Part shown: positions 1 through 64,000 of the stretch, in pieces
Numbering within the stretch: position 1 is the stretch's first letter
Layout of the letters: every line of letters begins with the position of its first letter
Assembly (NCBI GenBank): GCA_021537435.1
Contig: GCA_021537435.1_3050.1
Source of the DNA: a phage
Direction: 5' to 3' (one strand)
Length of the DNA stretch: 64,000 nt
The notes under the pieces: generated by a model
Databases searched by the model: none
Seen by the model: the letters and a program-made list of their open reading frames with translations, nothing else
Told to the model about the DNA's origin: nothing
Translations under genes and position numbers: made by a program

Positions 1-81
1 ATCTTTATTCTTTTCAAGAATTGCTTGCTTCTGCTTAGTTGAACCAATAGATGCTATTTCGTTCAGAATTTTAAGAATCAT
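1..81 (-). CDS. 30: DNA ligase gp30, N-terminal fragment (gene runs off the window start)
   Basis: Reverse complement of 1..81 translates MILKILNEIASIGSTKQKQAILEKNKD, matching the recalled N-terminus of T4 DNA ligase; ATG at 79..81. Confidence 0.8.
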   Translation of the reverse strand, partial: MILKILNEIASIGSTKQKQAILEKNKD

Positions 82-347
82 TGTTCATCCTTTAGAGTTT
101 GGTTTACAGCTCTATTATAAATCAATTCATCATTAAGCTCAGTCAAAGACTTGTGGTACGTGGTTCTAACTTTATTTCCTTGCATCCAGTGCTTGACGTA
201 AATGAAACCTTGCTCTACACATTTTTTAAAAATTCGTTCGTCTTTTTGAGCTCGAAATTCTGGATTGCATCTAAAAAATTGATTTACGTGACCGTAATCA
301 CGTGTAGTATTACCTTCATTTTCATAAATAGTGTGAACGACAAACAT
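78..347 (-). CDS. hypothetical protein (30.1-like position)
   Basis: ORF-track 89 aa; start overlaps upstream stop; same strand as flanking early genes. Confidence 0.5.
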   Translation of the reverse strand: MFVVHTIYENEGNTTRDYGHVNQFFRCNPEFRAQKDERIFKKCVEQGFIYVKHWMQGNKVRTTYHKSLTELNDELIYNRAVNQTLKDEQ

Positions 348-1183
348 TAGAATGCTCCTTGGAAAATATTATCACCACTAGTAGGTCTATTATACAAATA
401 CTCTATGCCACCGGGTTTAATATAGTTCCATGTCTGAAACGGATGCGTCTGATATGGATGATATAGATTATAAGGATTAAATCCAGGAGTTCTCCAGGTA
501 GTGTTCCAAGGAAAAGAATCGTTTTTAATCATCTTCTCAATTACATCTTTTATAACTTTTTCACTATCAAAACTTTCTTTATTTTCCTTCGATGGAAAAA
601 GCTTATTCTCTACATCATTCCATGTATAAACTCGCTGCGCAGTTTTTGGAATATTGTCACGCTCTCCTCGAGCCATCCAATAAACAGGAACATTTAATAT
701 TTCACTCGCGTGATCGCAGTGGTGAGCGAGATCGTCAATATAACAAATTACGTTATATTTCTCTTTTGCCTTTTTGAACAACTCTTCTTTTGAAGAATCA
801 TGACCACACATCAATACTTCTGAGAAGGCACCAGGAAAAAGAGCATTCAAATTAAATTGACGATTTAGCAGAGCGTCAATAGAATCACCCAATGCTGTAA
901 CAGCTACAAAATTATAATCTTCTTTTAATTTGTTAATTACACACAGGGCATCTTTATACGGAGACAAGTAACGAATAAAATCTGAACGATTGTATTTTTC
1001 AATTAACTTGACACCAAGTTCTTCATCGCAATTAAAGAGCTTACCAGGAGAAATAAATTTTTCGTCCTGAATCATTTTTAAAATATGTTCCAACGGAAGA
1101 TTATATTTTTGGGCAAAATAAGGAAGACCTGATTGCCAGCTTAAACACACCCCGTCAATATCAGTCAAAATAGTAGGCTTCAT
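347..1183 (-). CDS. HAD-superfamily hydrolase-like protein (30.2-like position)
   Basis: 278 aa; N-terminal LTDIDGV resembles HAD motif I. Confidence 0.55.
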   Translation of the reverse strand: MKPTILTDIDGVCLSWQSGLPYFAQKYNLPLEHILKMIQDEKFISPGKLFNCDEELGVKLIEKYNRSDFIRYLSPYKDALCVINKLKEDYNFVAVTALGDSIDALLNRQFNLNALFPGAFSEVLMCGHDSSKEELFKKAKEKYNVICYIDDLAHHCDHASEILNVPVYWMARGERDNIPKTAQRVYTWNDVENKLFPSKENKESFDSEKVIKDVIEKMIKNDSFPWNTTWRTPGFNPYNLYHPYQTHPFQTWNYIKPGGIEYLYNRPTSGDNIFQGAF

Positions 1184-1644
1184 AGAGAGTCTCTTAATAG
1201 GTTTAACACATCAATAAATTCAGCTTCGGTTAGTATTGTATCATCTTTTGTTAGACCACTAGCCATGCTATGCTTCAAAACTTTTCCTTTCGAGGCTAGT
1301 AATGCATCACGAAAGCCCTTGTTTTGAATCGCTGCTTCAAAATATGCATTTGTGTACAACTCTTTCCACGCAGGTGAGTATCTTGAAAACGGAACTCCAA
1401 GCCAGAAGAGGGTCCCACGGTCCTGAGCTCTAGCATAAGACCTTCCAGCTTGTTGGGCGGCAAGCCCGGATAACCCAAATACACGACGTTGCTGTTCAAC
1501 ATTTTTCACCTTACATCCTTGGAGAAATCCTTCAAGACCTCCAAATTGGATACCATCCATAACAAAAGGCCATTGGGCGAAATTACTTAATGCACACGAT
1601 GGCCATCTAAAATTGCTTCTAATCTCTAACTCAGGCATTTTCAA
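1180..1644 (-). CDS. NADAR / YbiA-like (DUF1768) domain protein (30.3-like position)
   Basis: 154 aa; LSNFAQWPFVMDG segment resembles E. coli YbiA FSNFAAWPIKVDG. Confidence 0.55.
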   Translation of the reverse strand: MKMPELEIRSNFRWPSCALSNFAQWPFVMDGIQFGGLEGFLQGCKVKNVEQQRRVFGLSGLAAQQAGRSYARAQDRGTLFWLGVPFSRYSPAWKELYTNAYFEAAIQNKGFRDALLASKGKVLKHSMASGLTKDDTILTEAEFIDVLNLLRDSL

Positions 1645-1837
1645 TACTTATAATTTCAACATCAGCCCAATGACCATAGCAAGGAAGACGAAATTCAACT
1701 GGCCAGTTAGGGTCCTTTTCTAATATAATAGACTCAACTCGTGGTTCTTCATGTTCATCAGTATATGGATTTTTATCTGTTACTTTATATGTGACCTTAA
1801 TGTACTGAATTCCAAAAATCTTATTAATTATATTCAT
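1631..1837 (-). CDS. hypothetical protein
   Basis: ORF-track 68 aa, overlapping-stop packing. Confidence 0.4.
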   Translation of the reverse strand: MNIINKIFGIQYIKVTYKVTDKNPYTDEHEEPRVESIILEKDPNWPVEFRLPCYGHWADVEIISIENA

Positions 1838-2031
1838 ACTAATTCCTTTAATCCGTAAATAGGAGATAATTCATCACCCATGCGAAGGTCTTCATTTCCA
1901 TCTACCCAGGAAACAATATAAGCCTCTTTTATTTGAATACCACTCCATTTAAATGGAGGTAGAACCTTAGAAATTAATCCAGGTATACCAACTCCCTTTA
2001 ATTCAACAGTTTGACCTAAAAAGAATTTCAT
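1834..2031 (-). CDS. hypothetical protein
   Basis: ORF-track 65 aa. Confidence 0.4.
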   Translation of the reverse strand: MKFFLGQTVELKGVGIPGLISKVLPPFKWSGIQIKEAYIVSWVDGNEDLRMGDELSPIYGLKELV

Positions 2032-2318
2032 TAGAACCTCATCTGAAAGCCGTGTGATTTAACATTACCGCCGCCAATATCAGAAATATTAATTTCACGC
2101 GCAATTGAAGGGTCAATGTCAATTTCACGATTAAGTTTAGCGATAGCTAAAGTATCACGCCCATTTACTGTACGGAATTCTAAAGGACAAACCACATCAA
2201 CATAATTTTTAATCGATTCACTGGTAGGTTGCAAATGAGCAGGAAGGTCTTTAGGCGCCTTAGAGAAAACAACTTCACAGAAATTTTTGCGGGTATCAAA
2301 ATAAGTAGTCATAAACAT
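2031..2318 (-). CDS. hypothetical protein (start trimmed to MFMTTYFD)
   Basis: ORF-track 2031..2369; internal ATG at 2316..2318 is preceded by GAGGAAAA SD. Confidence 0.45.
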   Translation of the reverse strand: MFMTTYFDTRKNFCEVVFSKAPKDLPAHLQPTSESIKNYVDVVCPLEFRTVNGRDTLAIAKLNREIDIDPSIAREINISDIGGGNVKSHGFQMRF

Positions 2319-2358
2319 AGTATTTTCCTCAGTAAGGGGCCGAAGCCCCTGTTTTATT

Positions 2359-2724
2359 TTAAATATCAAATTCGTTAAGAACTACATCAAAGATTGCTTC
2401 AAGATGCTCAGGTTTAGCTCTGTTACTCAAAATATGACGAATCCAAGTTTTAACCAGAAGCTTACGATTAGCGCCATTCCAGCAAGGATGGGTCCCTAAA
2501 TCGCGTTGACGAAAATCATCATCCAGAGCGATTTTGAAGTTTGAACCTTCCATTGTGATTGAAACCGTGATGCCATTTTCAAATCGCATATAAACGTAGT
2601 TAGGAGTCATATACTGTTCAATTTCGCATACTGATCCATTTTGATGTTTCCAAAGGCAAATAGTATCAATAGAACCTGCAATACCATTAGAAACATATTT
2701 ACGTTCAAAGTTGATGTAGTTCAT
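2359..2724 (-). CDS. hypothetical protein
   Basis: ORF-track 121 aa; early promoter upstream. Confidence 0.5.
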   Translation of the reverse strand: MNYINFERKYVSNGIAGSIDTICLWKHQNGSVCEIEQYMTPNYVYMRFENGITVSITMEGSNFKIALDDDFRQRDLGTHPCWNGANRKLLVKTWIRHILSNRAKPEHLEAIFDVVLNEFDI

Positions 2725-2757
2725 TTTTATTCTCCGAGATGTTTAATTGCGGTACAG

Positions 2758-2790
2758 GTATATAATATCATATCCTGTACCAAAGTAAAC
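2758..2790 (-). promoter_or_regulatory. T4-type early promoter
   Basis: Minus strand GTTTACT -35 and A/T-rich -10 at about 17 nt. Confidence 0.45.
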
Positions 2791-2792
2791 AA

Positions 2793-3125
2793 TTATTTTA
2801 CTACTTTCCAGTGCTTCATGTCAAGTTTACCAACTTTTTTCATCTTCTCAATCAAACGTTCGGCACGTTGGCGAGCTGTAACATAATACCATTCGCCTAA
2901 TTCATTTTGTTCAATTTTTCCAACGATTACTGTATTCAATTCATAAATCCAACCAGTAAAGAAATTATGAACTTGAATTGTAAAGGTGAAATCTGTTCCC
3001 ATACCTTCTGTTGTTTCTACTTCAATAATATCACCTTCAACTGCCATTAAGAACCACATAGTTTCATCATATTTACCATTGAAGCATTTAGTCTTAACTG
3101 CAGCGTTCAGATTAATCGTTTTCAT
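2793..3125 (-). CDS. hypothetical protein
   Basis: ORF-track 110 aa; early promoter upstream. Confidence 0.5.
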   Translation of the reverse strand: MKTINLNAAVKTKCFNGKYDETMWFLMAVEGDIIEVETTEGMGTDFTFTIQVHNFFTGWIYELNTVIVGKIEQNELGEWYYVTARQRAERLIEKMKKVGKLDMKHWKVVK

Positions 3126-3149
3126 TTTATTCTCCTTTGTTTGTGTAAG

Positions 3150-3182
3150 ATAATACTATCACAAAGGAACCATACTGTAAAC
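3150..3182 (-). promoter_or_regulatory. T4-type early promoter
   Basis: Minus strand GTTTACA -35, -10-like element at about 17 nt. Confidence 0.4.
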
Positions 3183-3200
3183 AACTTTATGCAATCTTTG

Positions 3201-3232
3201 GAAAATAAAAAAGGACTCCCGAAGGAGTCCTT
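3201..3232 (-). terminator. intrinsic terminator
   Basis: Minus strand AGGACUCC-UUCG-GGAGUCCU followed by UUUUUAUUUU. Confidence 0.7.
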
Positions 3233-3235
3233 AAC

Positions 3236-3412
3236 TTATGCTTTCTGCTTACCAAAACGAGAAGCATCATCTCGAAGAACCGCACGTGCTCGGCGCATGA
3301 TCTTCTCAACAGTTTGATTGATACGAGAGTTCGACCCACGCTTGTAGCCAGCGCGTTTAGAATCACCAACTTTCTTTTCAACTGCTTTCTTTGCTTTAGC
3401 TTGTTTTGCCAT
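3236..3412 (-). CDS. small basic protein (30.9-like position)
   Basis: MAKQAKAKKAVEKK..., 58 aa from ATG 3410..3412; terminator hairpin follows. Confidence 0.45.
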   Translation of the reverse strand: MAKQAKAKKAVEKKVGDSKRAGYKRGSNSRINQTVEKIMRRARAVLRDDASRFGKQKA

Positions 3413-3655
3413 TATAAATTCTCTTTTAAATGAAAATGCAGGACTTATTGGCATTGCCTGCGCAAGCCCTCAAGGGGAACATAGGTTTTGGATATTTAAC
3501 GACAGGATAACCATAAACCCGTCATCATTCACATTCAAGAGGTACACCATAAAACTGCCGGGGTCTTAAAACTATAATGATTCGCAAATCATTAATCAGA
3601 CAGTTCGATGGCTCCTCGATTTTAGCTCACACTAAGGCAGTGAATCTCCAATAAA

Positions 3656-3904
3656 TTACTTCAGTGTTACCACAAAGTGACGAACTGCTTTTCGTGCAGC
3701 AGAAGCCAGAGGCTTAGCATACTTAAGTTCATCTTTTTCCTGAAGCTCAGCAGCTAATGCAGTTTGAGCAGGATTCAGATGTTTGAAATAACGCAGGATT
3801 TCAAGAGCTTCGGCTTCAACATCAATAGATGCGCCATAGTTTTCGTGACCATTATTCCATGCGTTTCGTTGCAGTTCAAGAGCGTGTTGTAATTGTTTAA
3901 TCAT
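3656..3904 (-). CDS. rIII: rIII lysis-inhibition accessory protein
   Basis: 82 aa, same size and position (between gene 30 block and gene 31) as T4 rIII. Confidence 0.75.
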   Translation of the reverse strand: MIKQLQHALELQRNAWNNGHENYGASIDVEAEALEILRYFKHLNPAQTALAAELQEKDELKYAKPLASAARKAVRHFVVTLK

Positions 3905-4042
3905 TTAAAAATTCTCGTTAGAGATTAAAACTCGGTAGTCACGTTCTTCTGATTTCATCTTCTTTCGACAGATCTCTCAGTTGTAGACTACCACATAGAA
4001 TTGTTCGGTTAACTTATTATTCCGACACCCAATTCATATTAT

Positions 4043-4050
4043 TATTTATA
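4043..4050 (-). promoter_or_regulatory. candidate late promoter TATAAATA upstream of rIII
   Basis: Minus-strand TATAAATA about 140 nt upstream of the rIII ATG. Confidence 0.35.
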
Positions 4051-4386
4051 TCACTTATAAAGACACGGAATAGCTTTATAGTGACAAGTAACGAATTTTT
4101 GTTTAATTTCTTTTGGCTGCTTAAGACCCAGAGCTACAAAAGGATGCGGAACATTTCGAATTTGACCAACTGGAAGAGAAGTCAAATCACCAACTTCGCA
4201 GAAACCTTCAGGAACATCAGGACCGACAGAGTGAACTACACATAGTTCAGGAACTTCACCTTGAACACGTTTACCGATAATAAGTCCTGATTCTGTAACT
4301 TCTTCATCACCGGCTTGTGCAGGTTCAGAAACTAAAATAACATATTCACCGACAGCACGAATTGGTAGCTGTTGTACTTCAGACAT
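4051..4386 (-). CDS. 31: gp31 co-chaperonin (GroES analogue)
   Basis: 111 aa, matches recalled T4 gp31 size, sequence and position. Confidence 0.85.
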
Positions 4387-4442
4387 CGTTTTTCCTTTTT
4401 GTTAACAGATGAATTAATAATAACAAATAATTCTTAAAGCAT

Positions 4443-4751
4443 TTATTTACCAATAAATTGGAGTAAATGCTCAACTTTCATACCATTAACAGAAATCAAT
4501 TTGTCAATAGAAAAACCTCGCCATGCACCAAGTTCAACATCAAATACTGGAATCATGTCAGTAGATTCTTTCCGAGTCGATTCAGTCAATTTACCAGTTT
4601 GCATGGTTGGCATAAAGTCTGCGTCACGAGTACCTTTCATAGTACGAATAGTACCATCAGACTTTTCAAAAACTACGTTTGAAACACCCATGGACAGTTT
4701 AGTTTTCAAAATTTCACGAATTGCTACTTTCTGCTCAGTTGTTAGTTTCAT
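4443..4751 (-). CDS. hypothetical protein (31.1-like)
   Basis: ORF-track 102 aa. Confidence 0.5.
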   Translation of the reverse strand: MKLTTEQKVAIREILKTKLSMGVSNVVFEKSDGTIRTMKGTRDADFMPTMQTGKLTESTRKESTDMIPVFDVELGAWRGFSIDKLISVNGMKVEHLLQFIGK

Positions 4752-4988
4752 TTATTTACCTATCACAGTTTTAATATGAGTTGTTCCACGTTCTTTAAGG
4801 GTGGAAAGTAATTTTTGGCATTTTTCTAAATCAGATTTCCAACTATATGGTCTATCAATACTAGTCCAATCAGTTTTATAATACTGTTTCCATTTAGAGA
4901 AAAAATATTTCTTATACTCTACAGCAAATGAGATGTTCTCGTTAGAATAAGAACTAATTGCTGTGAGCTTTACCAAACGAAATTTCAT
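4752..4988 (-). CDS. hypothetical protein (31.2-like)
   Basis: ORF-track 78 aa. Confidence 0.45.
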   Translation of the reverse strand: MKFRLVKLTAISSYSNENISFAVEYKKYFFSKWKQYYKTDWTSIDRPYSWKSDLEKCQKLLSTLKERGTTHIKTVIGK

Positions 4989-5569
4989 TATTCACCACAG
5001 AATTCGTTGATATTTTCCCAGTTTAACTTATTCAAGTTTTTCTTAGGAACATTAAACACTTCAATACCTGCATTTCGCAGAATATCATCCCAGCCAGGTT
5101 TATTTTTATCGTATGTTTCACAATAAACCAGCTTTTTAATACCAGATTGAGCTATCGCTTTTGCGCAATCTGGACAGGGAGAAAGTGTTACATACATAGT
5201 AGCACCTTCAATAGAAGAACCATTTCGTGCAGCAAACAAAATTGCATTTAGTTCAGCATGAATTTCATTTTTAGACGACCATTCAGAGTGAGCGCTACGG
5301 TGTTCTTTCGCCAAGATAAAACGATCAGTTGAACCAAACGATACACATTCAGGCTTATGACCTTGAATGATAGTATGTTTAGGTTTATTCAACAACCAAC
5401 CTTGCTCGGCAGCATAATCGCAGCAGTTCACACCCCCGGCAGGTGAACCATTATATCCGGTAGAAATAATACGTCCATTCTTTTCAATTACTGCTCCTAC
5501 TTTCCAGGAGCAACATTTTGATTCTTGTGATACTAAATATGCAATTTGAAGTACTGTACTCGCTTTCAT
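4988..5569 (-). CDS. cd: dCMP deaminase
   Basis: 193 aa; cytidine/dCMP deaminase zinc motifs HAE and PCxxC. Confidence 0.9.
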   Translation of the reverse strand: MKASTVLQIAYLVSQESKCCSWKVGAVIEKNGRIISTGYNGSPAGGVNCCDYAAEQGWLLNKPKHTIIQGHKPECVSFGSTDRFILAKEHRSAHSEWSSKNEIHAELNAILFAARNGSSIEGATMYVTLSPCPDCAKAIAQSGIKKLVYCETYDKNKPGWDDILRNAGIEVFNVPKKNLNKLNWENINEFCGE

Positions 5570-5904
5570 TTCATAATCACCAGATAAGCAGATTTAGCAG
5601 TTTCAACACGATAAATTTCGTGACGAAGTTTAGTTATACTTTTAATAACAGAACTAATTATATTCTGCCCATCTTTAAAGCGGTTTTTCTTATCAATAAA
5701 AATTGCACCAGCCATCTTTTTGTGAAGCTCAACTGGATACTTCGTCACAATAATAGCATCATACACAGAAGGATGAATACTATTCACTAGAGTATCATTC
5801 ATTAAAGTTATTCTAATGAACTGTGCTGTTTCAGAGTCAAGCGCTCTATGATCGCCAGTATCATTTTCAAGACAATTATCAATTATATCAGTTAAATTCA
5901 TCAT
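5566..5904 (-). CDS. hypothetical protein
   Basis: ORF-track 112 aa. Confidence 0.45.
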   Translation of the reverse strand: MMNLTDIIDNCLENDTGDHRALDSETAQFIRITLMNDTLVNSIHPSVYDAIIVTKYPVELHKKMAGAIFIDKKNRFKDGQNIISSVIKSITKLRHEIYRVETAKSAYLVIMK

Positions 5905-6137
5905 AGTACGCCATACACCCTTTGTGCTTCAACTAATCCATCAAAATCCAGTTTAAGATGCGATATTTGATCGCCATCACCTGGATTCACAATTACTAAT
6001 ACTGAACGAGGAGTTTCGGTAATAACACGAACCGATGTTTCAGGAAATCGTTCAGAAACCTTATTTACCAATTCCTGCGCAAATAGTTTAACTTTTTCTT
6101 GGAATTCTTTAACAGTAATTGGTTTTTCACTTAGCAT
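5901..6137 (-). CDS. hypothetical protein
   Basis: ORF-track 78 aa; early promoter upstream. Confidence 0.45.
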   Translation of the reverse strand: MLSEKPITVKEFQEKVKLFAQELVNKVSERFPETSVRVITETPRSVLVIVNPGDGDQISHLKLDFDGLVEAQRVYGVL

Positions 6138-6164
6138 TTTGTTTTCCTCATTTGTTTTGGTAGA

Positions 6165-6197
6165 GCTATAATATCACAACTCTACCATAAAGTAAAC
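6165..6197 (-). promoter_or_regulatory. T4-type early promoter
   Basis: Minus strand GTTTACT, 17 nt, TGTGATATTAT. Confidence 0.5.
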
Positions 6198-6199
6198 TG

Positions 6200-6505
6200 T
6201 TAAATTGCCTTGAATTCTGATGTCTGTGATTCAAAACGAATATCGCCTTTGATGACTAGCTCAGCATCAAGACCAAATACGACAATGATATGCGCGGAAC
6301 CTGGATACAACGTAATGGCAATAGAATCCACCTGGTCTGGAAGCAAAGTGTTCAATACATGAGTCACTTGAGCATGGATTCGAAGCTCGGCTGCGTTATC
6401 AAGCTTTTCAAACATATTATTAGCGATAATTTGACTAAACACTACTTCTACGATTTTAGAATAAGTCGGAAACATATTTACCTCACATAATTTTCTTCGA
6501 GCCAA
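6200..6505 (-). CDS. hypothetical protein
   Basis: ORF-track 101 aa. Confidence 0.45.
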   Translation of the reverse strand: MARRKLCEVNMFPTYSKIVEVVFSQIIANNMFEKLDNAAELRIHAQVTHVLNTLLPDQVDSIAITLYPGSAHIIVVFGLDAELVIKGDIRFESQTSEFKAI

Positions 6506-6537
6506 TTAATAATCCCAAGTTTCATGATGCCACGCCA

Positions 6538-7666
<1,129 letters not shown>

Positions 7667-7676
<10 letters not shown>

Positions 7677-7966
7677 TTATCCTCTTTTAACTCTTGGCGA
7701 TAATAACATATCATAGTTTTCTGATCATGTACATATCGTTTTACATCATTAAGCCAAATACGAAATTCCTGGGAATCTTCGAATGGCATACCGACCCAAG
7801 CTTTACCATCAATAACTTTAACTTGCCAGGATAGTTTAGCTTCATCATATGACTTTATTTGTACTGGCCAATTAGGATGAACTGTTTCTTTCTTTACTTC
7901 TAGAGGCTTTGTCGAACAACCAACTAGAAGACCAATAGATAATATTACTGCTGATAGTTTAATCAT
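7667..7966 (-). CDS. putative lipoprotein
   Basis: N-terminal signal peptide ending in lipobox LVGC. Confidence 0.5.
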
Positions 7967-8316
7967 TTAGAAAGGTCCTGGATGTCTTCTGCGAACTTGT
8001 TGAAGGAGTTGTTGATTTGTTTTTCAACCAATCCTGGCTTATGAGCCACCACATCCGCCTTCTTTGCGTCTTTGCGCAGTTTTTCATTTTCACGCTCAAT
8101 AGCAGCAATTGCCTCACGATTTTTATTATTCATCGCATCAATATAATTATACTGAATTCGCAAATTATTTAATGCTAAAGCGTTTTCATTGGCCGTTTTT
8201 GTAATTTCTACAACAGACGTTTCTAATCTTTCAATTTTATTTTTTAAAATTAAAGAAGTTCCGCCCAATGCAATTACAATTAATAGCAAGCCTGCTGTCG
8301 TATTACTTAATTGCAT
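7963..8316 (-). CDS. membrane-anchored hypothetical protein
   Basis: N-terminal hydrophobic helix then charged coiled-coil-like region. Confidence 0.45.
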   Translation of the reverse strand: MQLSNTTAGLLLIVIALGGTSLILKNKIERLETSVVEITKTANENALALNNLRIQYNYIDAMNNKNREAIAAIERENEKLRKDAKKADVVAHKPGLVEKQINNSFNKFAEDIQDLSK

Positions 8317-8813
8317 AAAGTTTTAATAACCTCTATAATATCGTCTTGAGAAAGACCGTTAATTAAAATATGATGTTCAGCAGGAGATTTAGAAATTTTA
8401 AAACATGCCTCAACATCTTCTGCCATATCCGATGCGCTACGATTTGGATTACTAATTCCAAGACGATGTTTTCCCGTTAAAGGATTAACGATGATATAGC
8501 ATTTACAGTTGTTAATATGAACATTAGGTTGAGTCTGATTAATGAACACATCGCAATCATATTTCGCAAGCTGATTTTCTAAAAAGACTTTCATCTCCTC
8601 AACTGCATCAGGAAGCATATCACGGGCTTGCTCAAGACGACGATTTCGATATTCTTTAATGGTCGTTTTCCGCTTGACTTGTTTAGCTAAATCTTTCTTA
8701 AGATCGGTGATATATCCAACTCGACGATTTCCTTTAAATACAGAAATCCCATCTGTAGTATCACCATATGCTTCAACGACCATCTCAGTAGTAATAAGCT
8801 GCAAATCCATCAT
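8307..8813 (-). CDS. alc: Alc (host transcription unfolding/termination protein) candidate
   Basis: 168 aa; size and position between pseT block and rnlA as in T4. Confidence 0.6.
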   Translation of the reverse strand: MMDLQLITTEMVVEAYGDTTDGISVFKGNRRVGYITDLKKDLAKQVKRKTTIKEYRNRRLEQARDMLPDAVEEMKVFLENQLAKYDCDVFINQTQPNVHINNCKCYIIVNPLTGKHRLGISNPNRSASDMAEDVEACFKISKSPAEHHILINGLSQDDIIEVIKTLCN

Positions 8814-8839
8814 AAAGTCCTCATGTTATGTCAGTAAGA

Positions 8840-8872
8840 CTACTGTAACACAACACGAGGGACTTGTAAACA
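8840..8872 (-). promoter_or_regulatory. T4-type early promoter upstream of alc
   Basis: Minus strand GTTTACA, 17 nt, TACAGT. Confidence 0.45.
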
Positions 8873-8874
8873 GC

Positions 8875-10462
<1,588 letters not shown>

Positions 10463-10489
10463 AATAAAATGGGCCTTGTGGCCCACTCC

Positions 10490-10992
10490 TTAAAAATATT
10501 TTTTAAAACTCATCATAACTTTATCATCAACATCATTATCAATCTGTGCTACAAGGTAAGATGACAGTTCTACTTCTTGTGGCGCGGATTGAACATTATC
10601 AGAATTAAGATATTCACGAATCCAAGGATACGGATGTTTAACCGGAGCATCAGTAATTGGGCATGGAAGACCGCACTGTTTCATACGAGATACAGTTAAG
10701 TAATCAATAAAGCTCCACATGCTATTTGTATTTAATCCAGGAACATCGCCATCTTTAAATAAATGAACTGCCCAGTCTTTTTCTTGACGGTTAACTTCCA
10801 TGAAAATATCAACTGCTTCTTGTTCACACTCTTGAGCAATTTTAACCCATTCATCGCCATCAGTACCAGATTGAAGTTGACGAATAATATATTGGGTGCC
10901 TTTAAGGTGAAGCTGTTCATCGCGTGCAATGAACTTCATAATCTTGGCATTACCTTCCATGATTTCCATGTTTTTATGGAAGTTGAAAGTAC
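10490..10992 (-). CDS. nrdB: ribonucleotide reductase small subunit, exon 2
   Basis: Joined to exon 1 gives ...FYVSFA-C-TFNFHKNMEIMEGNAK..., colinear with E. coli NrdB; total 388 aa. Confidence 0.85.
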
Positions 10993-11128
10993 CGTTATGT
11001 TCGATTGAGCTCGCTAATTCTCAATCCGTTCTCTTATGAACTGCTACATATTACTATGCAGACCAGACTATATCACAATCCCAGAGGGATTCTCCCCATT
11101 TCGAGTCGCTTGACCCTACGTCCGAAGA

Positions 11129-11938
11129 CTAGTCGTTGAACCTTGCTTTGCAATTGTCGCCGTGCCATCGTTTATATGTTGATGGTGATAAATCTTTCTT
11201 ATCACAATATGGACAATTCAATTGAATTCTATTTGGATTTAATTTACATCTGTCATTATGTTTTAGATAAAATCCAGGACCTTTACCAATGTGACCACAG
11301 AAATCACATGTGATTTCTTTTTGTGCAGGATGGGTCCCGTTCTTAACCATTTCTAATGTTTTTGCTGATGTTCTTTTCTTATGGTCTTCTGATAAGAAAT
11401 GATGTGAACCGTCATTTACCCGTTTTGATTGAGTTTCTGACTGCATTTTACCACCGCAAAATACATGAGTACCTTCTTTTATAGCTGCAATATTACGTTC
11501 TTTAACTTTTGCAATATGCTCAGCTTGTTGAAAATTATGTATACCTAATGCAACTCTATTTAAATTAGATTTACGCTGTATTTCACCATCTAAAAGATGA
11601 AATGTACCATTTTCTATCTTAGATTTAATAGAGGCAATATTTTTAGCTCGTACTTCAGGGATATTAAAAATCTGGATTTCTCTAGATTTTGCGGCTTTAG
11701 AAGCTAATTCAGAAATTTCTTCAGGAGAATATTTCATTCTAAGCTTTATAGCATGACAAGCCTGGTAATCTTTTTGAGCTAAATGTATATCATAATGTTC
11801 CTGTATAGAAAGGCACATCAAATTATCTAAATCATTATTTTCACGGTTACCGTCTTTATGATGGATTTCGTATGTTCTTCCATCAGAATCTTTAGGTATA
11901 GGTCCGTTAGCATCTATCCAAATTTTTCTATAGTTCAA
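11129..11938 (-). CDS. I-TevIII: intron-encoded HNH homing endonuclease, full length (TTG start in ORF track)
   Basis: 269 aa inside nrdB intron; EIHHKDGNRENNDLDNL HNH motif and C-terminal CxxC pairs. Confidence 0.8.
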   Translation of the reverse strand: MNYRKIWIDANGPIPKDSDGRTYEIHHKDGNRENNDLDNLMCLSIQEHYDIHLAQKDYQACHAIKLRMKYSPEEISELASKAAKSREIQIFNIPEVRAKNIASIKSKIENGTFHLLDGEIQRKSNLNRVALGIHNFQQAEHIAKVKERNIAAIKEGTHVFCGGKMQSETQSKRVNDGSHHFLSEDHKKRTSAKTLEMVKNGTHPAQKEITCDFCGHIGKGPGFYLKHNDRCKLNPNRIQLNCPYCDKKDLSPSTYKRWHGDNCKARFND

Positions 11939-11965
11939 TTGTGCATCCTCTTAAAAGTATAATCA

Positions 11966-11973
11966 TATTTATA
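11966..11973 (-). promoter_or_regulatory. late promoter TATAAATA inside nrdB intron, upstream of I-TevIII
   Basis: Minus-strand TATAAATA about 28 nt before the ORF start; TTTGCTTGC MotA-box-like element just upstream. Confidence 0.55.
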
Positions 11974-12082
11974 TTATACTAATTAAAGGTGCAAGCAAAA
12001 CCTTGGCTGCTAGTTTTCCATAAAGGACTTTCCAGCAATTAAAGGAGTTTTCGATAAACGTTACCGTTTAAAGGCGCATTTT

Positions 12083-12746
12083 ACGCAAAAGATACATAAA
12101 AACGAATAGCTTCCAATGCGTTGATTACATGGAGGCAAAGGTAAAGAGATTTCATCAGATCTCGTTTAGCTCTTTGCTCAACGTCTTTATCAGCTAGAAT
12201 TAGACCTTGGTCTTTATAATATTCAACCATGTCTTTAGCATTTTCCCATTCACGGGTTTTAACCAAGACATCATCATAATAGCGACCGATAGATTCAGCA
12301 CGTTTCATGATAGCTTCATCTAATACAATCTCATCAAATACCTTTGATGGATCAGTATAAAGATTTCGCATGATATGAGTATATGAACGACTGTGAATAG
12401 TTTCACTAAAAGTCCATGTAGCAACCCATGTATCAAGGCTTGGGTCTGAAATTAATGACATAAGTACAGCAGATGGCGCACGACCCTGAATGCTATCCAA
12501 AAGTGATTGATACTTCAGGTTATTAGTAAAAATATTCTGCTGATACTGAGGAAGTTTATTAAATTGTGCAGCATCCATCATCAAGTTTACTTCTTCAGGA
12601 CGCCAGAAAAATGATAATTGCTTTTCAGTCAAATCTTCAAAAACTTTATGGCGTTGAATATCATAACGCGCAATACCAAGACCTGAACCGAAGAACATAG
12701 GTTCTTTTAAAACATCAACTGGATTTGTATTAAAAACTGTAGACAT
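12083..12746 (-). CDS. nrdB: ribonucleotide reductase small subunit, exon 1
   Basis: Colinear with E. coli NrdB (LKEPMFFG ... HSRSYTHI ... AIRFYVSFA); intron splits the following Cys codon after its first U. Confidence 0.85.
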
Positions 12747-12780
12747 ATTATTCTCGCTTATTATAGGTTTAAATATTTAA

Positions 12781-13572
12781 TCACATATTATGTATAAGCA
12801 CTTCGGTCTGAAATGATGCACCCTTCTTTTGCTTCCTATACATGGTTTCAAAATATTCAATTTTGAAATTATTAGAAAGGGCCCAATCTTTTAAAATATA
12901 ATTATTAATATCGTCTGATAGATTATTAGTGATAATAAATTTAGACTTCGATTGTTTAATTTTGTCTAATAATTCTAATTCATCCTTTTCTTCCCAGCCT
13001 GAATATTTAAATTTAGTAGAAAGATACGGCGGGTCAATGAATAAATTTTTGTTTTCAAAATCCAAATCTCTGAATGATTTATTACTAAATGTAAATCGGT
13101 GCTGTCTATTTTTAAATTCAGAAAATTTATCCTGCTGAGACTTATTAAAAGAAGTTCTGGAATACTTGGCTCTATTGGCGAAAGCCGCGTTATAATTCCC
13201 ATTACTAGAAAATCGGATTAACGAACTGAATGAAAATAAATGTAGAACATAAAGATATAATCCGTTTTTGGTTTTATCGTATTCTTTTGACAGATTATAA
13301 AAAGGTGCTGAATCTTTGTCATTCAAATTAAAATCTTCAATAATTTTAACTATATCATTAATTGAAGATGATTTCATCTTTTTATACATGTCTATAAGAG
13401 GAGTATTAATATCATTACATATAACATCTCTCTGACAATTCATAGAAAATCCAAGACCACCACAAAAAGCATCCAAAACAGGCTTATCGTCAAAGCGGTT
13501 TGAAAATTGTCTAATAAATGGCATATACTTATGTTTTGCACCTGGATATGTTATGGCAGGTAGGTCTTTCAT
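12781..13572 (-). CDS. Dam-family (D12 class) DNA N6-adenine methyltransferase, divergent
   Basis: 263 aa; motif I FCGGLG, motif IV DPPY, N-terminal YPGAK; by-eye alignment with recalled T4 and E. coli Dam. Confidence 0.8.
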   Translation of the reverse strand: MKDLPAITYPGAKHKYMPFIRQFSNRFDDKPVLDAFCGGLGFSMNCQRDVICNDINTPLIDMYKKMKSSSINDIVKIIEDFNLNDKDSAPFYNLSKEYDKTKNGLYLYVLHLFSFSSLIRFSSNGNYNAAFANRAKYSRTSFNKSQQDKFSEFKNRQHRFTFSNKSFRDLDFENKNLFIDPPYLSTKFKYSGWEEKDELELLDKIKQSKSKFIITNNLSDDINNYILKDWALSNNFKIEYFETMYRKQKKGASFQTEVLIHNM

Positions 13573-13615
13573 ATTATTTCTCGTTGTTGGTGACTCGTCC
13601 GTGAGTCAAATTATA

Positions 13616-15880
13616 TCATAATTTACAGGATGAACAATCTTCAGCTTTTGGAGTTTCTATTTCATAATCATCAGTACCAGAACCATCACGGGTATTATGA
13701 TAATAGAAATTTTTTCCGCCAAAATACCAAAAGTACAAAAGGTCATCAATCATTACAGACATTGGAACCTTTCCTTTTGGAAAAATCTGCGGGTCATAAT
13801 ATGTATTTGCTGAAGCTGATTGACATACCCATTTAAGCATAATAGCTACCTGCGTAAGATAAGGTTTATTACCTTTCTTAGCTAATTTCCATGTATAATC
13901 ATATAGGTCTATGTTATGTTCAATATTGGGCACGACTTGATTAAAGGAACCCTCTTTTGATTCTTTAACCGAGACTGGTCCACGTGGAGGCTCGATACCG
14001 TTTGTACTGTTAGAAACTTGGGAAGATGACTCACATGGCATAAGTGCTGATAATGTGCTATTACGGATGCCAAAGAGCTTAAGGTCTTCCCGCAGCGACG
14101 ACCAGTCACAAACGTATTTTGGAGCTGCGATTTGGTCAATCTTTTTATTGTACCAGTCGATAGGTAGTTCGCCTCGAGACCAACGAGTGTCTGAATAATA
14201 TTCGCAAGGTCCTTTTTCTTTGGCGAGCTTAATGGATGCTTTAATGAGTCCATACTGTAATCTCTCAAATAGTTCATGTGTTAAATCGTTAGCATCTTCA
14301 TAAGAAGCAAAGTTACTTGCCAGCCAAGCTGCATAGTTAGTAACACCTACACCAAGGTTACGACGCTTTTTAGCTTTTTCTGCTTCAGGAACTGGATATC
14401 CTTGGTAATCCAAAAGATTATCAAGAGCACGAACTTGAACTTCTGCCAATTCATTAATTTTATCTTGGTCTTGCCAATCGAAGTTATCCAACACAAATGC
14501 AGATAACGTACACAATCCAATTTCAGCATCAGGGCTATTCACATCATTTGTTGGAATAGCAATTTCACAGCATAAGTTACTCTGACGAATAGGTGCCTTT
14601 TCACGAATAAACGGAGTATAGTTATTCGTATTATCAATGAACTGTACATAAATCCTTGCTGTTCCTGAACGTTCAGTCATGAGCAATTCAAATAGTTCAC
14701 GGGCTTTAATACGCTTTTTACGAATATTAGGGTCTTTTTCTGCCGCTTCGTATAATTCACGGAAACGGTCTTGGTCTTTAAAATAAGAATAATAAAGCTC
14801 TCCACCCATTTCATGGGGACTGAACAAAGTAATGTAATCGTTCTTTCCAAAACGTTCCATCATCAAATCATTCAGTTGAACACCATAATCCATATGACGA
14901 ATGCGGTTTTCTTCTACGCCTTTGTTATTTTTCAAAACGAGAAGATTTTCAACTTCCAAATGCCAAATAGGATAATAAGCAGTAGCAGCGCCGCCACGAA
15001 TTCCACCCTGTGAACATGATTTAACTGCAGTCTGAAAATGTTTCCAAAAAGGAATAACACCGGTATGGCGTACTTCACCCATGCCAATCTTAGAACCTTC
15101 GGCACGAATCATACCAACGTTAATACCAATTCCAGCACGTTTGGAGATATATTCAACAATTGAAGCGGAAGCCTTATTGATAGACTTCAATGAATCTCCT
15201 GCCTCAATAACAACACATGAACTAAACTGTCGAGTCGGAGTACGGCAACCAGCCATAATAGGAGTTGGCAATGAAATCTGTCGAGTAGATACTGCTTCAT
15301 AAAAACGGATAACATGTTTTAATCTATCAACAGGTTCGTCTTGATGCAATGCCATTCCAATAGCCATAAATGCAAACTGTGGAGTTTCATAAATTTGACC
15401 AGTGGTTTTATCTTTAACTAAATATTTTTCTTTTAATTGCATCGCCCCGGAATAAGTAAATTCCATATCCCGCTCGTGCTTAATTTTTGATTCTAAAAAT
15501 GTAATTTCTTCTGCTGAATATTTTGACAACAATTCAGGGTCGTATTTACCTTCATTTACACAGTAAGAAATATGGTCAATAAATGAACGTGGTTCATACT
15601 GCCTGTAAACATGCTTACGAAGAGCGAACATTAAGCAGCGTGCAGCTACATATTGGTAATCAGGCTCTTCAACTGAAATAGAATTCGCAGCAGCCTTAAT
15701 GACAATAGTCTGAATATCATCAGTTGTCATTCCATCACGGAGATAAGATTTAATATTTTCATATAATTCATAAGGATCTACTGATGTTCCCTCAGCTGCC
15801 CAAGATAAAACTTTAATAATTTTTTGTGGGTCAAAGCTCTGAGAAACACCACTACTTTTGATAACATTAATTAATTGCAT
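13616..15880 (-). CDS. nrdA: ribonucleotide reductase large subunit
   Basis: 754 aa, class Ia RNR alpha subunit with ATP-cone N-terminus. Confidence 0.95.
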   Translation of the reverse strand: MQLINVIKSSGVSQSFDPQKIIKVLSWAAEGTSVDPYELYENIKSYLRDGMTTDDIQTIVIKAAANSISVEEPDYQYVAARCLMFALRKHVYRQYEPRSFIDHISYCVNEGKYDPELLSKYSAEEITFLESKIKHERDMEFTYSGAMQLKEKYLVKDKTTGQIYETPQFAFMAIGMALHQDEPVDRLKHVIRFYEAVSTRQISLPTPIMAGCRTPTRQFSSCVVIEAGDSLKSINKASASIVEYISKRAGIGINVGMIRAEGSKIGMGEVRHTGVIPFWKHFQTAVKSCSQGGIRGGAATAYYPIWHLEVENLLVLKNNKGVEENRIRHMDYGVQLNDLMMERFGKNDYITLFSPHEMGGELYYSYFKDQDRFRELYEAAEKDPNIRKKRIKARELFELLMTERSGTARIYVQFIDNTNNYTPFIREKAPIRQSNLCCEIAIPTNDVNSPDAEIGLCTLSAFVLDNFDWQDQDKINELAEVQVRALDNLLDYQGYPVPEAEKAKKRRNLGVGVTNYAAWLASNFASYEDANDLTHELFERLQYGLIKASIKLAKEKGPCEYYSDTRWSRGELPIDWYNKKIDQIAAPKYVCDWSSLREDLKLFGIRNSTLSALMPCESSSQVSNSTNGIEPPRGPVSVKESKEGSFNQVVPNIEHNIDLYDYTWKLAKKGNKPYLTQVAIMLKWVCQSASANTYYDPQIFPKGKVPMSVMIDDLLYFWYFGGKNFYYHNTRDGSGTDDYEIETPKAEDCSSCKL

Positions 15881-16197
15881 AAGTCCTCAACTTGAAAATC
15901 GTCTTTAAACAATCGGTTAACTATATGAGCTATTATATCACCATGACACGGCTTTGGTTTACATGTGCATCCTAGCCTCATTCCACGTAAAGGCTCTAAA
16001 TGTGCTTTAGTTATTTCTCCGGATTTAATTCGACGTATAAAATCTTTTTTGAATAATTCAATGGCAGCCTCCCGGCTGCCAGCATCTTTACCGACGTAAT
16101 TTCCCCAAAATGTACCACGGTGAATATTAACATCAAAGTCGGATTTATATTTATTCACTACTTGGCATAGACGGCCCGCGCGGTGATAATTCGTCAT
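15871..16197 (-). CDS. hypothetical protein (nrdA.1-like)
   Basis: ORF-track 108 aa. Confidence 0.45.
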
Positions 16198-16414
16198 ATT
16201 GTTTTTCCGTTAAAACAGTAATATCATAATAACAATCTGAAGAAGTTTTAACCGTAGAAATTTTATTATCAAAATACTCACGAGTCATTTTATGAGTATA
16301 ATATTTTTTGCCATAAATGATAATAGGCTGATTTGGTCCTGGAACTTCTAACTCGCTTGGGTTAGGAAGTGTAAAAAGAACTACACCAGAAGTATCTTTA
16401 AATCGTAAAATCAT
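16151..16414 (-). CDS. hypothetical protein (nrdA.2-like)
   Basis: ORF-track 87 aa. Confidence 0.45.
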
Positions 16415-16437
16415 ATATCCTCACAATTAATAATTAA

Positions 16438-16749
16438 TTACACCGCCATTTTTCCTTTCAAGACGCCGTGGGACTGATAATCTTTGAGAACGAAATCTTT
16501 AGGCCTGAGTTTAAGAATGTATTCCAATTGTTCTTTAGTAGAAAGATAGCGGAATTTATAAGGCAATCCGCCTATTACCAGTTCACAAAGCTCTTTAGGT
16601 TCACGACGCAAAATTTCTTTACATTGTTCTACGTGATTCATATAGATATGAGTATTACCACCGGAAAATATCAAATCTCCCGGAATAAGATTACACATCT
16701 TAGCTACAATATGAACTAACGTAGCATATGATGCAATATTAAATGGAAG
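16438..16749 (-). CDS. td: thymidylate synthase, exon 2
   Basis: Exon 2 begins CUU CCA UUU (LPF) right after intron-terminal AUG; joined protein 286 aa. Confidence 0.9.
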   Translation of the reverse strand, partial: LPFNIASYATLVHIVAKMCNLIPGDLIFSGGNTHIYMNHVEQCKEILRREPKELCELVIGGLPYKFRYLSTKEQLEYILKLRPKDFVLKDYQSHGVLKGKMAV

Positions 16750-17765
16750 CATTATGTTCAGATAAGGTCGTTAATCTTACCCCGGAATTATATCCAGCTG
16801 CATGTCACCATGCAGATCAGACTATATCTCCAACTTGTTAAAGCAAGTTGTCTATCGTTTCGAGTCACTTGACCCTACTCCCCAAAGGGATAGTCGTTAG
16901 GCATTTATGTAGAACCAATTCCATTTATCAGATTTTACACGATAAGTAACTAATCCAGACGAAATTTTAAAATGTCTAGCTGCATCTGCTGCACAATCAA
17001 AAATAACCCCATCACATGAAATCTTTTTAATATTACTAGGCTTTTTACCTTTCATCTTTTCTGATATTTTAGATTTAGTTATGTCTGAATGCTTATGATT
17101 AAAGAATGAATTATTTTCACCTGAACGATTTCTGCATTTACTACAAGTATAAGCAGAAGTTTGTATGCGAACACCGCACTTACAAAACTTATGGGTTTCT
17201 GGATTCCAACGCCCGTTTTTACTTCCGGGTTTACTGTAAAGAGCTTTCCGACCATCAGGTCCAAGTTTAAGCATCTTAGCTTTAACAGTTTTAGAACGTT
17301 TCTTAATAATTTCTTCTTTTAATGGATGCGTAGAACATGTATCACCAAACGTTGCATCAGCAATATTGTATCCATTAATTTTAGAATTAAGCTCTTTAAT
17401 CCAAAAATTTTCTCGTTCAATAATCAAATCTTTCTCATATGGAATTTCTTCCAAAATAGAACATTCAAACACATTACCATGTTTGTTAAAAGACCTCTGA
17501 AGCTTTATAGAAGAATGGCATCCTTTTTCTAAATCTTTAAAATGCCTCTTCCATCTCTTTTCAAAATCTTTAGCACTTCCTACATATACTTTATTGTTTA
17601 AAGTATTTTTAATCTGATAAATTCCGCTTTTCATAAATACCTCTTTAAATATAGAAGTATTTATTAAAGGGCAGTCCTACAATTTAGCACGGGATTGTCT
17701 ACTAGAGAGGTTCCCCGTTTAGATAGATTACAAGTATAAGTCACCTTATACTCAGGCCTCAATTA
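16750..17765 (-). mobile_element. group I self-splicing intron in td (1016 nt)
   Basis: 5' end UAAUUGAGGCCUGAGUAUAAGGUG and 3' end ...CUGAACAUAAUG match the recalled T4 td intron. Confidence 0.9.
16897..17634 (-). CDS. I-TevI: intron-encoded GIY-YIG homing endonuclease
   Basis: 245 aa, MKSGIYQIKNTLNNKVYVGSAKDFEKRWKRH..., matches recalled T4 I-TevI. Confidence 0.9.
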   Translation of the reverse strand: MKSGIYQIKNTLNNKVYVGSAKDFEKRWKRHFKDLEKGCHSSIKLQRSFNKHGNVFECSILEEIPYEKDLIIERENFWIKELNSKINGYNIADATFGDTCSTHPLKEEIIKKRSKTVKAKMLKLGPDGRKALYSKPGSKNGRWNPETHKFCKCGVRIQTSAYTCSKCRNRSGENNSFFNHKHSDITKSKISEKMKGKKPSNIKKISCDGVIFDCAADAARHFKISSGLVTYRVKSDKWNWFYINA

Positions 17766-18314
17766 ACCCAAGAAAACATCTACTGATCGTTGATACCACT
17801 GCAAATCCAAATAGCCATTACGCACATTAAACTGATAGAACATATGACAAGGCGGTAATGCCATATATTTAAGTTCAGCTGGATTCCACGCAGAAACAAT
17901 TTGTCGCCTATCATTCGGCAGTTTTTTAATACGATCAATAACTTCTATAATTTGGTCTACACCACCAAAATCACGCCATTGTTTTCCATAAATTGGACCA
18001 AGTTCACCGCTATGGTATCCTAAATCTTTTGCTTGATTTTCGTAATTTTCATCCCAGACTGTTTTGCCTTGAATTAATGAATCATGCTGAATTAATCGTA
18101 AATCATTGACATTCGTGCTTCCTGATAAAAACCATATTAACTCAGCAATGCAAGCTTTCCAAGCGAGCTTTTTAGTTGTTACTGCAGGAAAACCTTTGGT
18201 TAAATCCCAACGCAATTTAGTACCGAACAAAGCAATTGTTCCTGTGCCCGTTCGGTCATCGGTTTCATAGCCGTTTTCAAGAATGTCTTTAATTAAATCT
18301 TGGTATTGTTTCAT
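17766..18314 (-). CDS. td: thymidylate synthase, exon 1
   Basis: MKQYQDLIKDILENGYETDDRTGTGT... ends ...VDVFLG then intron. Confidence 0.9.
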
Positions 18315-18359
18315 TTAGTACCTTATATAAATTATAATACATTTTATGAAGCTAAATAA

Positions 18360-18719
18360 TCAATACGGTTTAGCATCAAATTTTCTCTCAATTTCAGGCG
18401 TGAAATATAATTCTTTACCGCGTTTGGAAAAGCGACCAATAATATGATAATTATTCTCATCAAACGTGATATTGCCGATATCCATAGCTTTCAACCAAAT
18501 ATCGATATTTCTATCCAACTTTATGTCAAAATTCCAATACGGAGAACTATTACCGAAAATACTGCAAGCGGATTCAGTAAAACAACTACTATAAATCTTG
18601 TCTTTAGGAACTACTAATTGATAGACGCCTTTAATAAACTGAGGACCCTGCCATTTTGGTTGTTTCGCGTCTTTTTCTAATAGAATAGGGTAATAATTAA
18701 AATTCATATTTTCCGCCAC
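18360..18719 (-). CDS. hypothetical protein inserted between frd and td
   Basis: ORF-track 119 aa; tightly packed between frd stop and td start. Confidence 0.5.
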   Translation of the reverse strand: MAENMNFNYYPILLEKDAKQPKWQGPQFIKGVYQLVVPKDKIYSSCFTESACSIFGNSSPYWNFDIKLDRNIDIWLKAMDIGNITFDENNYHIIGRFSKRGKELYFTPEIERKFDAKPY

Positions 18720-18727
18720 GTGTTATT

Positions 18728-19554
<827 letters not shown>

Positions 19555-19565
19555 TTTATCTCCTA

Positions 19566-19898
19566 TTAAAAAGGATCAGGAACATATCCACTAGCTTTAA
19601 TCATTTTAATTAATGTTACCATTCCTTTGTTAACTGCTTGTGAGATTTCATCAAAAACTTCATCATTAAAAAGTTCTAGCACACCCTTCTGAACTTTTAA
19701 TTTACAGCCAACAATTTCGTCATCGCCTATAGTAAATTCATTACCGCCAATTCCACCGAAAAACTTAATTACCCCAGTTAACTGTCTTCCACGAGAATAT
19801 GGGTCGTGCGATAAAGTAATATGAGTCACCCCAGGTACAGTTTTAAATTGGCAGCGGATGTTTACTTGAGCAATTCCAGTTACATGAATGTCAGACAT
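19566..19898 (-). CDS. hypothetical protein
   Basis: ORF-track 110 aa. Confidence 0.5.
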   Translation of the reverse strand: MSDIHVTGIAQVNIRCQFKTVPGVTHITLSHDPYSRGRQLTGVIKFFGGIGGNEFTIGDDEIVGCKLKVQKGVLELFNDEVFDEISQAVNKGMVTLIKMIKASGYVPDPF

Positions 19899-19908
19899 AA
19901 TATTTTCC

Positions 19909-20151
19909 TCAAACAGTCTTTTTCACAATTTTCCAATCATCTTTAAACTGTTCAACATCAGAATGGTAAATCCAGAATCCTGCGCTTTCTCCATCCTCGT
20001 AAAGAGGGCATCCATCACATTCATCTTCCCATCCCATGTCACGCAAAAGATGTTCAGCTTTTTTAACAAGTTCAGAATCTTTACCGATGATATTAAAATA
20101 CCATTTACCTCTAACTTCTGAATCTTTAATACTCTGGCGTTGTAATCTCAT
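19909..20151 (-). CDS. hypothetical protein
   Basis: ORF-track 80 aa; early promoter upstream. Confidence 0.45.
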   Translation of the reverse strand: MRLQRQSIKDSEVRGKWYFNIIGKDSELVKKAEHLLRDMGWEDECDGCPLYEDGESAGFWIYHSDVEQFKDDWKIVKKTV

Positions 20152-20257
20152 TTTATTCTCCTTAGCAAGCTTTAATCAAAAGATATAAACAGACCAACAT
20201 AACTATTGCCATAATATAAGGTGCGAACATTTTCTTTTCTCCATTAGTTTTGATAGG

Positions 20258-20290
20258 GTAATAGTATCACACTACTACCCTTTTGTAAAC
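20258..20290 (-). promoter_or_regulatory. T4-type early promoter
   Basis: Minus strand GTTTACA, about 17 nt, TGATACTAT. Confidence 0.5.
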
Positions 20291-20676
20291 TACTTTTTGA
20301 AAGTTTTTCGCAAAAGTTCAATGATTTCATCTACATTGTTTTCGTCAACAATGCAGTGAATTTTTGTCACGCCAGAAACTATACCTTCATTAGCGGATTG
20401 AGGCTTTTCTAAAGTTACCTCAGTAAAGTATTTGAATTCTTCAGAGTAAATCTCAAAATACGTCTCAAGTGGGCCACCCGCCATGTATTCAGTGCCATCT
20501 TCCATAGTTACACGTACCACACATTCACCAGCACAATCATCACTTTCCATTTCATCTACAACAAAACTAGGCCCGTGCTTCTCTATTAAATTTAGCATCA
20601 TTACATTGCAACGGCACTCGTTAGCAAAGTCATTTTTAAATAAAGGGTTAATGATATAAGTTTTTCCAACTTCCAT
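20290..20676 (-). CDS. hypothetical protein
   Basis: ORF-track 128 aa. Confidence 0.5.
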   Translation of the reverse strand: MEVGKTYIINPLFKNDFANECRCNVMMLNLIEKHGPSFVVDEMESDDCAGECVVRVTMEDGTEYMAGGPLETYFEIYSEEFKYFTEVTLEKPQSANEGIVSGVTKIHCIVDENNVDEIIELLRKTFKK

Positions 20677-20720
20677 TTTGATTTCCTCATTTTAATAGGG
20701 GCTTGATAGCCCCTTGATAA

Positions 20721-20947
20721 TTATTGTTCAATTAATACCATGTAAAATTCTGTGTCTTCAGAATCCATACCATCACAATATTCATTAGCCATAAAGCGGG
20801 TGAGGTCTTCAAGAGGACCTTCAATAACGATTTGAATACTCCAAAACTTAGAATCTTGCACGCTTGTGATACTAAGTTCAGGATAACGATTACGAATAAT
20901 TTCTTCGATATATTCAAAATCAACGATGTCAATATCAACTTTAGCCA
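20721..20947 (-). CDS. hypothetical protein (start trimmed to MAKVDIDIV)
   Basis: Internal ATG preceded by AGAGGAAAA SD; the ORF-track N-terminal extension runs into the promoter. Confidence 0.45.
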
Positions 20948-20987
20948 TATTATTTTCCTCTTTAATCATCAGCAGTATTGCCGATAG

Positions 20988-21020
20988 TTGTATAGTACCA
21001 CAGTTCTTATAGTATGTAAA
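20988..21020 (-). promoter_or_regulatory. T4-type early promoter with A/T-rich UP element
   Basis: Minus strand GTTTACA, 17 nt, TGGTACTAT; A/T-rich tract upstream. Confidence 0.55.
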
Positions 21021-21040
21021 CAACTTTGTGAAAAAATTTT

Positions 21041-21073
21041 TGAAATAAAAAAAAGGGGACCTCTAGGGTCCCC
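21041..21073 (-). terminator. intrinsic terminator after gene 32
   Basis: Minus strand GGGGACCC-loop-GGUCCCC hairpin followed by a U8 tract. Confidence 0.7.
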
Positions 21074-21095
21074 AATTAATTAGTAATATAATCTA

Positions 21096-22004
21096 TTAAA
21101 GGTCATTCAAAAGGTCATCCAGGTCCGTGTCATCAGCACTAGATGAACTGCCAGAGCTTGAGCTCATAAAATCATCTTCAGTTTTTGTATTGAAGTCATC
21201 AACATTGAATGCATCCAAATCATCAGCAACTTTATCAGCTTTCTTAGCGGCAGTCGCTGCGGCACCACCCATAGCAGCAGTTCCCATAACTTGACTGAAC
21301 TTAGTGCTCAGTTCTTCAAACGATTTGAATTTATCTTTAGAAGTCATTTCAGAAAGGTCAACCATTTGTTCGAACAGTTCTTTCTGGAAAGATTCATCAT
21401 CAATGTTTGGAATCGCAGATTGATTCAGGAATTTAGATTCATCGTAGTTACTAAAACCAGAAACTTGTTTAACTTTCAGTACAAAGTTAGCACCTTCCCA
21501 CGGACAAGTTACATCAACCGGAGTTTCACCCATTTCAACATCAACTGCAATCATTGCATTGATTTTATCCCAGATTTTCTTACCGAAACGGTATTTAAAT
21601 ACTTTACCTTCATTTTCTGGAGCAGCCGGGTCTTTTACTACAAGAATGTTAGCCCAGTAAGAAGTTTTACGTTTAACAAGACCGTACTCTTTATTGTCAG
21701 TGTTATACAAATCATTTTTATTGATGTACTGACATACTGGACAAGAATCGTAATCACCGTGGGTAGATGAACAGTTTTCGATATACCATTTACCATTTTT
21801 CTTGAAACCGTGATTTACAAGAATTGCGAATGGTGCTTGTTCATCATTTTTAGACGGAAGAAAACGAATTACTGCTTGACCGTTACCCGCATTATCGAGT
21901 TTCAGTTTCCACTCGCCTTTATCTTCAGAAGAAAAACCACCTTTATTTCCAGCCAGTTTAGCCATTTGTGCAGCGAGTTCAGCAGTAGATTTACGTTTAA
22001 ACAT
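21096..22004 (-). CDS. 32: single-stranded DNA-binding protein gp32
   Basis: 302 aa; [17 protein letters not shown]..., acidic C-terminal tail, as T4 gp32. Confidence 0.95.
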
Positions 22005-22072
22005 TTTTATTTCCTTTTTAATTTAATTAACAGTTGGTGCTATGACGATGTATGACCTCATAGCTGGTCAGT
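22005..22072 (-). promoter_or_regulatory. gene 32 translational operator (AU-rich tract plus pseudoknot-like structured region)
   Basis: Leader reads ...CUGACCAGCUAUGAGGUCAUACAUCGUCAUAGCACC then UUAAUUAAAUUAAAAAGGAAAUAAAA-AUG, resembling the recalled T4 gene 32 autoregulatory leader. Confidence 0.55.
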
Positions 22073-22087
22073 AAGATAATTATAATC

Positions 22088-22095
22088 TATTTATA
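22088..22095 (-). promoter_or_regulatory. late promoter TATAAATA in gene 32 leader
   Basis: Minus-strand TATAAATA upstream of gene 32. Confidence 0.55.
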
Positions 22096-22103
22096 ATAAG
22101 CAA

Positions 22104-22757
22104 TTAATACTTACAAGATTTCACAGTTTCAATAAAAACACTTTTAGCTTCCTGTGAATCAATATTTAAAATTTTTCTATAAGCCTTTAACTTTATAGAA
22201 TAATTATTCCAGACTAAATTATCAGTCTGTTCATCATGTTTATCGATTATATTTAAAAACGAATCAAGCAAGATAAACGTCTCAAACGAAATTATATTCG
22301 ATTGAAGTAGTTTAAAAATATAACTTGATTGGACTTTTGGATTATACTCAAAGATTTCTTTAAAAGCAGAAACTTCAACTTTTTTACTAAAATAATAAAT
22401 GTTGCGAATATCTTCTTCAAACTTAAATTTAATTTGCTTTAAGCGTCCGATATATTCACGATAAAACACAAGTGCATCAGCGTCAGAGATGTCACCAATC
22501 CAAGCATCTTGGTTAGCAACAAGATTGCTTATAAAGATTAAAGCAAGTTCCTTTAATTTATATTTTTCTGATAACTTCTGGAAAAAATACTTATCCCTTC
22601 GCTTTTGATAAGCGGCATCAGACACCCGCATGCACCAATTATACTTAATTACATCATACTTTCCATTCATATGTTGTTTTATCATTAAGTATAATTTATA
22701 AACTGATTTACCATCAATATATCTTTCACCACCAGCAGGCATGCGGAGTTTAATCAT
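22104..22757 (-). CDS. 59: helicase loader gp59
   Basis: 217 aa, as T4 gp59. Confidence 0.9.
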   Translation of the reverse strand: MIKLRMPAGGERYIDGKSVYKLYLMIKQHMNGKYDVIKYNWCMRVSDAAYQKRRDKYFFQKLSEKYKLKELALIFISNLVANQDAWIGDISDADALVFYREYIGRLKQIKFKFEEDIRNIYYFSKKVEVSAFKEIFEYNPKVQSSYIFKLLQSNIISFETFILLDSFLNIIDKHDEQTDNLVWNNYSIKLKAYRKILNIDSQEAKSVFIETVKSCKY

Positions 22758-23092
22758 AGTAGAAAATCTAATGTATTAGTTTTTTCACAACGAACAACAG
22801 AAGGACGTAAAAGATTTTCGTCAATAGCTTCTGACTGAATTTTTTCAATTATACCCGAAGGAATAAATTTAGCAAATTGAGTTTCAGGAATAGAATTTTC
22901 TTCTAAGAATGCTGTTGTAGCTTCAAGATAACTCATTCCAAACTCTTCTACCATTTTTTCAATAATAAATCCATTTTCTTGACGGTCAAGAAGCTTTGCA
23001 ATTTCATCCTTTTCTTTCTTAATTGAAAGTTCTTTTTCTGAAAGACCGGTCTCATCGACCGGACGAATATCATTTAGAGAAAACTGTGTCAT
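22754..23092 (-). CDS. 33: late transcription co-activator gp33
   Basis: 112 aa from MTQFSLNDIRPVD; ORF-track start is 9 codons upstream. Confidence 0.75.
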   Translation of the reverse strand: MTQFSLNDIRPVDETGLSEKELSIKKEKDEIAKLLDRQENGFIIEKMVEEFGMSYLEATTAFLEENSIPETQFAKFIPSGIIEKIQSEAIDENLLRPSVVRCEKTNTLDFLL

Positions 23093-23339
23093 AAAGTTCA
23101 ACTACCTCTTCAGTTTCAGCTTCAAACACATCACGGTTATCTTTATGATACAAAGCTAACAGACGATTAAACATCTTGCCATCAACACCAAGTTCATCTT
23201 TGGCACGAATTCGAATATCTTTAATCAATTCATTATAACCAGAAATTTTCAGTTTATGATCAGATGCTTCTTTAATAAATTTAGCCAAGTCTTCGCCATG
23301 GATAGCTTCATCAAATTCAACCATTTCTTTTTTAGCCAT
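23070..23339 (-). CDS. dsbA: dsDNA-binding protein DsbA
   Basis: 89 aa, position between rnh and 33. Confidence 0.75.
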   Translation of the reverse strand: MAKKEMVEFDEAIHGEDLAKFIKEASDHKLKISGYNELIKDIRIRAKDELGVDGKMFNRLLALYHKDNRDVFEAETEEVVELYDTVFSK

Positions 23340-23347
23340 TATTCACC

Positions 23348-24265
23348 TCAAAATTCATTAATGCTATTAGTTAATTTAGAAAGACCCGCTTTTACAAAAT
23401 ATGAATAAATTTTGCCACGCGGTGGTAATTTATATGAATTATAATAATTCACAATGTTTGAAGCAATATTATCAGGAATATAATCAAAATCAATTAGAAC
23501 TAAATTTTCTTTATAACGATTATATTCAGATTCTGTGAGAAGCACCTTAGCTTGCTCACGGTCATTAGCAATAGCTTCAACAATAGAGGTTTTCATTGAA
23601 GGAGTTCGTTCACCTTCAACTCTGGTAAACCAGAAGTCAGATCGTACTTTAACTGAAGCAACGTTATCCTTTTTGTCGCCTTTAAGGATTTTAGTCATAC
23701 AGTCAATTTCAGCAGAACCGCTTTTAATTTTAACCCACTTCTTGTGCATCGGTGACCATTGCTTAACATTTGGGTATTTGTGAAGTTGAGTAAAGTCACC
23801 ATCCGATGAAATGATTAAAATCTTATGTCCTTCTAAAGAGAACTTTTTAACCAAAACAGCAATATGGTCATCTGCTTCATACTTATCAATATCCATAACG
23901 ATGTATGGCATATAAGCTTTCAATTCATCTATAACTTTATGGCTGGATTCAAAATAACCTTCCCAGTCCCAAGTAGATTCTTCTCGTGCTTTTCCACGGT
24001 TTTTCTTATAATAATAAGCAAAATCACGACGCCAGTATCCAGATTTCGCGTTATCAATACACAATACAATTTTAGTGTATCCAAGAGTTTTTGCTTTTTT
24101 GACATTAAACTTAATTGAGTTCAATATCAAATGACGAACCATTGATAAATTAATTTTTTCTTTATCTGGGAAGTTTACCAAAGCAGTTGAAAGCGCAATT
24201 TGACTAAAGTCAATTAAGCAGATTCCTTCTTTGTAATCTTCATCCAGCATCATTTCTAAATCCAT
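23348..24265 (-). CDS. rnh: RNase H (5'-3' exonuclease, FEN family)
   Basis: 305 aa from MDLEMMLDEDYKEG with GAGG SD; matches recalled T4 RNase H. Confidence 0.9.
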   Translation of the reverse strand: MDLEMMLDEDYKEGICLIDFSQIALSTALVNFPDKEKINLSMVRHLILNSIKFNVKKAKTLGYTKIVLCIDNAKSGYWRRDFAYYYKKNRGKAREESTWDWEGYFESSHKVIDELKAYMPYIVMDIDKYEADDHIAVLVKKFSLEGHKILIISSDGDFTQLHKYPNVKQWSPMHKKWVKIKSGSAEIDCMTKILKGDKKDNVASVKVRSDFWFTRVEGERTPSMKTSIVEAIANDREQAKVLLTESEYNRYKENLVLIDFDYIPDNIASNIVNYYNSYKLPPRGKIYSYFVKAGLSKLTNSINEF

Positions 24266-24289
24266 ATGAACCTCGTTCAATTAGTGAGA

Positions 24290-24324
24290 TTTCTATTATA
24301 TACCATCCAAATCTTAAAGTAAAC
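24290..24324 (-). promoter_or_regulatory. T4-type early promoter for rnh
   Basis: Minus strand GTTTACT, 17 nt, TATAAT; back-to-back with the gene 34 late promoter. Confidence 0.5.
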
Positions 24325-24326
24325 AA

Positions 24327-24334
24327 GTATAAAT
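24327..24334 (+). promoter_or_regulatory. late promoter TATAAATA for gene 34
   Basis: Exact TATAAATA about 35 nt upstream of the gene 34 ATG. Confidence 0.75.
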
Positions 24335-24369
24335 ACTTATTATTGAAAACACAATAGGAGCCCGGGAGA

Positions 24370-27300
24370 ATGGCCGAGATTAAAAGAAAGTTCAGAGCAG
24401 AAGATGGTCTGGACGCAGGTGGTGATAAAATAATCAACGTAGCTTTAGCTGATCGTGCCGTAGGAACTGACGGTGTTAACGTTGATTACTTAATTCAAGA
24501 AAACACAGTTCAACAATACGATCCAACTCGTGGATATTTAAAAGATTTTGTAATCATTTATGATAACCGTTTTTGGGCTGCTATAAATGATATTCCAAAA
24601 CCAGCAGGAGCTTTTAATAGCGTACGTTGGAGATCATTACGTACTGATGCTAATTGGACAACTGTTTCATCAGGACCTTATCAATTAAAGTCAGGCGAAT
24701 CAATTTCAGTTGATACTGCATCTGGTAATGACATTACATTTACTTTACCATCTTCCCCAATTGATGGAGATACTATCGTTCTCCAAGACATTGGAGGAAA
24801 ACCTGGAGTTAATCAAGTTTTAATTACCGCTTCAGTACAAAGTATTGTAAACTTTAGAGGTGAACAAGTACGTTCAGTACTAATGACTCATCCAAAGTCA
24901 CAGTTAGTTTTAATTTTTAGTAATCGTCTGTGGCAAATGTATGTAGCTGATTATAGTAGAGAAGCTGTAGTTGTAACACCGGCAAGTCTCTACCAAGCGC
25001 AGTCAAACGATTTTATCGTGCGTAGATTTACTTCCGCTGCGCCTATTAATATTAAACTTCCGAGATTTGCTAATCATGGCGATATTATTAATTTCGTTGA
25101 TTTAGATAAATTAAATCCTCTTTATCATACAATTGTTACTACATACGATGAAACTACTTCAATACAAGAAGATGGAACTCATTCCATTGAAGGCCGTACA
25201 TCTATTGATGGTTTCTTGATGTATGATGATAATGAGAAATTATGGAGATTATTTGACGGGGATAGTAAAGCACGTTTACGCGTTATAACAACTAATTCTA
25301 GCATTCGTCCAAATGAAGAAGTCATGGTATTTGGTGCGAATAACGGAACAACCCAAACAATTGAACTTCAGCTTCCAACTAATATTTCTGTTGGTGATAC
25401 TGTTAAAATTTCCATGAATTACATGAGAAAAGGACAAACAGTTAAAATCAAAGCTGCTGATGAAGATAAAATTGCTTCTTCAGTTCAATTACTGCAATTC
25501 CCAAAACGCTCAGAATATCCGCCTGAAGCTGAATGGGTGACTGTTCAAGAATTAGTTTTTAATGGTGAAACTAATTATGTTCCAGTTTTGGAACTTGCTT
25601 ATATAGAAGATTCTGATGGAAAATACTGGGTTGTACAACAAAACGTTCCAACAGTTGAAAGAGTTGATTCTTTAAATGATTCTACTAGAGCAAGATTAGG
25701 CGTAATTGCTTTAGCTACACAAGCTCAAGCAAATGCTGATTTAGAAAATTCTCCACAGAAAGAATTAGCAATTACACCAGAAACATTAGCTAACCGTACT
25801 GCTACAGAAACTCGTAGAGGTATCGCAAGAATAGCAACCACTGCCCAAGTGAACCAGGATACTACATTCTCTTTTGCTGATGATATTATCGTCACTCCTA
25901 AAAAGCTGAATGAAAGAACTGCCACAGAAACCCGTAGAGGTGTTGCTGAAATTGCTACACAGCAAGAAACTAATGCAGGTACTGATGATACTACAATCAT
26001 CACTCCTAAAAAGCTTCAAGCTCGACAAGGTTCTGAATCATTATCTGGTATTGTAACCTTTGTATCTACCGCAGGAGCTACTCCAGCTTCTAGTCGTGAA
26101 TTAAATGGTACAAATGTTTACAATAAAAACACTAATAATTTAGTTGTTTCGCCTAAAGCTTTGGATCAGTATAAAGCTACTCCAACGCAACAAGGTGCAG
26201 TAATTTTAGCAGTTGAAAGTGAAGTAATTGCTGGAAAAAGTCAAGAAGGATGGGCAAATGCTGTTGTAACGCCAGAAACGTTACATAAAAAGACATCAAC
26301 TGATGGAAGAATTGGTTTAATTGAAATTGCTACACAAAGTGAAGTTAATACAGGAACTGATTATACTCGTGCAGTCACTCCTAAAACTTTAAATGATCGT
26401 AAAGCAACTGAAAGTTTAAGTGGTATAGCTGAAATTGCTACACAAGTTGAATTCGACGCAGGCGTCGACGATACTCGTATCTCTACACCATTAAAAATTA
26501 AAACCAGATTTAATAGTACTGATCGTACTTCTGTTGTTGCTCTATCTGGATTAGTTGAATCAGGAACTCTCTGGGACCATTATACCCTTAATATTCTTGA
26601 AGCAAATGAGACACAACGTGGTACACTTCGTGTAGCTACACAAGTTGAAGCTGCTGCAGGAACATTGGATAATGTTCTAATAACTCCTAAAAAGCTTTTA
26701 GGTACTAAATCTACCGAATCGCAAGAAGGCGTTATTAAAGTTGCAACTCAGGCTGAAACTGTAGCTGGAACGTCAGCAAATACTGCTGTATCTCCAAAAA
26801 ATTTAAAATGGGTTGTACAGAGTGAACCTACTTGGGCAGCTACTACTTTGGTAAGAGGTTTTGTTAAAACTTCATCTGGTTCAATTACATTCGTTGGTAA
26901 TGATATAGTTGGTTCAACACAGTCATTAGAATTATATGAGAAAAATAGCTATGCAGTATCGCCATATGAATTAAACCGCGTATTAGCAAATTATTTGCCG
27001 TTAAAAGCAAAAGCTGCAGATAGTAATTTATTAGATGGTCTAGATTCATCTCAGTTCATTCGTAGGGATATTGCACAGACAGTTAATGGTTCACTAACCT
27101 TAACGCAACAAACGAATCTGAGTGCCCCTCTTGTATCATCTAGTACTGCTACGTTCGGTGGATCAGTTTCAGCAAATAGTACACTAACCATTTCTAATAC
27201 TGATGGAACAGCAACTCGTCTGATTTTTGAGAAAGGACCTCAAACTGGAACGAACCCGGCTCAAACGATGACAGTCAGCGTGTGGGGGAATCAATTTAGT

Positions 27301-28242
27301 GGGGAATCAAACACAACACGTTCTACCGTATTTGAAGTTAGTGATGAAACATCTTATCACTTTTATTCTCAACGCGATAAAGATGGTAATATAGCATTTA
27401 GCATTAATGGTACTGTAATGCCAATAAATGTGAATGCTTTAGGTTCTTTGAATGCGAATGGCGTTGCAACATTCGGTAGTTCAGTTACTGCTAATGGCGA
27501 ATTTATCAGTAAATCATCGAATGCTTTCAGAGCAATAAATGGTAATTATGGATTCTTTATTCGTAACGCTGGTAATGACACCTATTTTATGCTCACTGCA
27601 GCCGGTGATCAGAGCGGTGGATTTAATGCATTACGTCCATTATCAATTAATAATCAGTCCGGTCAAGTAACGATTGGTGAAAACTTAATCATTGCCAAAG
27701 GTGCTACTATAAGTTCAGGTGGTTTAACTGTTAACTCGAGAATTCGTTCTCAGGGTACTAAAACCTCTGATTTATATACCCGTGCGCCAACATCTGATAC
27801 TGTAGGATTCTGGTCAATCGATATTAATGATTCAGCCACTTATAACCAGTTCCCGGGTTATTTTGAAATGGTTGAAAAAACTAATGAAGTGACTGGACTT
27901 CCATACTTAGAACGTGGCGAAGAGGTTAAATCTCCTGGTACATTGACTCAGTTTGGTAACACACTCGATTCGCTTTACCAAGATTGGATTACTTATCCAA
28001 CGACCCCAGACGCGCGCACCACTCGCTGGACACGTACATGGCAGAAAACCAAAAACTCTTGGTCAAGTTTTGTTCAGGTATTTGATGGGGGTAACCCTCC
28101 TCAGCCATCTGATATCGGTGCTTTACCATCTGATAATGCTACAATGGGGAATCTTACTATTCGTGATTTCTTACGAATTGGTAATGTTCGCATTATTCCT
28201 GACCCAGTGAATAAATCTGTTAAATTTGAATGGATTGAATAA
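24370..28242 (+). CDS. 34: long tail fibre proximal subunit gp34
   Basis: 1290 aa; AGGAG SD and TATAAATA late promoter upstream; internal repeat units. Confidence 0.95.
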   Translation: MAEIKRKFRAEDGLDAGGDKIINVALADRAVGTDGVNVDYLIQENTVQQYDPTRGYLKDFVIIYDNRFWAAINDIPKPAGAFNSVRWRSLRTDANWTTVSSGPYQLKSGESISVDTASGNDITFTLPSSPIDGDTIVLQDIGGKPGVNQVLITASVQSIVNFRGEQVRSVLMTHPKSQLVLIFSNRLWQMYVADYSREAVVVTPASLYQAQSNDFIVRRFTSAAPINIKLPRFANHGDIINFVDLDKLNPLYHTIVTTYDETTSIQEDGTHSIEGRTSIDGFLMYDDNEKLWRLFDGDSKARLRVITTNSSIRPNEEVMVFGANNGTTQTIELQLPTNISVGDTVKISMNYMRKGQTVKIKAADEDKIASSVQLLQFPKRSEYPPEAEWVTVQELVFNGETNYVPVLELAYIEDSDGKYWVVQQNVPTVERVDSLNDSTRARLGVIALATQAQANADLENSPQKELAITPETLANRTATETRRGIARIATTAQVNQDTTFSFADDIIVTPKKLNERTATETRRGVAEIATQQETNAGTDDTTIITPKKLQARQGSESLSGIVTFVSTAGATPASSRELNGTNVYNKNTNNLVVSPKALDQYKATPTQQGAVILAVESEVIAGKSQEGWANAVVTPETLHKKTSTDGRIGLIEIATQSEVNTGTDYTRAVTPKTLNDRKATESLSGIAEIATQVEFDAGVDDTRISTPLKIKTRFNSTDRTSVVALSGLVESGTLWDHYTLNILEANETQRGTLRVATQVEAAAGTLDNVLITPKKLLGTKSTESQEGVIKVATQAETVAGTSANTAVSPKNLKWVVQSEPTWAATTLVRGFVKTSSGSITFVGNDIVGSTQSLELYEKNSYAVSPYELNRVLANYLPLKAKAADSNLLDGLDSSQFIRRDIAQTVNGSLTLTQQTNLSAPLVSSSTATFGGSVSANSTLTISNTDGTATRLIFEKGPQTGTNPAQTMTVSVWGNQFSGESNTTRSTVFEVSDETSYHFYSQRDKDGNIAFSINGTVMPINVNALGSLNANGVATFGSSVTANGEFISKSSNAFRAINGNYGFFIRNAGNDTYFMLTAAGDQSGGFNALRPLSINNQSGQVTIGENLIIAKGATISSGGLTVNSRIRSQGTKTSDLYTRAPTSDTVGFWSIDINDSATYNQFPGYFEMVEKTNEVTGLPYLERGEEVKSPGTLTQFGNTLDSLYQDWITYPTTPDARTTRWTRTWQKTKNSWSSFVQVFDGGNPPQPSDIGALPSDNATMGNLTIRDFLRIGNVRIIPDPVNKSVKFEWIE
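25740..26780 (+). repeat. in-frame tandem degenerate repeats within gene 34
   Basis: Six units of about 30-35 aa, e.g. TPETLANRTATETRRGIARIATTAQVN, TPKKLNERTATETRRGVAEIATQQETN, TPKTLNDRKATESLSGIAEIATQVEFD. Confidence 0.7.
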
Positions 28243-28250
28243 GAGGTATT

Positions 28251-29366
28251 ATGGAAAAATTTATGGCAGAGTTTGGACAAGGATATGTCCAAACGCCATT
28301 TTTATCGGAAAGCAATTCAGTAAGATATAAAATAAGTATAGCGGGTTCTTGCCCGCTTTCTACAGCAGGACCATATGTTAAATTTCAGGATAATCCTATC
28401 GGAAGTCAAACATTTAACGCAGGTCTTCATTTAAGAGTTTTTGACCCTTCTACAGGAGCATTAGTTGATAGTAAGTCATATGCTTTTTCGACTTCAAATG
28501 ATACTACATCAGCTGCTTTTGTTAGTTTCATGAATTCTTTGACGAATAATAGACTTGTTGCTATATTAACTAGCGGAAAGGTTAATTTTCCTCCTGAAGT
28601 AGTATCTTGGTTAAGAGCTGCAGGAACATCTGCTTTTCCATCTGATTCTGTATTGTCAAGATTTGACGTATCATATGCTGCTTTTTATACTTCTTCTAAA
28701 AGAGCTATTGCATTAGAACACGTTAAACTAAGTAATAGAAAAAGTACAGATGACTATCAAACTATTTTAGATGTTGTATTTGATAGTTTAGAAGACGTTG
28801 GAGCTACAGGATTTCCTAAAAGAACATATGAAAGCGTTGAGCAATTTATGTCAGCTGTCGGTGGAACTAATAACGAAATTGCACGTTTACCAACTTCATC
28901 CGCGATAAGTAAATTATCTGACTATAATTTAATCCCTGGTGATGTTCTTTATCTTAAAGCGCAGCTATACGCTGACGCAGATTTACTTGCGCTTGGAACT
29001 ACAAATATATCTATCCGTTTTTATGATGAATCGAATGGATATATTTCTTCAACACATGCTGAGTTTACTGGACAAGCTGAGTCATGGGAATTAAAGGAAG
29101 ATTATGTAGTTATTCCAGAAAATGCAGTAGGATTTACGATATATGCACAAAGAACTGCTCAAGCTGGTCAAGGCGGCATGAGGAATTTAAGCTTTTCGGA
29201 AGTGTCAAGAAATGGCGGAATTTCAAAACCTGCTGAATTTGGCGTCAATGGTATTCGAGTTAATTATGTCTGTGAATCTGCTTCACCTCCGGATATAATG
29301 GTACTTCCTACGCAAGCATCGTCTAAAGCTGGTAAAGTATTTGGGCAAGAATTTAGAGAAGTATAA
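28251..29366 (+). CDS. 35: long tail fibre hinge protein gp35
   Basis: 371 aa, immediately downstream of 34. Confidence 0.9.
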   Translation: MEKFMAEFGQGYVQTPFLSESNSVRYKISIAGSCPLSTAGPYVKFQDNPIGSQTFNAGLHLRVFDPSTGALVDSKSYAFSTSNDTTSAAFVSFMNSLTNNRLVAILTSGKVNFPPEVVSWLRAAGTSAFPSDSVLSRFDVSYAAFYTSSKRAIALEHVKLSNRKSTDDYQTILDVVFDSLEDVGATGFPKRTYESVEQFMSAVGGTNNEIARLPTSSAISKLSDYNLIPGDVLYLKAQLYADADLLALGTTNISIRFYDESNGYISSTHAEFTGQAESWELKEDYVVIPENAVGFTIYAQRTAQAGQGGMRNLSFSEVSRNGGISKPAEFGVNGIRVNYVCESASPPDIMVLPTQASSKAGKVFGQEFREV

Positions 29367-29371
29367 ATTGA

Positions 29372-29398
29372 GGGAGCCTTCGGGTTCCCTTTTTCTTT
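29372..29398 (+). terminator. intrinsic terminator after gene 35
   Basis: GGGAGCC-UUCG-GGUUCCC hairpin followed by UUUUUCUUU. Confidence 0.65.
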
Positions 29399-29405
29399 AT
29401 AAATA
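29398..29405 (+). promoter_or_regulatory. late promoter TATAAATA for genes 36-37-38
   Basis: Exact TATAAATA about 25 nt upstream of the gene 36 ATG, just after the terminator hairpin. Confidence 0.75.
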
Positions 29406-29428
29406 CTATTAAAATAAAGGGGCATACA

Positions 29429-30085
29429 ATGGCTGATTTAAAAGTAGGTTCAACAACTGGAGGCTCTGTCATTTGGCATCAAGGAAATTTTCCATTGAAT
29501 CCAGCCGGTGACGATGTACTCTATAAATCATTTAAAATATATTCAGAATACAATAAACCGCAAGCTGCTGATAACGATTTCGTTTCTAAAGCTAATGGTG
29601 GTACGTATTTAAATAAAGTAATTTTTAATAAAGGAATGACTGTTCCTGGTGCAGGGTCAGGTGACAATGGTATTTTTGCTGGTCCTGGTGATAATGCCAC
29701 ATATGATACTACAAATATGGATATTGTTTCGTGGTATGGTATTGGTTTTAAATCATCACAGGGATCAGCGGGTAGAACTGTAGTAATTAACACACGAAAT
29801 GGGGATATTAGCTCAAAGGGTGTAATTGAAGCATCACAAATACGCGCAACTTCATTATCTCCAGTAAATAATTATGACCTCACGCGGAAAGATTATGTCG
29901 ATGGAGCAATAAATATTGTTACAGCAAACGCAAACTCTAGGGTATTACGCTCTGGAGATACTATGACAGGTAACTTAACCGCGCCAAACCTTTTTTCGCA
30001 GAATCCTGCATCTCAACCATCACATGTTCCACGATTTGACCAAATTGTTATTAAGGATTCTGTTCAAGATTTCGGCTATTATTAA
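29429..30085 (+). CDS. 36: long tail fibre distal connector gp36
   Basis: 218 aa; N- and C-terminal stretches match recalled T4 gp36. Confidence 0.9.
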   Translation: MADLKVGSTTGGSVIWHQGNFPLNPAGDDVLYKSFKIYSEYNKPQAADNDFVSKANGGTYLNKVIFNKGMTVPGAGSGDNGIFAGPGDNATYDTTNMDIVSWYGIGFKSSQGSAGRTVVINTRNGDISSKGVIEASQIRATSLSPVNNYDLTRKDYVDGAINIVTANANSRVLRSGDTMTGNLTAPNLFSQNPASQPSHVPRFDQIVIKDSVQDFGYY

Positions 30086-30093
30086 GAGGACTT

Positions 30094-34213
<4,120 letters not shown>

Positions 34214-34243
34214 TTTGAATAAATATCCTTAAAAGGAGGGTCT

Positions 34244-34900
34244 ATGGCAGCACCTAGAATATCATTTTCGCCCTCTGATATTCTGTTGGGTGTTCTAGAT
34301 CGCTTGTTCAAAGATAACGCTACCGGGAAGGTTCTTGCTTCCCGGGTAGCTGTCGTAATTCTTTTGTTTATAATGGCGATTGTTTGGTATAGGGGAGATA
34401 GTTTCTTTGAGTACTATAAGCAATCAAAGTATGAAACATACCGTGAAATTATTGAAAAGGAAAGAAATGCACGCTTTGAATCTGTCGCCCTGGAACAACT
34501 CCAGATAGTTCATATATCATCTGAGGCAGACTTTAGTGCGGTGTATTCTTTCCGCCCTAAAAACTTAAACTATTTTGTTGATATTATAGCATACGAAGGA
34601 AAATTACCTTCAACAATAAGTGAAAAATCACTTGGAGGATATCCTGTTGATAAAACTATGGATGAATATGCAGTTCATTTAAATGGACGTCATTATTATT
34701 CCAACTCAAAATTTGCTTTTTTACCAACTAAAAAGCCTACTCCCGAAATAAATTACATGTACAGTTGTCCATATTTCAATTTGGATAATATCTATACTGG
34801 AACAATAACCATGTACTGGTATAGAAATGATCATATAAGTAATGACCGCCTTGAATCAATATGTGCTCAGGCGGCCAGAATATTAGGAAGGGCTAAATAA
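34244..34900 (+). CDS. t: holin / lysis-inhibition sensor t
   Basis: 218 aa, N-terminal TM segment, AAGGAGG SD, as T4 holin. Confidence 0.9.
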   Translation: MAAPRISFSPSDILLGVLDRLFKDNATGKVLASRVAVVILLFIMAIVWYRGDSFFEYYKQSKYETYREIIEKERNARFESVALEQLQIVHISSEADFSAVYSFRPKNLNYFVDIIAYEGKLPSTISEKSLGGYPVDKTMDEYAVHLNGRHYYSNSKFAFLPTKKPTPEINYMYSCPYFNLDNIYTGTITMYWYRNDHISNDRLESICAQAARILGRAK

Positions 34901-35173
34901 TTATTTGTTTGTATACATCTCTAGATATCGATATACACCCTCAAAACCCTCGTTGAATTCGTCGATGAGGGTTTTCTTATCTTCTTGGGTTAATTCAGAA
35001 ACAATTTTACGGAATGAATTCTGATTTAACTTTCTACCTTCATGCGTTACTCCAATCTCATTCAGAAATGCAATAAAATTAGCACGATTCTCAACAATAT
35101 CTTCTCTGGAAAATTTAATCAAAATAGATGCAACAGTAATAATTTCACGAACTGTATCAATGTTTTTATTCAT
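34901..35173 (-). CDS. asiA: anti-sigma-70 factor AsiA
   Basis: 90 aa, MNKNIDTVREIITVASILIKFSREDIVENRANFIAF... Confidence 0.9.
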   Translation of the reverse strand: MNKNIDTVREIITVASILIKFSREDIVENRANFIAFLNEIGVTHEGRKLNQNSFRKIVSELTQEDKKTLIDEFNEGFEGVYRYLEMYTNK

Positions 35174-35201
35174 TAACTATACCACTCAATTAGTTGACTT
35201 T

Positions 35202-35234
35202 GTTATAATATCATCAGACGCTTGATTTGTAAAC
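35202..35234 (-). promoter_or_regulatory. T4-type early promoter for asiA
   Basis: Minus strand GTTTACA, 17 nt, TATTAT. Confidence 0.5.
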
Positions 35235-35334
35235 TGGTCTGTGTTATTTTCTTCAAAAATTTTTTCTACGAATTCCTTGAACGACTCACGTTCCTGAGCT
35301 ACATTGTGCTCGATTACCTTTTCAAGATTATGAC

Positions 35335-35613
35335 TCATTCGAAATAATCTTCAATTTCGTAATCATGGACATAAATCATTATAGTTTTTAATACATCATC
35401 AATACTTTTTCCTGGAGCTGGAATTACGTAAAAATATCCTACTTTTGAGAGGTCTTTATAAGTTCCAATTAAGAAATCGTTATTCTCAAGATGTAGTTCT
35501 TCAACTAATTCATTGACAATTGAGTGGTATAAATTTGGTAGTAACTTGTATAGCTTTTCTAGAATATCAATTTTGATTGTATATTGAACCACAGACTGAG
35601 AATCAATAATCAT
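35335..35613 (-). CDS. arn: Arn anti-restriction (McrBC inhibitor) protein
   Basis: 92 aa, position next to asiA. Confidence 0.75.
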   Translation of the reverse strand: MIIDSQSVVQYTIKIDILEKLYKLLPNLYHSIVNELVEELHLENNDFLIGTYKDLSKVGYFYVIPAPGKSIDDVLKTIMIYVHDYEIEDYFE

Positions 35614-35696
35614 AGACCTTCCCCTTATGTTTCTGTTTGCGATTAGATTCTTTAAACGCTTTCTTCTTATCCTTATGGACAGAAGCTTTATTAAAA

Positions 35697-35915
35697 TTAT
35701 GTTTTGCGACTAAATTGTTCATAGTGCTGAATTACCTCTCTTAAACATTTGCATGTGAATGAAAACTTTTTAGCTACACCACATTCAAATATATGTTCTC
35801 TTAAATCACGTGTGTCAGTATATCCCATCTCAACGATAAAATGCCGTATTAGATTTTTATCTTTATCATTGAGAGAATTAAAATAATCGGATTTTGAATT
35901 AATTTCCCTGGCCAA
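35697..35915 (-). CDS. hypothetical protein (arn.1-4 block)
   Basis: ORF-track 72 aa. Confidence 0.45.
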   Translation of the reverse strand: MAREINSKSDYFNSLNDKDKNLIRHFIVEMGYTDTRDLREHIFECGVAKKFSFTCKCLREVIQHYEQFSRKT

Positions 35916-36195
35916 ATTGAATCACCTTCAGTTGACGTTTTAGCTCTTTTATCATCTCTTCATTCATCGCAATATAAAGATCACGTAAAGCAGGTTTTAA
36001 CATTCCATTTATTGGAGAACTAAATGGGCATACATAATCTTTTCCTACGAGCTTTTTAGTGAATTCCATATTACAGAACTGAAATGCTGGTTCATTGGCA
36101 TAAATTCCCCATTTAGTTGACATCATTTTATTGGCATATTCCAGCGCCTGAATTTGATTCATAATTCCATCAATTTGAAACTTTTTAATATTCAT
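35899..36195 (-). CDS. hypothetical protein (arn.1-4 block)
   Basis: ORF-track 98 aa. Confidence 0.45.
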   Translation of the reverse strand: MNIKKFQIDGIMNQIQALEYANKMMSTKWGIYANEPAFQFCNMEFTKKLVGKDYVCPFSSPINGMLKPALRDLYIAMNEEMIKELKRQLKVIQFGQGN

Positions 36196-36656
36196 TAGTA
36201 AAGGTCCTCAGAGTAAAGTTCTTTTTCACTACCACCACGTTCAATACGTACTTGTCCGGCGTAAGTTGCAATAATCATTGCTTCTTCACGTGTCCAATAA
36301 TTACTATATTGGTCAATAAACCCTTGGTCATCATCACAAACTTGCTGAGTAACTAATTGGGGTTTAACTACATCTAAAACTTCGGCCATATCTTTAGAAT
36401 AATGACGAGCACCTGGAATAACAAGAGTTCGTCCATCTTTTAATTTAAAACGATTGGCTGCGCAAACAATTCGTCGTTGATACTTTTGATTTTCATCCCA
36501 ATATGCAGACTGCCAACAGATTTCAGGAACTTCTTTTAAAATATCTTCTTCTGTATATTCACCGTTGTAAGAAGCTAATTTAGCAGCCAGACTTTCTGGA
36601 GTCTCACGTGACAAAGCTTTATCTAACAGAGCTAAACGTTCTTTAAAAGTTTTCAT
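36195..36656 (-). CDS. hypothetical protein (arn.1-4 block)
   Basis: ORF-track 153 aa. Confidence 0.5.
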
Positions 36657-36982
36657 TTAAACCATCCTTTAATACGCTGCCATAAAGTTTTCTGTTGAGC
36701 TTTGTTAACGCCAATTGAGCGAATAACTGGTTGAGATTCCTGAAATTCTTTATAATCAGCAAGGTAAATTTCGTAAGCTGCATCCGTAAAGGAACTTATC
36801 GCTGCCATAAAATTATTGCGAATACCTACTGGAGCATCTTTACTTTCACGAATAATCATGTATTTACCAGTCTTAATCTTTACAATAGTTCCAAGATAAG
36901 CCCCATGGTACCAGATGTCCCACCCCTCTTGAGTGGGTTCTGCACAACGACGAAGTTCATTAACAATTTCTAACTTGTTCAT
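36653..36982 (-). CDS. hypothetical protein (arn.1-4 block)
   Basis: ORF-track 109 aa. Confidence 0.45.
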
Positions 36983-36992
36983 TATTTATTCC

Positions 36993-37628
36993 TCACAGTT
37001 CAGATGCTACGGTGATTACTGCTTCAATGTTTTCTGCCGAGCGTTTAATGTCAAGATACACATTACCGTTTTTAGCGATTTTACATGACATTCCGATATC
37101 AGTAAATTTCTGAATATGGTGTTCCATCATTTTGTATCCAAAAATTCGCATATTTCCATTGTTGTTAATTTCAAAATTGCGAATTCCGTGAGTGCGTTTT
37201 TCTAAAATAGCGAGATAGTTACTACGATAAGTTTCAACCTTTTTAAGAACAAATCCATTTTCATCTAAAAGTTTTAACATGAAGTCTTTATCTTCTTCCA
37301 TATCAGAAGTAATCTCGCGAGCTTTACGAGTTGCTCGTTTTTTCAGCAGTTCAGGAGCATTTTCCTGTGCATATAAAGTTGCCGCATTTGAAATAATATC
37401 CTGAGCTTCACCAGTAATGATTAATCCATCACCAGATTTCTCCACCAGGCCTTTTTTAATCAATACCCCAATATTACTATTAACTACTGCGTTACCTAAA
37501 TCTGGATGCACCTCACGAACTTCTGCAGCTGTAATGAAATCTTTCTTAGCAATGGTAATTAAAATCGCAGCAGTTTTTTCATTCAGAACATCGTTAGAAG
37601 CTTTGATGATGTAAGTTACTTTAGACAT
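36993..37628 (-). CDS. motA: middle transcription activator MotA
   Basis: 211 aa; strong early promoter upstream. Confidence 0.9.
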   Translation of the reverse strand: MSKVTYIIKASNDVLNEKTAAILITIAKKDFITAAEVREVHPDLGNAVVNSNIGVLIKKGLVEKSGDGLIITGEAQDIISNAATLYAQENAPELLKKRATRKAREITSDMEEDKDFMLKLLDENGFVLKKVETYRSNYLAILEKRTHGIRNFEINNNGNMRIFGYKMMEHHIQKFTDIGMSCKIAKNGNVYLDIKRSAENIEAVITVASEL

Positions 37629-37664
37629 TTTCTAATCTCCGTAATTCTGTATCAGTAGTTGATA

Positions 37665-37698
37665 GTTGTATAGTACCACAGTATGCTTTGGTTGTAAA
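37665..37698 (-). promoter_or_regulatory. T4-type early promoter for motA
   Basis: Minus strand GTTTACA, 17 nt, TGGTACTAT; A/T-rich tract upstream. Confidence 0.6.
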
Positions 37699-37718
37699 CC
37701 GTTTTGTGAAAAAATTTT

Positions 37719-37750
37719 TGAAATAAAAAAGGGAGAGCCGAGGCTCTCCC
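37719..37750 (-). terminator. intrinsic terminator
   Basis: Minus strand GGGAGAGCC-UC-GGCUCUCCC hairpin followed by UUUUUUAUUU. Confidence 0.7.
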
Positions 37751-37755
37751 TAAAA

Positions 37756-37905
37756 TTACTGCATGACTGTGATAACTGTCATGATAACACGTTGAATTCC
37801 GAACGCAAGAAGACCTCCTGCTATGGCAGGAACAACACCTAAACCCGCCAGTAAAATGCTACCAGATACTAATGCCGCGCTTGTAATACCAATGAATGGA
37901 CTCAT
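37756..37905 (-). CDS. small hydrophobic membrane protein (motA.1-like)
   Basis: 49 aa (below ORF-track cutoff); ATG overlaps gene 52 stop as ATGA. Confidence 0.4.
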   Translation of the reverse strand: MSPFIGITSAALVSGSILLAGLGVVPAIAGGLLAFGIQRVIMTVITVMQ

Positions 37906-39230
37906 TTGATTTCCTCTAAATCTTTAGTGTATTCTGTAACTACATCAGTAGTTTTCCAATATTCGTTTTCTTCTTTTTTAGCTTTAGCTTCTTCAGCAAG
38001 TTTCTTTGCTTCATCGGAAGTCATATGAAAAATATTCATTCCAACTAGTTTATCAACATAAGAAGAATACATATCAATTTTAGAAAGTTCTTCGGTCAGT
38101 TCTTTGCGAGTTTTACCTTGTATAACAATTTCACCTGAAATTACTTTCTTAATGAAATGCGCCTTGGCAAAGGCTAAACGAAATGCTGATTCAGTTTCTT
38201 TGATTTTGTTATCAATTCGTTTTTGGACATAAGTTTTACGAACTTCAACGAAGTCTTTAATTAAATCAACTACGTTATCGTAAACTTGCAGCTTTCCTTT
38301 CTCATTAATGACTGTAATATTCTGAGAACGACGCTCAATCAACCCGAAGTCTTTCATGATTTTTGCATGGCGTTCTTCTTCGTTATCACTCAAAGAGTAT
38401 TCTTTGCGGAATTTAACTTTAAAGCCAAAACCATGCTCACCACAAGCATCATCCCATGTAATGAAGCCTTTATCTTCAAGCGGGTCTAAGATTTTACTCA
38501 CATAAGTTTCACGATCATACTTATACGGAATCTCAGTGATATTCATTTGAGTTCGTGAAGTAAACTTGTACGTTCCACGAATTTCATATTGACCGTCAAT
38601 TTCAACGACTTCACCACGAAATTCTGGGAATTCTACCTTCGGTTTAGTTACTTTCTTTCCTTGAAGAGCTTGCAATACAGCTTTCTTGACAGAAGAAACA
38701 CTATGAGGAAGAATGTAAGTTGCATAACCAGTTGCAATACCGGAAACACCATTAAGAAGAACAGTAGGAATAATAGGCAAATAGAAAGCAGGAGGAATGT
38801 GTTCTTTATCTTGATGTACCGGAGCATATTCAGTATCTTTATATACGTTATAGAAATTTTTACTTACACGAGCAAAAATATAACGACTTGCTGCTGCTTT
38901 TTGAACAGTACGAGAACCAAAGTTTCCTTGACCATCTAACAAAGGAAAGTTATTATTCCAAGTGTTAGCCATCAAAGCCCCCGCATCTTGCGCAGAGTTT
39001 TCACCATGATGATATCCAAGGTCTGCTACACCACCTGCAATAGAAGCGAGTTTGTGAAACTTATCTTTATTTCCACGTGCCAAATCGAGAGCTCGAGCAA
39101 TAACAAATCGTTGAACTGGCTTAAATCCATCAATCATATTTGGGATAGCACGATTTTCAACCGTGTACATAGCATAAGCCAATGCTTCATTATCAATGAT
39201 ACTTTTTAAATCGCGATTATTCAGTTGCAT
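37902..39230 (-). CDS. 52: topoisomerase II medium subunit gp52 (GyrA-like)
   Basis: 442 aa. Confidence 0.9.
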   Translation of the reverse strand: MQLNNRDLKSIIDNEALAYAMYTVENRAIPNMIDGFKPVQRFVIARALDLARGNKDKFHKLASIAGGVADLGYHHGENSAQDAGALMANTWNNNFPLLDGQGNFGSRTVQKAAASRYIFARVSKNFYNVYKDTEYAPVHQDKEHIPPAFYLPIIPTVLLNGVSGIATGYATYILPHSVSSVKKAVLQALQGKKVTKPKVEFPEFRGEVVEIDGQYEIRGTYKFTSRTQMNITEIPYKYDRETYVSKILDPLEDKGFITWDDACGEHGFGFKVKFRKEYSLSDNEEERHAKIMKDFGLIERRSQNITVINEKGKLQVYDNVVDLIKDFVEVRKTYVQKRIDNKIKETESAFRLAFAKAHFIKKVISGEIVIQGKTRKELTEELSKIDMYSSYVDKLVGMNIFHMTSDEAKKLAEEAKAKKEENEYWKTTDVVTEYTKDLEEIK

Positions 39231-39234
39231 AAAT

Positions 39235-39375
39235 TTACCATACTAGTGAATGTAGTGCCATAATAACATCAGAAATGAAAAGCACGACTTGAATTAATCC
39301 GAACATTACTCCATAATATAGTGCTACCAATAAAGTAGCAAGGGCTAATGAATAGCCCAAGATTTTCTTAATCAT
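39235..39375 (-). CDS. small hydrophobic membrane protein (52.1-like)
   Basis: 46 aa MIKKILGYSLALATLLVALYYGVMF...; hand-translated. Confidence 0.35.
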   Translation of the reverse strand: MIKKILGYSLALATLLVALYYGVMFGLIQVVLFISDVIMALHSLVW

Positions 39376-39526
39376 TAGTAGATAACAACACAAATGTTAA
39401 ATATGCACACATACCCTGAGCTAAAGCTTGTGAAAACACGCTGCTGGCATCGATACAGATAGTTAAAACACATGCTACTATCCAACAAATAAATGAAATA
39501 ACTCCTAATAATTTTGCAATATTCAT
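39368..39526 (-). CDS. small hydrophobic membrane protein (ac-like position)
   Basis: 52 aa MNIAKLLGVISFICWIVACVL...; hand-translated. Confidence 0.35.
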   Translation of the reverse strand: MNIAKLLGVISFICWIVACVLTICIDASSVFSQALAQGMCAYLTFVLLSTND

Positions 39527-39533
39527 ATTTTCC

Positions 39534-39614
39534 TCACTGGCGTCCGAAGACGCCTTTAGTTTTAAGATTATTACGATAGAACTGCATCACATGTTCGTTA
39601 TGGAAATTGCTCAT
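39534..39614 (-). CDS. stp: Stp peptide (anti-restriction, PrrC activator)
   Basis: 26 aa [26 protein letters not shown]; start overlaps ndd stop. Confidence 0.65.
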
Positions 39615-40069
39615 TAATATGCCTGCAAAACAAATTTAAAATTATCAGCCAACATACGATTCATTTCTTCAAGTGTTTGATACTCAGAATGATGATTACG
39701 GGTAAACGCTAAAGCTAACTGACCTTTTCCAAATCCCGTCGTCAGAGGTTTCATCTTAGAAGCAGGTAGATAAAATACCGTGTATGGAACATTGTTATTT
39801 GCAATAGTACGCGCAAGCTGAGATCGACATTGGCGAATATGACTTAGAACTGCACTGAATCCTTGCTTAGAGCGCTGATTACCTACATAAAATCGTGCAG
39901 ATACACACGGACTATCAAATGGACCACCAAATTTGCTCACTAAAAAGTAAAATCCAGGGTTAGACAAAATGTCTTTATGCGGAGTTCCAAAAACCCATTC
40001 ACCACCCTTGATTGTACCAATAACAGTAGCACCTGCATTATTCAGATCAGTAACAGTCATGTATTTCAT
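39614..40069 (-). CDS. ndd: nucleoid disruption protein Ndd
   Basis: 151 aa. Confidence 0.8.
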
Positions 40070-40128
40070 GTTAATTTCCTCTAATTATTTTCTACTCCAA
40101 GGCCGCATGAATACATACGGCCGATAAA

Positions 40129-40344
40129 TTAATCGTCGCAGTCGACGCTCAATTCCCAGAATTCTTCTACGGTGTAAGTTTCAGTATCATTTTCAATACA
40201 GAAACGTTCATTACTGTTATTTGCTAAAGTAGCGTTAACTGTCATTTTCTCGCTGGTGCTCTTAAGAGGCGAAATACGAATTAACTGATCACCATTATCT
40301 AAACAGAAAATTTCACCAACTTTTACATCTTTAAAAATTTTCAT
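40129..40344 (-). CDS. hypothetical protein (ndd.x block)
   Basis: ORF-track 71 aa. Confidence 0.45.
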   Translation of the reverse strand: MKIFKDVKVGEIFCLDNGDQLIRISPLKSTSEKMTVNATLANNSNERFCIENDTETYTVEEFWELSVDCDD

Positions 40345-40459
40345 AATTCACCTCAGGGAGTATAAAATCCAAATGCAGTTGTTGACCATCCCATCCAATA
40401 CGGAAAATTTGCGCCAATGTAAAACATGAGAATATAAAACCAACCACTCAGCAAATTTA

Positions 40460-40678
40460 TCATTTTACACCATTCCAAATTGTTTCAACCGCAGATTTTA
40501 AGCCATTTTGATGAATGTCCATTCCGACAACTACCATCAAATAAATTCCAACTACAACTGAACCTAAGGCAAAAATCAGCATGAAAATGAATAAAGCCGG
40601 AAAAATATTATCGAAAAACCATTCAATAAATGTAAAAGCACTGCGTTTACGCTTCATGTTTTCCTCACATAAATCCAA
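40460..40678 (-). CDS. small membrane protein
   Basis: 72 aa, hydrophobic core. Confidence 0.4.
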   Translation of the reverse strand: MDLCEENMKRKRSAFTFIEWFFDNIFPALFIFMLIFALGSVVVGIYLMVVVGMDIHQNGLKSAVETIWNGVK

Positions 40679-40780
40679 AGTAAGCGTTTAATACATCAAT
40701 CATTAAAACGATTGGGAATATACTCAAAACTATTAGTATTATAACTACATTCCATATAGCTTTAACAATCTTTTTCATTT
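40665..40780 (-). CDS. small membrane protein (start trimmed)
   Basis: 37 aa from ATG with GGAGG SD; ORF-track extension overlaps the early promoter. Confidence 0.35.
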
Positions 40781-40803
40781 TCTGTTCCTCCGTAGTTGAT
40801 AGG

Positions 40804-40836
40804 GTAATAGTACCACAGAGGAACCGTCTTGTAAAC
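40804..40836 (-). promoter_or_regulatory. T4-type early promoter
   Basis: Minus strand GTTTACA, 17 nt, TGGTACTAT. Confidence 0.55.
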
Positions 40837-41020
40837 AACTTTTTAAAAATATTCGTAATAAATGTGAATACCAATCACCACTGCCGAAACTTGCGCAACC
40901 CACCATGCACAAGCAATAAGTACAGAATTCAAAATTTTCATAATAACCTCATTACAAAAGTAAATGTTAAACAAATTAATGGAATACTAATTAACCAAAC
41001 GAAACACCACCATAATGAAC

Positions 41021-41293
41021 TCATAGTTCAATCTCAGCGATTTTCATTTCATTACTATTAATAGCCGCTTTAAGACTATCTGAAAGAATTACATTCCAGT
41101 GGTCATTCATATGACCATTAACTAAGCGTGTAATTTCTTCGGGAGTTGAAAAATAAGGCGTATCAGACTCCCAATGCGATAATCCCAAGCGAGTATAAAT
41201 CATACCTTCATCATCGCTAGAATATTCAACTGACACAAACTCATCAGTTATTTTATGTTTAGCGTAATAAAATTTAAATTTCATTTTACTCAA
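41021..41293 (-). CDS. hypothetical protein
   Basis: ORF-track 90 aa. Confidence 0.45.
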   Translation of the reverse strand: MSKMKFKFYYAKHKITDEFVSVEYSSDDEGMIYTRLGLSHWESDTPYFSTPEEITRLVNGHMNDHWNVILSDSLKAAINSNEMKIAEIEL

Positions 41294-41508
41294 TAATCCG
41301 CTAAAAGATCGACGATTGCATCACGAAGACACTTATTCGCAATACGTTTAAGAGCAATTTCAGTTTCTGGAGCATTTTGAATAATCATTGAATTCAATTC
41401 AGCCTCAGCAAACTGAAGTTCTTTAACTAATTCAGCTTTATATTTTCCTTGCCCTTTCTTAGCTTTTGCTCGTTTTAATTCAGCTGTAGTAAACATTTTA
41501 TTCTCCAA
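41290..41508 (-). CDS. hypothetical protein
   Basis: ORF-track 72 aa; early promoter upstream. Confidence 0.45.
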   Translation of the reverse strand: MENKMFTTAELKRAKAKKGQGKYKAELVKELQFAEAELNSMIIQNAPETEIALKRIANKCLRDAIVDLLADY

Positions 41509-41527
41509 ATCCGTATCAGTTGATAGT

Positions 41528-41560
41528 TGTATAGTACCACAGTCCTTGTGGTATGTAAAC
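41528..41560 (-). promoter_or_regulatory. T4-type early promoter
   Basis: Minus strand GTTTACA, 17 nt, TGGTACTAT. Confidence 0.55.
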
Positions 41561-41577
41561 CGTTTTGTGAAAAATTT

Positions 41578-42135
41578 TTAAATGGAAAGATACCATCCGT
41601 TGTAGTTGCTTTTTCTTACAACCTTACGAAGGTCTTCTCTATCACCGATGAACTTCGGAGTGTACTGGATGACACCTGGGTGAATTTCTTTAGTGTTGAA
41701 TATAATTATACAGTCAGCGACCTGATGATTCAGAATAGGCCCTAGATTTATTCCAGAACCATATGGATACTCTCCGCTGCATCCTGTTGTTACAGAAATC
41801 CAACGTGAGTCAGTTTGATGTGTCTTAACTTCTACACGAAGCCCGCAGTATCTTGGATGCGCCAATACATCCCATGCGTATGTATACGGGTCATTAACAT
41901 CCTCTTGGCCTTTGTTAACATACCCGCTTAGCCAATCTGCTACAAAAAACTCTGCGTACACCGCGATACGACATCTTTCGATAACTTCTGCTTTATCCTG
42001 GTTCGGGTTTTGTTTTAAAGAGTATCTTGCTGTATCAGCAATTTTGACCTTCATTTCACTAGTCAAGTCACTGTTCGATAGGGTAAATGTCGGAATCTGA
42101 AATAGTCTCTGTAAACCTGGATTCGTTTTCTGCAT
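41578..42135 (-). CDS. denB: endonuclease IV
   Basis: 185 aa. Confidence 0.8.
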   Translation of the reverse strand: MQKTNPGLQRLFQIPTFTLSNSDLTSEMKVKIADTARYSLKQNPNQDKAEVIERCRIAVYAEFFVADWLSGYVNKGQEDVNDPYTYAWDVLAHPRYCGLRVEVKTHQTDSRWISVTTGCSGEYPYGSGINLGPILNHQVADCIIIFNTKEIHPGVIQYTPKFIGDREDLRKVVRKSNYNGWYLSI

Positions 42136-42397
42136 TTAGACTTTCCTTTTTACCACTAAAATAAGCGTTATGTACTTTAAGAGTGCCGTAATAAATTCGA
42201 TCATTTTCATGTAAAGACTCACGGTCAAGTTCATCGAGTTTCTTTTTATCCATGACTATAACATCATTACAATAAAGAAACCCAAGTTTTTCGTGACCAA
42301 ACTCAAATTTATTGCAGTACACAATATTAGCGTGATGATTTCCGTGCAGTTTAATCTCTTTTATGTCGGAATCACCGATATTCATACAATAAATCAT
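42068..42397 (-). CDS. hypothetical protein
   Basis: ORF-track 109 aa; overlaps denB start, true start may be internal. Confidence 0.4.
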   Translation of the reverse strand: MIYCMNIGDSDIKEIKLHGNHHANIVYCNKFEFGHEKLGFLYCNDVIVMDKKKLDELDRESLHENDRIYYGTLKVHNAYFSGKKESLNAENESRFTETISDSDIYPIEQ

Positions 42398-42404
42398 AAT
42401 TTTT

Positions 42405-42433
42405 CCTTAAAACAAAAGGGCCGAAGCCCCTTA
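42405..42433 (-). terminator. intrinsic terminator candidate
   Basis: Minus strand AAGGGGC-UUCG-GCCCUU followed by a U-rich tract. Confidence 0.5.
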
Positions 42434-42435
42434 TT

Positions 42436-42630
42436 TTATTTAAATTGTGCAATTCTTTTCTCTAAACAATCTGCGTAAGATTTCATTGAGATAAATTGTG
42501 AAAGCAACAGTTCTTGCTCAACTTCATTAATCGTTAGAAACTTTGTGCTTTCTAAAAATTTGCTCAGTGCATTAATTTTGAGCATTAATTGATCGTATTC
42601 TTCTTTTACTCGTGCTTGATAACCTAACAT
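42436..42630 (-). CDS. hypothetical protein
   Basis: ORF-track 64 aa. Confidence 0.45.
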   Translation of the reverse strand: MLGYQARVKEEYDQLMLKINALSKFLESTKFLTINEVEQELLLSQFISMKSYADCLEKRIAQFK

Positions 42631-42658
42631 AATTTTCCTTAGTTAAGGGCCGAAGCCC

Positions 42659-43597
42659 TTATTTAAATTGTTCAGTAACGTCTTCAACTACTTCGTATTG
42701 ACAGGTACGCATTTTAGCATCGTTGTAATCAATCGGAATTGATACTACATCGCGAGGATGCACTTTAACTTTTACAACTCGGCTGGTTGAACTGCCAAAG
42801 TGACGAATATAAGATTTAGAACACACATGCAGACCACGAGAACAAGTTTGTGTATCATCGTCATTCACGCGAGTACGTGGCATTTTAACTACTTTACCAG
42901 GACTATTATCAAAGGTATTTGAGTGACAGTCAAAGTAATTGCTGCGAACTACTTTCCAAGCATAGAAGTAACCATCTTCTGTAATTTCAATATCGTTTGC
43001 TACCAAGAAATCAAAGAGTCGAGATACCGCTTTTTGGCTCGGGTTTTCCAACAGATTTTCCAAGAACGGAAAATAAAATTCAAAGTTTTCGCCTTTTTCC
43101 ATCGAATCGAGAATACGATCAACTAAACCAGACCGCAATTCAATATTTTGATAGAACAAGCTTCCACCTTCAATTCGAACATCACCGGAAATATATTTTT
43201 CAACAGCGCGGCGAACATTAATTTTTTGTGCCGCTTCTTCCAATTTATCTGCAACAAGCAGATTAAGAATTTCCTGGAAGTTTGAATGAGTATTAGGAGT
43301 TGCGTTATAAGTTACACCGTCAACAGTAATTGAAATGAATTTTTTAGATGCATTCCAAATAATGTCAGATTTAGCAACTGGAGCGATAGCTGTATCGCTA
43401 TTAACTTTAACCGTAATGTCACCGCTAATGGTAACTTTGGGGCGCTCAGCTTCTTCAGCATTTTTCAAAACACGACGGATTGTGTCAACCGATACACCTT
43501 GCCAATCAGCCAATTCCTGCTGGGTGTAATTACCACTTGAATACAGTTTGACAATTTCAGCTTGTTCGTTTTTGGTCAGGCATTTAATATTGTACAT
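42659..43597 (-). CDS. rIIB: rIIB
   Basis: 312 aa. Confidence 0.9.
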   Translation of the reverse strand: MYNIKCLTKNEQAEIVKLYSSGNYTQQELADWQGVSVDTIRRVLKNAEEAERPKVTISGDITVKVNSDTAIAPVAKSDIIWNASKKFISITVDGVTYNATPNTHSNFQEILNLLVADKLEEAAQKINVRRAVEKYISGDVRIEGGSLFYQNIELRSGLVDRILDSMEKGENFEFYFPFLENLLENPSQKAVSRLFDFLVANDIEITEDGYFYAWKVVRSNYFDCHSNTFDNSPGKVVKMPRTRVNDDDTQTCSRGLHVCSKSYIRHFGSSTSRVVKVKVHPRDVVSIPIDYNDAKMRTCQYEVVEDVTEQFK

Positions 43598-43608
43598 AAT
43601 TTTCCTTA

Positions 43609-45786
43609 TTAGGCCGCAAGGGCCTTCATAGTTTTAGCGATTTGTGAAACTTCATCATCACTTAAAGAGTTGCGATAACCGATGAAGTCGGAAACAATAC
43701 GGAATTTCTTAGTAAACTCAGTAACCATTTTATCACTGTTTTTTGAAGCATTGTTTGATAATACATCAAAAAGATTAGTTACTGTCCAGATGTCATGACC
43801 GATGGTATCTTTTCCACCGTTGAAATATACACCCTGTAATGAACTAACCATATTAGCGAGTCGTGTATATTCTTCAGAAACTTCATCTACGCTGAAGTAC
43901 TTCATCATAAAATCTAACTCAGGATACTTAATAATTTTATCAATATATCGTTTAGCTGAACTTGAATAACCTACATACTTATCATAATCTACAGCATCAA
44001 AAGCATCTACATATAAATCACGTAGAGTTTCAAAAATACATTGACACTGACCGAGTTCTTTTACCTTTTTCTGCAAAAGCGGACGAATAACATAAAATTC
44101 ATTAATGCCAATAAGATTAGCCATACGAGTCAAAATACTCGTAGATGGATGACAAAGCGATGTAGTACCATCCATAGAGAAAATATCAGAACGATGCATG
44201 TATGCTACATAACCAGTAATTTCATCTGCTTCTGATGTTAGCGTAAATAGTTCCTCTTTTTCCCAGCGCCCGTCTTTAATTTCAAACTTAAATGCAGTAG
44301 CAGCTTTAGGGCGAGGAGCTGTACTTTTTACTGCCTTTGGAATATAACTTTTAACTAAAGCTTCAATTTCTGACAAATAATGAATGTTAACTTCATCACT
44401 TTCAAACATTGCCATAATATCAGGAAGCAAATCAATCTGTGATTCTACTTCCGGATTAATAAACAGAAGCCGCTCATTGTGATGAATATTCAAAGTGTTA
44501 TTAAATTCACTATCATCTAACGCGCGTGCTAATCCACGGACAATATTAACGCGATTTTTAATATTATCAATAACAATATTAATTTTTGTCGTATTAATAC
44601 CAAACAGACGATAACTTGATGCAACGGCTGAAGTTTCATGACTTTGCTTAATGCGTTTCAGTCGAGGGTCAAGATTTACTTCATACACAACCCCTGCATT
44701 GCATAACTTACTGTCAGGTTCAAACATGCTCTGCATCTTTTTATATGACAGATTTTTAGTCGTGAATTTGACTGAATTGCTAATCATATAATCTCGAGCA
44801 GAATATCCCATCTTCATCAATTCACGGTATGTATGACGAGGAGATGTAGATTCTTTAAATCGTTTTACATCTTCATTAAATGCTTTCTCACTGAGTTCTT
44901 TAACTCGTTCAATAATATTTTTACGAGTACGATCATCCAGTGAAAGAGCCTCACGAGATGGAGCAATATCAAGTGAACCCATTGGAAACTTAATGTAATT
45001 CACTTCATTGCGAATGCTTAGCCAGTTACGGTCTCTAATAACACCATCGATAGGATAAACAATACCGCCATAGATAGCATATAATCCACCACGATCTGGC
45101 CAGTATCTTTCTGGATTTACACCGTAATAGTCATCAAAATCCGGAAAATAATCAATTTCGCGGTCAAGACCATTAATGATAGCCAAATCTTTGAACGGTC
45201 GCATGATATAAGAAACTTCATAAGCAAAGTTTCTAAAGTCTTTTTCTTCAACTGGAACTACGATTTCAATACCAGTTTTATCATCTGGACCCATTTCTTT
45301 TACGAATGTAGGTTTAATCTGTGGGCCATCACCATCCATGTAAGCTACATAACCACGAATTTCACCTTTATGATACGAAGTAATACTAAACGTATCAGTA
45401 TAACTAAACGGAGATTTAGAACCTAATCCAAATCCGCCAATAAAGTCATTAGATTCGGCTTTAGATGAACTGAAGTATGAATTATACAACCCAGGAGAAT
45501 TATCATCACCCTGAATATCAAAATCACTCATACCCGGACCAAAATCTCGACAAACAAATCGTGGATCTAAACGTCCAGGAACTTGAATGATAAATTTTTC
45601 AGGATTTCCATTGAGAGCATGAGCATCAATCATGTTAGTAATCAATTCACGGACTACTGCGCGAATCTTGTTTGTATACAAATCAGATGACAGAATTTTA
45701 AATACTTTAGGATTTGCTGCGATGCTAAATGCTTTTGATTTAGAACCATTACCAAGAATTGTTTCTTTTTCAGTGGTGATAATCAT
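43609..45786 (-). CDS. rIIA: rIIA
   Basis: 725 aa, GHKL-type ATPase-like N-terminus. Confidence 0.9.
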
Positions 45787-45796
45787 AATTTCCTCA

Positions 45797-46000
45797 TTAA
45801 TTCATATTACGCTTAATAACTTCAGCAACTTCTAGTAGTTCATCTTTAGTTGCAGTGTCGGATTGAATTTTATCTCTAATATCTTTAAAGCGGTTTTTAA
45901 ATTCTTCGGCTTCTCCCATATCGAAAAAGCGTTGAATGATTCTATATTCTCGATGAACTGCTTTATCAAAAAGTTCTAAATTTACTTTATATGATTTCAT
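45797..46000 (-). CDS. hypothetical protein (rIIA.1-like)
   Basis: ORF-track 67 aa. Confidence 0.5.
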
Positions 46001-46022
46001 TTCAATATCCTCATTTGCCCAA

Positions 46023-46055
46023 TTAATTATACCACATCCTTGTGGTAAAGTAAAC
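46023..46055 (-). promoter_or_regulatory. T4-type early promoter for rIIA.1/rIIA
   Basis: Minus strand GTTTACT, 17 nt, TGGTATAAT. Confidence 0.55.
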
Positions 46056-47875
46056 TATTGGCTCATCCATTCTTTACGAAGATCAGCATTATCTCCCATG
46101 AGCATTTCAAAAAGCTCTTTCCAGTTCTCAGGAAGTTTAACAACATCATATACTGGGTTTTGAATCATCTCACGATATTCAGATTTTTCCAAAGAGCCAA
46201 GTCCTTTAATATAACGGATGCTATGTTTAGGTAGAGCATCTTTGGCACTCTCATATTCAGCGACTGTATAAAACCATTCTTGTTTTTTACCGACCTGAGC
46301 GATGATTACAGGAGTTTTGACAAAGCGAATTCTTCCTTGCTCAAACAATTCTGGCCAATTACTAAAAAATCCGAGCAGAGAAGGATAAATGCTTCCTAGA
46401 CCATCATGGTCAGCATCAGTCATAATAGCGATATTATGATAATTCAAGTTTTCAGCTTTTTCACCGAGAACTAGACCAGTGATTGCGCAAATATCAAATA
46501 GTTCTTTGTTTTTAAGCATATCTGCATAAGACATACCCCAACTGTTGAGAACTTTACCACGTAATGGATAACCACCATGAAGTTCTTTATCACGAACATC
46601 AATAAGATATCCGATAGCAGAATCACCCTCAGTCAAGAAAAGAGTAGTGTCAGCATCTTTACCGCAAAGATTCGCTTTAATATGTTTATGAACCTTTGCC
46701 TTAGAGGCCTTTTTAGCTGCTTTAGTTTCAGCTGCTTTTTCTGCTGCCAATTTACGAGCCAAGGCAGCTTCAATAATTGGCATCAAAATAGCTTCATTAT
46801 TTAGAATAGCGCGTGAAATCTTTTTAGCATCAAGTTGAATATGACTACGAATTTCACCAAATGGAGAAGTCAAACGCTCTTTAGTTTGAGAGTCAAATCG
46901 CATGTTTTTCATATCGCGAACAAACATAACGATAGTCAAACATTCTTTAACACGTGCTTTAGTTACATCAATTTTGAATTTACGTTTGATTTGTGGAATA
47001 AGGTCTTCACAAATATCATCCATAACACAGTCAATGTGATGGCCACCATTCTTAGTATGAATGTTATTGACGTACGTCAACTGACGAAAACCATCCGGTG
47101 AACGACCAACCGCAATAGAACAATTTTCTTGTTCTTGAACAATAGCATGTTCATCATACTGTCGTGCATATTTCTTAAAATTGCCCTGAACCTTTTTACC
47201 ATTAAAGGTAAATTGAATATCAGGATAAACAACTGCGAGTGTCTGGAGACGATCCAGTGTAATGTCAAGATAAACTTGGGACAGCTCATTAGTTTCAAAT
47301 GACATAAAATCAGGAATGAAAGTAACACGAGTTCCTTTCCATTTTCCAGGAATATCTTCCCATGATTTATTTTCCATGCCATTTGAACAACGAACTACAA
47401 TATTATTTTGACCGTCGCCAGTTTCACCAACAAACATCACAGAAAAAATGTTTGTCAAACTAGAACCAACACCATTCATACCGCCAGTGACGCGTTCTTT
47501 ATCATCACCAAAGTTACCACCTGCTTTTGGAATAGTCCATGCAGCAACAGGACCAGGAATTTCTTCACCAGTAGGTGTTTTAACCATAGCCTGTGGAATA
47601 CCACGACCGTTATCTTCAACTGTTACCTGATTATTTTTAATAGTAACATTAATTTTATTTGCGAATTTAAACTTAGTACGAATACCTTCATCTACTGAGT
47701 TATCGATAATTTCATCAATAAGCTTAACAAGACCAGGTACATACTGAACACTTTCCCATTTACCAAACAGAAAGCGCTCATGCATTTCATTAGCAGAAGA
47801 GCCAATGTACATGCCGCTACGCTTTTTGATATGTTCAATATCGCTCAGAATTTTAATTTCATTCTTAATCATCAC
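46055..47875 (-). CDS. 39: topoisomerase II large subunit, unsplit (39 plus 60 equivalent)
   Basis: 606 aa continuous ORF with GyrB-like ATPase N-terminus and TOPRIM C-terminus (LTEGDSA, IMTDADHDG). Confidence 0.9.
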   Translation of the reverse strand: MMIKNEIKILSDIEHIKKRSGMYIGSSANEMHERFLFGKWESVQYVPGLVKLIDEIIDNSVDEGIRTKFKFANKINVTIKNNQVTVEDNGRGIPQAMVKTPTGEEIPGPVAAWTIPKAGGNFGDDKERVTGGMNGVGSSLTNIFSVMFVGETGDGQNNIVVRCSNGMENKSWEDIPGKWKGTRVTFIPDFMSFETNELSQVYLDITLDRLQTLAVVYPDIQFTFNGKKVQGNFKKYARQYDEHAIVQEQENCSIAVGRSPDGFRQLTYVNNIHTKNGGHHIDCVMDDICEDLIPQIKRKFKIDVTKARVKECLTIVMFVRDMKNMRFDSQTKERLTSPFGEIRSHIQLDAKKISRAILNNEAILMPIIEAALARKLAAEKAAETKAAKKASKAKVHKHIKANLCGKDADTTLFLTEGDSAIGYLIDVRDKELHGGYPLRGKVLNSWGMSYADMLKNKELFDICAITGLVLGEKAENLNYHNIAIMTDADHDGLGSIYPSLLGFFSNWPELFEQGRIRFVKTPVIIAQVGKKQEWFYTVAEYESAKDALPKHSIRYIKGLGSLEKSEYREMIQNPVYDVVKLPENWKELFEMLMGDNADLRKEWMSQ

Positions 47876-47940
47876 TTATCCTCGTTTGGTTTCGGGAATA
47901 TTATACTCCGGTAATCATAAAGCTAAAGGCCGAAGGCCTT

Positions 47941-48210
47941 TTATTTAAAACGAATAGTTGAATCCTTAAAGAACAGCCCAGAACATACTGTTCCTTCTAC
48001 TTTCTGCCCAGTAGGTCCAATAGCACGAAATCCAGTATGTTGGAAATCATTTTCAGAGCAACCGAACCAGTTATATCCAGTGATTTCAATATTAGTAAAA
48101 CCGCTTGAAGACAAAACTTTGGTTGCATTATCAGCATCAGTACATCCTACTAAAGACACTGCTAATACTAATGCTGCAATAGAACGATTAATATATTTCA
48201 TAATTTTCAC
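47941..48210 (-). CDS. putative lipoprotein
   Basis: Signal peptide with lipobox LVGC. Confidence 0.5.
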   Translation of the reverse strand: MKIMKYINRSIAALVLAVSLVGCTDADNATKVLSSSGFTNIEITGYNWFGCSENDFQHTGFRAIGPTGQKVEGTVCSGLFFKDSTIRFK

Positions 48211-48578
48211 TTAAATTTAATGGCTTGAAGAAGACTAATAATTCTCAAGCGACTTCTTTCATCTTTAACTGTAAAAGAAAGAGGGTCACCAGATTTCATA
48301 GTAATAGTACATTCAAAATCAAAATCTTCGGAAACTTCTTTGAAGAAGTCAAATTCTTCATCATAAATTAGAACATTACTCTGACAACTATGAAGAATTT
48401 TTCCATCATTTCCAGATGCTGTACTAATCATTGTAACATTATGACCTTTCATATCTTCAACGATAAATTCACTAGTCAATATTACAGCATTAATAGAACT
48501 ATTCCTATTACTAGCAGAAAGTAGATATTTCTGTTCTTCACCTTCACGAATGCGATATTTCTTACCGATTTTAAACAT
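48207..48578 (-). CDS. hypothetical protein
   Basis: ORF-track 123 aa. Confidence 0.5.
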   Translation of the reverse strand: MFKIGKKYRIREGEEQKYLLSASNRNSSINAVILTSEFIVEDMKGHNVTMISTASGNDGKILHSCQSNVLIYDEEFDFFKEVSEDFDFECTITMKSGDPLSFTVKDERSRLRIISLLQAIKFK

Positions 48579-48580
48579 AA

Positions 48581-48757
48581 TTACCCTTTAAGTAAGTCGT
48601 AAAAACCACCATTCACATGCTTAGGAGCAGAAGGCCGACGAGTAGACAGACGATGACATTTAGGACAAACATCATTTTCTCGTTCAGAAATCTTTTTAAT
48701 TTTTTCATATTCATGCCCGCAATCTTCGGATTGGCATTTATAATCATACATTGGCAT
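48581..48757 (-). CDS. FmdB-like zinc-ribbon protein
   Basis: 58 aa (below ORF-track cutoff); MPMYDYKCQSEDCGHEYE ... CPKCH; hand-translated. Confidence 0.45.
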   Translation of the reverse strand: MPMYDYKCQSEDCGHEYEKIKKISERENDVCPKCHRLSTRRPSAPKHVNGGFYDLLKG

Positions 48758-48759
48758 AA

Positions 48760-49179
48760 TTATTCCTTAAAGTGTGCTTTCAACATCTGATACAAGGACC
48801 ATGCCTGTTCATTATTTTCAATAGTAACTTTCATGACCGGGAATTCTGTGAAATCTTCTATTTGTTCTTGCTCTTCCTGCTTTTGCTCTTCGGACGCTTG
48901 ATATGGATTTCCAACTTCGTCAAAGAACTCTGCTTCATTCGTGGAGAGCCAGATAAAGTTTTCATCAAGGATATCACCGCCTGTTGCGTATCCAACCGTG
49001 CCAGTAGATGTCACAATTTTAGTAGGACGACTGAGATGGTCAACATCTAAAATTTTAAAAGGTTCCATACCTAAACGTCGTGCGTAGATTCCGTTATCAG
49101 TATGGTCTTTAATAAAAGCTTCCTGAGCTTGTTTATTTTTAAATTGATACCATTTATTAACTTCAAATCTAATAGCCAT
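48760..49179 (-). CDS. hypothetical acidic protein (goF-like position)
   Basis: ORF-track 139 aa. Confidence 0.45.
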
Positions 49180-49394
49180 TAATAAATTTCCTTCCAGTAA
49201 GTTGTACCGTCTTCAGTGATTTCACGGAATACACCATAAATCGGTTGTTTATCACCAACCTTTTCATACACATAAACCGAAGTCAAGTGAGTAAACTTGA
49301 TGGTGTGTTCCTTTTGAACTACTACCAAATCTGGATCGAATAATACATCTTCAAATTCGTCATTAGTACAATTCTGAACAATTTTACGTTTCAT
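49179..49394 (-). CDS. hypothetical protein
   Basis: ORF-track 71 aa. Confidence 0.45.
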
Positions 49395-49407
49395 TACAAT
49401 TTCCTCA

Positions 49408-49689
49408 TTAATTAAACAGTGGAGCGATGCGTTTCAGAAGAGTAGCAGCACCTTTGGCGAATTTTACATCATGAAAAACAGTTTCTTCTTCCGTTACAAC
49501 ACGAGCTTTAATGTTTTCACAATCCCAATTTTTACGAACAATCTTCAAAAGCTGCAGTAAATCTTTACATTCAGCAATATCGATAACACATCCACGAGAA
49601 TCTTCCATTATCGCACGATAACCGTAAGCCATACCATAATCGTTGAAAGATTGCTCGATGATAATTAAGTTTTCCATTTTATTCTCCAA
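49408..49689 (-). CDS. hypothetical protein
   Basis: ORF-track 93 aa. Confidence 0.45.
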   Translation of the reverse strand: MENKMENLIIIEQSFNDYGMAYGYRAIMEDSRGCVIDIAECKDLLQLLKIVRKNWDCENIKARVVTEEETVFHDVKFAKGAATLLKRIAPLFN

Positions 49690-49774
49690 GTTGTTTTCTG
49701 TATCAGTAGTTGATATTGATATAGTACCATAATCAACTACTGATGTATATAGTTTTATGAAAAAATTTTAAACT

Positions 49775-50263
49775 TTATGCATAGAGAGCATTGCTATAGT
49801 GTTTAATCCAACTTTCAGGAATGACTTTGTATGTTCCTAAAAATACCACATTGTACAACTTAACACCATCTTCTACCCATTGATCGGTAATATATCCACA
49901 CATAGCGCGAGTATAAGCAGCCTTTCCATCATCTTTGATAAATTTAAATTCGCAAGGAGCAATGAACTTAATAGCTTGACCGAGTTTCCACTTAAAGTCT
50001 ACGCCTACATGCGAAGTATCAATCGTTTCAATTCCTTTAGCAGGAACAGCTTTCAAAAACACAGATTCAAGAAATTTCGCACGAACATAGCCAAACTGAG
50101 GTTTAGACTTTCCATCTTTAGGAATGATACGCACTTTTACTTCAGAATCTTCATCTTTAACGCCATGTTTAAGCTGAATGCTTACAATTTCGACCAATTT
50201 TCCTGCTGCTTTAGAGCGGGATTTATCAGATACACGAGCTAATTCACCAATATTAATAATCAT
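49775..50263 (-). CDS. MotB-like protein
   Basis: 162 aa, size and position as T4 motB. Confidence 0.5.
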   Translation of the reverse strand: MIINIGELARVSDKSRSKAAGKLVEIVSIQLKHGVKDEDSEVKVRIIPKDGKSKPQFGYVRAKFLESVFLKAVPAKGIETIDTSHVGVDFKWKLGQAIKFIAPCEFKFIKDDGKAAYTRAMCGYITDQWVEDGVKLYNVVFLGTYKVIPESWIKHYSNALYA

Positions 50264-50336
50264 AGTTATTTCTCACTTGTTAAAAAGATTTTATACTCCG
50301 CGGGACCATTATACTCTGGTCCCAAGAGTTTGTAAA

Positions 50337-50774
50337 CTAGCTTACACGAACATTAATCACTGCGCTGCGAGGAACTACGGAGTACTCTCCAGCATGAACT
50401 ACATTAAGAAGTTCAACGCCATCTTCAATCCACTGGTCAGTTACCCAACCGCCAATCGGATTCGCGAATGGACGACGAATATAAACTGCCTTACACAACA
50501 AATCAGTCGGGTCTTCAGGTTTTTCAATTTCTGTCAATAGACTAAAATCTTTTTCATAAATAATAAGCGGTGATACCATTCCATAATAGTTTCTAATTTC
50601 AATATACATCATACCGATAAGAATTCCGCTATTAACACTAATAACAGTAAAAGGATATCCGCCAGTTAAACCAAGAAGTTCACAAAACTTATTATGAGCT
50701 GTATTAGACAGTACCGAAAAATTCTTAATTTCATCAAATTTTTTCAATTGATAAACAGCATTATTTTTAATCAT
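50337..50774 (-). CDS. MotB-like paralogue
   Basis: C-terminus WVTDQWIEDGVELLNVVHAGEYSVVP parallels ITDQWVEDGVKLYNVVFLGTYKVIP of the upstream ORF. Confidence 0.5.
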   Translation of the reverse strand: MIKNNAVYQLKKFDEIKNFSVLSNTAHNKFCELLGLTGGYPFTVISVNSGILIGMMYIEIRNYYGMVSPLIIYEKDFSLLTEIEKPEDPTDLLCKAVYIRRPFANPIGGWVTDQWIEDGVELLNVVHAGEYSVVPRSAVINVRVS

Positions 50775-50784
50775 AATTTTCTCT

Positions 50785-51327
50785 TTAATCTAAGGTAATA
50801 AAGCCTTTTAATTCGGCATGGGATTTGCGGAACATTACTTGGTGCCCACCAATGATAACTTCATCTTCAGGAACTTCGTATACAGCAAGATAAAATCCTT
50901 TAGAAGCTAATTCTTCACGCTCTTCTCGTGTGAACCATCTCATCATATCATATTCACTAGCGAAAGCAAAATGATAAAGAGCTATAAACCATCCTGGAAT
51001 ATAGTGATCTACGCCTACATATTCCTCTTTCTCAAATTTAGTATTAATTGCTATATTAGCATTTTTAACTAATAATTTGTCTTCGCGCGGAAGAGGAATT
51101 CTTTTGTTATCATCACTATGATGCATAAAATTAGGTCTGCTATAACCTACCCGTAATAGCCACTCTTCGCTCCATGAATCTATTATACTCCTGTATGGCG
51201 TTATTTGAACACAAAGATTTCGACGTATTGTTATAGCATCTTCATAATCAAGAATACTAAACGATGATTCAACACGATAAATTTTCATTTTATTATCCTC
51301 AGTAGCTATGGTGTTATAATACCACAA
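50785..51327 (-). CDS. hypothetical protein
   Basis: ORF-track 180 aa; early promoter upstream. Confidence 0.5.
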   Translation of the reverse strand: MWYYNTIATEDNKMKIYRVESSFSILDYEDAITIRRNLCVQITPYRSIIDSWSEEWLLRVGYSRPNFMHHSDDNKRIPLPREDKLLVKNANIAINTKFEKEEYVGVDHYIPGWFIALYHFAFASEYDMMRWFTREEREELASKGFYLAVYEVPEDEVIIGGHQVMFRKSHAELKGFITLD

Positions 51328-51345
51328 CTAACCGAGGAAGTAAAC
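51313..51345 (-). promoter_or_regulatory. T4-type early promoter
   Basis: Minus strand GTTTACT, 17 nt, TGGTATTAT. Confidence 0.55.
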
Positions 51346-51351
51346 AACTTT

Positions 51352-52035
51352 TTATCGTTTTGTTGGAAGGGAAAGAGGATCGCACTCTTCCTCTGACGGA
51401 GCATCTTCAAGACCCATAGCATATCGCAAAGCATACTTCATCATCAGGATGTCTTTTGCACAGTCATGAATAGAATCATGTGCAACGAATCCGTCTAAAG
51501 TTCCCTTTGGAAGAGGACATGTGGTCATATCACGAACAAGCAGAAGTGCTTCAATTCTGGTACGAATATCACGTTGATTCCAGAATTTACAAGGTTCTAA
51601 CTTAAACGTATCAAGCTCATTCTCGGAAACGCCGTTAAGACGTTGAATATCACGAATGAGATCAACTAAAATTGGAAAATCAAACGACATTCCACGGCAC
51701 CAGCCCTGAGATTTCCAAGGATCGATATTATGCGCATTGATGTAATCATTAAATTTTGCAATACCATCGATGGTGCTTACATCTTCATCTGATGGTGCAA
51801 TATTTTTTCGAGCTTCTGGAGATTGGTTTTTCCACCATTCGATAGTGCTTTTAGTAAAAAGACGATGTCCTTTTTGACTTTTTAAATCAAATTTGATTTT
51901 AATACCGCGCGAAACTAATTCATCAAACGTTTCAACTACTTCTGGATTAGGGTCAAAGGCAATAACAGCCAAATCAATAACAGCTGCCTTTTCACCGCTT
52001 CCCATTGTTTCAAAATCTATAATAAAATCAAACAT
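51352..52035 (-). CDS. dexA: exonuclease A (DnaQ-like 3'-5' exonuclease)
   Basis: 227 aa, DFETMG exonuclease motif. Confidence 0.85.
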   Translation of the reverse strand: MFDFIIDFETMGSGEKAAVIDLAVIAFDPNPEVVETFDELVSRGIKIKFDLKSQKGHRLFTKSTIEWWKNQSPEARKNIAPSDEDVSTIDGIAKFNDYINAHNIDPWKSQGWCRGMSFDFPILVDLIRDIQRLNGVSENELDTFKLEPCKFWNQRDIRTRIEALLLVRDMTTCPLPKGTLDGFVAHDSIHDCAKDILMMKYALRYAMGLEDAPSEEECDPLSLPTKR

Positions 52036-52310
52036 TAAATTTTCCTCGCTAAATCGCGAATTTGACCTACAGTATAATCTTGGATATAAACTTTATTAAT
52101 AGGCTCATCAATAAATTTTGCCATAGATTCAATATCTTTTTGTATCTCTTCAAGACTGTATACTATCTTTAAAGCTTTTTCGCGAATAGTAACATTATCA
52201 GGTCCTGAATTTTCTTGGATGACAGCTTTAACATTTGCCATAAGAGATTTAAACTGATGCAAACTTAATTCAATCATTAATAACCGCCTTATAAAGATGG
52301 CTAATTTCAC
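52035..52310 (-). CDS. hypothetical protein (small paralogue family)
   Basis: ORF-track 91 aa. Confidence 0.45.
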   Translation of the reverse strand: MKLAIFIRRLLMIELSLHQFKSLMANVKAVIQENSGPDNVTIREKALKIVYSLEEIQKDIESMAKFIDEPINKVYIQDYTVGQIRDLARKI

Positions 52311-52530
52311 CTAAAACATAATCACTGATTGTAACAGTTTTCACTTCACCGCAAAAGAATTCTAATGCAATCAAATCTCGTTCAATTTCTTCCAATTGAA
52401 GCATTAACTTGCCTGATTCAATTTTCACGTTTTTGCGATTTTTACTATAAGCTATTTCATAAATTTCGCTCACTTTATCTTGAAGTAGATAAAACTGGTC
52501 TTTAGTTATTTCCACGAATAGCTTCCTCAA
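52270..52530 (-). CDS. hypothetical protein (small paralogue family)
   Basis: ORF-track 86 aa. Confidence 0.45.
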   Translation of the reverse strand: MRKLFVEITKDQFYLLQDKVSEIYEIAYSKNRKNVKIESGKLMLQLEEIERDLIALEFFCGEVKTVTISDYVLGEISHLYKAVIND

Positions 52531-52762
52531 ATTTAATCAACAGCTTACAGACACTTTCATCTAATGTAATTACCGTATCTGTATTACTGTGATATGATTG
52601 TTTTTCAATTCGTTTAATTGCTAGTATAGTATCACTTATAAGATTAAGCTTATAAAGGAGCTCAGCTCCTGTTACCATAACACTGAGGTTATCTTGCTTA
52701 TCAGTGTGCTTCTTTATACCATCTATTAGACGATTTAAATATTTTGAATTGATGTTAATCAT
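52502..52762 (-). CDS. hypothetical protein (small paralogue family)
   Basis: ORF-track 86 aa. Confidence 0.45.
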   Translation of the reverse strand: MININSKYLNRLIDGIKKHTDKQDNLSVMVTGAELLYKLNLISDTILAIKRIEKQSYHSNTDTVITLDESVCKLLIKFEEAIRGNN

Positions 52763-52768
52763 ATATCC

Positions 52769-54088
52769 TCACACATAAAACACATCATAACGACCACGAG
52801 TGACACCAACATAAAGAAGCTGCTGAGCCAATTCAGCATCTGCATAATGAATACAAGGAGTATAGATGAAAGCACGATCTACAGACATGCCCTGAGCTTT
52901 GTGGAATGTTGATGCAGGAAGTGCTTTCACTTTACTAAACTGTGATTTAGCATCCCAAAAATCACTCCACGGAGCTTTTCCACCTTTATTCCAATTTTTA
53001 TACGTTTCTGCCGTTTTACCTAAAAATAAGTTAAACTTATACAGCTCTTCATCAGATGAAATTATTTTAATCTTTTCACGATAATATTCATCATCGCCGT
53101 AAGTTTCTACTGTTAAATCCCAATGACGAATTAGATATTCTCCAGAAACACCACGAGCTTTAACAAATGTTGATGTATACTCTGCTTCTATAATACGAAC
53201 TAATTGTCCGTTATTAAAAATAATTTCTGACACAGGCTTTCCATCAATTTTATATGTTTTAATTAATGGTTCCTGCATTACAATAATTTCACCAACGATA
53301 AAATCTTTATCAGTTTCAAAAATCTTTTTGCGAATAATGTTATTTAACTTATCAACAGATTTATTCGTAAATGCCATTACGCGATTTTCAAACAAATCAT
53401 CTAGTGATTTTACGATTGAAAAATAATTTACCATAAAATCGCGTAAAGCGGTATCACCAGTAAATCCACGTACTCCATGCCCGTCAACAACTTTATCATA
53501 AATCCACTTACCGTTGCGAACATCAGTAGCTACATCAATAATAGGAGCATTACTGCGTTTAACTTCAGTGAGTTCACACTGATAAAAATCTTTATGTGTA
53601 AAGAACGGGCTGATATAAGCGGTGTTTTCTCCTGGGTCAACAGGTCTAATTTGCTTATTATCGCCTATTCCAATTATAGTACACCATGGTGGAATAGTTG
53701 AAAGCAGAATTTTAAATAGCTTTCTATCATACATTGACACTTCGTCGCAGATTAATACTCTACATTTAGCTAAATCCGGTACTTCTTTTTGTTCAAAAAG
53801 AACGTTTTCTTCATATGTTACTGGGTTAATTTTAAGAATACTGTGAATAGTACTCGCTTCTTTCCCTGATAGTTTTGAAAGAATCTTTTTAGCCGCATGT
53901 GTAGGAGCTGCTAAAATAATGCCAGTTTCGCCCGTAGATATTAAGGCTTCAATGATGAACTTAGTAAGAGTAGTCTTACCAGTACCAGCAGGTCCATTAA
54001 TAGTTACATGATGTTTCTTTTCTTTAATAGCCCTCATAACGATGTTAAAGGCATTTTTCTGGCCTTCGGTCAAATCATCAAATGTCAT
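52769..54088 (-). CDS. dda: Dda DNA helicase (SF1B)
   Basis: 439 aa, Walker A GPAGTGKT. Confidence 0.9.
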   Translation of the reverse strand: MTFDDLTEGQKNAFNIVMRAIKEKKHHVTINGPAGTGKTTLTKFIIEALISTGETGIILAAPTHAAKKILSKLSGKEASTIHSILKINPVTYEENVLFEQKEVPDLAKCRVLICDEVSMYDRKLFKILLSTIPPWCTIIGIGDNKQIRPVDPGENTAYISPFFTHKDFYQCELTEVKRSNAPIIDVATDVRNGKWIYDKVVDGHGVRGFTGDTALRDFMVNYFSIVKSLDDLFENRVMAFTNKSVDKLNNIIRKKIFETDKDFIVGEIIVMQEPLIKTYKIDGKPVSEIIFNNGQLVRIIEAEYTSTFVKARGVSGEYLIRHWDLTVETYGDDEYYREKIKIISSDEELYKFNLFLGKTAETYKNWNKGGKAPWSDFWDAKSQFSKVKALPASTFHKAQGMSVDRAFIYTPCIHYADAELAQQLLYVGVTRGRYDVFYV

Positions 54089-54396
54089 CGTAAATTCCCT
54101 GCAATTGGTATACTAACAATACGCCCAGTATCTAAAATTCGCCGATATAATCTTTGTGTGTCTACATCAGGCTTAACATGTTTAACTTCTATTTTATTAA
54201 ACCAAAACTTGCGTGGAGTTTCAACTAATCTCGGAATTCCCATACCTAAAGCTAGTCGATACTGCTCTTTAAGAGTGGTAAATACTTTATCAGCAATCTC
54301 CCTTTCAAAAAATACAGCAGGACGATGTTCATCAAGCGGAACAGGCACTGCAAATCCATCTTTATCTCTATACACTATCGCATATACATAAAACAT
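54085..54396 (-). CDS. hypothetical protein (dda.1-like)
   Basis: ORF-track 103 aa. Confidence 0.5.
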   Translation of the reverse strand: MFYVYAIVYRDKDGFAVPVPLDEHRPAVFFEREIADKVFTTLKEQYRLALGMGIPRLVETPRKFWFNKIEVKHVKPDVDTQRLYRRILDTGRIVSIPIAGNLR

Positions 54397-54397
54397 A

Positions 54398-55144
54398 TTA
54401 TCCTCGGATAAGTTTAAAAATTGAACAATTTAGCGGGTATCCTCTTTTCAGTTTAAGTTTATCAATAAAAGACAAGTTTTGATACCGCTCTACACCTTGA
54501 ATAATTTTATCACACATATCATATTGCATTTCTGCTTCTGACAACTTTTTCACAGTTTTCCAATCAGAGCCTTTAAGAAGAACGTTCAATTTAACAACTT
54601 CAGTGCCTTCTGCTATACGAGAACCATCAATACGAGCTTTGAGTGCTACAATCGTTAGCTTAATGTCAGAGGTTTGTTTTGATTTAGAAAGCTGAGAAAT
54701 GTGTTCAATTCGGTTTTCACGTTTTTTCTGTATAGCTTTAATTTGATTATAAGTCTTTTTGATTTTAGCCCATTTCTTTTCATCTAAATTTAGTTTATGA
54801 ACTTTTTTCGCAGATGAACGACCAATTCGCAAAGCAAATAAATCACGCTTTTCAATCAACTCTTCTAAAGTATAATCAGAACGAAATGTATTGTACTTTT
54901 TCTTTACTGCAATAACATTCCCTTTAATGTATCCAACGTTATTATCAAAACGTTCTAATGATAATTTCTCTCCTTCAATACGATTATCAAAAGGTTCTCC
55001 CGAGTAAGCGCAAACTTTCTGATCTAAAATGTTCTTAATGTAATTGAAGTCTAAGTTAAAATCTTTAGAACGTCTTTTAGCAGATGCCTGAGTGTGCTCT
55101 AGACGACGTGTAATTTTACGAATTTGATTTTTAGACAGTTTCAT
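54398..55144 (-). CDS. Srd-like protein
   Basis: 248 aa, position between dda and modA. Confidence 0.45.
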   Translation of the reverse strand: MKLSKNQIRKITRRLEHTQASAKRRSKDFNLDFNYIKNILDQKVCAYSGEPFDNRIEGEKLSLERFDNNVGYIKGNVIAVKKKYNTFRSDYTLEELIEKRDLFALRIGRSSAKKVHKLNLDEKKWAKIKKTYNQIKAIQKKRENRIEHISQLSKSKQTSDIKLTIVALKARIDGSRIAEGTEVVKLNVLLKGSDWKTVKKLSEAEMQYDMCDKIIQGVERYQNLSFIDKLKLKRGYPLNCSIFKLIRG

Positions 55145-55171
55145 ATTTTTCTCACGGACGGGTTAACTACT

Positions 55172-55205
55172 TATACTATAACATTTTTACTTCAGCTTGT
55201 AAACA
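55172..55205 (-). promoter_or_regulatory. T4-type early promoter upstream of srd-like gene
   Basis: Minus strand GTTTACA, 17 nt, TATAGT. Confidence 0.5.
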
Positions 55206-55260
55206 ACTTTATGAAAAATGCTTTAAAACTTTCATGGTATAATGAATCTAAGTCCTTCCA

Positions 55261-55863
55261 TTATAGATTAAATCCTTCAAAAACAAGAGTATAGATAGTG
55301 TATGTTGAATACTTTTTATACTCGTATCTATCCGCAATTCTAAATACACTTCCAGCTGGTATCATTACTTCTTGTTCATCTGAAACTAATTCCATATTAC
55401 GATAGCGATGGCTATCCGGAAATTTAAAACTTGGACTATATTCTTTACAACGTAGAGCTTTTATAGCATACTCCTGGAAATTAAACACCATAGGAGCTTT
55501 GAATTCAAAAATAACTTGTGTGTTGTATTCTAATCCAGAAGCAAAATGTAGAGCTATATTTTTATCATATGAAGCTGATACTACTTTATCAAATGTAATA
55601 ATATCAATTCCTTGATTTAACACCTGCTTAGTCTCAACCGGAACACCTCTCCAAAGAGGTTTATCGTTTGGTTCCAAACGAGATTGGATTATTTCATTTA
55701 ACCAAGAATGATCGTCTGGCTTATTAGTAATACAATGAATTAAAAGTTCAATTTCGGATAAATTAAATCCTTCAGAAAGTAATTCTTCGCGAATAGAAGC
55801 ACGCACCGATGCATCCATTGATTTTATTTTAAAATCTTTTAATTGCATTGCTGAATATTTCAT
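55261..55863 (-). CDS. modA: ADP-ribosyltransferase ModA
   Basis: 200 aa; adjacent paralogue pair in T4 order. Confidence 0.65.
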   Translation of the reverse strand: MKYSAMQLKDFKIKSMDASVRASIREELLSEGFNLSEIELLIHCITNKPDDHSWLNEIIQSRLEPNDKPLWRGVPVETKQVLNQGIDIITFDKVVSASYDKNIALHFASGLEYNTQVIFEFKAPMVFNFQEYAIKALRCKEYSPSFKFPDSHRYRNMELVSDEQEVMIPAGSVFRIADRYEYKKYSTYTIYTLVFEGFNL

Positions 55864-56495
55864 TCAACTACCTCAATATCATACACTTTAAATGTTCCAA
55901 ATGAATCGTGTAATTTTTCTTTTGAAATAGAAGTTATTTTATACTTTCCAATTGGAATCATCCATTCTTGTTCACGCACAATCATCATTAAGTTATCAGT
56001 ACGTTCTGAATCTAATCCATCGGTATCTTCATATGTATACTTAAACTCAGTATTAGGAGAAGAAAGTATAATATCGCTGATATGGTCAGAATAATTAAAA
56101 GCTTTATCAGTTTTTAAGCGAAATATTATTTCAGTGGAATATTCAACATAAGAAAAACCACATGCTGTATGCAAACTAGTAGTAAATGAATCTACTCTGT
56201 TCGTTGAAAACACTTCTCCAACTTGTAAATCTTTAATGAGTTCTTTTGTCGATTTTGATATACCACGATATAGCTGATAAGGCGATTTAGTTAAATGCTT
56301 TTTAACGATTTTATTCAACTGCTGATGAAGAGCTTCATTCTTTTTGGCTTCCATACATTGCCAAAGAATTGACTGTTCAAAGTCAGTAAATTTTTCACAG
56401 ACCTTTTTATACATATCATATTGAAAATCGACACTTTCAGCTTTTATAGATAACTGTTCAACATCTGCAAGATTAATAATCATGATAGCCTCCAT
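55860..56495 (-). CDS. modB: ADP-ribosyltransferase ModB
   Basis: 211 aa paralogue of the preceding ORF. Confidence 0.65.
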   Translation of the reverse strand: MEAIMIINLADVEQLSIKAESVDFQYDMYKKVCEKFTDFEQSILWQCMEAKKNEALHQQLNKIVKKHLTKSPYQLYRGISKSTKELIKDLQVGEVFSTNRVDSFTTSLHTACGFSYVEYSTEIIFRLKTDKAFNYSDHISDIILSSPNTEFKYTYEDTDGLDSERTDNLMMIVREQEWMIPIGKYKITSISKEKLHDSFGTFKVYDIEVVE

Positions 56496-56506
56496 ATACT
56501 TCAGAA

Positions 56507-56539
56507 GCTATCATATCATTGTTAGGAAGGAAAGTAAAC
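56507..56539 (-). promoter_or_regulatory. T4-type early promoter for modB
   Basis: Minus strand GTTTACT, 17 nt, TATGAT. Confidence 0.5.
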
Positions 56540-56550
56540 AACTTTTTGAA

Positions 56551-56733
56551 TTATTTTGCCCAGGGAGCCCAGGGCGGAGGGTCAAGATGGTATGAAGCTA
56601 GTTCTTCTAGAAGAGCATCTGGGGCTTCAATTCCATAATTCTGTAATACTATACGGTACTCTTTCTTATAATCACTAGAATCATTCTGGATATTCGTAGA
56701 ATGATTATCTTCTAACATCTCAAATAAATCCAT
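56551..56733 (-). CDS. hypothetical protein
   Basis: ORF-track 60 aa. Confidence 0.4.
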   Translation of the reverse strand: MDLFEMLEDNHSTNIQNDSSDYKKEYRIVLQNYGIEAPDALLEELASYHLDPPPWAPWAK

Positions 56734-56741
56734 ATTAATTC

Positions 56742-57212
56742 CTAGCGATAAAAACCAAATTGACGATTAGCTTCAATAATCTTTCTTTCTTCTTCGGACA
56801 TTCTCCAGCGTAGTCCAACATCAAAATGAGCCCAGACCATCTTAACAAATGCATTTATATCTTTAATATCTTCAATAATGAATGTTTTACTTTTATAAGG
56901 TTGACTAGCTAATTTAACTTTATCGTCTTCAAACAGGTCAAAAAGACCGTATTCATGAGCTCTTTTATAGCCTTTAATAGTTAAAGCTTCAGAAGAAGAA
57001 AACGGTGAATCGGTATTCTGTAAAATATCTTCAGTATGCTTTATAATTAGAATAACATTTTCTGGATATTTTCTTTCTTTTATATCTTTAATTAAAAAAT
57101 CCGGATTTTCTGCTAAAGGAATAATTAATGAGCAATTTTTATTAAGTGTATTTACTGATTTACCTTCTTTAGACATAAATTCTATTGAATATCGTTTTGC
57201 TACTTCAATCAT
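56742..57212 (-). CDS. hypothetical protein
   Basis: ORF-track 156 aa. Confidence 0.5.
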
Positions 57213-57365
57213 GTGATTTCCTTTTGCCTACTAATGGACCGTCAGGAATTTTGTTTTCCTGGATATATTTCTCATTTTCTTCCATCATTTTACTGCCAAT
57301 TTTAAGAAGCAAATCCAGTGCTTCGTTTGCTTTAGCTTTAGCCTCTTCTAATGCCATATCTCTGT

Positions 57366-57569
57366 TCACGATTTATCCCCATAGATGTCTCTCATCAATT
57401 TAAGCGCTGAGCGTTCTAATTTCTTTTCTTTCTCAGCACTAATCATTGATTTCATCCATTCTTCTGATTCGTTCTGCATTTCTTTATTTGCTTGTTCAAC
57501 CCAACCATCGTCAATATACATTGAGTTTGGTCTATTGAACCATTCAAGCATTTTCTTCAGAACTTTCAT
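57366..57569 (-). CDS. hypothetical protein
   Basis: ORF-track 67 aa. Confidence 0.4.
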
Positions 57570-58041
57570 TTGTTTTACCTAAAACAACAGTAGGAGCATC
57601 ATCAAATTCATGAATTTTTAGCAAATTTGGATGTAAACTATTCCACACAGAAGAAATAAAGTATGATAAAGCATCTTCACTCGCAATTATAAATTTATTT
57701 CCTTTATCTATTTTCCAACTATATACTGAATCATACGAATAGAAAGATAAAGGATTATCATTATATTGTTCTGCGCTAACATTAATGTATTCTGATTTAG
57801 TAAATGCTTCAATTGCTCTAAATGGAATATTTGGTACAGTTTCAATAATACCAATCTTTTTAAGTTTTATTTCAGCATCTTCTGGAACTGGCATTGAAAC
57901 GAAATTTTCTACGAGATACATTGGGTCACAATAACCCTTATCAATCATTACTGCTACGGTAATTGGAACGTCTTTAGCAAACGACAAACTATTACTGCTA
58001 ATATACATTTCAAACAAAATCGCTTCCATAATTTTCCTCAA
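57544..58041 (-). CDS. hypothetical protein (mrh-like position)
   Basis: ORF-track 165 aa. Confidence 0.45.
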
Positions 58042-58385
58042 TCACAAGATGTAGATGAACAACTAGAATCACAAGAACTTCCACATGAATCGCCCGTCCA
58101 TACATGAACAGGAACAGGAACATTAGTATCATATGAATCAGAACTAGACTGTGTATTCTGCGTATTAGATGATGTAGTAGGTGTTGACCAACGCCAAGGA
58201 TTTTTATAATATTCTTGGGCTTCTTCATAAGTCATAGTAACTGCTTCTACTGTTCCATCTCCCATATAAACATATTCAACTACAGTTAAAGGGAGGTAGT
58301 CGTTTGAAATAGGAACTACACCTTCTCCGGGAGTTGTAGAGAAAAAATCCGTAAAGAAACTTTTAAACCAATTAAAGATAAACAT
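58038..58385 (-). CDS. hypothetical protein with Ser/Cys-rich C-terminal tail
   Basis: C-terminus ...[19 protein letters not shown]. Confidence 0.45.
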
Positions 58386-58597
58386 TACAAAAAGCCTCTT
58401 TGAAATTCGACTCTTTGAAATCCACCCCAGTCAGTGTATCGCATTTCAGCATTGAACTCGACTGAACCATCTGCATGCATCATGAATGAATGCGTGACGA
58501 TATCACAATCCCAGCTTTTCATACCCCATTTATCAGAGATAGCTTTATCAAGAACCTTCTGGAGGTCTTCATTTGGTTTAATCCAACGATTTAACAT
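58385..58597 (-). CDS. hypothetical protein
   Basis: ORF-track 70 aa; early promoter upstream. Confidence 0.45.
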   Translation of the reverse strand: MLNRWIKPNEDLQKVLDKAISDKWGMKSWDCDIVTHSFMMHADGSVEFNAEMRYTDWGGFQRVEFQRGFL

Positions 58598-58620
58598 AGT
58601 GCTTTCCTCTATAAGATAAT

Positions 58621-58653
58621 TCTATTATACCATACTTGTTTTGGAAAGTAAAC
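58621..58653 (-). promoter_or_regulatory. T4-type early promoter
   Basis: Minus strand GTTTACT, 17 nt, TGGTATAAT. Confidence 0.55.
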
Positions 58654-58657
58654 CGGT

Positions 58658-58688
58658 AAAATGAAAAAGGACTCCCGAAGGAGTCCTT
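58658..58688 (-). terminator. intrinsic terminator after soc
   Basis: Same 20-nt hairpin as at 3212..3231, followed by UUUUCAUUUU. Confidence 0.7.
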
Positions 58689-58694
58689 GAATTA

Positions 58695-58931
58695 TTAACC
58701 ACCTATTTCTGTAGGCGTAAACATTGCAGCATTCTTAGTTTTCCAAGTTGCTGCATCGGAAACTACATCAGAATAAGCTGCTTTTTCTGACGGAAAGATT
58801 TGATAATGAGAATCTGCAATACGGTGTTCATTTGAATATACATCAAATGCTACAGAAACTTCCATACCTTTAACTTCTTTGCCTTCACCTGCTGGATGAG
58901 TAAAGGTCTTGATGTTAACGAAACCACCCAT
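58695..58931 (-). CDS. soc: small outer capsid protein Soc candidate
   Basis: 78 aa; late promoter and AAGGAG SD upstream; position as T4 soc. Confidence 0.6.
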   Translation of the reverse strand: MGGFVNIKTFTHPAGEGKEVKGMEVSVAFDVYSNEHRIADSHYQIFPSEKAAYSDVVSDAATWKTKNAAMFTPTEIGG

Positions 58932-58962
58932 AATAAACTCCTTTATTGTTTAATTACAGGTG

Positions 58963-58970
58963 TATTTATA
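58963..58970 (-). promoter_or_regulatory. late promoter TATAAATA for soc
   Basis: Minus-strand TATAAATA about 30 nt upstream of the soc ATG. Confidence 0.6.
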
Positions 58971-58973
58971 TCA

Positions 58974-59492
58974 TCAATAACCTCGGTCTTGACGAGCGAA
59001 GTTTTCAGCATTTTTCAGATAATAAAGTTTAAAGATTTCTTCAGCCGTAAGACCGAGACCTTGGAACATGTTCAGAACGAAATGAAGAATATCAATCATT
59101 TCGAATTTAATTTCCAACTGGTCTTGTGGAGATAAGTCAGTAATCAGAGTTTCACGACGTTCACCGTGTTGCGACTTCCACGGCTTCCATACAGCAGATG
59201 CATCTTTTTCGCCATTGCTCATACCACCAAGAGAAGTCAGAAGTTCGCGGAATTCATCATCAATATAATCTTTCTGATTACGCAACCAATCAACAACTTC
59301 ACCTGCAGTAGCCAAATCATCAGGATGACGGTTATATTCAGGTTTATCTTTAGCTAAACGAACCTGCAGAGATTTCTGCATATCAAGCATAACCTGCAGC
59401 GGGTCTTTTTCATCACCGAGAATATCCCAGTATTCATTTTGAGCTTTATCAGCACCTTCGATCAGTTGACTACATTCGTTAAAGTATGCCAT
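58974..59492 (-). CDS. 56: dCTPase/dUTPase gp56 (MazG-like)
   Basis: 172 aa from MAYFNECSQ; ORF-track extension is hydrophobic and overlaps the promoter. Confidence 0.7.
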   Translation of the reverse strand: MAYFNECSQLIEGADKAQNEYWDILGDEKDPLQVMLDMQKSLQVRLAKDKPEYNRHPDDLATAGEVVDWLRNQKDYIDDEFRELLTSLGGMSNGEKDASAVWKPWKSQHGERRETLITDLSPQDQLEIKFEMIDILHFVLNMFQGLGLTAEEIFKLYYLKNAENFARQDRGY

Positions 59493-59521
59493 TATTTTTC
59501 CTTTCAATTCATGGGTTAGTA

Positions 59522-59551
59522 GATTAATTATACAATAAATATATAAAGCAA
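59522..59551 (-). promoter_or_regulatory. MotA-dependent middle promoter candidate for gene 56
   Basis: Minus strand: ATTGCTTTA, 13 nt, then TGTATAAT. Confidence 0.45.
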
Positions 59552-59563
59552 TAAGGAGGATAT

Positions 59564-59764
59564 ATGGTACAAAAATTAATGGCACTTGTTAATGCCATAA
59601 AAGGTAATAAAAAACGTATAGCTTTTACTATTTCTGCTATGGTAGGAATTTTACTCTGGAATTTTGTTTTATCACCAATTGCTATTGCTCATGGTGTTAA
59701 TATTCCAGTAATTACTCTTGATACATTCGTAGATTTAGCATTTGCTTTGGTTGGGTTAATTTAA
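59564..59764 (+). CDS. small two-helix membrane protein on the opposite strand
   Basis: 66 aa with AAGGAGG SD 4 nt before ATG; only plus-strand ORF in this early block not antisense to a gene body. Confidence 0.4.
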   Translation: MVQKLMALVNAIKGNKKRIAFTISAMVGILLWNFVLSPIAIAHGVNIPVITLDTFVDLAFALVGLI

Positions 59765-60789
59765 ATCTTAGCATATTTAGATAGCCGCATTTTAGCCATC
59801 AACCCTTGGGCAATATTATTTTTCATATATTCCATAATTTGTTCAGGGGTTGCACCTTCCTTTCTAATCATATCATTAACATCTTTTGATTTCCAGGGAG
59901 ATTTATCCCAAAACATAACCCTTTCTCCTGCATCAACTAATTTAGTCATTCGTTTAATAGTGTCAGGGTGACGAGGTTCATTATCTAAAACCCATACACG
60001 TCTATCTTTAAATGGAACAATTTCTAGGTCTAATTGACCACCCGTAATAGCTATACCATTTTCAATAAAAAGTGAATCTATAGGTCCTTCTAGAACATAT
60101 ACATCACCATCTTTGACTCGTTCAACTCCATAGATTTTTGTTGCCTCAGGATAAGCTTTGATGGTGATATATTTTTGAGGAGCATCTTTCTTTAATGCAC
60201 GTCCTTGAAAGGACTCGGCTTTTCCGTTAGCATTATAAATTGGAATAACAAGACGAGGCTCGGGCATTTCCTTTTTATATGTTCCTGGCGCTATACTATT
60301 AACTAATTTAGGCCATTCAGTTGTAAACCAAAGATATTTCCATTTATCCTTTGGAATACAACGAGCTTTTACATATTTTATAATTGGATGGTCTTCCGCC
60401 AGTTTATCTAATCTAATGCATGACGGAAGAGATTTAATTATTTTCTTCTCAGGTTGTTTAGGAAGTTCTTTAGGTTTTTCTACTGGACGACTTTTACCTT
60501 TTTCTTTTCTTATTTCAAAGATATATTCACGATATAAATCAGGTTCAAACTCCTTTAAATATATTCCGATTGGTGCATGATAGTTGCAGTTATAACAATG
60601 AATATTTCCTTCATTATTATCACCATAATACCATCCACGGGCTTTATTTTGGTCGGTTTTTGAATCTCCACAAACAGGGCATCTAAACCGTAATTTAAAA
60701 GTTGAACTATTATTTACTTGTACGAATTTAGGTAAATGAGCCAATGCACGGTATGCAAACTCATTATCAATCCAAGGTATTGATGACAT
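59761..60789 (-). CDS. 61: DNA primase gp61
   Basis: 342 aa, N-terminal zinc ribbon CPVCGDS ... CYNC and TOPRIM-like core. Confidence 0.9.
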   Translation of the reverse strand: MSSIPWIDNEFAYRALAHLPKFVQVNNSSTFKLRFRCPVCGDSKTDQNKARGWYYGDNNEGNIHCYNCNYHAPIGIYLKEFEPDLYREYIFEIRKEKGKSRPVEKPKELPKQPEKKIIKSLPSCIRLDKLAEDHPIIKYVKARCIPKDKWKYLWFTTEWPKLVNSIAPGTYKKEMPEPRLVIPIYNANGKAESFQGRALKKDAPQKYITIKAYPEATKIYGVERVKDGDVYVLEGPIDSLFIENGIAITGGQLDLEIVPFKDRRVWVLDNEPRHPDTIKRMTKLVDAGERVMFWDKSPWKSKDVNDMIRKEGATPEQIMEYMKNNIAQGLMAKMRLSKYAKI

Positions 60790-60957
60790 TTTTACTCTTC
60801 TTTTTCTTTAGATTCCTCTTTTTTCTTTTTAGGAATCTGTTCAGGACCTTTATTTACTACAGCACCTGACGTTGTTCCAGTGGAGATATTTTCAGGATTA
60901 CCACCTGAATCTCCAGCTACCATATCTTCTTTAATAAATTCTTTATATGTTTTCATA

Positions 60958-61314
60958 TTAACCTCTATTCATAAAAGCATTAAAAATTTGGTCATCAATA
61001 GATGGAATAGCAACCTTTTCTACATCATTTAACAAATCATTAATTTCATCAGATAGCATAACGCATGTACCTTTATTTCCTGTAATTGTTACTGCACAAT
61101 TACGAACGTTTTCTTTATCAAATTTTAGGTTAATATTTTCGTAGTGAAAATCCTTTAATGCCGAATATATTTTTAAAATGAAATTGTCTTTTACTACAAT
61201 AAACCCAACTTCACTATTAAAACGTGGTTCATGGAAACTGTAATAAACCTTTTCATCTATAAAATCGTATGATATTTTTTCCATTTTTAAATATGAAAAT
61301 TCAGAACTATACAT
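60958..61314 (-). CDS. hypothetical protein
   Basis: ORF-track 118 aa. Confidence 0.5.
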   Translation of the reverse strand: MYSSEFSYLKMEKISYDFIDEKVYYSFHEPRFNSEVGFIVVKDNFILKIYSALKDFHYENINLKFDKENVRNCAVTITGNKGTCVMLSDEINDLLNDVEKVAIPSIDDQIFNAFMNRG

Positions 61315-61326
61315 ACTAACCTCTAA

Positions 61327-61620
61327 TTACTCACCTACCACTTCAGCGATGATATTTTTATTATTAAAGTTTTTATCGCAATACAGAACATAATTATACT
61401 GCATTACACCACCAGACTTAAGCTGTTTTTGTACTTCAGCTTTCATTTCAGGACGGTCACGCTCAACAATATTCATAATATCTGCTTCAATTTGAGTTTC
61501 AACTTCAGTCTGATCTGCAGTCATAGACCATTCACACAAATCTTTGTCATAACCCGCCATAGCAGGCTGAGCAGCACAAGAAGATAAAGCAAAAATTGTA
61601 GCAAAGATAAATTTTTTCAT
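61327..61620 (-). CDS. sp: spackle periplasmic protein
   Basis: 97 aa, signal peptide MKKFIFATIFALSSCAAQPAMA. Confidence 0.65.
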   Translation of the reverse strand: MKKFIFATIFALSSCAAQPAMAGYDKDLCEWSMTADQTEVETQIEADIMNIVERDRPEMKAEVQKQLKSGGVMQYNYVLYCDKNFNNKNIIAEVVGE

Positions 61621-61680
61621 GATAATCTCCTCAGTAGTTTATGTTTATATAGTATCTCAATTTCCAATAAAAGTAAACAG

Positions 61681-61980
61681 CTATTTTAAAACTTCTGCAT
61701 AATCACATGTTACAAACTGTTTCTCTAACTTGACGATTTTACGAAAGTATCTTTTGCATTGGCGAATCTGCCGCTTTGTAGGGCGCACAGCAAACTTAAT
61801 AAATTCAACTCGACCAAATGGAGGGCTTTCTTCTGCCGGAATATCTAATACTAATTCCCACGTATCTGCAATAAGTGCTTTGAATTGAGTATTTTTCCTG
61901 ACGTTATACGGTGTAGGTTTAAATAAAACGATATGCATATTATCCTCGGCAATCCACTTCGCATACTTTCTTGTCATCAA
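61681..61980 (-). CDS. hypothetical protein
   Basis: ORF-track 99 aa. Confidence 0.45.
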   Translation of the reverse strand: MMTRKYAKWIAEDNMHIVLFKPTPYNVRKNTQFKALIADTWELVLDIPAEESPPFGRVEFIKFAVRPTKRQIRQCKRYFRKIVKLEKQFVTCDYAEVLK

Positions 61981-62122
61981 TGAAAGCTTTAACTAGTGCT
62001 TTATTAACTTCAGCATATTGATTAGTAGCCCAGTGAACGTCATCTTTCATCATTGTGATTTCTTTAGTAAACATGCTTTCATTCTTAAACCACCCCATAA
62101 AAACTACCTTTACTAATTCCAT
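61940..62122 (-). CDS. hypothetical protein
   Basis: ORF-track 60 aa; early promoter upstream. Confidence 0.4.
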   Translation of the reverse strand: MELVKVVFMGWFKNESMFTKEITMMKDDVHWATNQYAEVNKALVKAFIDDKKVCEVDCRG

Positions 62123-62148
62123 AACAATCTCCTCATTTAACCAACAAG

Positions 62149-62181
62149 ACTATTATACCATAGTCTTGTCGGCTTGTAAAC
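62149..62181 (-). promoter_or_regulatory. T4-type early promoter overlapping the gene 41 stop
   Basis: Minus strand GTTTACA, 17 nt, TGGTATAAT. Confidence 0.55.
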
Positions 62182-63608
62182 TAAAATTTTAATTCATTCG
62201 CCAAAGCATCTAACTGAGCTCGAGCGGATTCGTTTCTTTGATAGCGATTCTGTTCAGCCTGAATCTGCTGTGAACCTGCTACTTCGTTCACTTCGGTTGG
62301 AGTAGAATCTTGTTCAATTTCTACCCATTTCTGATTTCCTTTTTGAACACCCATCAAAAACTTATTCCATTTATTCTTATCACCATATCGTGATTTGATT
62401 TGCTTAATGAGTTGTTGTTCAGCAGCTGCTAGCTCCTCGGTTTCAATGACCGCAAGCATAAAATCGGCTGTTGCTGGAAGACCGGCAGATTCTGCAATAT
62501 CGCTCATGTTAACATCAGAAGAATCCCAAGCTTGCTTACCAACCTGTGCTGCAGTCCAAAGAACAGTTTCAGTTTCAACAGCCAAAGCACGCAATTCTTC
62601 TGCGATGGCTTTAACAGTTGTGTAACTATTTTCTGAATAAACTCTGATGCGGCAAGATTTACAAATACCTAGATAGTCAACAATAATGATTGTTGGAACA
62701 AAATTCTTCTTGAGCTTCAATTCGTTTAAAAGAGATCGAAATGTATTAGCGTCTGCTCCACCAGTAGGATATTGCTTAACGATTAAACGGCCGAGAGTAG
62801 ATTTCTCACGCCATTTTTCCATCTTTCCTTTATATTCAGCGTAAGAAATATGCCCATCATCAATGTCATCAAGAGAAACATCAAGCATATTAGCATCAAT
62901 ACGCTTAGCACAAACTTCTTCTGCCATTTCCATGGAAATGTAAAGAACGTTATGCCCGAGCTGCAAATAATCTGCTGCCAATGAACACAATCCTAATGAC
63001 TTACCGACGTTAACACCAGCCATTAAAACGTTCAGTGTTCCAGTTTCAGCTCCGCCTTTAGTAATTTTATTTAGAATTTTGAGTTTAAATGGAACCTTAC
63101 GAGCTTTATTCATATAAGATAGCCAACGTGCTTCGTAGTCATCCATCCAATCATGACCAACGTAACTATCAAATGAAATTGATAATGCTTGGCGCATGAT
63201 GTCAGGAATAGCACCGACATCCGGCATTTTCTTATTTCGTTTTTCCGGAGGAAGCTCAGCATTAGTTTGAATTTCAATTATTTTAGACGTAGCATTAAAC
63301 ATCGCCCTTTGCTGAACATATTTTTCTGTTTCTTTTACTAACCAGCTGTGGTCTTCTGGAGAATCGGCTAGTTTCGAAATAAGTGTTTTTACACCAGAAT
63401 ATTCTGTTTCAGTAAATGAACTATTTTCTAATGCAACATTTAACGCATTAATAGATGGAACGCTATGGTATTCATTAACATGAGATTTAATTAATTTGAA
63501 TGTATTTTTAGCTGGACCACTTTCAAAATATTCTGAATCCATATATGGCCAAACTTTTGAAAAATAAGCTTGATCAAATATGAGATGAGAAAGAATAATT
63601 TCTACCAC
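62181..63608 (-). CDS. 41: replicative DNA helicase gp41 (DnaB-like)
   Basis: 475 aa, Walker A GVNVGKS. Confidence 0.95.
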   Translation of the reverse strand: MVEIILSHLIFDQAYFSKVWPYMDSEYFESGPAKNTFKLIKSHVNEYHSVPSINALNVALENSSFTETEYSGVKTLISKLADSPEDHSWLVKETEKYVQQRAMFNATSKIIEIQTNAELPPEKRNKKMPDVGAIPDIMRQALSISFDSYVGHDWMDDYEARWLSYMNKARKVPFKLKILNKITKGGAETGTLNVLMAGVNVGKSLGLCSLAADYLQLGHNVLYISMEMAEEVCAKRIDANMLDVSLDDIDDGHISYAEYKGKMEKWREKSTLGRLIVKQYPTGGADANTFRSLLNELKLKKNFVPTIIIVDYLGICKSCRIRVYSENSYTTVKAIAEELRALAVETETVLWTAAQVGKQAWDSSDVNMSDIAESAGLPATADFMLAVIETEELAAAEQQLIKQIKSRYGDKNKWNKFLMGVQKGNQKWVEIEQDSTPTEVNEVAGSQQIQAEQNRYQRNESARAQLDALANELKF

Positions 63609-63617
63609 ACTTACTCC

Positions 63618-63962
63618 TTAAAAGAATTTAAATTTTTTCTTTGACCTTTTATTAAATGCATCTTGTAGTTGCATTGTAATACATTTTTCTACATGAGGAG
63701 CTAACTCAGCTTTTCTTTCTTGGTCAAGAACAGCAAAGTCCATTACGACTTTTCCATCAACCCAATCTAATTTTGTCACATACACAATGTGTGTAGAACC
63801 GTCTTCTAGTTTAATGACAATCTCCTGGATAACATTTTCCATGGCAGATTTAATTATCTTAAGAGATTCATTAAAAAGACGTTCTTTTCTTTCTTCTTCC
63901 CCCTCCGAAGAGGGGGATTCATCGATAATTTCTAGATCTAAATCTAAATCATCTTTATTCAT
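63618..63962 (-). CDS. 40: gp40 head vertex assembly chaperone candidate
   Basis: ATG at 63960..63962 with GGAAG SD gives 114 aa; ORF track uses a GTG start at 63980 (120 aa). Confidence 0.5.
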   Translation of the reverse strand: MNKDDLDLDLEIIDESPSSEGEEERKERLFNESLKIIKSAMENVIQEIVIKLEDGSTHIVYVTKLDWVDGKVVMDFAVLDQERKAELAPHVEKCITMQLQDAFNKRSKKKFKFF

Positions 63963-64000
63963 TAAATTCTTCCATATCACTTAACTGATCTAGGTCAGTT

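Follow-up and report, generated by a model that had tools for sequence, protein, structure and literature searches.

An intact gene 30.3 in a T4-like phage window, predicted to encode the NADAR-fold anti-DarTG1 enzyme AdfN

DarT1 links ADP-ribose to the amino group of guanine, and NADAR proteins hydrolyse that bond (Schuller et al. 2023). The DarTG1 resistance of phages T2 and T4 was mapped to gene 30.3 by means of recombinant phages, and the gene was renamed adfN (Johannesman et al., Nat Commun 2025, PMC11825919). Its product, gp30.3/AdfN, is necessary and sufficient for the resistance of T2 and T4 to DarTG1; T2 and T4 without adfN are unable to plaque on DarTG1 hosts, and ectopic AdfN rescues RB69 (PMC11825919). 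Among the T-even phages RB69 alone is sensitive to DarTG1, and a one-base T insertion in its gene removes the C-terminal helix of the protein (PMC11825919). The substitutions E36A and K43A and truncation of the C-terminus impair T4 AdfN, and the purified enzyme strips ADP-ribose from DarT1-modified DNA in vitro, which the E36A variant does not. No interaction between AdfN and DarT1 was detected by two-hybrid analysis, and AdfN has no effect on the thymine-modifying DarTG2 (PMC11825919).

The in vitro activity of T4 gp30.3 (NP_049816.1) was also determined in an independent laboratory, where guanine-ADPr was hydrolysed and thymine-ADPr was not (PMC11125620). The T4 gp30.3 construct is given in Methods 4.2 of that paper as "residues 1-208", which looks like a typing slip: gp30.3 has 152 amino acids, the accession in the supplement (NP_049816.1) is the 152-aa product of 30.3, and 208 is the length of gp61.2/AdfA. 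In a T4 transposon screen (HIDEN-SEQ, bioRxiv 10.1101/2025.11.20.689424), insertions in 30.3/adfN were lost specifically on DarTG1 hosts.

Catalysis by NADAR proteins involves a Glu followed seven positions later by a Lys (E88 and K95 in the E. coli C7 NADAR; E43 and K50 in PnNADAR) and a third, acidic residue on the last strand (PMC11125620, PMC11543638). At this third position, proteins of the YbiA family have Glu, the DarT1-linked NADARs have Asp and the phage gp30.3 proteins have His (PMC11125620, PMC11543638). DarG1 (BC4488 subfamily), which includes the Geobacter lovleyi NADAR (8bat) and the E. coli C7 NADAR, shares with AdfN the NADAR fold, the Glu-x6-Lys pair and the hydrolysis of guanine-ADP-ribose on DNA; its clade was reported to be the NADAR clade closest to the T4-type phage NADARs (PMC11825919). 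E. coli YbiA (2b3w; PF08719 NADAR/DUF1768) and AdfN are both stand-alone single-domain proteins of similar size with about 17% identity, but YbiA has a housekeeping role in the riboflavin pathway and belongs to a LexA-controlled operon, unlike AdfN.

Other anti-DarT factors have been described in phages. AdfN(Bas32) and AdfN(Bas60), from T5-like and Vequintavirinae phages, are orphan phage NADARs that act against DarTG1 and are specific for guanine adducts, as is T4-type AdfN. They fall into NADAR clades other than that of T4-type AdfN, reflect separate acquisitions and require no phage context, whereas the T4-type protein needs T-even infection for its full effect. AdfA (T4 gp61.2) and AdfM (T4 tk.4) are the other anti-DarT factors of T4-like phages; unlike AdfN, AdfA binds DarT1 and contains no enzymatic domain, and AdfM, a macrodomain, counters DarTG2, which modifies thymine.

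The window, which is the whole 64-kb stretch of phage DNA analysed here (1..64000), is 98-99% identical at the DNA level to many Tequatrovirus genomes and carries genes 30.1, 30.2, 30.4-30.9, rIII, 31 and cd in T4 order. The placement of the gene under study in the gene 30 to rIII block, proposed in a preliminary description, was correct, as the block is collinear with 30.1-30.2-30.3-30.4 ... rIII-31-cd of T4. The flanking genes match the Pfam families of T4 gp30.7 and gp30.8. The window as a whole spans 30.1, nrdA, the tail-fibre genes, rIIB/rIIA, dda and 61 as far as 41, crossing the conventional origin of the T4 map. Scans of the 64 kb for tRNA genes and for Rfam families (gathering threshold) were both negative.

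The gene itself was assigned the following features.

1180..1638, minus strand: coding sequence of adfN (T4 gene 30.3), made up of 152 codons and a TGA stop at 1180..1182
1639..1644, minus strand: in-frame TTG-AAA directly 5' of the ATG, the start chosen in the preliminary description
1631..1638, minus strand: ATGCCTGA, an 8-nt overlap shared by the end of 30.4 and the beginning of adfN (translational coupling), as in T4
1180..1183, minus strand: ATGA, a 4-nt overlap shared by the end of adfN and the beginning of 30.2 (translational coupling), as in T4

The open reading frame at 1180..1644 (minus strand) ends at 1180 and encodes 154 amino acids if it is counted from the TTG, as was done initially. 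The frame is real, but the length needs correction. Translation most likely starts at the ATG at 1638, giving 152 amino acids, and not at the TTG at 1644; the TTG-AAA at 1639..1644 is probably not translated. In the T4 annotation, gene 30.3 has 459 nt and encodes 152 amino acids from an ATG, and the published positions of E36 and K43 agree with the window protein only if residues are counted from the ATG at 1638. The coding sequence was set at 1180..1638 because both the T4 annotation and the published numbers fit this ATG. The homologs in a 42-sequence alignment start at or past the same position. An out-of-frame reading frame inside adfN (1296..1502, minus strand; 68 amino acids) is the equivalent of the internal T4 gene 30.3' (75 amino acids) and meets its stop earlier. 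The shorter equivalent weakly suggests that 30.3' is not under strong constraint.

Genes 30.7 to 30.1 overlap or abut, and two possible transcription signals were located by scanning the block.

2795..2824, minus strand: best sigma-70-like promoter match of the block, TTGACA-18-TAAAAT (11/12), upstream of 30.7
3232..3211: terminator-like hairpin

The site at 2795..2824 could be an early promoter for the string of genes from 30.7 to 30.1, including adfN. It is favoured only by its position and score, as the total of promoter-like sites in the region does not exceed the shuffled expectation, and the promoter and terminator scan is overall not above chance. Early expression of adfN in this phage would be expected.

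The window protein is identical to T4 gp30.3 at 148 of 152 positions (97%) and is 100% identical to a protein of Shigella phage ESh28. It matches the Pfam family PF08010 (Phage_30_3) with E = 3.7e-70 and 234.6 bits against a cut-off of 36, covering model positions 1-138 of 138. T4 AdfN (NP_049816.1) is encoded at the same locus by a gene of equal length, which overlaps 30.2 and 30.4 in the same way, and residues E36, K43 and H123 and the C-terminal helix are found in both proteins. The four substitutions that distinguish the window copy from it are S2P, I53V, Q114L and I125M.

Membership in the NADAR family had been proposed from the SNFAxWP...DG signature. The signature is present in the sequence and aligns with the corresponding YbiA motif.

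1552..1587, minus strand: NADAR N-terminal signature S-N-F-A-Q-W-P-F-V-M-D-G (codons S18-G29), aligning with YbiA SNFAAWPIKVDG

In the window protein the motif reads A-L-S18-N-F-A-Q-W-P24-F-V-M-D28-G29 and is followed by L-E-G-F-L-Q-G-C-K; in the family-profile alignment it lines up with F-S-N-F-A-A-W-P-I-K-V-D-G of YbiA. Residues S18, N19 and F20 are invariant in the 42-sequence alignment (42/42), and D28 and G29 are conserved in 38 and 40 of the 42 sequences, respectively.

The window protein has no match to PF08719, the NADAR model of Pfam, even with E-values up to 10 allowed. Neither AdfN nor gp30.2 matches any NCBIfam or PADLOC model, and a PDB search with the single AdfN sequence returned just a spurious weak hit to 3rjz (E = 0.3). 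Seven of the 42 family members, scanned singly, also match PF08719 (best E = 1.5e-7), and the two Pfam families are therefore linked by sequence. The 42-sequence profile has a sole match among PDB sequences, E. coli YbiA 2b3w (E = 0.003), which extends across the SNF...DG...E...K region. A search of 5.8 billion proteins yielded 114 relatives, all with PF08010 and one with both PF08010 and PF08719; several of them are named "YbiA (DUF1768 family)" by JGI.

An AlphaFold2 model built on the 42-sequence alignment reached a pLDDT of 94.2 and a pTM of 0.89, and displays the YbiA-like alpha+beta fold with a helical core and two small flanking sheets. The top three matches in a Foldseek search of the PDB were YbiA 2b3w (E = 4.3e-5, TM 0.69), the Phytophthora NADAR 8bau and the Geobacter NADAR 8bat, with probabilities of 0.98-1.00. 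These are the three solved NADAR structures; the fourth match had a probability of 0.08. By fold and catalytic residues, the window protein belongs to the gp30.3/AdfN family and to the NADAR superfamily. The family assignment made in the preliminary description thus stands on the fold, the motifs and catalytic residues, transitive sequence links and published structural and phylogenetic work, and not on a direct Pfam NADAR match. The lack of such a hit, which had been named as decisive against membership, is misleading as a criterion if applied naively, since membership is otherwise supported.

Three catalytic positions and the C-terminal helix were located on the window as follows.

1531..1533, minus strand: Glu36 (GAA), catalytic, conserved in 42/42; equivalent to E43 of PnNADAR and E88 of the E. 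coli C7 NADAR
1510..1512, minus strand: Lys43 (AAG), catalytic/ADP-ribose-binding, conserved in 41/42; equivalent to K50 of PnNADAR and K95 of the E. coli C7 NADAR
1270..1272, minus strand: His123 (CAT), the residue typical of phage gp30.3-type NADARs, conserved in 42/42; at the end of the last strand (E120-122) in the model
1183..1227, minus strand: C-terminal helix (codons 138-152), intact; modelled as helix H138-151; missing from the inactive RB69 allele

E36 and K43 align with the Glu and Lys of YbiA, which is the best PDB match to AdfN by structure and by sequence and shares with it the motifs SNFA-WP...DG...E...Q..K. This likeness, and the names "YbiA (DUF1768)" or "swarming motility YbiA-like" given to some AdfN relatives in databases, would fit a YbiA-type housekeeping N-glycosidase that clears reactive intermediates of the riboflavin pathway and does not repair DNA. 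That reading is hardly credible. The Glu on the last strand that defines YbiA, at the position of His123, is His in all 42 AdfN relatives, and the action of AdfN has been placed on ADP-ribosylated DNA by genetics and biochemistry (PMC11825919, PMC11125620). YbiA itself hydrolyses guanine-ADPr in vitro (PMC11125620), so a likeness to YbiA does not imply a role in the riboflavin pathway. An enzyme of the YbiA subfamily was ruled out by the His, found in 42/42, in place of the YbiA Glu.

A DarG1-type antitoxin was likewise ruled out. AdfN, an orphan, has no DarT gene beside it; its neighbours are 30.2 and 30.4, and none of the flanking proteins in the window matches an ADP-ribosyltransferase family. 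Compared with DarG1, it has no N-terminal DNA-binding extension, the SNF motif being preceded by 17 residues (it begins at residue 18 of 152), and its third catalytic residue is His instead of Asp. PADLOC returned no match, and AdfN cannot replace DarG1 in uninfected cells.

Truncated or fused 30.3 alleles are common in public data, and the RB69 copy is frameshifted, so that a decaying or inactive copy in the window had to be considered. The extra T of the RB69 record and the resulting TGA were confirmed by alignment; the window has no such insertion and matches T4. Its frame runs to full length with an undamaged C-terminal helix, no catalytic or invariant position has changed, and the gene still overlaps 30.4 at its start and 30.2 at its stop. 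None of the four differences from T4 lies at a conserved or catalytic position. I53V, Q114L and I125M, the three non-terminal substitutions, change to the commonest residue of the family, and S2P lies in the variable N-terminus. Decay of the window copy is accordingly very improbable; judged from its sequence, the allele is intact by every criterion applied. Its 97% identity and intact active-site residues allow it to be labelled adfN and predicted to be functional, and it would be expected to have the same activity as T4 AdfN.

Public 30.3 products include fragments of 86-126 amino acids and fusions with 30.7 (PF06919), 30.8 (PF06019) or DUF2883 domains (proteins P0007, P0014-P0017, P0074 and P0107). 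Deletions inside the 30.3-30.8 block therefore recur, and loss of AdfN as in RB69 may not be rare.

The window gene very probably encodes AdfN (anti-DarT factor NADAR, T4 gp30.3), a stand-alone ADP-ribosylglycohydrolase of NADAR fold that defeats DarTG1. The suggestion in the preliminary description that the protein is a plausible anti-defence enzyme against guanine ADP-ribosylation by DarT-type toxins has been borne out by experiment for the 97%-identical T4 protein (PMC11825919, PMC11125620, HIDEN-SEQ). The finding is not new, as the family, fold, catalytic residues, activity and role of that protein were published in 2023-2025.

According to the published mechanism, during infection of a DarTG1-carrying cell by a T4-like phage the toxin of this toxin-antitoxin defence, DarT1, places ADP-ribose on guanines of the phage DNA and blocks its replication. 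AdfN, made from the tightly packed string of genes between rIII and gene 30, hydrolyses the N-glycosidic bond between guanine and ribose, releasing ADP-ribose and restoring the base so that replication can proceed. Because AdfN does not bind DarT1, its target is the modification and not the toxin. Only guanine adducts are removed, and DarTG2, which modifies thymine, is not countered.

AdfN may have further or other substrates, such as ADP-ribose on RNA or protein (including the marks set by Alt, ModA and ModB, transferases of the phage itself) or soluble immune signals derived from ADP-ribose, with DarTG1 reversal as one role among several. In T4, some 3 kb separate gene 30.3 from alt, both being part of one leftward early region, and in a survey of NADARs (PMC9503650) those of T4-like phages were described as expressed early alongside ADP-ribosyltransferases, with soluble ADPr derivatives proposed as the main targets. 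Action against other ADP-ribosylating defences was suggested as a possibility in the AdfN paper itself (PMC11825919), and the spread of the AdfN family, with 1511 phage records from many host genera, may exceed the reach of DarTG1. Broader substrates are nevertheless considered unlikely: all reported AdfN phenotypes are specific to DarTG1, the activity in vitro is on guanine-ADPr and not on thymine-ADPr, and nothing in the sequence bears on other substrates.

T4 AdfN fails to rescue uninfected E. coli from DarT1, and phages T5 and Bas25 are rescued weakly by it (PMC11825919). For these reasons a T-even cofactor was proposed by the authors (PMC11825919), and the picture in which the enzyme alone is enough is incomplete. 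In an extended form of this proposal, T4-type AdfN depends on a T-even protein for its localisation, stability or activation, and AdfN may also act on adducts beyond DarT1-modified guanine in DNA; we regard this version as unlikely. The product of gene 30.2 was tested as a candidate cofactor because the gene is translationally coupled to adfN.

347..1183, minus strand: gene 30.2, translationally coupled to adfN

Gene 30.2 is annotated as hypothetical almost everywhere. Its product contains all four HAD-hydrolase motifs, namely D9-x-D11-G-V (DxDG[VI]), Thr96, Lys132 and D150-D151, the last three of which are invariant in an alignment of seven divergent orthologs, and a variable C-terminal tail. 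The match to the Pfam PNKP phosphatase domain is weak (E = 0.17), the best match of a gp30.2 profile among PDB sequences is a haloacid dehalogenase (E = 1.5), and the AlphaFold2 model from single-sequence input has a pLDDT of 38.6. The HAD assignment is thus a putative one, made from the motifs alone.

No support was obtained for gp30.2 as the AdfN cofactor. In two metagenomic phage lineages with distant AdfN homologs, the genes flanking these homologs do not resemble gp30.2. Among divergent T4-like phages, gp30.2 keeps its place directly upstream of DNA ligase, and 30.3 is either separated from it or missing at that site. The text of the HIDEN-SEQ paper names adfN as the sole DarTG1 gene and never mentions 30.2, which is a weak point against gp30.2. 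The conserved partner of gp30.2 appears to be DNA ligase, and this suggests that the two may act together, gp30.2 as an end-processing phosphatase.

The distant homologs of AdfN, at about 38% identity, come from large, phage-like contigs of metagenomic origin, which reach 308 kb in length (loci L004-L006, about 6001..6468, and L007-L009). Among the genes near them are those for a Nudix hydrolase, a Thg1-like protein, a GGDEF-domain protein and a ribose-phosphate pyrophosphokinase. Their neighbourhood is rich in nucleotide- and NAD-related functions, unlike that of T4.

T4 possesses a second anti-DarT1 factor, AdfA, the product of adfA (gene 61.2). T4 AdfA has 208 amino acids, and its gene lies between 61.1 and sp. 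The corresponding slot of the window contains a shorter frame.

60958..61314, minus strand: ORF of 118 amino acids in the adfA slot, 35% identical to T4 AdfA residues 109-208, with an identical C-terminal tail SIDDQIFNAFMNRG

A His at the position published as 164 was shown to enable the neutralisation of DarT1, and it is taken to be His165 of T4; the 118-aa ORF has a Cys at the position aligning with it. No full-length adfA was found elsewhere in the 64-kb window. Because the adfA-like gene is short and divergent, this phage probably relies on AdfN alone, and AdfN is probably its main, perhaps its only, anti-DarTG1 factor. The predicted phenotype is that the phage should plaque on hosts carrying DarTG1. 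The practical value of the finding is for annotation: most GenBank records of the gene still read "hypothetical protein", and the label adfN is safe.

Follow-up and report, generated by a model that had tools for sequence, protein, structure and literature searches.

An RB3-type full-length nrdB intron with an uninterrupted I-TevIII reading frame in a T-even phage genome

The nrdB gene in the stretch of phage DNA considered in this study (64,000 nt, hereafter the window) is interrupted by an RB3-type full-length nrdB intron, of a kind known before and found in many sequenced phages. The interruption is almost certainly a self-splicing group I intron (IA2-type) of the T-even phages, with an intact I-TevIII gene placed in L6a, and nothing substantive counts against this reading. 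The splice junctions, the restoration of the reading frame, the intact ORF with its key residues, the covarying fold, the promoter motifs and the hairpin upstream of the ORF were all computed directly, and the coordinates of these features are collected in Table 1.

The value of the case as a discovery is small. The element is a mobile intron of textbook standing, described for the first time in 1991, with a biochemical characterisation that followed in 2007. The small extras are the mosaic exons, a methyltransferase cassette nearby that is rare, and the combination of a full-length ORF with a P5 hairpin of the T4 type. There is also a consequence for annotation: nrdB in the window should be given as a single joined CDS whose intron encodes I-TevIII, where many public records have two NrdB fragments and a hypothetical protein over the same stretch.

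Table 1. Features of the nrdB intron and its surroundings, in window coordinates.
Feature	Coordinates	Strand	Details
nrdB exon 1	12746..12083	minus	664 nt; final base is the first U of Cys codon UGU; Pfam Ribonuc_red_sm 3.2e-20
Group I intron	12082..10993	minus	1090 nt; 5' end AAAAUGCGCC..., 3' terminal G at 10993
nrdB exon 2	10992..10490	minus	503 nt including stop; begins GU ACU UUC; Ribonuc_red_sm 3.9e-11
P1	12086..12074	minus	exon GCGU (12086..12083) pairs with guide GCGC (intron 6-9, 12077..12074)
5' core half	12070..11995	minus	P2 (GUAA loop), P3 5' strand, P4, P5, P6/P6a 5' strands; intron 13-88
3' core half	11151..11003	minus	P6a', P6', P7, P7.1 (UUCG loop), P7.2, P3', P8, P7', P9-P9.2; intron 932-1080
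I-TevIII ORF	11938..11129	minus	269 aa, TTG start, uninterrupted
T4 late-promoter consensus TATAAATA	11973..11966	minus	exact; intron 110-117; 27 nt before TTG
Middle-promoter-like element	12000..11973	minus	TGCTT 11997..11993, 12-nt spacer, TATAAT 11978..11973
Hairpin in L6a	11992..11943	minus	CCUUU pairs with Shine-Dalgarno AAGAGG (SD 11952..11946)
Homing-site copy	12000..11981	minus	15/20 positions; intron 83-102; putative autorepression operator
Left GAAGA(A/C)CATA-repeat copy GAAGAACATA	11880..11871	minus	imperfect direct repeat; site of the T4 491-nt deletion
Right GAAGA(A/C)CATA-repeat copy GAAGACCATA	11389..11380	minus	other end of the T4 491-nt deletion
ACAATTG direct repeat	left 11942..11936, right 11157..11151	minus	
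td intron with I-TevI	17765..16750	minus	also in the window

Splice junctions and ribozyme core

The original prediction placed an nrdB intron of about 1090 nt at 10993-12082, and these coordinates proved exact to the base; that nrdB lies on the minus strand is a detail it did not give. Exon 1 ends in ...TTT GCG T, the intron begins with AAAATGCGCC and ends in ...CATAACG, and exon 2 begins with GT ACT TTC AAC. The two exons are in frame across the removed intron and yield a spliced NrdB of 388 aa, identical to T4 NrdB at 381 of the 388 positions, in which the junction reads FYVSFA-C-TFNF. This product confirms the predicted splitting of the Cys codon after FYVSFA and the restoration of UGU. 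Two of the marks by which group I introns are recognised are present: excision leaves an uninterrupted, conserved NrdB frame, and the last nucleotide of the intron is a guanosine (...CAUAACG).

Several public records give two NrdB CDSs (nrdB_1 and nrdB_2) and a 'hypothetical protein' over this stretch, as though the ORF were an unspliced free-standing endonuclease cassette that splits nrdB into two polypeptides. RNR genes split by endonucleases do exist in T4-like phages, as in e11/2, where mobE lies within nrdA. The probability that nrdB is so divided in the window is nevertheless close to nil. When exon 1 is read on into the intron, an in-frame stop follows directly after ...FYVSFA, and neither a start codon nor a ribosome-binding site was found at the true beginning of exon 2. 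The junction falls within a codon, removal of the intervening DNA gives a contiguous, conserved NrdB, and the ORF is flanked by a complete, covarying group I core. A group I intron is also what the T4 record and reviews (PMC1865063, PMC2790892) speak of, and in the RB3 genome record nrdB is joined across the insert.

The core supports the reading as a spliced group I intron in its own right. All 89 of the pairs assigned by hand to P1-P9.2 are canonical in the window. In an alignment of six copies, 99.8% of the cells are paired and eight pairs show compensatory changes (three pairs in P2, two in P9.2, the remainder in P5, P7.2 and P9); none of 500 shuffles matched this, and controls in which the pairing was slid were 36-44% paired, with no compensatory pairs. 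The helices P1, P3, P4, P6, P7, P7.1 and P9.1 have no covariation support, because they are invariant among the aligned nrdB copies. The core helices P3-P9 stand in canonical order, with the P3/P7 pseudoknot, and P9 is capped by a GUAA loop and followed by P9.1 and P9.2. All six aligned copies have P1, in which U(-1) and G6 form the U.G wobble of the 5' splice site.

P5 in the window has 3 bp, one fewer than in the RB3-type copies, and is identical to P5 of T4; the 66 nt around it are 100% T4-type. A sequencing error and a damaging mutation were both considered as the source of the 1-nt 'deletion' in P5 and both were rejected, because this is the T4 state, common to 26 records.

The Rfam group I model overlooks ORF-bearing phage introns at its curated threshold, and the window is a case in point: at the gathering score, Rfam returned no match over the whole window, missing both the nrdB and the td intron. 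The nrdB intron is missed because an ORF block of 785 nt in L6a splits the core. In E-value mode over the intron, RF00028 finds the 3' core only, with 33.9 bits (cut-off 50, E 1.3e-6), and this sub-threshold match forces the 5' half of the intron into the end of the ORF. The natural ORF-less copies of PD112 and DCP80 reach 68.6 and 74.1 bits, respectively (model 1-253/253, same cut-off), and over the stretches that PD112 retains its identity to the window intron is 98.7%. The Rfam search by which the group I assignment was to be checked was negative on the window at the curated threshold and positive on the ORF-less copies, the gathering score being an operational threshold for detection and no biological defining feature. 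The assignment itself stands, on the scores of the ORF-less copies together with the canonical and compensatory pairs described above. Other weak Rfam matches within the intron (rseX, snoRNAs, a miRNA; E 1.5-8.7) were put down to chance.

The I-TevIII reading frame and the elements upstream of it

An intact 269-aa HNH endonuclease with zinc-finger-like CxxC pairs had been predicted within the intron, and the ORF bears this out. It matches Pfam HNH_3 (6e-13, residues 4-48) and, along its entire length, PHROG 12324 'intron-like DNA endonuclease' (1.9e-193, 1-269/269). The HNH catalytic residues H26, H27, N39 and H48 are all present, as are two zinc fingers of the form CX2CX12-13HX3C, C211/C214/H227/C231 (CDFCGHIGKGPGFYLKHNDRC, residues 211-231) and C242/C245/H259/C263 (CPYCDKKDLSPSTYKRWHGDNC, residues 242-263). 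Mutation of the HNH residues to alanine, or of the zinc ligands, abolishes cleavage or binding by I-TevIII (PMC1865063). A Pfam match to FlgM at residues 74-114 (26.2 bits, cut-off 25) is probably no more than spurious resemblance to the helical repeat region; no NCBIfam model matches the ORF, FlgM appearing there only below threshold. A sequence search of the PDB with the ORF gave no meaningful relative (best E 0.29).

The alignment with RB3 and T4 proposed as a check puts the ORF one residue from RB3 I-TevIII (268/269 identical), the T4 copy being deleted; the identity to e11/2 is complete (269/269). The single difference from RB3 is Tyr23, where the biochemically tested RB3 protein has Asp23. 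The RB3 residue is the outlier, since e11/2, HY03 and S16 have Tyr23. The start codon of the ORF is TTG and not ATG, a second detail absent from the original prediction; RB3, e11/2, HY03 and S16 have the same start. Selection on the ORF is supported by the comparison with the S16 copy, in which 55 codons differ synonymously and 28 non-synonymously. At its 3' end the ORF runs into P6a', P6' and the 5' strand of P7, which it overlaps with its final 11 codons and stop.

A late promoter and a MotA-box-like motif were predicted within the intron upstream of the ORF. Both motifs are there, that for MotA as the TGCTT core only. The consensus for MotA-dependent middle promoters is (a/t)(a/t)(a/t)TGCTT(t/c)A, followed about 12 bp downstream by a -10 element of the form TAnnnT. 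The sequence TTTTGCTTGC (intron 83-92) fits this consensus at the A/T positions and TGCTT but not at the last two positions; the TGCTT core lies at intron 86-90 and TATAAT at intron 105-110. In fPS-2 the same stretch is annotated as a predicted middle promoter, and in T4 middle and late promoters at this location have been mapped by primer extension (reviewed in PMC2988022). A generic scan for sigma-70 promoters and terminators over 10900-12900 found nothing above shuffle expectation, the sigma-70 scan being uninformative for T4 middle and late promoters.

The hairpin over the ribosome-binding site (dG -14.9 kcal/mol, z -3.2), like the promoter motifs and the homing-site copy, fits what has been published on how intron endonucleases are regulated in T4 (PMC2988022). 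The middle-promoter-like element overlaps the operator-like copy of the homing site, whose match at 15 of 20 positions was reached by 3 of 300 shuffles. This arrangement of promoters, Shine-Dalgarno hairpin and operator-like site upstream of the ORF has been published for T4 and RB3.

The intron of T4 persists with a dead ORF and is mobilised in trans by MobE (PMC2790892), and one may ask whether the window intron is likewise a stagnant relic, its enzyme or expression dead and the intron kept by vertical descent or by trans-mobilisation by a neighbouring endonuclease. Deleted forms make up about a third of the intron-bearing records, and Tyr23 departs from the RB3 protein whose activity was tested. 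I consider this very unlikely. The ORF is uninterrupted and keeps all residues defined by mutation, its differences from relatives are mostly synonymous, and at residue 23 it is RB3 that is exceptional. The regulatory motifs are intact as well, and no mobE stands beside nrdB in the window to act in trans.

For an intact element of the RB3 type, the course of events may be outlined from homology, for splicing, promoter use, cleavage and mobility alike. PMC1865063 and PMC2790892 count the nrdB introns of T4 and RB3 as self-splicing T-even group I introns, and the 98-99% identity to them suggests that the window intron splices too. The pre-mRNA would fold into the P1-P9.2 core, its 5' splice site marked by the U.G pair and its 3' end by the terminal G, and guanosine-initiated self-excision would join ...UUUGCGU (12083) to GUACUUUC (10992). 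Because excision restores the Cys codon, normal NrdB would be made. I-TevIII would be expressed separately, from the putative MotA-type middle promoter and the TATAAATA late promoter of the intron. In read-through transcripts from upstream of nrdB, the hairpin would mask the ORF's ribosome-binding site and so keep ribosomes away from the ribozyme core that the 3' end of the ORF overlaps. If I-TevIII behaves as the RB3 enzyme does (PMC1865063), then in a mixed infection its dimer would bind intronless nrdB via the two zinc fingers. Cleavage of the intronless allele, such as that of NR1 or T6, is predicted at -14/-16, leaving 2-nt 3' overhangs, or about 12096-12098 in the window (distance taken from PMC1865063), and repair off the intron-bearing genome would copy the intron into the cleaved nrdB.

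Distribution of the intron and its mosaic surroundings

The RB3 nrdB intron with its I-TevIII gene is said to have been first described by Eddy and Gold in 1991 (GenBank X59078). Over its full 1090 nt the window intron has 99.4-99.5% identity to the group I intron of RB3 nrdB, which dismisses a match by chance; the RB3 matches include X59078 and KM606994, both annotated with I-TevIII and a joined nrdB CDS. The length of 1090 nt was rejected as proof of identity with the published RB3 sequence. The intron in the RB3 genome has 1091 nt, X59078 has only 1090 because a C in P8 is missing there, and the window intron arrives at 1090 through another 1-nt difference.

The intron is present in 127 phage records, at least 85 of them full-length; nrdB alleles as such, intron-bearing or intronless, came to about 620. 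The copies surveyed include introns that are intact, introns with a damaged ORF and introns without one, and so cover all three states in the life cycle of a homing intron. A short direct repeat marks the place of each deletion surveyed. The ORF-less mini-introns of PD112 and DCP80, for example, are exact deletions between the two copies of ACAATTG. At the site of the T4 deletion, the Tyr23 codon of the window creates a CATA microhomology. Because it joins this codon to a T4-type P5 and an intact ORF, the window intron may be, of the copies compared, the intact one that stands nearest to the progenitor from which the deleted T4 intron came.

Between nrdA and nrdB, where mobE normally sits, the window has a rare methyltransferase cassette. 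The backbone that carries it has its closest relatives in NR1 (99.7%) and T4_ev240 (98.4%, both over the cassette), and both phages have intronless nrdB and td. The nrdB exons alternate between NR1-like, T4-like and donor-like blocks, and over the 13-kb neighbourhood the best record has 96.2-96.4% identity at 90-91% coverage.

Such a pattern might arise from a chimeric assembly of two co-occurring phages, which would account for a T4-type P5 beside an RB3-type ORF and P9 (the intron outside the 66 nt at P5 is closest to RB3 and e11/2), for the switches between exon blocks and for the want of a closer record over 13 kb. I regard this as extremely unlikely, given that T4-type P5 and full-length ORF occur together in the independent genomes of pSe_SNUABM_01, SmallBear_ER8 and vB_ECOLIGBLB0003, that reading frames are intact across all switch points, and that homing with co-conversion yields mosaicism around homing endonuclease genes in T-even phages (PMC2790892).

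Taking the window as a natural genome, one can look for traces of the intron's arrival. Donor-type polymorphisms in nrdB are limited to about 13 nt upstream and about 8 nt downstream of the intron; the upstream tract covers roughly the distance between the I-TevIII cut site and the point of insertion, and just before it, at CDS 609-633, nrdB has the intronless sequence type. At CDS 651-672 the donor-type block was judged against five references, with chance mosaicism as the alternative. I would suggest tentatively, and with more doubt than belief, that the window records a fairly recent natural homing event into the backbone with the methyltransferase cassette. If that is true, the event left an unusually short co-conversion tract.

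Comparison with known systems

The closest known system is the nrdB intron of RB3 with I-TevIII, studied biochemically by Robbins et al. (2007, PMC1865063), who give the mobility of the intron and the cleavage geometry of the enzyme. The host gene, insertion point, architecture, promoters, hairpin and core are all shared, as are the 269-aa ORF and its TTG start. In P5 the window has CCUUUAU-GGA where RB3 has CCUUUAUAGGA, one nucleotide fewer, and its intron therefore has 1090 nt to the 1091 nt of the RB3 genome. The remaining differences are four synonymous changes in the ORF besides Tyr23, one change from G.U to A-U in P9.2 and, outside the intron, the methyltransferase gene in the place of mobE.

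With T4 the window shares the insertion site, the 3' core and an identical 5' stretch of 210 nt, which takes in P1-P6a, the promoters and codons 1-22. The T4 intron has 598 nt and is without 491 nt from codon 23 on, between the GAAGA(A/C)CATA repeats; because the deletion shifts the frame, its ORF stops after 22 aa. It differs further by a compensatory change from A-U to G-C in P9 and by one nucleotide fewer near the 3' end. The statement in the original prediction that I-TevIII is truncated in T4 and full-length in RB3 agrees with the alignment, with the note in the T4 record ('defective ... deletion in proximal half') and with the literature (PMC1865063, PMC2988022). Mobility of the T4 intron relies on MobE (PMC2790892), and the window is without mobE.

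The td intron in the window has the same subgroup architecture, with an ORF looped out of P6a and the P7.1/P7.2 and P9.1/P9.2 extensions, and likewise a late promoter and a hairpin over the ribosome-binding site (PMC2988022). The 3' part of the nrdB intron does parallel that of td, as had been noticed: the last 170 nt or so are 77% identical, and the J6/7-P7, P7.2, P7' and P9 blocks are identical. P3, P7.1 and P8 of td differ in sequence and still pair, as read by eye and with no formal count. The td intron differs in its host gene and its 5' half, and its endonuclease, I-TevI, is unrelated, a GIY-YIG monomer that cuts at -23/-25. I-HmuI, from the SPO1 DNA polymerase intron, resembles I-TevIII in being an HNH enzyme encoded by an intron and in having a DNA-binding region that is extended and modular (PMC1865063); it nicks one strand and acts also on intron-containing DNA, whereas I-TevIII is a dimer that makes a double-strand break (PMC1865063).

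Splice junctions and group I core

The ORF list contains two Ribonuc_red_sm fragments (12746..12081 and 10969..10490, minus strand) with a 269-aa ORF between them. The original prediction placed a group I intron here, within a Cys codon of nrdB, and its coordinates and junctions are exact, since reading the sequence and splicing it in silico joins exons of 664 and 503 nt in frame. The resulting 388-aa NrdB reads ...FYVSFA-C-TFNF... and is identical to T4 NrdB at 381 of 388 residues. Positions called "intron" are counted from the 5' end of the intron.

Features of the nrdB and td loci (window coordinates unless stated otherwise)
Feature	Position	Strand	Remarks
nrdB exon 1	12746..12083	-	664 nt, 3' end ...UUU GCG U (sequence reading and in silico splicing)
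nrdB intron	12082..10993	-	1090 nt, 5' AAAAUGCGCC..., 3' ...CAUAACG
nrdB exon 2	from 10992	-	503 nt, 5' GU ACU UUC
I-TevIII ORF	11938..11129	-	269 aa, TTG start 7 nt after AAGAGGA
ACAATTG copies	11942..11936 and 11157..11151	-	flank I-TevIII ORF; intron 141-147 and 926-932
MotA-like element	intron 86-110		TGCTT 86-90, 12-nt spacer, TATAAT 105-110
Late promoter motif	intron 110-117		TATAAATA
Shine-Dalgarno	intron 131-137		AAGAGGA
TTG start	intron 145		
ORF-less intron, PD112	301-604 of L007 (PD112)		
ORF-less intron, DCP80	301-609 of L008 (DCP80)		
Methyltransferase gene	12781..13572	-	D12-class N6-adenine DNA methyltransferase, 263 aa, Pfam 5.5e-24, PHROG 56
td intron	17765..16750	-	1016 nt
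I-TevI ORF	17634..16897	-	intact, 245 aa, within td intron
nrdB CDS segment	CDS 1-150		NR1/RB3-like
nrdB CDS segment	CDS ~516-591		T4-type only, with 12-nt length difference
nrdB CDS segment	CDS 609-633		like intronless alleles
nrdB CDS segments	CDS 651-663, 669-672		directly flank intron, like intron-bearing alleles
nrdB CDS segment	rest of exon 2		mostly NR1-like

A covariance-model search, proposed as a check, came out negative on the window and positive on ORF-less copies of the intron. At the curated threshold Rfam has no match anywhere in the window, and the td intron likewise goes unmatched at the gathering threshold. In E-value mode the Rfam group I model (RF00028) finds only the 3' core of the nrdB intron, which stays below the cut-off of 50 with 33.9 bits (E 1.3e-6). 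The intron is missed at threshold because a 785-nt ORF block in loop L6a splits the two halves of the core. Natural ORF-less versions of about 304 nt, from PD112 (98.7% identical) and DCP80 (91%), match the whole model at 68.6 and 74.1 bits.

The group I assignment is borne out by these relatives, by a wholly canonical core and by covariation. Helices were assigned by hand (P1, P2, P3, P4, P5, P6, P6a, P7, P7.1, P7.2, P8, P9, P9.1 and P9.2), and 89 of 89 core pairs are canonical in the window. In a core-only alignment of six sequences (the window, PD112, DCP80, S16 (89% identical), HY03 (96%) and T4), the same six from which the structure was derived, 99.8% of cells are paired, with compensatory double changes in eight pairs (three in P2, one each in P5, P7.2 and P9, and two in P9.2). 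None of 500 shuffles reached this level of pairing and compensation, and a control with slid partners gave 36-44% paired and no compensatory pairs. P1, P3, P4, P6, P7, P7.1 and P9.1 are invariant among the nrdB copies and draw no covariation support from the alignment. Read against the td intron, P3, P7.1 and P8 have changed in sequence and kept their pairing. The intron also has the terminal G and, at its 5' splice site, the U.G pair.

The parallel drawn with the 3' part of the td intron also stands: over the last ~170 nt the two introns share 77% identity, including long stretches without a mismatch in J6/7-P7, P7.2, P7' and P9. Between frd and td, which overlap in T4, lies a 119-aa ORF (18360..18719, minus strand) found in 363 records, mostly annotated as hypothetical and in one as a putative homing endonuclease.

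The I-TevIII reading frame and its deletions

The ORF is intact, as predicted. It matches PHROG 12324 ('intron-like DNA endonuclease') over residues 1-269 of 269 (1.9e-193) and Pfam HNH_3 (6e-13), and its TTG start is common to RB3, e11/2, HY03 and S16. The HNH residues H26, H27, N39 and H48 are all kept, as are both CX2CX12-13HX3C fingers (C211/C214/H227/C231 and C242/C245/H259/C263); alanine substitution of these residues abolishes cleavage or DNA binding (PMC1865063). The e11/2 protein has the same sequence, and that of RB3 differs at residue 23 alone, Tyr in the window and Asp in RB3. Because HY03 and S16 also have Tyr, RB3 is the outlier. Codon differences from the 89%-identical S16 copy (55 synonymous, 28 non-synonymous) are consistent with purifying selection. 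At its 3' end, the ORF (final 11 codons and stop) runs into P6a', P6' and the 5' strand of P7. Residues ~70-205 form repeated modules of ~24 residues ending G(T/S/I)H-x-F (...NGTFH, LGIHNF, EGTHVF, DGSHHF, NGTHPA); a borderline Pfam FlgM match to this region (26.2 bits, cut-off 25) is probably spurious.

Truncation of I-TevIII in T4 and its full length in RB3, as stated in the original prediction, are confirmed. T4 has the same intron at 598 nt, lacking 491 nt in alignment to the window from a gap that starts in ORF codon 23, and its GenBank record labels its own I-TevIII 'defective ... deletion in proximal half'. A longer intron with active endonuclease in RB3 is credited to Eddy and Gold (1991) in a passage of PMC2993671, and Robbins et al. 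(2007) demonstrated that the RB3 intron is mobile and that I-TevIII, which has two zinc fingers, is an HNH enzyme. In the PHROG search, residues 173-269 are matched by the 97-aa T4 remnant family. The deletion endpoints lie in an imperfect repeat, GAAGAACATA (intron 203-212) and GAAGACCATA (694-703), at which the Tyr23 codon of the window gives a 4-nt CATA microhomology and RB3 only CA. The deletion takes out the HNH motif and most of the repeat modules.

The ORF-less mini-introns correspond to an exact deletion between the two ACAATTG copies. They have kept the promoter, the hairpin and the Shine-Dalgarno region, a relic with no remaining use that argues for loss of the ORF and against an ancestral state without it. 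The same junction occurs in one Tequatrovirus and one Gaprivervirus. Among the copies surveyed, the T4-type deletion included, intact, damaged and ORF-less states are all seen.

Putative expression signals ahead of the ORF

Of the two promoters predicted inside the intron, the late motif is exact. The MotA box is a core match only, the last two positions of the consensus being unmatched; in phage fPS-2 the annotation places a predicted middle promoter on the same stretch. A hairpin spanning intron 90-141 (dG -14.9 kcal/mol, shuffle z-score -3.2, equalled by none of 200 shuffles) pairs CCUUU with AAGAGG of the ribosome-binding site and is kept in all six aligned sequences. Transcripts from either internal promoter would lack its 5' arm. 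Of the 20 positions of the homing site (-8 to +12), 15 agree with intron 83-102, a level reached by 3 of 300 shuffles, and this segment is a putative autorepression operator, such as was noted in a review by Edgell et al. All these features belong to biology already described. In T4, middle and late promoters of the three intron endonucleases were mapped by primer extension, a structure sequestering the ribosome-binding site restricts translation to late transcripts, and operator-like sites overlap the promoters (PMC2988022).

Genomic setting and relation to the RB3 and T4 introns

T4 and RB3 carry mobE between nrdA and nrdB (plus nrdB.1 in T4), whereas the window has the methyltransferase gene in its place. 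This cassette occurs in only 7 of 50,697 phage records. The closest, NR1 (99.7%) and T4_ev240 (98.4%), are intronless in both nrdB and td, and vB_Eco_BGP has an 81%-identical copy adjoining an intron-bearing nrdB. Judged against five references (NR1, T4_ev240, RB3, e11/2 and T4), the nrdB exons are a mosaic, and polymorphisms of the donor type are confined to ~13 nt on the upstream side of the intron and ~8 nt on the downstream side. On only five references, this pattern is no more than a hint that the intron may have homed into an NR1-like backbone, leaving a very short co-conversion tract. The spliced junction has its best database match in intronless T6, where identity is no higher than 95.6%.

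The 1090-nt intron is matched in 127 phage records, 85 of which cover at least 80% of it in one piece. Identity is 99.5% to e11/2 and others and 99.4% to RB3, in the genome (KM606994) and the original entry (X59078) alike. In the RB3 record the nrdB CDS is joined over the insert, within which I-TevIII is annotated; many GenBank phage records give two NrdB CDSs (nrdB_1/nrdB_2) and a 'hypothetical protein' instead of one joined CDS whose intron encodes an endonuclease.

The window intron is 1090 nt and that of the RB3 genome 1091 nt because P5 in the window is of the T4 type (UCC/GGA, 3 bp), whereas in RB3-type copies it is extended by a fourth pair, U-A (G-C in DCP80, A-U in HY03). Around P5, a 66-nt stretch is shared at 100% identity with T4 and 25 further records, among them phages with a full-length ORF, e.g., pSe_SNUABM_01. 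X59078, from 1991, reaches 1090 nt only through one C missing from the P8 stem, GAAT-CCTCTGGGATT (alignment column 1026), which is present in KM606994 and all other copies. Its absence is probably an old sequencing error, so the RB3 intron would be 1091 nt, not 1090. In P9.2, a G-to-A change relative to RB3 turns a G.U pair into A-U.

Splicing, promoter use, cleavage and homing would be expected of the window intron from its near-identity to characterised copies, and its value lies mainly in annotation. The original prediction was correct in both observation and interpretation: the element is the RB3-type nrdB intron with I-TevIII, already known and common in sequenced T-even phages.

Follow-up and report, generated by a model that had tools for sequence, protein, structure and literature searches.

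T-even phages serve as the reference for work on both DNA modification in phages and homing endonucleases. Their solitary adenine methylases, T4 and T2 Dam (M.EcoT4Dam; PDB 1q0s, 1yfj, 1yfl and 1yf3), are encoded between genes 56 and 61, and combine a D12/alpha-class fold with the motifs DPPY, FxGxG and an N-terminal Y-x-G-x-K. The GATC orphan and restriction–modification enzymes E. coli Dam (EcoDam) and DpnM (PDB 2g1p and 2dpm) belong to the same family. In EcoDam, residues Y119, L122 and R124 serve for intercalation, a third-base-pair contact and contact with the fourth-base-pair Gua, respectively (PMC4417163). The nrdA–nrdB interval, elsewhere in these genomes, is occupied by mobE in T4 and RB3 and is an empty 51-nt spacer in T2, phage G10400 also having an empty slot. 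In this slot mobE forms a promoter-less cassette relying on nrdA promoters (PMC2988022), MobE nicks nrdB at nt 122–126 (PMC2790892), and homing into this hotspot is documented, with co-conversion of up to 2 kb (PMC2790892, PMC2988022). Cassettes carrying hef have been reported from the same slot in other T-even phages (Sandegren et al. 2005, as cited in PMC2988022).

Here we analyze a 64-kb stretch of phage DNA (the window, meaning all 64,000 nucleotides), in which the nrdA–nrdB slot carries a DNA methyltransferase gene (hereafter, the MTase). A few publicly available phage genomes already annotate the gene as encoding a methylase, and the enzyme family is well known; our literature search turned up no published description of an nrdA–nrdB methylase. 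The account that we consider reasonably probable as a whole is that of an active solitary Dam of a separate lineage, carried by an nrdA–nrdB cassette with no recognizable promoter, which would methylate GATC-type sites, benefit the phage against nucleases and spread by recombination.

A Dam-family methyltransferase between nrdA and nrdB

The MTase ORF (12781..13572, minus strand; 263 aa), delineated from the ORF list and the Pfam PF02086 match, begins with ATG. Its upstream neighbor is nrdA (13616..15880, minus strand; 754 aa), and on its other side lies nrdB (10490..12746, minus strand), split by a group I intron into exon 1 (12081..12746) and exon 2 (10490..10969). The intron encodes a full-length I-TevIII of 269 aa (11129..11938), and the same nrdB architecture is found in the L013 contig. 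The D12/Dam motif order described in the initial annotation can be read directly from the translation, with YPGAK at residues 9–13, FCGGLG at 36–41 and DPPY at 180–183; this corresponds to the alpha-class arrangement of an N-terminal motif X, motif I, the recognition domain and motif IV. PF02086, the D12 class N6-adenine MTase family, matches over profile positions 1–251 of 253 (E = 5.5e-24; 85.7 bits versus a gathering cut-off of 22), and phrog_56 'DNA methyltransferase' is a further match (E = 9e-36). All Pfam and PHROG matches were to DNA methyltransferase families, and none was to a nuclease domain. The protein scores below the curated cut-offs of both TIGR00571 'dam' (94.1 versus 114.85 bits), a point of difference from T4/T2 Dam, and NF008152, the E. 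coli Dam equivalog (33.5 versus 441 bits).

T4 Dam (PDB 1yfj/1q0s) is the best PDB sequence match (E = 4e-38, 134.7 bits). Residues 4–252 of the MTase align with residues 2–251 of T4 Dam at 35% identity (69/200 by BLASTP; 35% over 243 aa by tblastn), which agrees with the initial view of a near end-to-end alignment at moderate identity, distinct from a near-identical T4/T2 Dam. The DPPY/FxGxG register that this view presupposed is present, with both motifs aligning with those of T4 Dam. An AF2 model (pLDDT 87, pTM 0.86) predicts the Dam fold, comprising a Rossmann-type catalytic domain and a helical recognition domain with a beta-hairpin. In Foldseek searches, the model retrieved T4Dam first (TM 0.83, colinear nearly throughout), followed by EcoDam (0.75) and DpnM (0.73). 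EcoDam and DpnM, despite sharing family and fold (TM 0.72–0.75), are only ~16–18% identical to the MTase in structural alignment, and Thr8 (by manual mapping) occupies the position of EcoDam K9, so that no Lys is found there.

Residues Y9, G11, K13, F36, G38, G39, N53, D54 and D180-P-P-Y183 are the same as in T4 Dam, and these catalytic and cofactor columns are kept in 93–100% of 147 family representatives, with the exception of G39 (75%, 110/147). The motif columns are also invariant across four MTase alleles and, position 39 apart, present in 139–147 of the 147 representatives. Across four allele lineages separated by dS of 0.3–1.3, dN/dS is 0.07–0.17, indicating strong purifying selection on the product, and dN is threefold higher in the half holding the recognition domain. 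The locus is therefore a real gene for a D12/Dam-family N6-adenine DNA methyltransferase that looks functional; judging from its sequence, the protein probably catalyzes N6-adenine methylation.

The gene had also been noted as more AT-rich than its nrd neighbors, and its GC content is indeed 0.290 against 0.375 for nrdA, 0.357 for nrdB exon 1 and 0.354 for the window, placing it in the lowest 0.7% of 792-nt windows. Its GC3, at 0.250, equals that of the neighbors (0.25–0.27). The low GC is thus a matter of amino-acid content and not of foreign codon usage, and AT-richness is rejected as a sign of recent foreign origin. Such an origin is further disfavored by the closest relatives of the MTase anywhere, which are T-even Dam representatives.

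Anatomy of the cassette

Comparison with the empty slots of G10400 and T2 places the left junction with the ancestral nrdA–nrdB spacer between positions 13586 and 13585: the window is identical to both up to ...GAGTCACCAAC and then diverges. The cassette opens with a specific 13-nt leader, AACGAGAAATAAT (13573..13585, minus strand), providing the ribosome-binding region of the MTase, and closes with a 34-nt spacer of its own, TTAAATATTTAAACCTATAATAAGCGAGAATAAT (12747..12780, minus strand), which forms a new ribosome-binding region for nrdB. The right junction lies at or just within the nrdB start, which reads ATG-TCT in all carriers versus ATG-AGC in empty-slot phages; the ATG-TCT start also adjoins mobE in RB3. 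In total, the cassette spans ~840 bp (12747..13585) and takes the place of the final ~21 nt of the 51 nt that make up the ancestral spacer. Retained upstream of it is a hairpin, TGACTC-ACGGAC-GAGTCA (13591..13608, minus strand), preceded by TATAAT at 13610–13615. This element is ancestral rather than part of the insertion, being found in the empty slot of G10400 and in every carrier, and its version in the Klebsiella phage (AGGCTC...GAGCCT) shows a compensatory pair change. It has no U-tract and received no terminator call.

A promoter scan returned nothing convincing before the MTase ORF, the only strong promoter-like match lying within the ORF. Within its 3' end, the cassette contains a TGCTTA box and a TATAAT, with a spacing that by eye does not fit a middle or sigma-70 promoter for nrdB, and the scan was likewise unconvincing there. 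Since no convincing promoter precedes the ORF, the MTase transcript is probably supplied from nrdA. Co-transcription of the cassette with nrdA, early or in mid infection, would be the most likely arrangement because the cassette brings ribosome-binding regions for itself and for nrdB and no recognizable promoter.

All 15 public contigs encoding this exact protein, like every annotated phage record, have the MTase flanked by nrdA and nrdB; the two genes adjoin it in every context examined, with no cognate restriction endonuclease beside it. This is the interval that holds mobE in T4 and RB3, consistent with the initial assignment of the gene to a homing-endonuclease slot. The T4 map positions given there are also correct, the T4T record reading nrdA-mobE-nrdB, and dam lying between 61 and 56 in PD112 and BGP. 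The resemblance to mobE extends to a single-gene cassette without a recognizable promoter that abuts the nrdB start and is patchily distributed in T-even phages. However, mobE begins at the nrdA stop codon, whereas the MTase cassette keeps the part of the spacer with the TATAAT and hairpin; and unlike mobE and hef, its cargo is not an HNH or GIY-YIG nuclease but a methyltransferase, so the cassette lacks a self-mobilizing activity. With the MTase, the occupants of this classical homing hotspot come to include a gene that is not a nuclease.

Relationship to canonical dam

Between gene 56 (58974..59492) and gene 61 (59761..60789), the window has an interval of 268 bp (59493..59760) that, in comparison with PD112, lacks dam and contains only one small plus-strand ORF. 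The region is shorter than that of PD112 by ~900 nt, dam included. A tblastn search of the 64-kb window with T4 Dam and the 263-aa protein as queries found no second Dam-like sequence, in keeping with the initial description of an interval of ~270 bp with no methyltransferase. Because the usual dam locus is empty, the MTase would be the sole source of Dam-type methylation in this phage.

Canonical T-even Dams are 46–100% identical among themselves, and those of other T4-like genera retain 46–60% identity to T4 Dam. The MTase is 29–37% identical to all of them and about equally distant from each; at 35% to T4/T2 Dam, it falls outside this group of orthologs. In a crude neighbor-joining tree, the MTase clade forms a deep, long, separate branch with no resolved sister, T4 Dam being marginally the closest characterized relative (distance 0.67); given the crude tree and the long branch, we claim no specific sister group. 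The MTase thus appears to be a solitary Dam-family enzyme without a partner nuclease, probably active and belonging to a small, isolated lineage apart from classical T2/T4 dam.

Canonical Dam (≥90% identity) is present in 182 records, compared with ~506–537 Tequatrovirus-like records, so that ~65% are without it and most have an empty 56–61 interval. In phage pSs-1, which matches the 56–61 region of the window best, canonical dam is missing from this interval and, over the stretch examined, the slot has no annotated gene. NR1, T4_ev240, 236Ecol005PP, ECO07P2, EP02SG, CF-SP2 and fDHCT2 each have only one Dam-like locus in the whole genome, as does H164, and BGP carries the slot MTase together with canonical dam. 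Mutual exclusion between the two genes was considered and is not significant at ~65% background absence, with BGP having both. Dam-type methylation in T-even phages therefore comes in at least two versions of separate descent at two loci, each present or absent independently, with most Tequatrovirus records having neither.

Phyletic distribution and spread

The MTase occurs in 9 of 50,697 phage records (~1% of Tequatroviruses) and is hence not the standard dam of close relatives; had it been, the initial annotation would have been undercut. Among 1.84 billion representatives, the MTase family falls into one isolated 50% cluster. Carriers from Tequatrovirus, Gelderlandvirus and Marfavirus, as well as the unclassified fDHCT2, all have the gene in this slot, which is thus occupied by it in three T-even lineages or more. 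The backbone of BGP is that of a Tequatrovirus (nrdA with 96% nucleotide identity to the window), yet its MTase allele is 95% identical to that of Gelderlandvirus CF-SP2 and 79% to that of the window, making it one clear cross-lineage transfer of the cassette. An identical allele adjoins three different nrdB configurations. The window and BGP have the full-length I-TevIII intron, and NR1, ECO07P2, CF-SP2, fDHCT2 and the Klebsiella contigs have an intron-less nrdB with no mobE beside the cassette. The divergence of the MTase is similar to that of its flanks in CF-SP2, fDHCT2 and the Klebsiella phage, a pattern that ancient residence with repeated loss fits as well as horizontal spread. The cassette is one alternative occupant of a known recombination hotspot, the others being mobE or nothing in the records examined and hef in the literature. 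It would have passed from one T-even lineage to another by homologous recombination within the conserved nrd flanks.

Recognition region and predicted target

By alignment, EcoDam Y119, L122 and R124 map to F115, L118 and R120 of the MTase, all conserved, and R134 aligns with T4 Dam R130. The MTase shares the recognition-hairpin F, S and R and the Arg at the R130 position with T4/T2 Dam, and the Leu and Arg at L122 and R124 and a post-hairpin loop of similar length containing a K/R-Y pair with EcoDam and DpnM. In one allele group, Lys replaces the key Arg120. In contrast to T4/T2 Dam, Ala replaces Gly128, and the position of T4 Pro126 (EcoDam P134), which makes a third-base-pair contact, is Ala or Ser throughout the clade: Ala130 in the window and Klebsiella alleles, and Ser in the BGP/CF-SP2/fDHCT2 and P0002 alleles. 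As a diagnostic of altered specificity this substitution is weakened by its frequency in the 147 nearest representatives (P 52%, S 20%, A 11%; S and A together 31%) and by Ser in P0021, the representative nearest to T4 Dam (53.7% identical).

A further difference is a loop 6 residues longer than in T4 Dam, with an invariant, clade-specific insertion K136-Y137-S138-R139 after the R130-equivalent, beside the first-base-pair contact. The KYSR residues are missing from 141–144 of the 147 nearest representatives in a 153-sequence alignment; the model is least confident over residues 131–140 (pLDDT 64). HMMER pairwise alignments suggest that the loop after the hairpin in EcoDam and DpnM is similar in length to that of the MTase, and a novelty in loop length is therefore partly rejected, the KYSR residues themselves still being clade-specific.

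Most likely, the MTase would flip and methylate the adenine of GATC or GATC-like sites as phage DNA replicates, through hairpin contacts shared with T4 and E. coli Dam. GATC is our best guess for the target, based on homology at 35% identity, with a relaxed or extended specificity as a less probable alternative. For a GATC enzyme, the idea that methylation blocks the MobE nick of nrdB is rejected, since no GATC lies near nt 122–126 of the window nrdB, whose sites are at 394 and 586.

Alternative explanations

An inactive or repurposed protein, such as a DNA- or SAM-binding factor without catalysis, might be read from the score under the TIGR00571 cut-off, but this is extremely unlikely given that no catalytic or SAM-binding motif is disrupted or varies among alleles, that the predicted full-length fold agrees with T4 Dam and that dN/dS is 0.06–0.09 in the catalytic half. 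We also judge it very unlikely that a resident dam moved from the 56–61 interval into the nrdA–nrdB slot, or that a loss of dam was made good by gaining the slot gene; the initial annotation had suggested relocation or replacement. Such events would account for the empty dam locus of the window, for the seven carriers (BGP and PhiKpNIH-6 excepted) in which the slot MTase is the only Dam-like gene and for T4 Dam as the marginally closest characterized relative by score (134.7 bits) and distance (0.67). Yet 35% identity lies beneath the 46–60% of orthologs in other T4-like genera, the branch is deep and separate, and with ~65% of Tequatrovirus-like records lacking canonical dam anyway, its absence from 5 of 6 Tequatrovirus carriers is roughly what chance predicts. 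Relocation is rejected on these identities (29–37% to canonical Dams that share 46–100% mutually), on the isolation of the family as one 50% cluster and on a dS among the MTase alleles that is already ~1; replacement is unsupported, as an empty 56–61 interval is common, pSs-1 lacks canonical dam there and BGP has both genes.

Another reading holds that the cassette is a selfish hitch-hiker of little benefit to the phage, kept by the gene-conversion range of I-TevIII and MobE cuts in nrdB and by co-inheritance in mixed infections. The homing hotspot, a distance of ~0.2–1 kb to the reported MobE 5' nick site in nrdB, the full-length I-TevIII introns of the window and BGP, and a patchy distribution with one cross-lineage transfer are all compatible with it. 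It nonetheless appears unlikely, as the cassette has no nuclease domain of its own, five carriers or contig sets combine an intron-less nrdB with no mobE, the strong purifying selection implies that the product matters, and a frequency of ~1% is unlike that of efficient homing elements. Somewhat more credible, though still doubtful, is a 'hypermethylating' Dam acting on GATC plus non-canonical sites, or on GATC with a flanking-base requirement. The classical T4 hypermethylating mutation dam-h, reportedly described by Miner, Schlagman and Hattman in 1989, is said to be Pro126->Ser, the very position that is Ala or Ser in the MTase clade; the invariant KYSR next to the first-base-pair contact, the threefold higher dN in the recognition half and the retention of both genes in BGP, which suggests that they are non-redundant, point the same way. 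Against this stand the common Ser and Ala at the Pro126 column (including P0021), the conservation of the intercalating aromatic, L118, R120 and R134, and a loop length nearer to the strict GATC enzymes EcoDam and DpnM than to T4 Dam. Were it true, the enzyme would give protection from more kinds of nuclease than classical Dam does, and the two would not be redundant. A combination of both ideas, in which a natural Dam of relaxed or extended specificity spreads among T-even genera on I-TevIII/MobE gene-conversion tracts at nrdB as beneficial anti-defense cargo without a nuclease of its own, seems quite unlikely.

Functional implications

For the favored reading of an active, GATC-type solitary Dam, the likeliest benefit would be that host nucleases sensing the methylation state of adenines spare the phage DNA; a role in restriction evasion is plausible in view of T2/T4 Dam biology. 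Given its rarity, and given that most relatives do without any Dam, the gene would benefit the phage only under certain conditions. The general picture is unchanged, as the enzyme family, the plasticity of the slot and dam polymorphism are all known. Dam activity may also carry a cost: retron Ec86 is activated by a phage-encoded methyltransferase, as discussed in PMC12871103, and an m6-dAMP sensor that is still triggered to some extent in dam- cells may be responding to T2's own methylase (PMC12871103, preprint). Phage Dam activity can thus both shield against restriction and, according to recent work, be a liability, so which methylase a phage carries and what it marks matter for predicting host range and for selecting therapeutic phages.

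A divergent Dam-family methyltransferase between nrdA and nrdB

The gene at 12781..13572 (minus strand; ATG start, 263 aa) encodes an orphan DNA adenine methyltransferase from a rare second lineage of the Dam family; it is carried between nrdA and nrdB as a single-gene cassette without a recognisable promoter. Its translation contains YPGAK at residues 9-13, FCGGLG at 36-41 and DPPY at 180-183, and it matches PHROG 56 ("DNA methyltransferase") as well as a near-complete Pfam PF02086 profile (D12-class N6-adenine DNA methyltransferase; E = 5.5e-24). Its top sequence matches among solved structures are the T4 Dam entries 1yfj, 1yf3 and 1q0s (E ~4e-38), with residues 4-252 aligning with T4 Dam 2-251 at 35% identity; DpnM and E. 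coli Dam are far weaker matches. The AlphaFold2 model (pLDDT 87, pTM 0.86) likewise superposes best on T4 Dam (TM 0.83), followed by E. coli Dam (0.75) and DpnM (0.73). These results bear out the initial annotation, which had proposed a Dam-family enzyme from the three motifs and an end-to-end alignment with T4 Dam at moderate identity.

Matches to this gene occur in 7 of 50,697 phage records at the DNA level and in 9 of 50,697 at a protein identity of at least 60%. Five Tequatroviruses (NR1, T4_ev240, 236Ecol005PP, ECO07P2 and EP02SG) encode a 98-100% identical protein, and ~76-80% identical versions are found in Tequatrovirus BGP, Gelderlandvirus CF-SP2, the unclassified fDHCT2 and the Klebsiella Marfavirus PhiKpNIH-6. 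The nrdA-nrdB location is constant in every matching phage record, and also in 15 of 15 public contigs with the exact protein and in the Klebsiella-type contigs. Among 5.8 billion proteins, a word-indexed search returned only four 90% clusters, and when 1.84 billion 50% representatives were scanned exhaustively with HMMER the whole family fell into one cluster; the next match outside it, P0021 (116 bits, 34% identity), is itself 53.7% identical to T4 Dam. Because of this single cluster and the nature of its next match, the family is a lineage both small and isolated, and the canonical T-even Dams are its closest relatives outside the cluster; a rough neighbor-joining tree nonetheless places it on a deep separate branch. 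The gene is already annotated in a few records, yet uncharacterised: several GenBank records label it "DNA adenine methylase" or "putative methylase", and the literature searched yielded no paper describing a methylase between nrdA and nrdB.

Relationship to the vacant 56-61 interval

As the initial annotation had described for the T4 map, mobE lies between nrdA and nrdB in the T4 comparison genome, and canonical dam, where present, lies between genes 61 and 56. Its observation that the latter interval lacks a methyltransferase in the window also held: genes 56 (58974..59492) and 61 (59761..60789) are separated by 268 bp, ~900 nt including dam are missing relative to phage PD112, and no second Dam-like sequence was found in the 64-kb window. 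This arrangement had suggested that the resident dam was either relocated or replaced. Relocation is rejected, since the cassette protein shares 29-37% identity with each of the canonical T-even Dams, whereas these are 46-100% identical to one another across genera. For replacement or compensation, the slot gene is indeed the sole Dam in seven carriers; however, BGP encodes both it and a canonical dam, and the pattern is not significant because canonical dam is absent from ~65% of the background. Canonical Dam at an identity of at least 90% occurs in 182 records, compared with ~506-537 Tequatrovirus-like records, so the empty 56-61 interval is the majority state, and pSs-1, the best match to this part of the window (98.2%), also lacks dam there. 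Replacement is therefore unsupported.

A small plus-strand ORF in the 56-61 interval (~59563-59763) encodes a hydrophobic product of ~66 aa (MVQKLMALVNAIKGNKKRIAFTISAMVGILLW...). It has a strong AAGGAGG ribosome-binding site, lies antisense to the genes around it, and is annotated as well in pSs-1 (gp45), PD112 and BGP, irrespective of the presence of dam.

Slot anatomy and transcription

On one side of the cassette is nrdA (13616..15880) and on the other nrdB, which is split by an intron encoding a full-length I-TevIII of 269 aa. The slot exists in three states—an empty 51-nt spacer (G10400, T2), mobE (RB3, T4) and the methylase. Junction alignment revealed that ~30 nt at the start of the ancestral spacer, comprising TATAAT, a TGACTC-ACGGAC-GAGTCA hairpin and CCAAC, are kept 5' of the methylase. 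In place of the last ~21 nt of that spacer stand a 13-nt leader, the 792-nt ORF and a 34-nt spacer, the last of which supplies nrdB with a new ribosome-binding region. The nrdB start reads ATG-TCT in all carriers of all lineages, as in RB3, and ATG-AGC in empty-slot phages. We found no terminator at the cassette and no convincing promoter 5' of the ORF. The gene would be co-transcribed with nrdA by analogy with mobE, described as a promoter-less cassette fed from nrdA promoters (PMC2988022).

The TATAAT element and hairpin (13591-13615, minus strand) directly follow the nrdA stop in empty-slot phages and all methylase carriers; the Klebsiella phage version, AGGCTC-ATGGAA-GAGCCT, carries a compensatory pair change. 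Folding energies range from -7.5 to -10 kcal/mol, and the missing U-tract rules out an intrinsic terminator; within the nrd operon the hairpin may serve as a processing element or mark the 5' end of a transcript. The I-TevIII of the nrdB intron (11129-11938, minus strand) is of the RB3 type, unlike the truncated form in T4, and a td intron with a 245-aa I-TevI (16897-17634, minus strand) is also present; NR1, with an identical methylase, lacks both introns.

Spread of the cassette

The methylase of CF-SP2, fDHCT2 and the Klebsiella phage is about as diverged from the window copy as nrdA and nrdB are (74-83% nucleotide identity), which fits an old presence in each lineage with extensive later loss. 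BGP differs: its methylase is a cross-lineage transfer into the same slot, because its nrdA is that of a Tequatrovirus backbone (96% nucleotide identity to the window) and its allele is 95% identical to that of Gelderlandvirus CF-SP2 and only 79% to the window's. Three different nrdB configurations adjoin the identical window-type allele, and the cassette occurs in only 2 of ~49 records with CF-SP2-like flanks (at least 90% nucleotide identity). Together with the BGP allele, these patterns point to transfer and local recombination. At this documented recombination hotspot, nrdB is nicked by MobE at nt 122-126 and co-conversion driven by endonucleases extends up to 2 kb (PMC2790892), so the cassette could mechanistically have hitch-hiked on I-TevIII or MobE events. 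Such hitch-hiking need not be invoked, since the intron and mobE are both absent from most carriers.

Within nrdB, exon 1 (12081-12746) is ~89-92% identical to most Tequatroviruses, compared with 96-98.6% for the adjacent nrdA. The region is generally polymorphic (558 of 713 records at 80-90%), which fits its role as MobE target and co-conversion zone. In T4 (mobE+, dam+; locus L022 of the comparison genome), a GATC at nrdB nt 129, corresponding to the window 12618 region, adjoins the position (nt 122-126) at which MobE nicking was mapped in T2; it is missing from T2, from the window and from every other phage compared.

Selection, composition and target specificity

The four allele lineages differ by 20-28% at the protein level, with synonymous divergence of 0.3-1.3 and dN/dS of 0.07-0.17. 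Purifying selection acts most strongly on the catalytic C-terminal half (omega ~0.07) and less so on the N-terminal half with the recognition domain (omega 0.16-0.26). All catalytic and cofactor-binding positions are invariant, and we infer a probably active enzyme. Nucleotides 540-720 of the gene (12853-13032) are 87-95% identical between allele lineages that otherwise share 63-85%, identity reaches 100% over the final 12 nt of the ORF, and only a few bases differ in the 34-nt spacer that follows; this conservation suggests a gene-conversion tract or nucleotide-level constraint, such as an embedded nrdB-expression signal.

The gene is AT-rich, as first judged by eye, with a GC content of 0.290 (lowest 0.7% of 792-nt windows). 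Its GC3 of 0.250 equals that of neighbouring genes, so the low GC reflects an Asn/Lys/Phe/Ser/Ile-rich protein rather than foreign codon usage. Among 4-bp palindromes in the window, GATC shows the strongest depletion (67 observed versus 207 expected; ratio 0.32); the ratio is 0.38 for CTAG and 0.53 for TCGA. The methylase gene itself contains no GATC.

In E. coli Dam the dominant determinant is R124, which reads the fourth-base-pair Gua; Y119 is the intercalating residue, the third base pair is contacted by L122 and P134, and the first by K9 and Y138, the last contact not being family-conserved (PMC4417163). Alignment mapping identified F115, L118, R120 and R134 (the T4 R130 position) as conserved contact equivalents, with R120 replaced by Lys in the BGP/CF-SP2/fDHCT2 allele. 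The methylase alleles share an invariant K136-Y137-S138-R139 insertion after R134, which 141-144 of the 147 nearest family representatives lack. At the Pro position, the window and Klebsiella alleles have Ala130 and the remaining two have Ser. This is suggestive of altered specificity because the T4 dam-h hypermethylating mutant of Miner et al. 1989 is reportedly Pro126->Ser; however, 31% of the nearest representatives have Ser or Ala in this column, which makes the substitution weak evidence. Altered specificity, as initially proposed, is a reasonable possibility. Judged from sequence, a GATC core is the somewhat favoured target, and a relaxed or extended specificity is a tentative, rather unlikely reading.

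Elsewhere in the window, ORFs of 1101 aa and then 263 aa at 30094-34213 (plus strand) are, from their sizes only, presumably tail-fibre tip genes of the T2/T6 type (long gp37 and ~260-aa gp38 adhesin) rather than T4. Gene 39 (46055..47875, 606 aa) appears to be unsplit, judging against T4 and T2 gene sizes.

Follow-up and report, generated by a model that had tools for sequence, protein, structure and literature searches.

An unsplit topoisomerase II large-subunit gene with an unoccupied MobA cassette site in a T2/T6-like Tequatrovirus locus

The topoisomerase II of phages T2 and T6 consists of two subunits, and gp39 together with gp52 from T6 forms an active enzyme (PMC11461880). The T4 state of the large-subunit gene is regarded as the product of a homing-endonuclease insertion, and repeated, recent insertion at the same site is described in bioRxiv 10.1101/2022.08.31.505936. 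The same preprint, in summarising Bonocora 2011, states that MobA nicks T2 gene 39 inside a 64-nt stretch and transfers its cassette, the transfer from a mobA+ phage into T2 being an experimental result. In Manning & Atkins (2022), the nick is placed approximately, ~20 nt upstream of the gap position, and the element is described as deleting 64 nt of the parental gene and replacing them with a 'homR' copy that is 67–81% identical. The authors also describe a 'Parental Topo2L', which is unsplit and 96–99% identical to its mobA+ relative. The biology of the unsplit large subunit is already known from this published work (Bonocora 2011; Manning & Atkins 2022; T4/T6 cryo-EM 2024), and we report here how the corresponding locus is arranged in one further phage.

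The window that we analysed is the whole 64,000-nt stretch of phage DNA. The listing of its open reading frames places one minus-strand frame at 46055..47875, which comprises 606 codons when counted from a GTG, and the codon listing indicates zero internal stops within it. At a G+C content of about 36%, stops make up ~7% of random triplets, from which the probability of a random open frame of 606 codons is estimated as ~1e-19. An earlier note on this DNA had reported a single frame covering both the ATPase and the TOPRIM regions, and this is borne out by the uninterrupted frame and by the motifs of both domains; the stretch quoted there (IAIMTDADHDGLGSIYPSLLG and IAIMTDADHDGLGSIYP) lies inside it. 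The length given in that note needs a small correction and its coordinates need a strand, which is minus: the figure of 606 amino acids counts the GTG, which is directly 3' of an in-frame TAA. The sequence GAGG (47883..47880) stands 7 nt before an ATG at 47872, translation from this ATG gives the N-terminus MIKNEIK, which is that of T4 gp39, and the homologues in close relatives are annotated as 1818-nt coding sequences from ATG. For these reasons the gene is best given as 46055..47872, with the ATG as the probable true start and a product of 605 residues. We consider it almost certain that this is an intact, conventionally translated Tequatrovirus gene 39 in which the site of the MobA cassette is unoccupied, and nothing in its sequence speaks against such a reading. 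The features discussed below are collected in Table 1.

Table 1. Positions of the features of the gene 39 locus and of the partner-subunit gene within the window.
Feature	Position	Strand	Basis and remarks
Gene 39, unsplit large (GyrB/ParE-like) subunit of phage type IIA DNA topoisomerase	46055..47872	-	605 amino acids and stop; blastp, PHROG 543, PDB entry 8ylu
In-frame GTG, mechanical ORF start, probably not the initiation codon	47873..47875	-	Context GGA TAA GTG ATG
GHKL ATPase core, residues 47–149	47426..47734	-	Pfam HATPase_c, 2e-09
Transducer domain, residues 250–384	46721..47125	-	Pfam DNA_gyraseB, 1.4e-13
TOPRIM acidic motif EGDSA, residues 415–419	46616..46630	-	Motif search; on gp39 in T4
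TOPRIM DxDxD motif DADHDG, residues 486–491	46400..46417	-	Motif search; on gp60 in T4
TOPRIM C-terminal associated domain, residues 519–604	46061..46318	-	Pfam TOPRIM_C, 4.2e-07, 30.7 bits; on gp60 in T4
64-nt stretch, about codons 473–494, corresponding to the unoccupied MobA homing site	46391..46454	-	blastn break points, fine alignment
Putative T4-type middle promoter	47900..47925	-	MotA-box-like TAGCTTTA (47925..47918), 12-nt spacer, TATAAT (47905..47900)
GC-rich hairpin AAGGCCTTCGGCCTT, directly after the stop of the upstream ORF	47926..47940	-	Sequence reading
rIIA.1, downstream neighbour	45797..46000	-	Pfam T4_RIIA1, 1.4e-33; same position as after T4 gene 60
Gene 52, GyrA/ParC-like partner, 442 amino acids	37902..39230	-	Pfam DNA_topoisoIV, 1.7e-76; PHROG 551, 7.7e-221

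The protein is assigned to PHROG 543, 'DNA topoisomerase II large subunit' (2.4e-295), and the Pfam domains follow one another along it in the order HATPase_c, DNA_gyraseB, Toprim and TOPRIM_C. The ATPase motifs EIIDNSVDE (54–62), DNGRGIP (87–93) and GMNGVGSS (131–138) are present as the N-box, G1 and G2 motifs, respectively, and the transducer retains the QTK loop (329–331; QTKERL, 329–334) with its lysine. The Pfam Toprim match (residues 410–492) is weak, with a score of 17.5 bits against a cut-off of 23.1; the EGDSA and DADHDG motifs are found in the same reading frame, which places the whole TOPRIM on one chain. The alignment with gyrase B, ParE/topo IV and eukaryotic topo II chains is unbroken across residues 10–603, and the protein also matches the artificial fusion of T4 gp39 and gp60 in PDB entry 8yo3. 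The partner subunit gp52 is encoded in the same window and has the active-site motif AASRY, the last two residues of which are Arg116 and Tyr117 as read from the translation. Conventional translation of gene 39 would give one 605-residue chain with the GHKL ATPase, the transducer and a complete TOPRIM, and two gp39 chains would combine with two of gp52 to form an A2B2 type IIA topoisomerase, a two-subunit enzyme of the T2/T6 type. Since the site is unoccupied, neither reassembly of subunits nor ribosome bypass would be needed. We infer expression, enzyme activity, the ATG start and sensitivity to MobA from the near-identity of the gene to those of T2 and T6.

Comparison with T4 locates the difference between the two genes. 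In blastp, residues 2–474 of the 606-residue frame match residues 1–473 of T4 gp39 (466 of 473 identical, 99%) and residues 473–606 match residues 27–160 of T4 gp60 (128 of 134 identical, 96%), and the two matches abut. At the nucleotide level, blastn pairs window 48203..46455 with T4 5661..3911 and window 46390..45700 with T4 2793..2103, such that 64 nt of continuous coding sequence (46454..46391) stand in the window against 1117 nt in T4. The T4 segment contains a 43-codon tail of gene 39, a mobA pseudogene with 60.1, a new start for gene 60, a diverged copy of the TOPRIM stretch and the 50-nt gap. This T4 copy is ~74% identical to the window (hand count from the alignment), whereas the flanks are 96–100% identical; both the replacement of 64 nt and the ~74% copy fit the 'homR' description of Manning & Atkins. 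Residues 474–516 of T4 gp39 and 1–26 of T4 gp60 are without counterpart in the window protein. The alignment with T4 genes 39, mobA and 60 proposed in the earlier note thus shows a gene collinear with gp39 plus gp60 and lacking the whole 1117-nt insertion. The same note was correct in ascribing genes 39 and 60, mobA and a 50-nt bypass to T4, but it had the ATPase and TOPRIM regions separated by the split, and the break is in fact inside the TOPRIM: the weak Pfam Toprim match spans the T4 break at residue 473, with EGDSA remaining on gp39 and DADHDG on gp60. The cryo-EM paper likewise states that the T4 break is inside the TOPRIM (PMC11461880).

We note a further difference from T4 away from this site. 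Codons 326–328 of gene 39 in the T4 reference (NC_000866) read TTG ATT CGT (LIR), whereas the window (46889..46897) and T2 have TTT GAC TCT (FDS), and the difference sits directly before the conserved QTK loop. A pattern of this kind points to a frameshift that has been compensated, or else to an old error in the sequencing of the T4 reference.

At the point where T4 ribosomes take off, the window reads GAT GGT CTA GGA AGC (codons 490–494), and Gly491 is encoded by GGT (46402..46400). T4 has GAT GGA UAG at the same point and resumes after the gap with GGA UUA GGU UCU, the first GGA being the take-off codon that is followed by UAG and the 50-nt gap. No stop codon, matched GGA pair or CUUCGG-capped hairpin was found at the take-off-equivalent position of the window, and the coding region is continuous there, as the earlier note had maintained. 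Searches of the whole 64-kb window with the T4 insert (blastn-short and tblastx) gave no mobA or other cassette sequence; they matched the native TOPRIM stretch only, the 20 codons that the cassette duplicates, and tblastx gave no match in the 64-kb window to the extension-coding parts of the insert. When 20-mers from the 50-nt gap were searched allowing up to four mismatches, a single match was obtained at ~45547, outside both the gene and the site. Neither an HNH mobA frame or pseudogene splitting the TOPRIM-coding region nor a 50-nt gap with GGA take-off and landing codons, stop and stem-loop is found in the window, and the C-terminal (ORF1) and N-terminal (ORF2) extensions encoded by the cassette are likewise missing from the 605 residues, which are collinear with T2. 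The earlier claim that the phage has neither a gene 60 bypass element nor mobA is confirmed by these empty searches and by the presence of 64 nt in place of 1117.

A cryptic bypass or frameshift within the frame, or a non-functional gene, is scarcely conceivable given these data. The frame does contain eight in-frame GGA codons, and a small AT-rich 8-bp hairpin (UCAUAAUA/UAUUAUGA) can be drawn in the coding sequence at codons 478–485, but T2 has the same hairpin and the local fold is no more stable than that of shuffled sequence, 17 of 200 shuffles folding as well. The z-scores of the local fold are -1.45 for the window and -1.68 for T2, many shuffles being as stable as either, and -2.48 for T4; the T4 region folds with the take-off hairpin, which is not seen in the fold of the window site. 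Gene 39 has no internal stops and its catalytic motifs are all intact, and identity to T2, T6 and T4 extends over the whole length, such that conserved residues would be lost with any segment that was skipped. In Rfam, neither the window nor the T4 39–60 region gave a family at gathering score, and the scan is without bearing on the bypass element, for which Rfam has no usable model. The frameshift or bypass signature named in the earlier note as grounds for doubt was therefore looked for and not found, and at the equivalent of its GGA take-off codon there is GGT, with neither a matched GGA pair nor a take-off hairpin.

The intact, conventionally translated gene 39 described here has the common arrangement. 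We surveyed the site with a 181-nt query, chosen to be too short for the fragments flanking a 1.1-kb insertion to be joined. Of the 1047 phage records that it matches, 994 are contiguous here, among them T4-like phages of Klebsiella, Acinetobacter, Enterobacter and Serratia at 70–80% identity; the T4 cassette is present in 43 records only. A count of 522 contiguous among 564 records, obtained using a 2.6-kb query, was dropped as a tally of split and unsplit genes because pieces around the 1.1-kb insertion can be joined by a query of that length. The unsplit arrangement is the majority state and no remarkable exception; the rare exception is the split, ribosome-hopping form of T4. Because the TOPRIM is contiguous in the cellular and eukaryotic outgroups, because the phage survey points the same way and because the cassette is published as a homing element, we regard the unsplit gene as the ancestral form and that of T4 as the derived one, in support of the 'ancestral fused arrangement' of the earlier note.

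Two histories in which the unsplit gene would be a derived state were weighed against this. In the first, a MobA cassette present in the ancestor was later lost by secondary re-fusion ('hit and run'). Re-fused genes are described for Aeromonas phages by Manning & Atkins (2022). About 70 additional residues, encoded by the cassette as C- and N-terminal extensions, are retained in such genes, whereas the 605-residue window protein has none relative to T2; tblastx with the T4 insert finds the native TOPRIM stretch only, and the 64-nt site is of the T2 type rather than the diverged copy found in T4 (~74% identical). mobA+ and mobA- Tequatroviruses are 96–99% identical and freely recombining, and a clean replacement by gene conversion, with an unsplit phage in the same infection as donor, would be traceless. 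On balance we judge re-fusion to be extremely unlikely here. The second history makes direct use of such conversion: the unsplit allele would be a revertant, the site of a mobA+ ancestor having been cleanly emptied by conversion to the unsplit allele of a co-infecting phage. A naive site and an emptied site would be expected to have the same sequence, and we hold this history to be improbable, though slightly less so than re-fusion. If it were true, Tequatroviruses would cycle between occupied and empty states in a full homing cycle, of which the window would represent the 'emptied' stage. Our preferred interpretation remains an ancestral gene 39 whose site is unoccupied.

The surroundings of gene 39 are those expected of a T4 relative. 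The order rIIB–rIIA–rIIA.1–39 is that of T4 and its relatives, with rIIB, rIIA and rIIA.1 downstream of gene 39 and homologues of 39.2, goF and cef upstream, as in T4. A σ70 scan upstream of gene 39 found no promoter. The putative MotA-type element listed in Table 1, the geometry of which is that generally known for T4 middle promoters, is a consensus match from which gene 39 would probably be transcribed. The terminator scan did not call the GC-rich hairpin next to it, as this is without a T-run. We also note a strong σ70-like match at 46026..46054 on the minus strand (TTTACT, 17 nt, TG-TATAAT; 10 of 12), within the 54 nt that separate rIIA.1 from the stop of gene 39; it probably serves rIIA.1 and rIIA. 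Upstream, an additional 123-residue ORF (48207..48578, minus strand) lies between the gene at the 39.1 position and 39.2 and is without a counterpart in T4. This ORF and the adjacent goF homologue (48760..49179) both fall in PHROG 622, and the former looks like a goF-like paralogue. At 47941..48210 there is an ORF of 89 residues that is different from T4 39.1 and carries a lipoprotein-like signal (…LVGC).

Collinearity with T4 holds across the window, from T4 position ~127 kb past the conventional origin to ~22 kb, and there are several further places at which the two diverge. Some of these concern mobile elements. Two T4 genes for free-standing homing endonucleases, variable mobile elements like mobA, are absent: segG, between genes 32 and 59 in T4 (window 22067..22103), and segF, between soc and 56 (window 58975..59011). 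The td intron, with I-TevI, seems to be in place, as window 13620–18317 matches T4 contiguously. The nrdB intron region is 476 nt longer than that of T4 and holds a full-length 269-residue HNH ORF (11129..11938, minus strand; PF13392, 6e-13) that is consistent with an intact I-TevIII, an enzyme which is truncated in T4 and reported to be active in RB3.

Other differences involve DNA modification. At the position that mobE and nrdB.1 occupy in T4, between nrdA and nrdB, the window encodes a 263-residue D12-class N6-adenine DNA methyltransferase (12781..13572, minus strand; PF02086, 5.5e-24; DPPY motif). Only eight of 493 matching phage records carry at least 80% of this query, and the gene is a rare occupant of the nrdA–nrdB insertion hotspot. 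The canonical dam gene (T4 16846–17625, between genes 56 and 61) is missing at 59532..59553, where ~20 nt replace the 899 nt of T4. The absence of dam together with the methyltransferase at the nrdA–nrdB site suggests that a different adenine methylase at that locus replaces dam. The neighbouring gene 56 (dCTPase/dUTPase; 58974..59585, minus strand) has 76.6% DNA identity to T4 within surroundings of 92–97%, which suggests a mosaic replacement adjoining the missing segF and dam.

The remaining differences affect smaller genes and genes 37 and 38. A 119-residue ORF (18360..18719, minus strand) is inserted between td and frd, with ~400 additional nt; it has no T4 counterpart and no Pfam match. 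The place of the 208-residue T4 gene 61.2 is taken by a 118-residue ORF (60958..61314, minus strand), which is therefore a shortened or replaced version of 61.2; its match to Pfam AdfA (anti-DarT factor A; 4e-08) covers the C-terminal half of that family. The plus-strand region 30094..34213 contains gene 37 (1101 residues) and gene 38 (263 residues, glycine-rich; PF05268, 4e-72, and Gp38_N), which are of the T2/T6 adhesin type and show no DNA-level alignment with T4 37 and 38. In receptor recognition, too, the phage thus resembles T2.

The window has a MobA target of the T2 type that is not disrupted by the 50-nt insert. Because MobA nicks a T2 site from which this empty one hardly differs, the phage would be susceptible to acquiring the cassette when a mobA+ phage infects the same cell, and its practical interest lies in possible use as a recipient in homing experiments. 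For annotation, neither a join nor a bypass feature is required for gene 39 here, which should start from the ATG at 47872. That the phage has the standard two-subunit T-even topoisomerase II is confirmed, which in itself matters little.

Comparison of the gene with those of known systems shows near-identity to that of T2. The T2 gene 39 product (PV958097.1) likewise has 605 residues, of which 604 are identical, F70L being the sole amino-acid difference; the genes differ at 55 of 1818 nt (97.0% identity), mostly synonymously, and in the 111 nt around the site there are two synonymous differences, one of them within the 64 nt. The T2 gene has the same length, occupies the same place beside rIIA.1 and rIIA and lacks the cassette, as in the window. 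The rest of the genome is a different Tequatrovirus mosaic from T2, and over 24 kb the best Tequatrovirus records in the database share 95–97% identity with the window. For T6 gp39 (PDB entries 8ylu, 8yo1 and others; PMC11461880), residues 1–605 of the window protein match residues 1–605 of the chain with 1385 bits; the 8ylu chain has 611 residues, six beyond the native 605, and the construct had a C-terminal 6×His tag. There is no functionally notable difference between the two proteins, and the T6 enzyme is likewise formed from two subunits with gp52. From this full-length match to an active gp39 we infer that the window enzyme would relax DNA in an ATP-dependent manner. With one residue separating the protein from T2 and a full-length match to T6, the 'T2/T6-like' label of the earlier note is well founded. 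The T4 locus, with genes 39, mobA/60.1 and 60, encodes the same enzyme between the same flanking genes. The extension-homologous inserts of the re-fused Topo2L class (clade 7 of Manning & Atkins, Aeromonas) are not found in the window gene, which is instead another example of 'Parental Topo2L' (Manning & Atkins 2022; for example RB14), from which it shows no difference.

Follow-up and report, generated by a model that had tools for sequence, protein, structure and literature searches.

Llp of T5 and Cor of phi80, T1 and N15 are receptor-blocking phage lipoproteins, and in the T-even phages superinfection exclusion is explained genetically by imm and sp. The product of sp, Spackle (Sp, gp61.3), is periplasmic and inhibits the gp5 lysozyme by direct binding; it is reportedly soluble and all-helical. 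The MliC/PliC lysozyme inhibitors, which are eight-stranded barrels, exist in lipid-anchored and soluble forms, and Ivy, a larger protein, presents a CKPHDC loop closed by a disulfide. Imm, a polytopic protein of the inner membrane, has the tape-measure protein as its binding partner (bioRxiv 10.64898/2026.03.06.709160). For lysis, T4 relies on PseT.3/PseT.2, a spanin pair equivalent to Rz/Rz1 that complements lambda Rz/Rz1 mutants and for which Cys87 and Cys98 are needed (Kongari et al. 2018, PMC6139136).

Gene 39.1, one of the two lipoprotein genes described here, resembles several of these systems in part. With Llp and Cor the product, gp39.1, would share the features of a small early phage lipoprotein with a predicted outer-membrane location, a disulfide and a short tether. 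Llp and Cor are tied to one receptor, whereas gp39.1 is found in phages across bacterial phyla and is unlinked to any receptor-binding-protein gene, and no similarity to Llp or Cor was detected in Pfam, in PHROG, among PDB sequences at E <= 10 or with Foldseek against the PDB at E < 1. Like Spackle and Imm, gp39.1 is an early T-even envelope protein, and Sp serves as our working analogy for gp39.1 as an inhibitor, although gp39.1 has a predicted helix-plus-sheet fold and a far wider distribution; it has no homology to Sp and matches PHROG 902 alone. What it shares with MliC/PliC and Ivy is architecture only, namely a small periplasmic domain, a variable anchor and a disulfide-pinned loop with invariant polar residues. 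These inhibitors have no homology to gp39.1 and are absent from the Foldseek matches shown, and the comparison is one of functional analogy, not membership.

Two reading frames with LVGC lipoboxes

The window, by which we mean the whole 64,000-nucleotide stretch of phage DNA analysed (GenBank assembly GCA_021537435.1, contig GCA_021537435.1_3050.1), had been described in a first-pass annotation as holding two small predicted lipoproteins with signal peptides ending in LVGC and unrelated mature parts, both candidates for receptor masking or superinfection exclusion. We find two unrelated genes of a T2/T4/T6-type phage (Table 1). ORF A (47941..48210, minus strand) encodes 89 aa from a GTG start and reads MKIMKYINRSIAALVLAVSLVGC, continuing as TDADN; ORF B (7667..7966, minus strand) encodes 99 aa and reads MIKLSAVILSIGLLVGC, continuing as STKP. 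For ORF A, the ATG at 48201 is the start conserved in T2, T4T and T6 and yields 86 aa; the GTG at 48210, in the same frame, would extend the product by MKI and shares bases with the stop codon of the ORF upstream. The N-terminus of the 86-aa form, MKYINRSIAALVLAVSLVGC, has the charged n-region (K2 and R6), the 11-residue hydrophobic h-region and the lipobox of a bacterial lipoprotein signal, with LVGC conforming to [LVI][ASTVI][GAS]C and the Cys at position 20, inside the accepted range of residues 15-35. The Cys codon (48142..48144) is the predicted acylation site and would specify the first mature residue.

A rule in the style of PROSITE PS51257 (N-terminal K/R, an uncharged hydrophobic run, [AGS]-C, Cys at 14-35) was applied to all 330 six-frame ORFs of at least 40 aa and chose four, namely pseT.2, 39.1, sp and an ac-like membrane peptide (39368..39526). 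All four are genuine T-even genes, and because no off-frame ORF among the 330 passed the rule, a chance origin of the lipobox signals is dismissed. sp was chosen owing to its ...FALSSC-AAQPA sequence, and is related to neither gp39.1 nor PseT.2. The two LVGC-ending signals described in the first pass are thus borne out by the sequence, the rule scan and family conservation, and both proteins, in conforming to the lipobox rule, are predicted signal-peptidase-II substrates. The earlier view that the mature parts are unrelated also agrees with our comparison, in which BLASTP gave E = 0.069 with an alignment anchored on the signal peptide alone. Judged from the sequences, the shared tetrapeptide is no sign of kinship; LVGC is a common lipobox variant, accounting for 7 of 110 lipoboxes in a sample of the 39.1 family.

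Table 1. Positions of the two lipoprotein genes, their parts and the related loci in the window
Feature	Position	Strand	Basis
Gene 39.1 CDS, 86-aa predicted prolipoprotein from the conserved ATG	47941..48201	-	ORF list, T-even identity, PHROG 902
gp39.1 lipobox L-V-G-C, residues 20-23 of the 89-aa reading	48142..48153	-	sequence, rule scan
Mature 66-aa gp39.1 domain (TDADN...TIRFK), predicted	47944..48141	-	AlphaFold2 model, family alignment
7-bp hairpin AAAGGCC-UUC-GGCCUUU, beginning at the 39.1 stop codon	47925..47941	-	sequence
pseT.2 (o-spanin, outer-membrane lipoprotein subunit of the two-component spanin)	7667..7966	-	T4 identity, PHROG 812
PseT.2 lipobox L14-V15-G16-C17	7916..7927	-	sequence
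pseT.3 (i-spanin, inner-membrane subunit)	7963..8316	-	T4 identity, PHROG 739
sp (Spackle, gp61.3), known periplasmic superinfection-exclusion protein	61327..61620	-	PHROG 1586 'spackle periplasmic', E = 9.5e-47

The proposal that ORF B encodes a receptor mask or exclusion factor gives way to a better-defined assignment. Its product is 99% identical over 99 aa to T4 PseT.2 and matches PHROG 812 'Rz-like spanin' (E = 3.5e-43). Directly upstream, with its stop codon overlapping the pseT.2 start, lies an ORF whose product is 92% identical to T4 PseT.3 and matches PHROG 739 'Rz-like spanin' (E = 2.5e-37), with an N-terminal transmembrane segment, a coiled-coil periplasmic part and weak coiled-coil Pfam matches. 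The PseT.2 signal (...LLVGC-STKP) has Ser at +2 and no Asp, as expected of an outer-membrane lipoprotein, and Cys87 and Cys98 are both present, such that homology, a lipobox without +2 Asp, an adjoining i-spanin gene and two periplasmic Cys residues all point to an o-spanin. The pair occupies the same place next to pseT.1 and pseT as in T4, and the one residue that differs from T4 PseT.2 is at a position ambiguous in the reference. ORF B is, on this homology, the T4-type o-spanin PseT.2, a lysis protein rather than an exclusion factor, and as a textbook T4 protein it is already known and brings nothing new. PseT.2 would be lipidated at Cys17, sorted to the outer membrane and bound to inner-membrane PseT.3 across the periplasm; by the known mechanism, the complex fuses or disrupts both membranes in the final step of lysis, after removal of the peptidoglycan by the endolysin.

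Gene 39.1 and its family

The product of ORF 47941..48201 is 99-100% identical to the 86-aa gp39.1 of T4T, T6 and T2 and matches PHROG 902, a family without an assigned function, over residues 3-89 (E = 2.3e-37), which identifies the ORF as T-even gene 39.1 and a member of that family. Some GenBank and UniRef entries call PHROG 902 proteins 'lipoprotein', and the likeness extends to the locus, which lies between 39.2/goF and gene 39; T4 differs in lacking the GoF paralogue (48207..48578) that this phage, T6 and T2 carry between 39.2 and 39.1. After the hairpin, which begins at the 39.1 stop codon, comes a TATAAT-like element ahead of gene 39, and T4 has GGCC-UUCG-GGCC at the same place. This hairpin is probably a terminator or an RNA-stabilising structure that ends the 39.1 transcription unit; its fold (-9.8 kcal/mol for a 51-nt stretch, z = -0.87) is indistinguishable from shuffles, and a simple terminator scan made no call there. 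In T4 infection 39.1 belongs to the early RNA class and its protein is detected, with a protein-abundance class of 'late' (PMC9697503 supplement). The CRISPRi-ART knock-down screen of T4 scored 39.1 'Not Fit', i.e. without a fitness effect (PMC11879866 supplement), with guides designed on a mis-annotated reference start. Our search of the literature on 39.1 found no functional study of it and no recorded exclusion phenotype.

The family is large, with 2,040 clusters at 50% identity having E <= 1e-3 and 858 having E <= 1e-10. A homologue is present in 1,071 phage records and intact (at least 80% coverage) in about 991 of them, and 103 viral-contig loci with GC contents of 26 to 63% were confirmed. 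The domain is held at 40-55% identity in phages of enterobacteria, Vibrio, Aeromonas, Pseudomonas, Rhizobium, Brevundimonas and Synechococcus. Plasmid matches are 117-kb replicons resembling phage-plasmids. A scan of genome contigs, run with alignment A1, returned five loci, of which L005 and L006 failed the family model; the only three family-positive contigs (L002-L004) are short metagenome bins, and that of L002 also carries a phage-type DNA polymerase and a primase-helicase. Wherever context was readable, the family was found only on phage, prophage or phage-plasmid-like DNA. The 156-aa 'lipoprotein' of PG7 was considered as a domain fusion and rejected, as it consists of the 39.1 family domain and a low-complexity read-through tail.

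The gene sits in the early/replication modules of widely differing phages, where its neighbours include RecT, YqaJ, an S24 repressor, PolA, DnaB-primase, PIF1, SNF2 and PhoH. When up to four flanking ORFs per side were clustered for 42 loci, no neighbour recurred beyond T4-like synteny and no tail-fibre or receptor-binding-protein gene was found next to 39.1, which is a stand-alone early accessory gene without a partner gene. T2 and T4 have the same mature protein, from which that of T6 departs at a single residue, and in four comparisons the identity of the mature domain follows that of the essential gp39 (75 vs 78%, 70 vs 72%, 66 vs 77% and 55 vs 61% for gp39.1 and gp39, respectively). In sequence, then, gp39.1 evolves at much the same slow pace as gp39, the core topoisomerase, as expected of a functional, constrained protein.

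Column counts were made on a family alignment of 175 members. The lipobox Cys is kept in 157/175, with G, A or S at position -1 in 162 and T or S at +2 in 157, and Pfam LPAM_1 is matched by 7 members. A separate classification found a hydrophobic segment with Cys in 156/175 and a hydrophobic anchor without Cys in 16/175 (9%); in these 16 a transmembrane or signal anchor replaces the lipobox, and in most of them a TD...A motif directly follows the anchor. Invariant columns are C51, D55, T59, F61, G73, C76, K82, T85 and R87. C51 and C76, which co-occur in 164/175 members, presumably form a disulfide, and an extra C77/C84 pair is present in 28/175 members, neither Cys ever occurring singly; such pairing is expected only in an oxidising compartment and thus argues for an exported location.

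Of two AlphaFold2 models (pLDDT 73.6 and a mean of 82.9), the second, with 80-96 over the domain, predicts, in order, a helix, strand 1, a Cys-containing acidic loop and strands 2 to 4. The modelled helix begins at residue 26, the spacing from the anchor Cys to L33 is nine residues in 157/175 members, and hardly any linker would thus separate the mature domain from the lipid anchor. Both models contained the signal peptide, which weakened the structure searches, and Foldseek with them gave no PDB match at E < 1 (best E = 1.3-1.4); against the BFVD viral library the matches were uncharacterised 39.1 family members alone. A profile search of PDB sequences gave nothing at E <= 10, Pfam searches with gp39.1 and 79 members individually returned lipid-attachment-site matches and noise with no relative, NCBIfam gave weak signal-peptide-level matches with no relative, and PADLOC gave no relative.

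Proposed role of gp39.1 and its alternatives

We lean, though not strongly, towards a joint explanation in which pseT.2 encodes the o-spanin and 39.1 encodes an exported lipoprotein that acts as a tethered periplasmic binder or inhibitor. We infer the lipidation, membrane location, disulfide, target and effect of gp39.1, and our best guess, by analogy, is that gp39.1 is tethered to a membrane and, in the periplasm, binds or inhibits a conserved component of the envelope. Sec would export the 86-aa precursor, and Lgt, LspA and Lnt would then act on it at Cys20, which is Cys23 of the 89-aa reading. With its one helix and four strands, and with the disulfide as a brace, the mature domain would start two residues past the lipid anchor and would therefore lie flat on a membrane face turned to the periplasm. 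Under the E. coli +2 rule the lipoproteins, with Thr at +2, are predicted to go to the outer membrane, whereas the transmembrane-anchored members would reside in the inner membrane, which makes the site of action ambiguous; furthermore, lipoproteins without a disordered linker can reportedly be poorly sorted by Lol. Contact with the target would be made by the acidic loop C51-S-E-N/D-D55, which is conserved and anchored by the disulfide, and by the invariant T59, K82, T85 and R87. The target itself would be a molecule conserved across Gram-negative envelopes, for example an enzyme or machine of the host's periplasm or envelope, and gp39.1 would not be a mask for any single phage receptor. The interchangeable type of anchor in the family fits a binder that needs only to be held in the periplasm. 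As PDB, Pfam, NCBIfam and PADLOC yielded no relative, the inhibitor reading is drawn from architecture and analogy only, and the broad conservation of 39.1 could also reflect a conserved target that is phage-derived and not of the host.

The receptor-masking role first suggested for gp39.1 has been disfavoured by the family data, and we regard it as quite improbable. In such a role gp39.1 would act like T5 Llp or phi80/T1 Cor, inactivating the phage's own outer-membrane receptor from the periplasmic face, and so block later adsorption and shield progeny from debris. Those proteins provide the precedent, and a small, early-expressed, predicted outer-membrane lipoprotein held tight to the membrane would be well placed to dock on outer-membrane proteins at their periplasmic turns. 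However, the T-even mature proteins are the same or a single residue apart despite different receptors (FadL/OmpF for T2, OmpC/LPS for T4 and Tsx for T6), the domain is shared by phages whose hosts belong to several phyla, and at none of the 42 loci does 39.1 adjoin tail-fibre or receptor-binding genes. From the T-even near-identity and the 42 loci, gp39.1 does not track receptors in the way of Llp and Cor. It evolves slowly like a core enzyme, unlike receptor-tracking proteins, 9% of the family is anchored by a transmembrane segment, and the searches found no solved structure similar to it in sequence or fold. A Spackle-like factor, which would abort genome entry by a superinfecting phage through binding something that this phage brings into the periplasm (such as ejected DNA, its tape-measure protein or a tail-tip lysin), would agree with several properties of gp39.1. 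Its timing and compartment are those of Sp and Imm (early RNA, periplasmic, membrane-associated), the gene stands alone, and the interchangeable anchors fit a soluble periplasmic target; in temperate phages, moreover, 39.1 is placed between the repressor, a few genes upstream of it, and the recombination genes, the position at which lambda carries sieB, rex and ral. We nevertheless consider such a factor unlikely, as ejection proteins vary greatly among T4-like, jumbo and lambdoid phages, yet the 39.1 domain stays at 40-55% identity with its invariant polar residues unchanged, as T-even exclusion is already accounted for by imm and sp, and as no exclusion phenotype or functional paper for 39.1 was found in the literature.

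The least probable role, in our judgement, is one in the lysis system, as a second o-spanin, a regulator of spanin or holin, or a component of lysis inhibition. Although o-spanins are likewise small outer-membrane-type lipoproteins, T4 gp39.1 has the 'late' protein-abundance class and T4 lysis genes are scattered over the genome (PMC6139136), this phage already has a complete PseT.3/PseT.2 pair, no i-spanin-like gene adjoins 39.1 here or in the 42 loci, and the neighbours are replication and recombination genes, never those for endolysin or holin. The mature protein is modelled as a compact fold without a linker rather than as an extended periplasm-spanning chain, and no significant PHROG or Pfam spanin match was found, the lone spanin match being that of one member at E = 0.093. 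It is also very improbable that gp39.1 is not a lipoprotein in vivo, be it through cleavage by signal peptidase I, as a signal-anchored inner-membrane protein or as a decaying, functionless gene. Spackle, in the same window, has a lipobox-like LSSC yet is described as soluble and periplasmic, 9% of the 39.1 family lacks the Cys, the 'Not Fit' score of CRISPRi-ART would agree with a functionless gene, and the region that holds 39.1 has, from the 39-56 deletions, long been taken to be dispensable. Against this, the Cys column is 90% conserved with canonical -3 and -1 residues, purifying selection on gp39.1 equals that on gp39, the gene is intact in the great majority of phage records, the protein is detected in T4 infection, and an apparent T4 'pseudogene' is limited to records that share an old compiled reference sequence.

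The tethered binder or inhibitor that we favour may be extended, as a doubtful but possible generalisation, to gp39.1/PHROG 902 as an unrecognised class of periplasmic effector across Gram-negative phages, in which a lipid-tethered, disulfide-braced mini-domain, expressed early in T4-like, jumbo and lambdoid phages, would inhibit or hijack one universal envelope enzyme or machine. A peptidoglycan hydrolase, a periplasmic protease and the Bam or Lpt apparatus may be candidate targets for such an effector, and the truncation of 39.1 in the T4 reference genome would be part of the reason why the class escaped notice. Conserved like a core replication enzyme, this exported domain of 66 aa is a well-defined experimental target, and it occurs in some 2,000 clusters in phages of very different Gram-negative hosts with no fold relative found. 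If its target is a conserved envelope component, this could be a new early phage manipulation of the periplasm and could indicate a druggable weak spot in the Gram-negative envelope.

The T4 reference annotation of 39.1 and 39.2

In the T4 reference (NC_000866 / AF158101) 39.1 is a 65-aa protein without a signal peptide and 39.2 has 45 aa, whereas in two re-sequenced T4 genomes 39.1 is an 86-aa lipoprotein and 39.2 a 58-aa zinc-ribbon protein; the T4 omics table lists 39.1 under UniProt accession Q01435. The broken form of T4 39.1, with LINS instead of the lipobox and one extra T, occurs in only four records, which share the old compiled sequence, and its differences from the intact gene are clustered in about 70 nt at the 5' end with the remainder identical. 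As the lesion is found only in that sequence and 39.1 is intact in T4T and T4 'wild', we rejected the reading of 39.1 as a pseudogene in T4. The truncation of 39.1 and 39.2 in the reference is probably the result of old sequencing errors. The error has been carried into functional genomics, with the CRISPRi-ART guides placed on a false start and 39.1 classed as a PHROG 'singleton'.

Lipoprotein signals in the window and the o-spanin PseT.2

The first-pass annotation had described two small ORFs with lipoprotein signals ending in LVGC and unrelated mature parts, and both ORFs are confirmed, on the minus strand. In ORF A (gene 39.1), MKIMKYINRSIAALVLAVSLVGC is followed by the cleavage site and TDADN..., and in ORF B (pseT.2), MIKLSAVILSIGLLVGC is followed by the cleavage site and STKP... 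A PROSITE-type lipoprotein rule was run over the window's six-frame ORFs that reach 40 aa, 330 in all. Only four passed, each of them a genuine T-even gene (pseT.2, 39.1, sp and one for an ac-like membrane peptide), and no off-frame ORF did. Similarity between the mature parts of ORF A and ORF B is not significant (E = 0.069, in an alignment anchored on the signal peptide), and the common LVGC is mere lipobox consensus; it is also among the commoner lipobox variants within the 39.1 family itself. Sp has been described as soluble in the periplasm, with its cleavage site further downstream (after AMA). The 52-aa ORF, probably the T4 ac gene, has a hydrophobic stretch that runs on beyond the Cys (…IVAC, then VLTIC), and so resembles a small transmembrane peptide more than a lipoprotein.

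ORF B is 99% identical to T4 PseT.2 and matches PHROG 812, 'Rz-like spanin' (E = 3.5e-43), with pseT.1 and then pseT downstream in the T4 order. T4 PseT.3/PseT.2 complement lambda Rz/Rz1 amber mutants, and PseT.2 requires both Cys87 and Cys98 (Kongari et al. 2018, PMC6139136), both of which are kept in ORF B. ORF B is therefore an already known lysis protein, the o-spanin, and this identity, together with the PHROG match, the pseT.3 neighbour and the two cysteines, rules out the superinfection-exclusion role that had been suggested for it.

Features of the window and of the T4 records compared
Feature	Coordinates	Strand	Remarks
pseT.2 (ORF B)	7667..7966	-	
pseT.3	7963..8316		directly upstream of pseT.2, overlaps its start; 92% identical to T4 PseT.3; PHROG 739
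52-aa ORF	39368..39526	-	PHROG 2501; passes lipobox regular expression
gene 39 (topoisomerase)	46055..47875	-	single unsplit 606-aa ORF, T2/T6-type
39.1 (ORF A)	47941..48210	-	PHROG 902 (unknown function), E = 2.3e-37
GoF paralogue, 123 aa	48207..48578	-	between 39.2 and 39.1; PHROG 622, E = 3.5e-30
39.2, 58 aa	48581..48757	-	CxxC...CxxC zinc-ribbon protein; Pfam Zn_ribbon_8, E = 6.7e-12
GoF	48760..49179		PHROG 622, E = 2.2e-41
sp (Spackle)	61327..61620	-	signal peptide MKKFIFATIFALSSC, then AAQPA..., fits lipobox rule
Reference versus T4T	NC_000866 locus (L001) 5398..5839; HM137666 locus (L087) 1888..2327		window equivalents 47941..48201, 48581..48757

Gene 39.1 and the T4 reference sequence

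By its sequence the window is identified as a T-even (Tequatrovirus) genome, collinear with T4. The gene 60 split, the 50-nt translational bypass and the mobA insertion are all absent from its gene 39, and this unsplit gene makes the phage T2/T6 type and not T4 itself. ORF A occupies the 39.1 site of T4T, T2 and T6, between 39.2/goF and gene 39, in a neighbourhood 98-99% identical to that of many T4-like phages of Escherichia, Shigella, Yersinia and Serratia. Relatives conserve the ATG start at 48201, from which the product has 86 aa; the possible GTG start at 48210 overlaps the stop codon of the GoF paralogue upstream, which T6 (123 aa) and T2 (105 aa) also have and T4 lacks. A 7-bp hairpin begins at the 39.1 stop codon, followed by a TATAAT-like element and gene 39; this hairpin does not stand out statistically, nor was it called by the terminator scan. 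The database label of 39.2, 'FmdB-like transcriptional regulator', is based on domain similarity only.

In the T4 reference NC_000866, 39.1 is a 65-aa ORF that lacks a signal peptide, and 39.2 is shortened to 45 aa; the 24 codons upstream of the 39.1 ORF read ...SLINSTDAD*, with one extra T. This broken 39.1 is confined to four records (M89919, X06220, AF158101 and NC_000866), whereas T4T (HM137666) and T4 'wild' (KJ477684) encode, as does the window, an intact 86-aa gp39.1, there with the lipobox LIGC, and a 58-aa gp39.2; we have accordingly dropped the idea of a T4 pseudogene. The reference and T4T differ only in about 70 nt at the 39.1 5′ end, and outside this stretch they are the same, T4-specific silent changes included. 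NC_000866 was compiled from many laboratories and T4T from a single stock (Petrov et al. 2010, PMC2993671). On the simplest reading, the lesion is probably an old sequencing error. Both omics resources that we checked use the truncated form: T4 39.1 is listed in the early RNA class with its protein detected (PMC9697503 supplement), and a CRISPRi-ART screen scored it 'Not Fit' and listed it as a PHROG singleton, with guides designed around the false start (T4 5565-5605), erroneous bases included (PMC11879866 supplement). That score is therefore unreliable and carries little weight.

Distribution and anatomy of the gp39.1 family

The family is already catalogued, as PHROG 902, which carries no functional assignment. 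The gene was found by tblastn in 1,071 phage records, among them those of phages of Escherichia, Klebsiella, Enterobacter, Serratia, Yersinia, Vibrio, Aeromonas, Pseudomonas, Rhizobium and Brevundimonas and of cyanophage S-CRM01; an exhaustive profile search gave 2,040 clusters at 50% identity (E <= 1e-3). In IMG/VR 103 loci were confirmed, and the 80 retrieved (GC 26 to 63%) lie on contigs with the usual lengths of T4-like, jumbo and 40-60 kb temperate phage genomes; BFVD adds jumbo phages of Agrobacterium, Edwardsiella and Klebsiella. Matches in the plasmid collection look like phage-plasmids: they are 117-kb replicons that encode ribonucleotide reductase, dUTPase and RNA ligase. A scan of 185,579 species genomes, made with narrow peptide patterns only, found members on just three contigs, all short metagenome bins, one of which (L002) also encodes a DNA polymerase and a primase-helicase of phage type. 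From one T4-like genus to another, divergence of the mature domain is about as slow as that of essential gp39 (identities of gp39.1 versus gp39 75/78, 70/72, 66/77 and 55/61%).

Outside T4-like synteny no neighbouring gene family recurs, and in no case was a homologue seen beside a lysis cassette or a tail or receptor-binding module. The neighbourhoods are early or replication modules, in which RecT, YqaJ exonuclease, S24 repressor, PolA, DnaB-primase, the helicases PIF1 and SNF2, PhoH and a poly(A)-polymerase-family/HD-domain protein were identified. In three temperate, lambdoid-like IMG/VR prophages (L036, L047 and L055; 58-60% GC), the homologue lies a few small genes downstream of the CI/LexA-like S24 repressor, on its strand and ahead of RecT and the YqaJ exonuclease, a position comparable to the lambda sieB/ral/kil zone.

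Numbered on the 89-aa reading from GTG, C23, T24, D25, C51, D55, T59, G60, F61, G73, V75, C76, S77, G78, K82, T85 and R87 are invariant in an 18-sequence alignment. Among 175 family sequences, the lipobox Cys is present in 157, G/A/S at -1 in 162 and T/S at +2 in 157. C51 and C76 occur together in 164/175, and an extra C77/C84 pair in 28, neither Cys ever alone; we read these pairs, from sequence, as the mark of an exported protein with disulfides. An AlphaFold2 model from 79 sequences (mean pLDDT 82.9) predicts, besides the helix of the signal peptide, one further helix (26-35) and strands at 39-46, 57-64, 70-77 and 84-88, and the C77/C84 pair would be compatible with its strand 3 - strand 4 hairpin. 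Nine residues separate the anchor Cys from L33 in 157/175 members, so that gp39.1 lacks a flexible linker and its domain has to lie against the surface of the membrane. The lipobox is replaced by a transmembrane or signal anchor in 16/175, in most of which the domain start 'TD...A' follows the anchor directly. Variants among P0129, P0061 and P0060/P0113/P0148 (family members) include a zinc-ribbon with a prepilin-like GFTLVEMLIV anchor, a 142-aa tandem duplication of the domain, and several with a long cytoplasmic N-terminus and transmembrane anchor. The PG7 '156-aa lipoprotein' (L092 6868..7338) is the 39.1 domain with a read-through tail.

Proposed role of gp39.1

We propose a model in which gp39.1 is, very probably, an exported lipoprotein, which would be produced early in infection, handled by Sec and Lol and located, on balance, in the outer membrane. 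Its small rigid domain would be displayed at the periplasmic membrane face and may bind a component conserved across Gram-negative envelopes, probably inhibiting or diverting it; that the target is such a host component is a tentative assignment. The disulfide-pinned acidic loop C51-S-E-N/D-D55, with the invariant T59, K82, T85 and R87, is the candidate contact surface. Periplasmic inhibitor families such as MliC/PliC are similar in their interchangeable anchor and stand-alone genetics, by analogy and not homology. No relatives of gp39.1 were found in Pfam, NCBIfam, PADLOC or PDB sequences, nor any significant PDB fold match. The genomic hallmarks of an o-spanin are all missing around 39.1.

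The exclusion role suggested for gp39.1 fares less well in its receptor-masking form. T2, T4 and T6 use different receptors, yet T2 and T4 have the same mature gp39.1, from which that of T6 differs by one residue, and the gp39.1 domain is common to phages of unrelated hosts, which makes an Llp/Cor-type mask very improbable. Spackle-like exclusion, in which the target would come from the incoming phage, is unlikely though less so; gp39.1 is itself unrelated to Spackle, whose gene lies elsewhere in the window. The first-pass observation is thus confirmed and its interpretation supported in part. Nothing that we found is surprising enough to rank gp39.1 highly; the breadth and conservation of its family nevertheless make it a reasonable experimental target.
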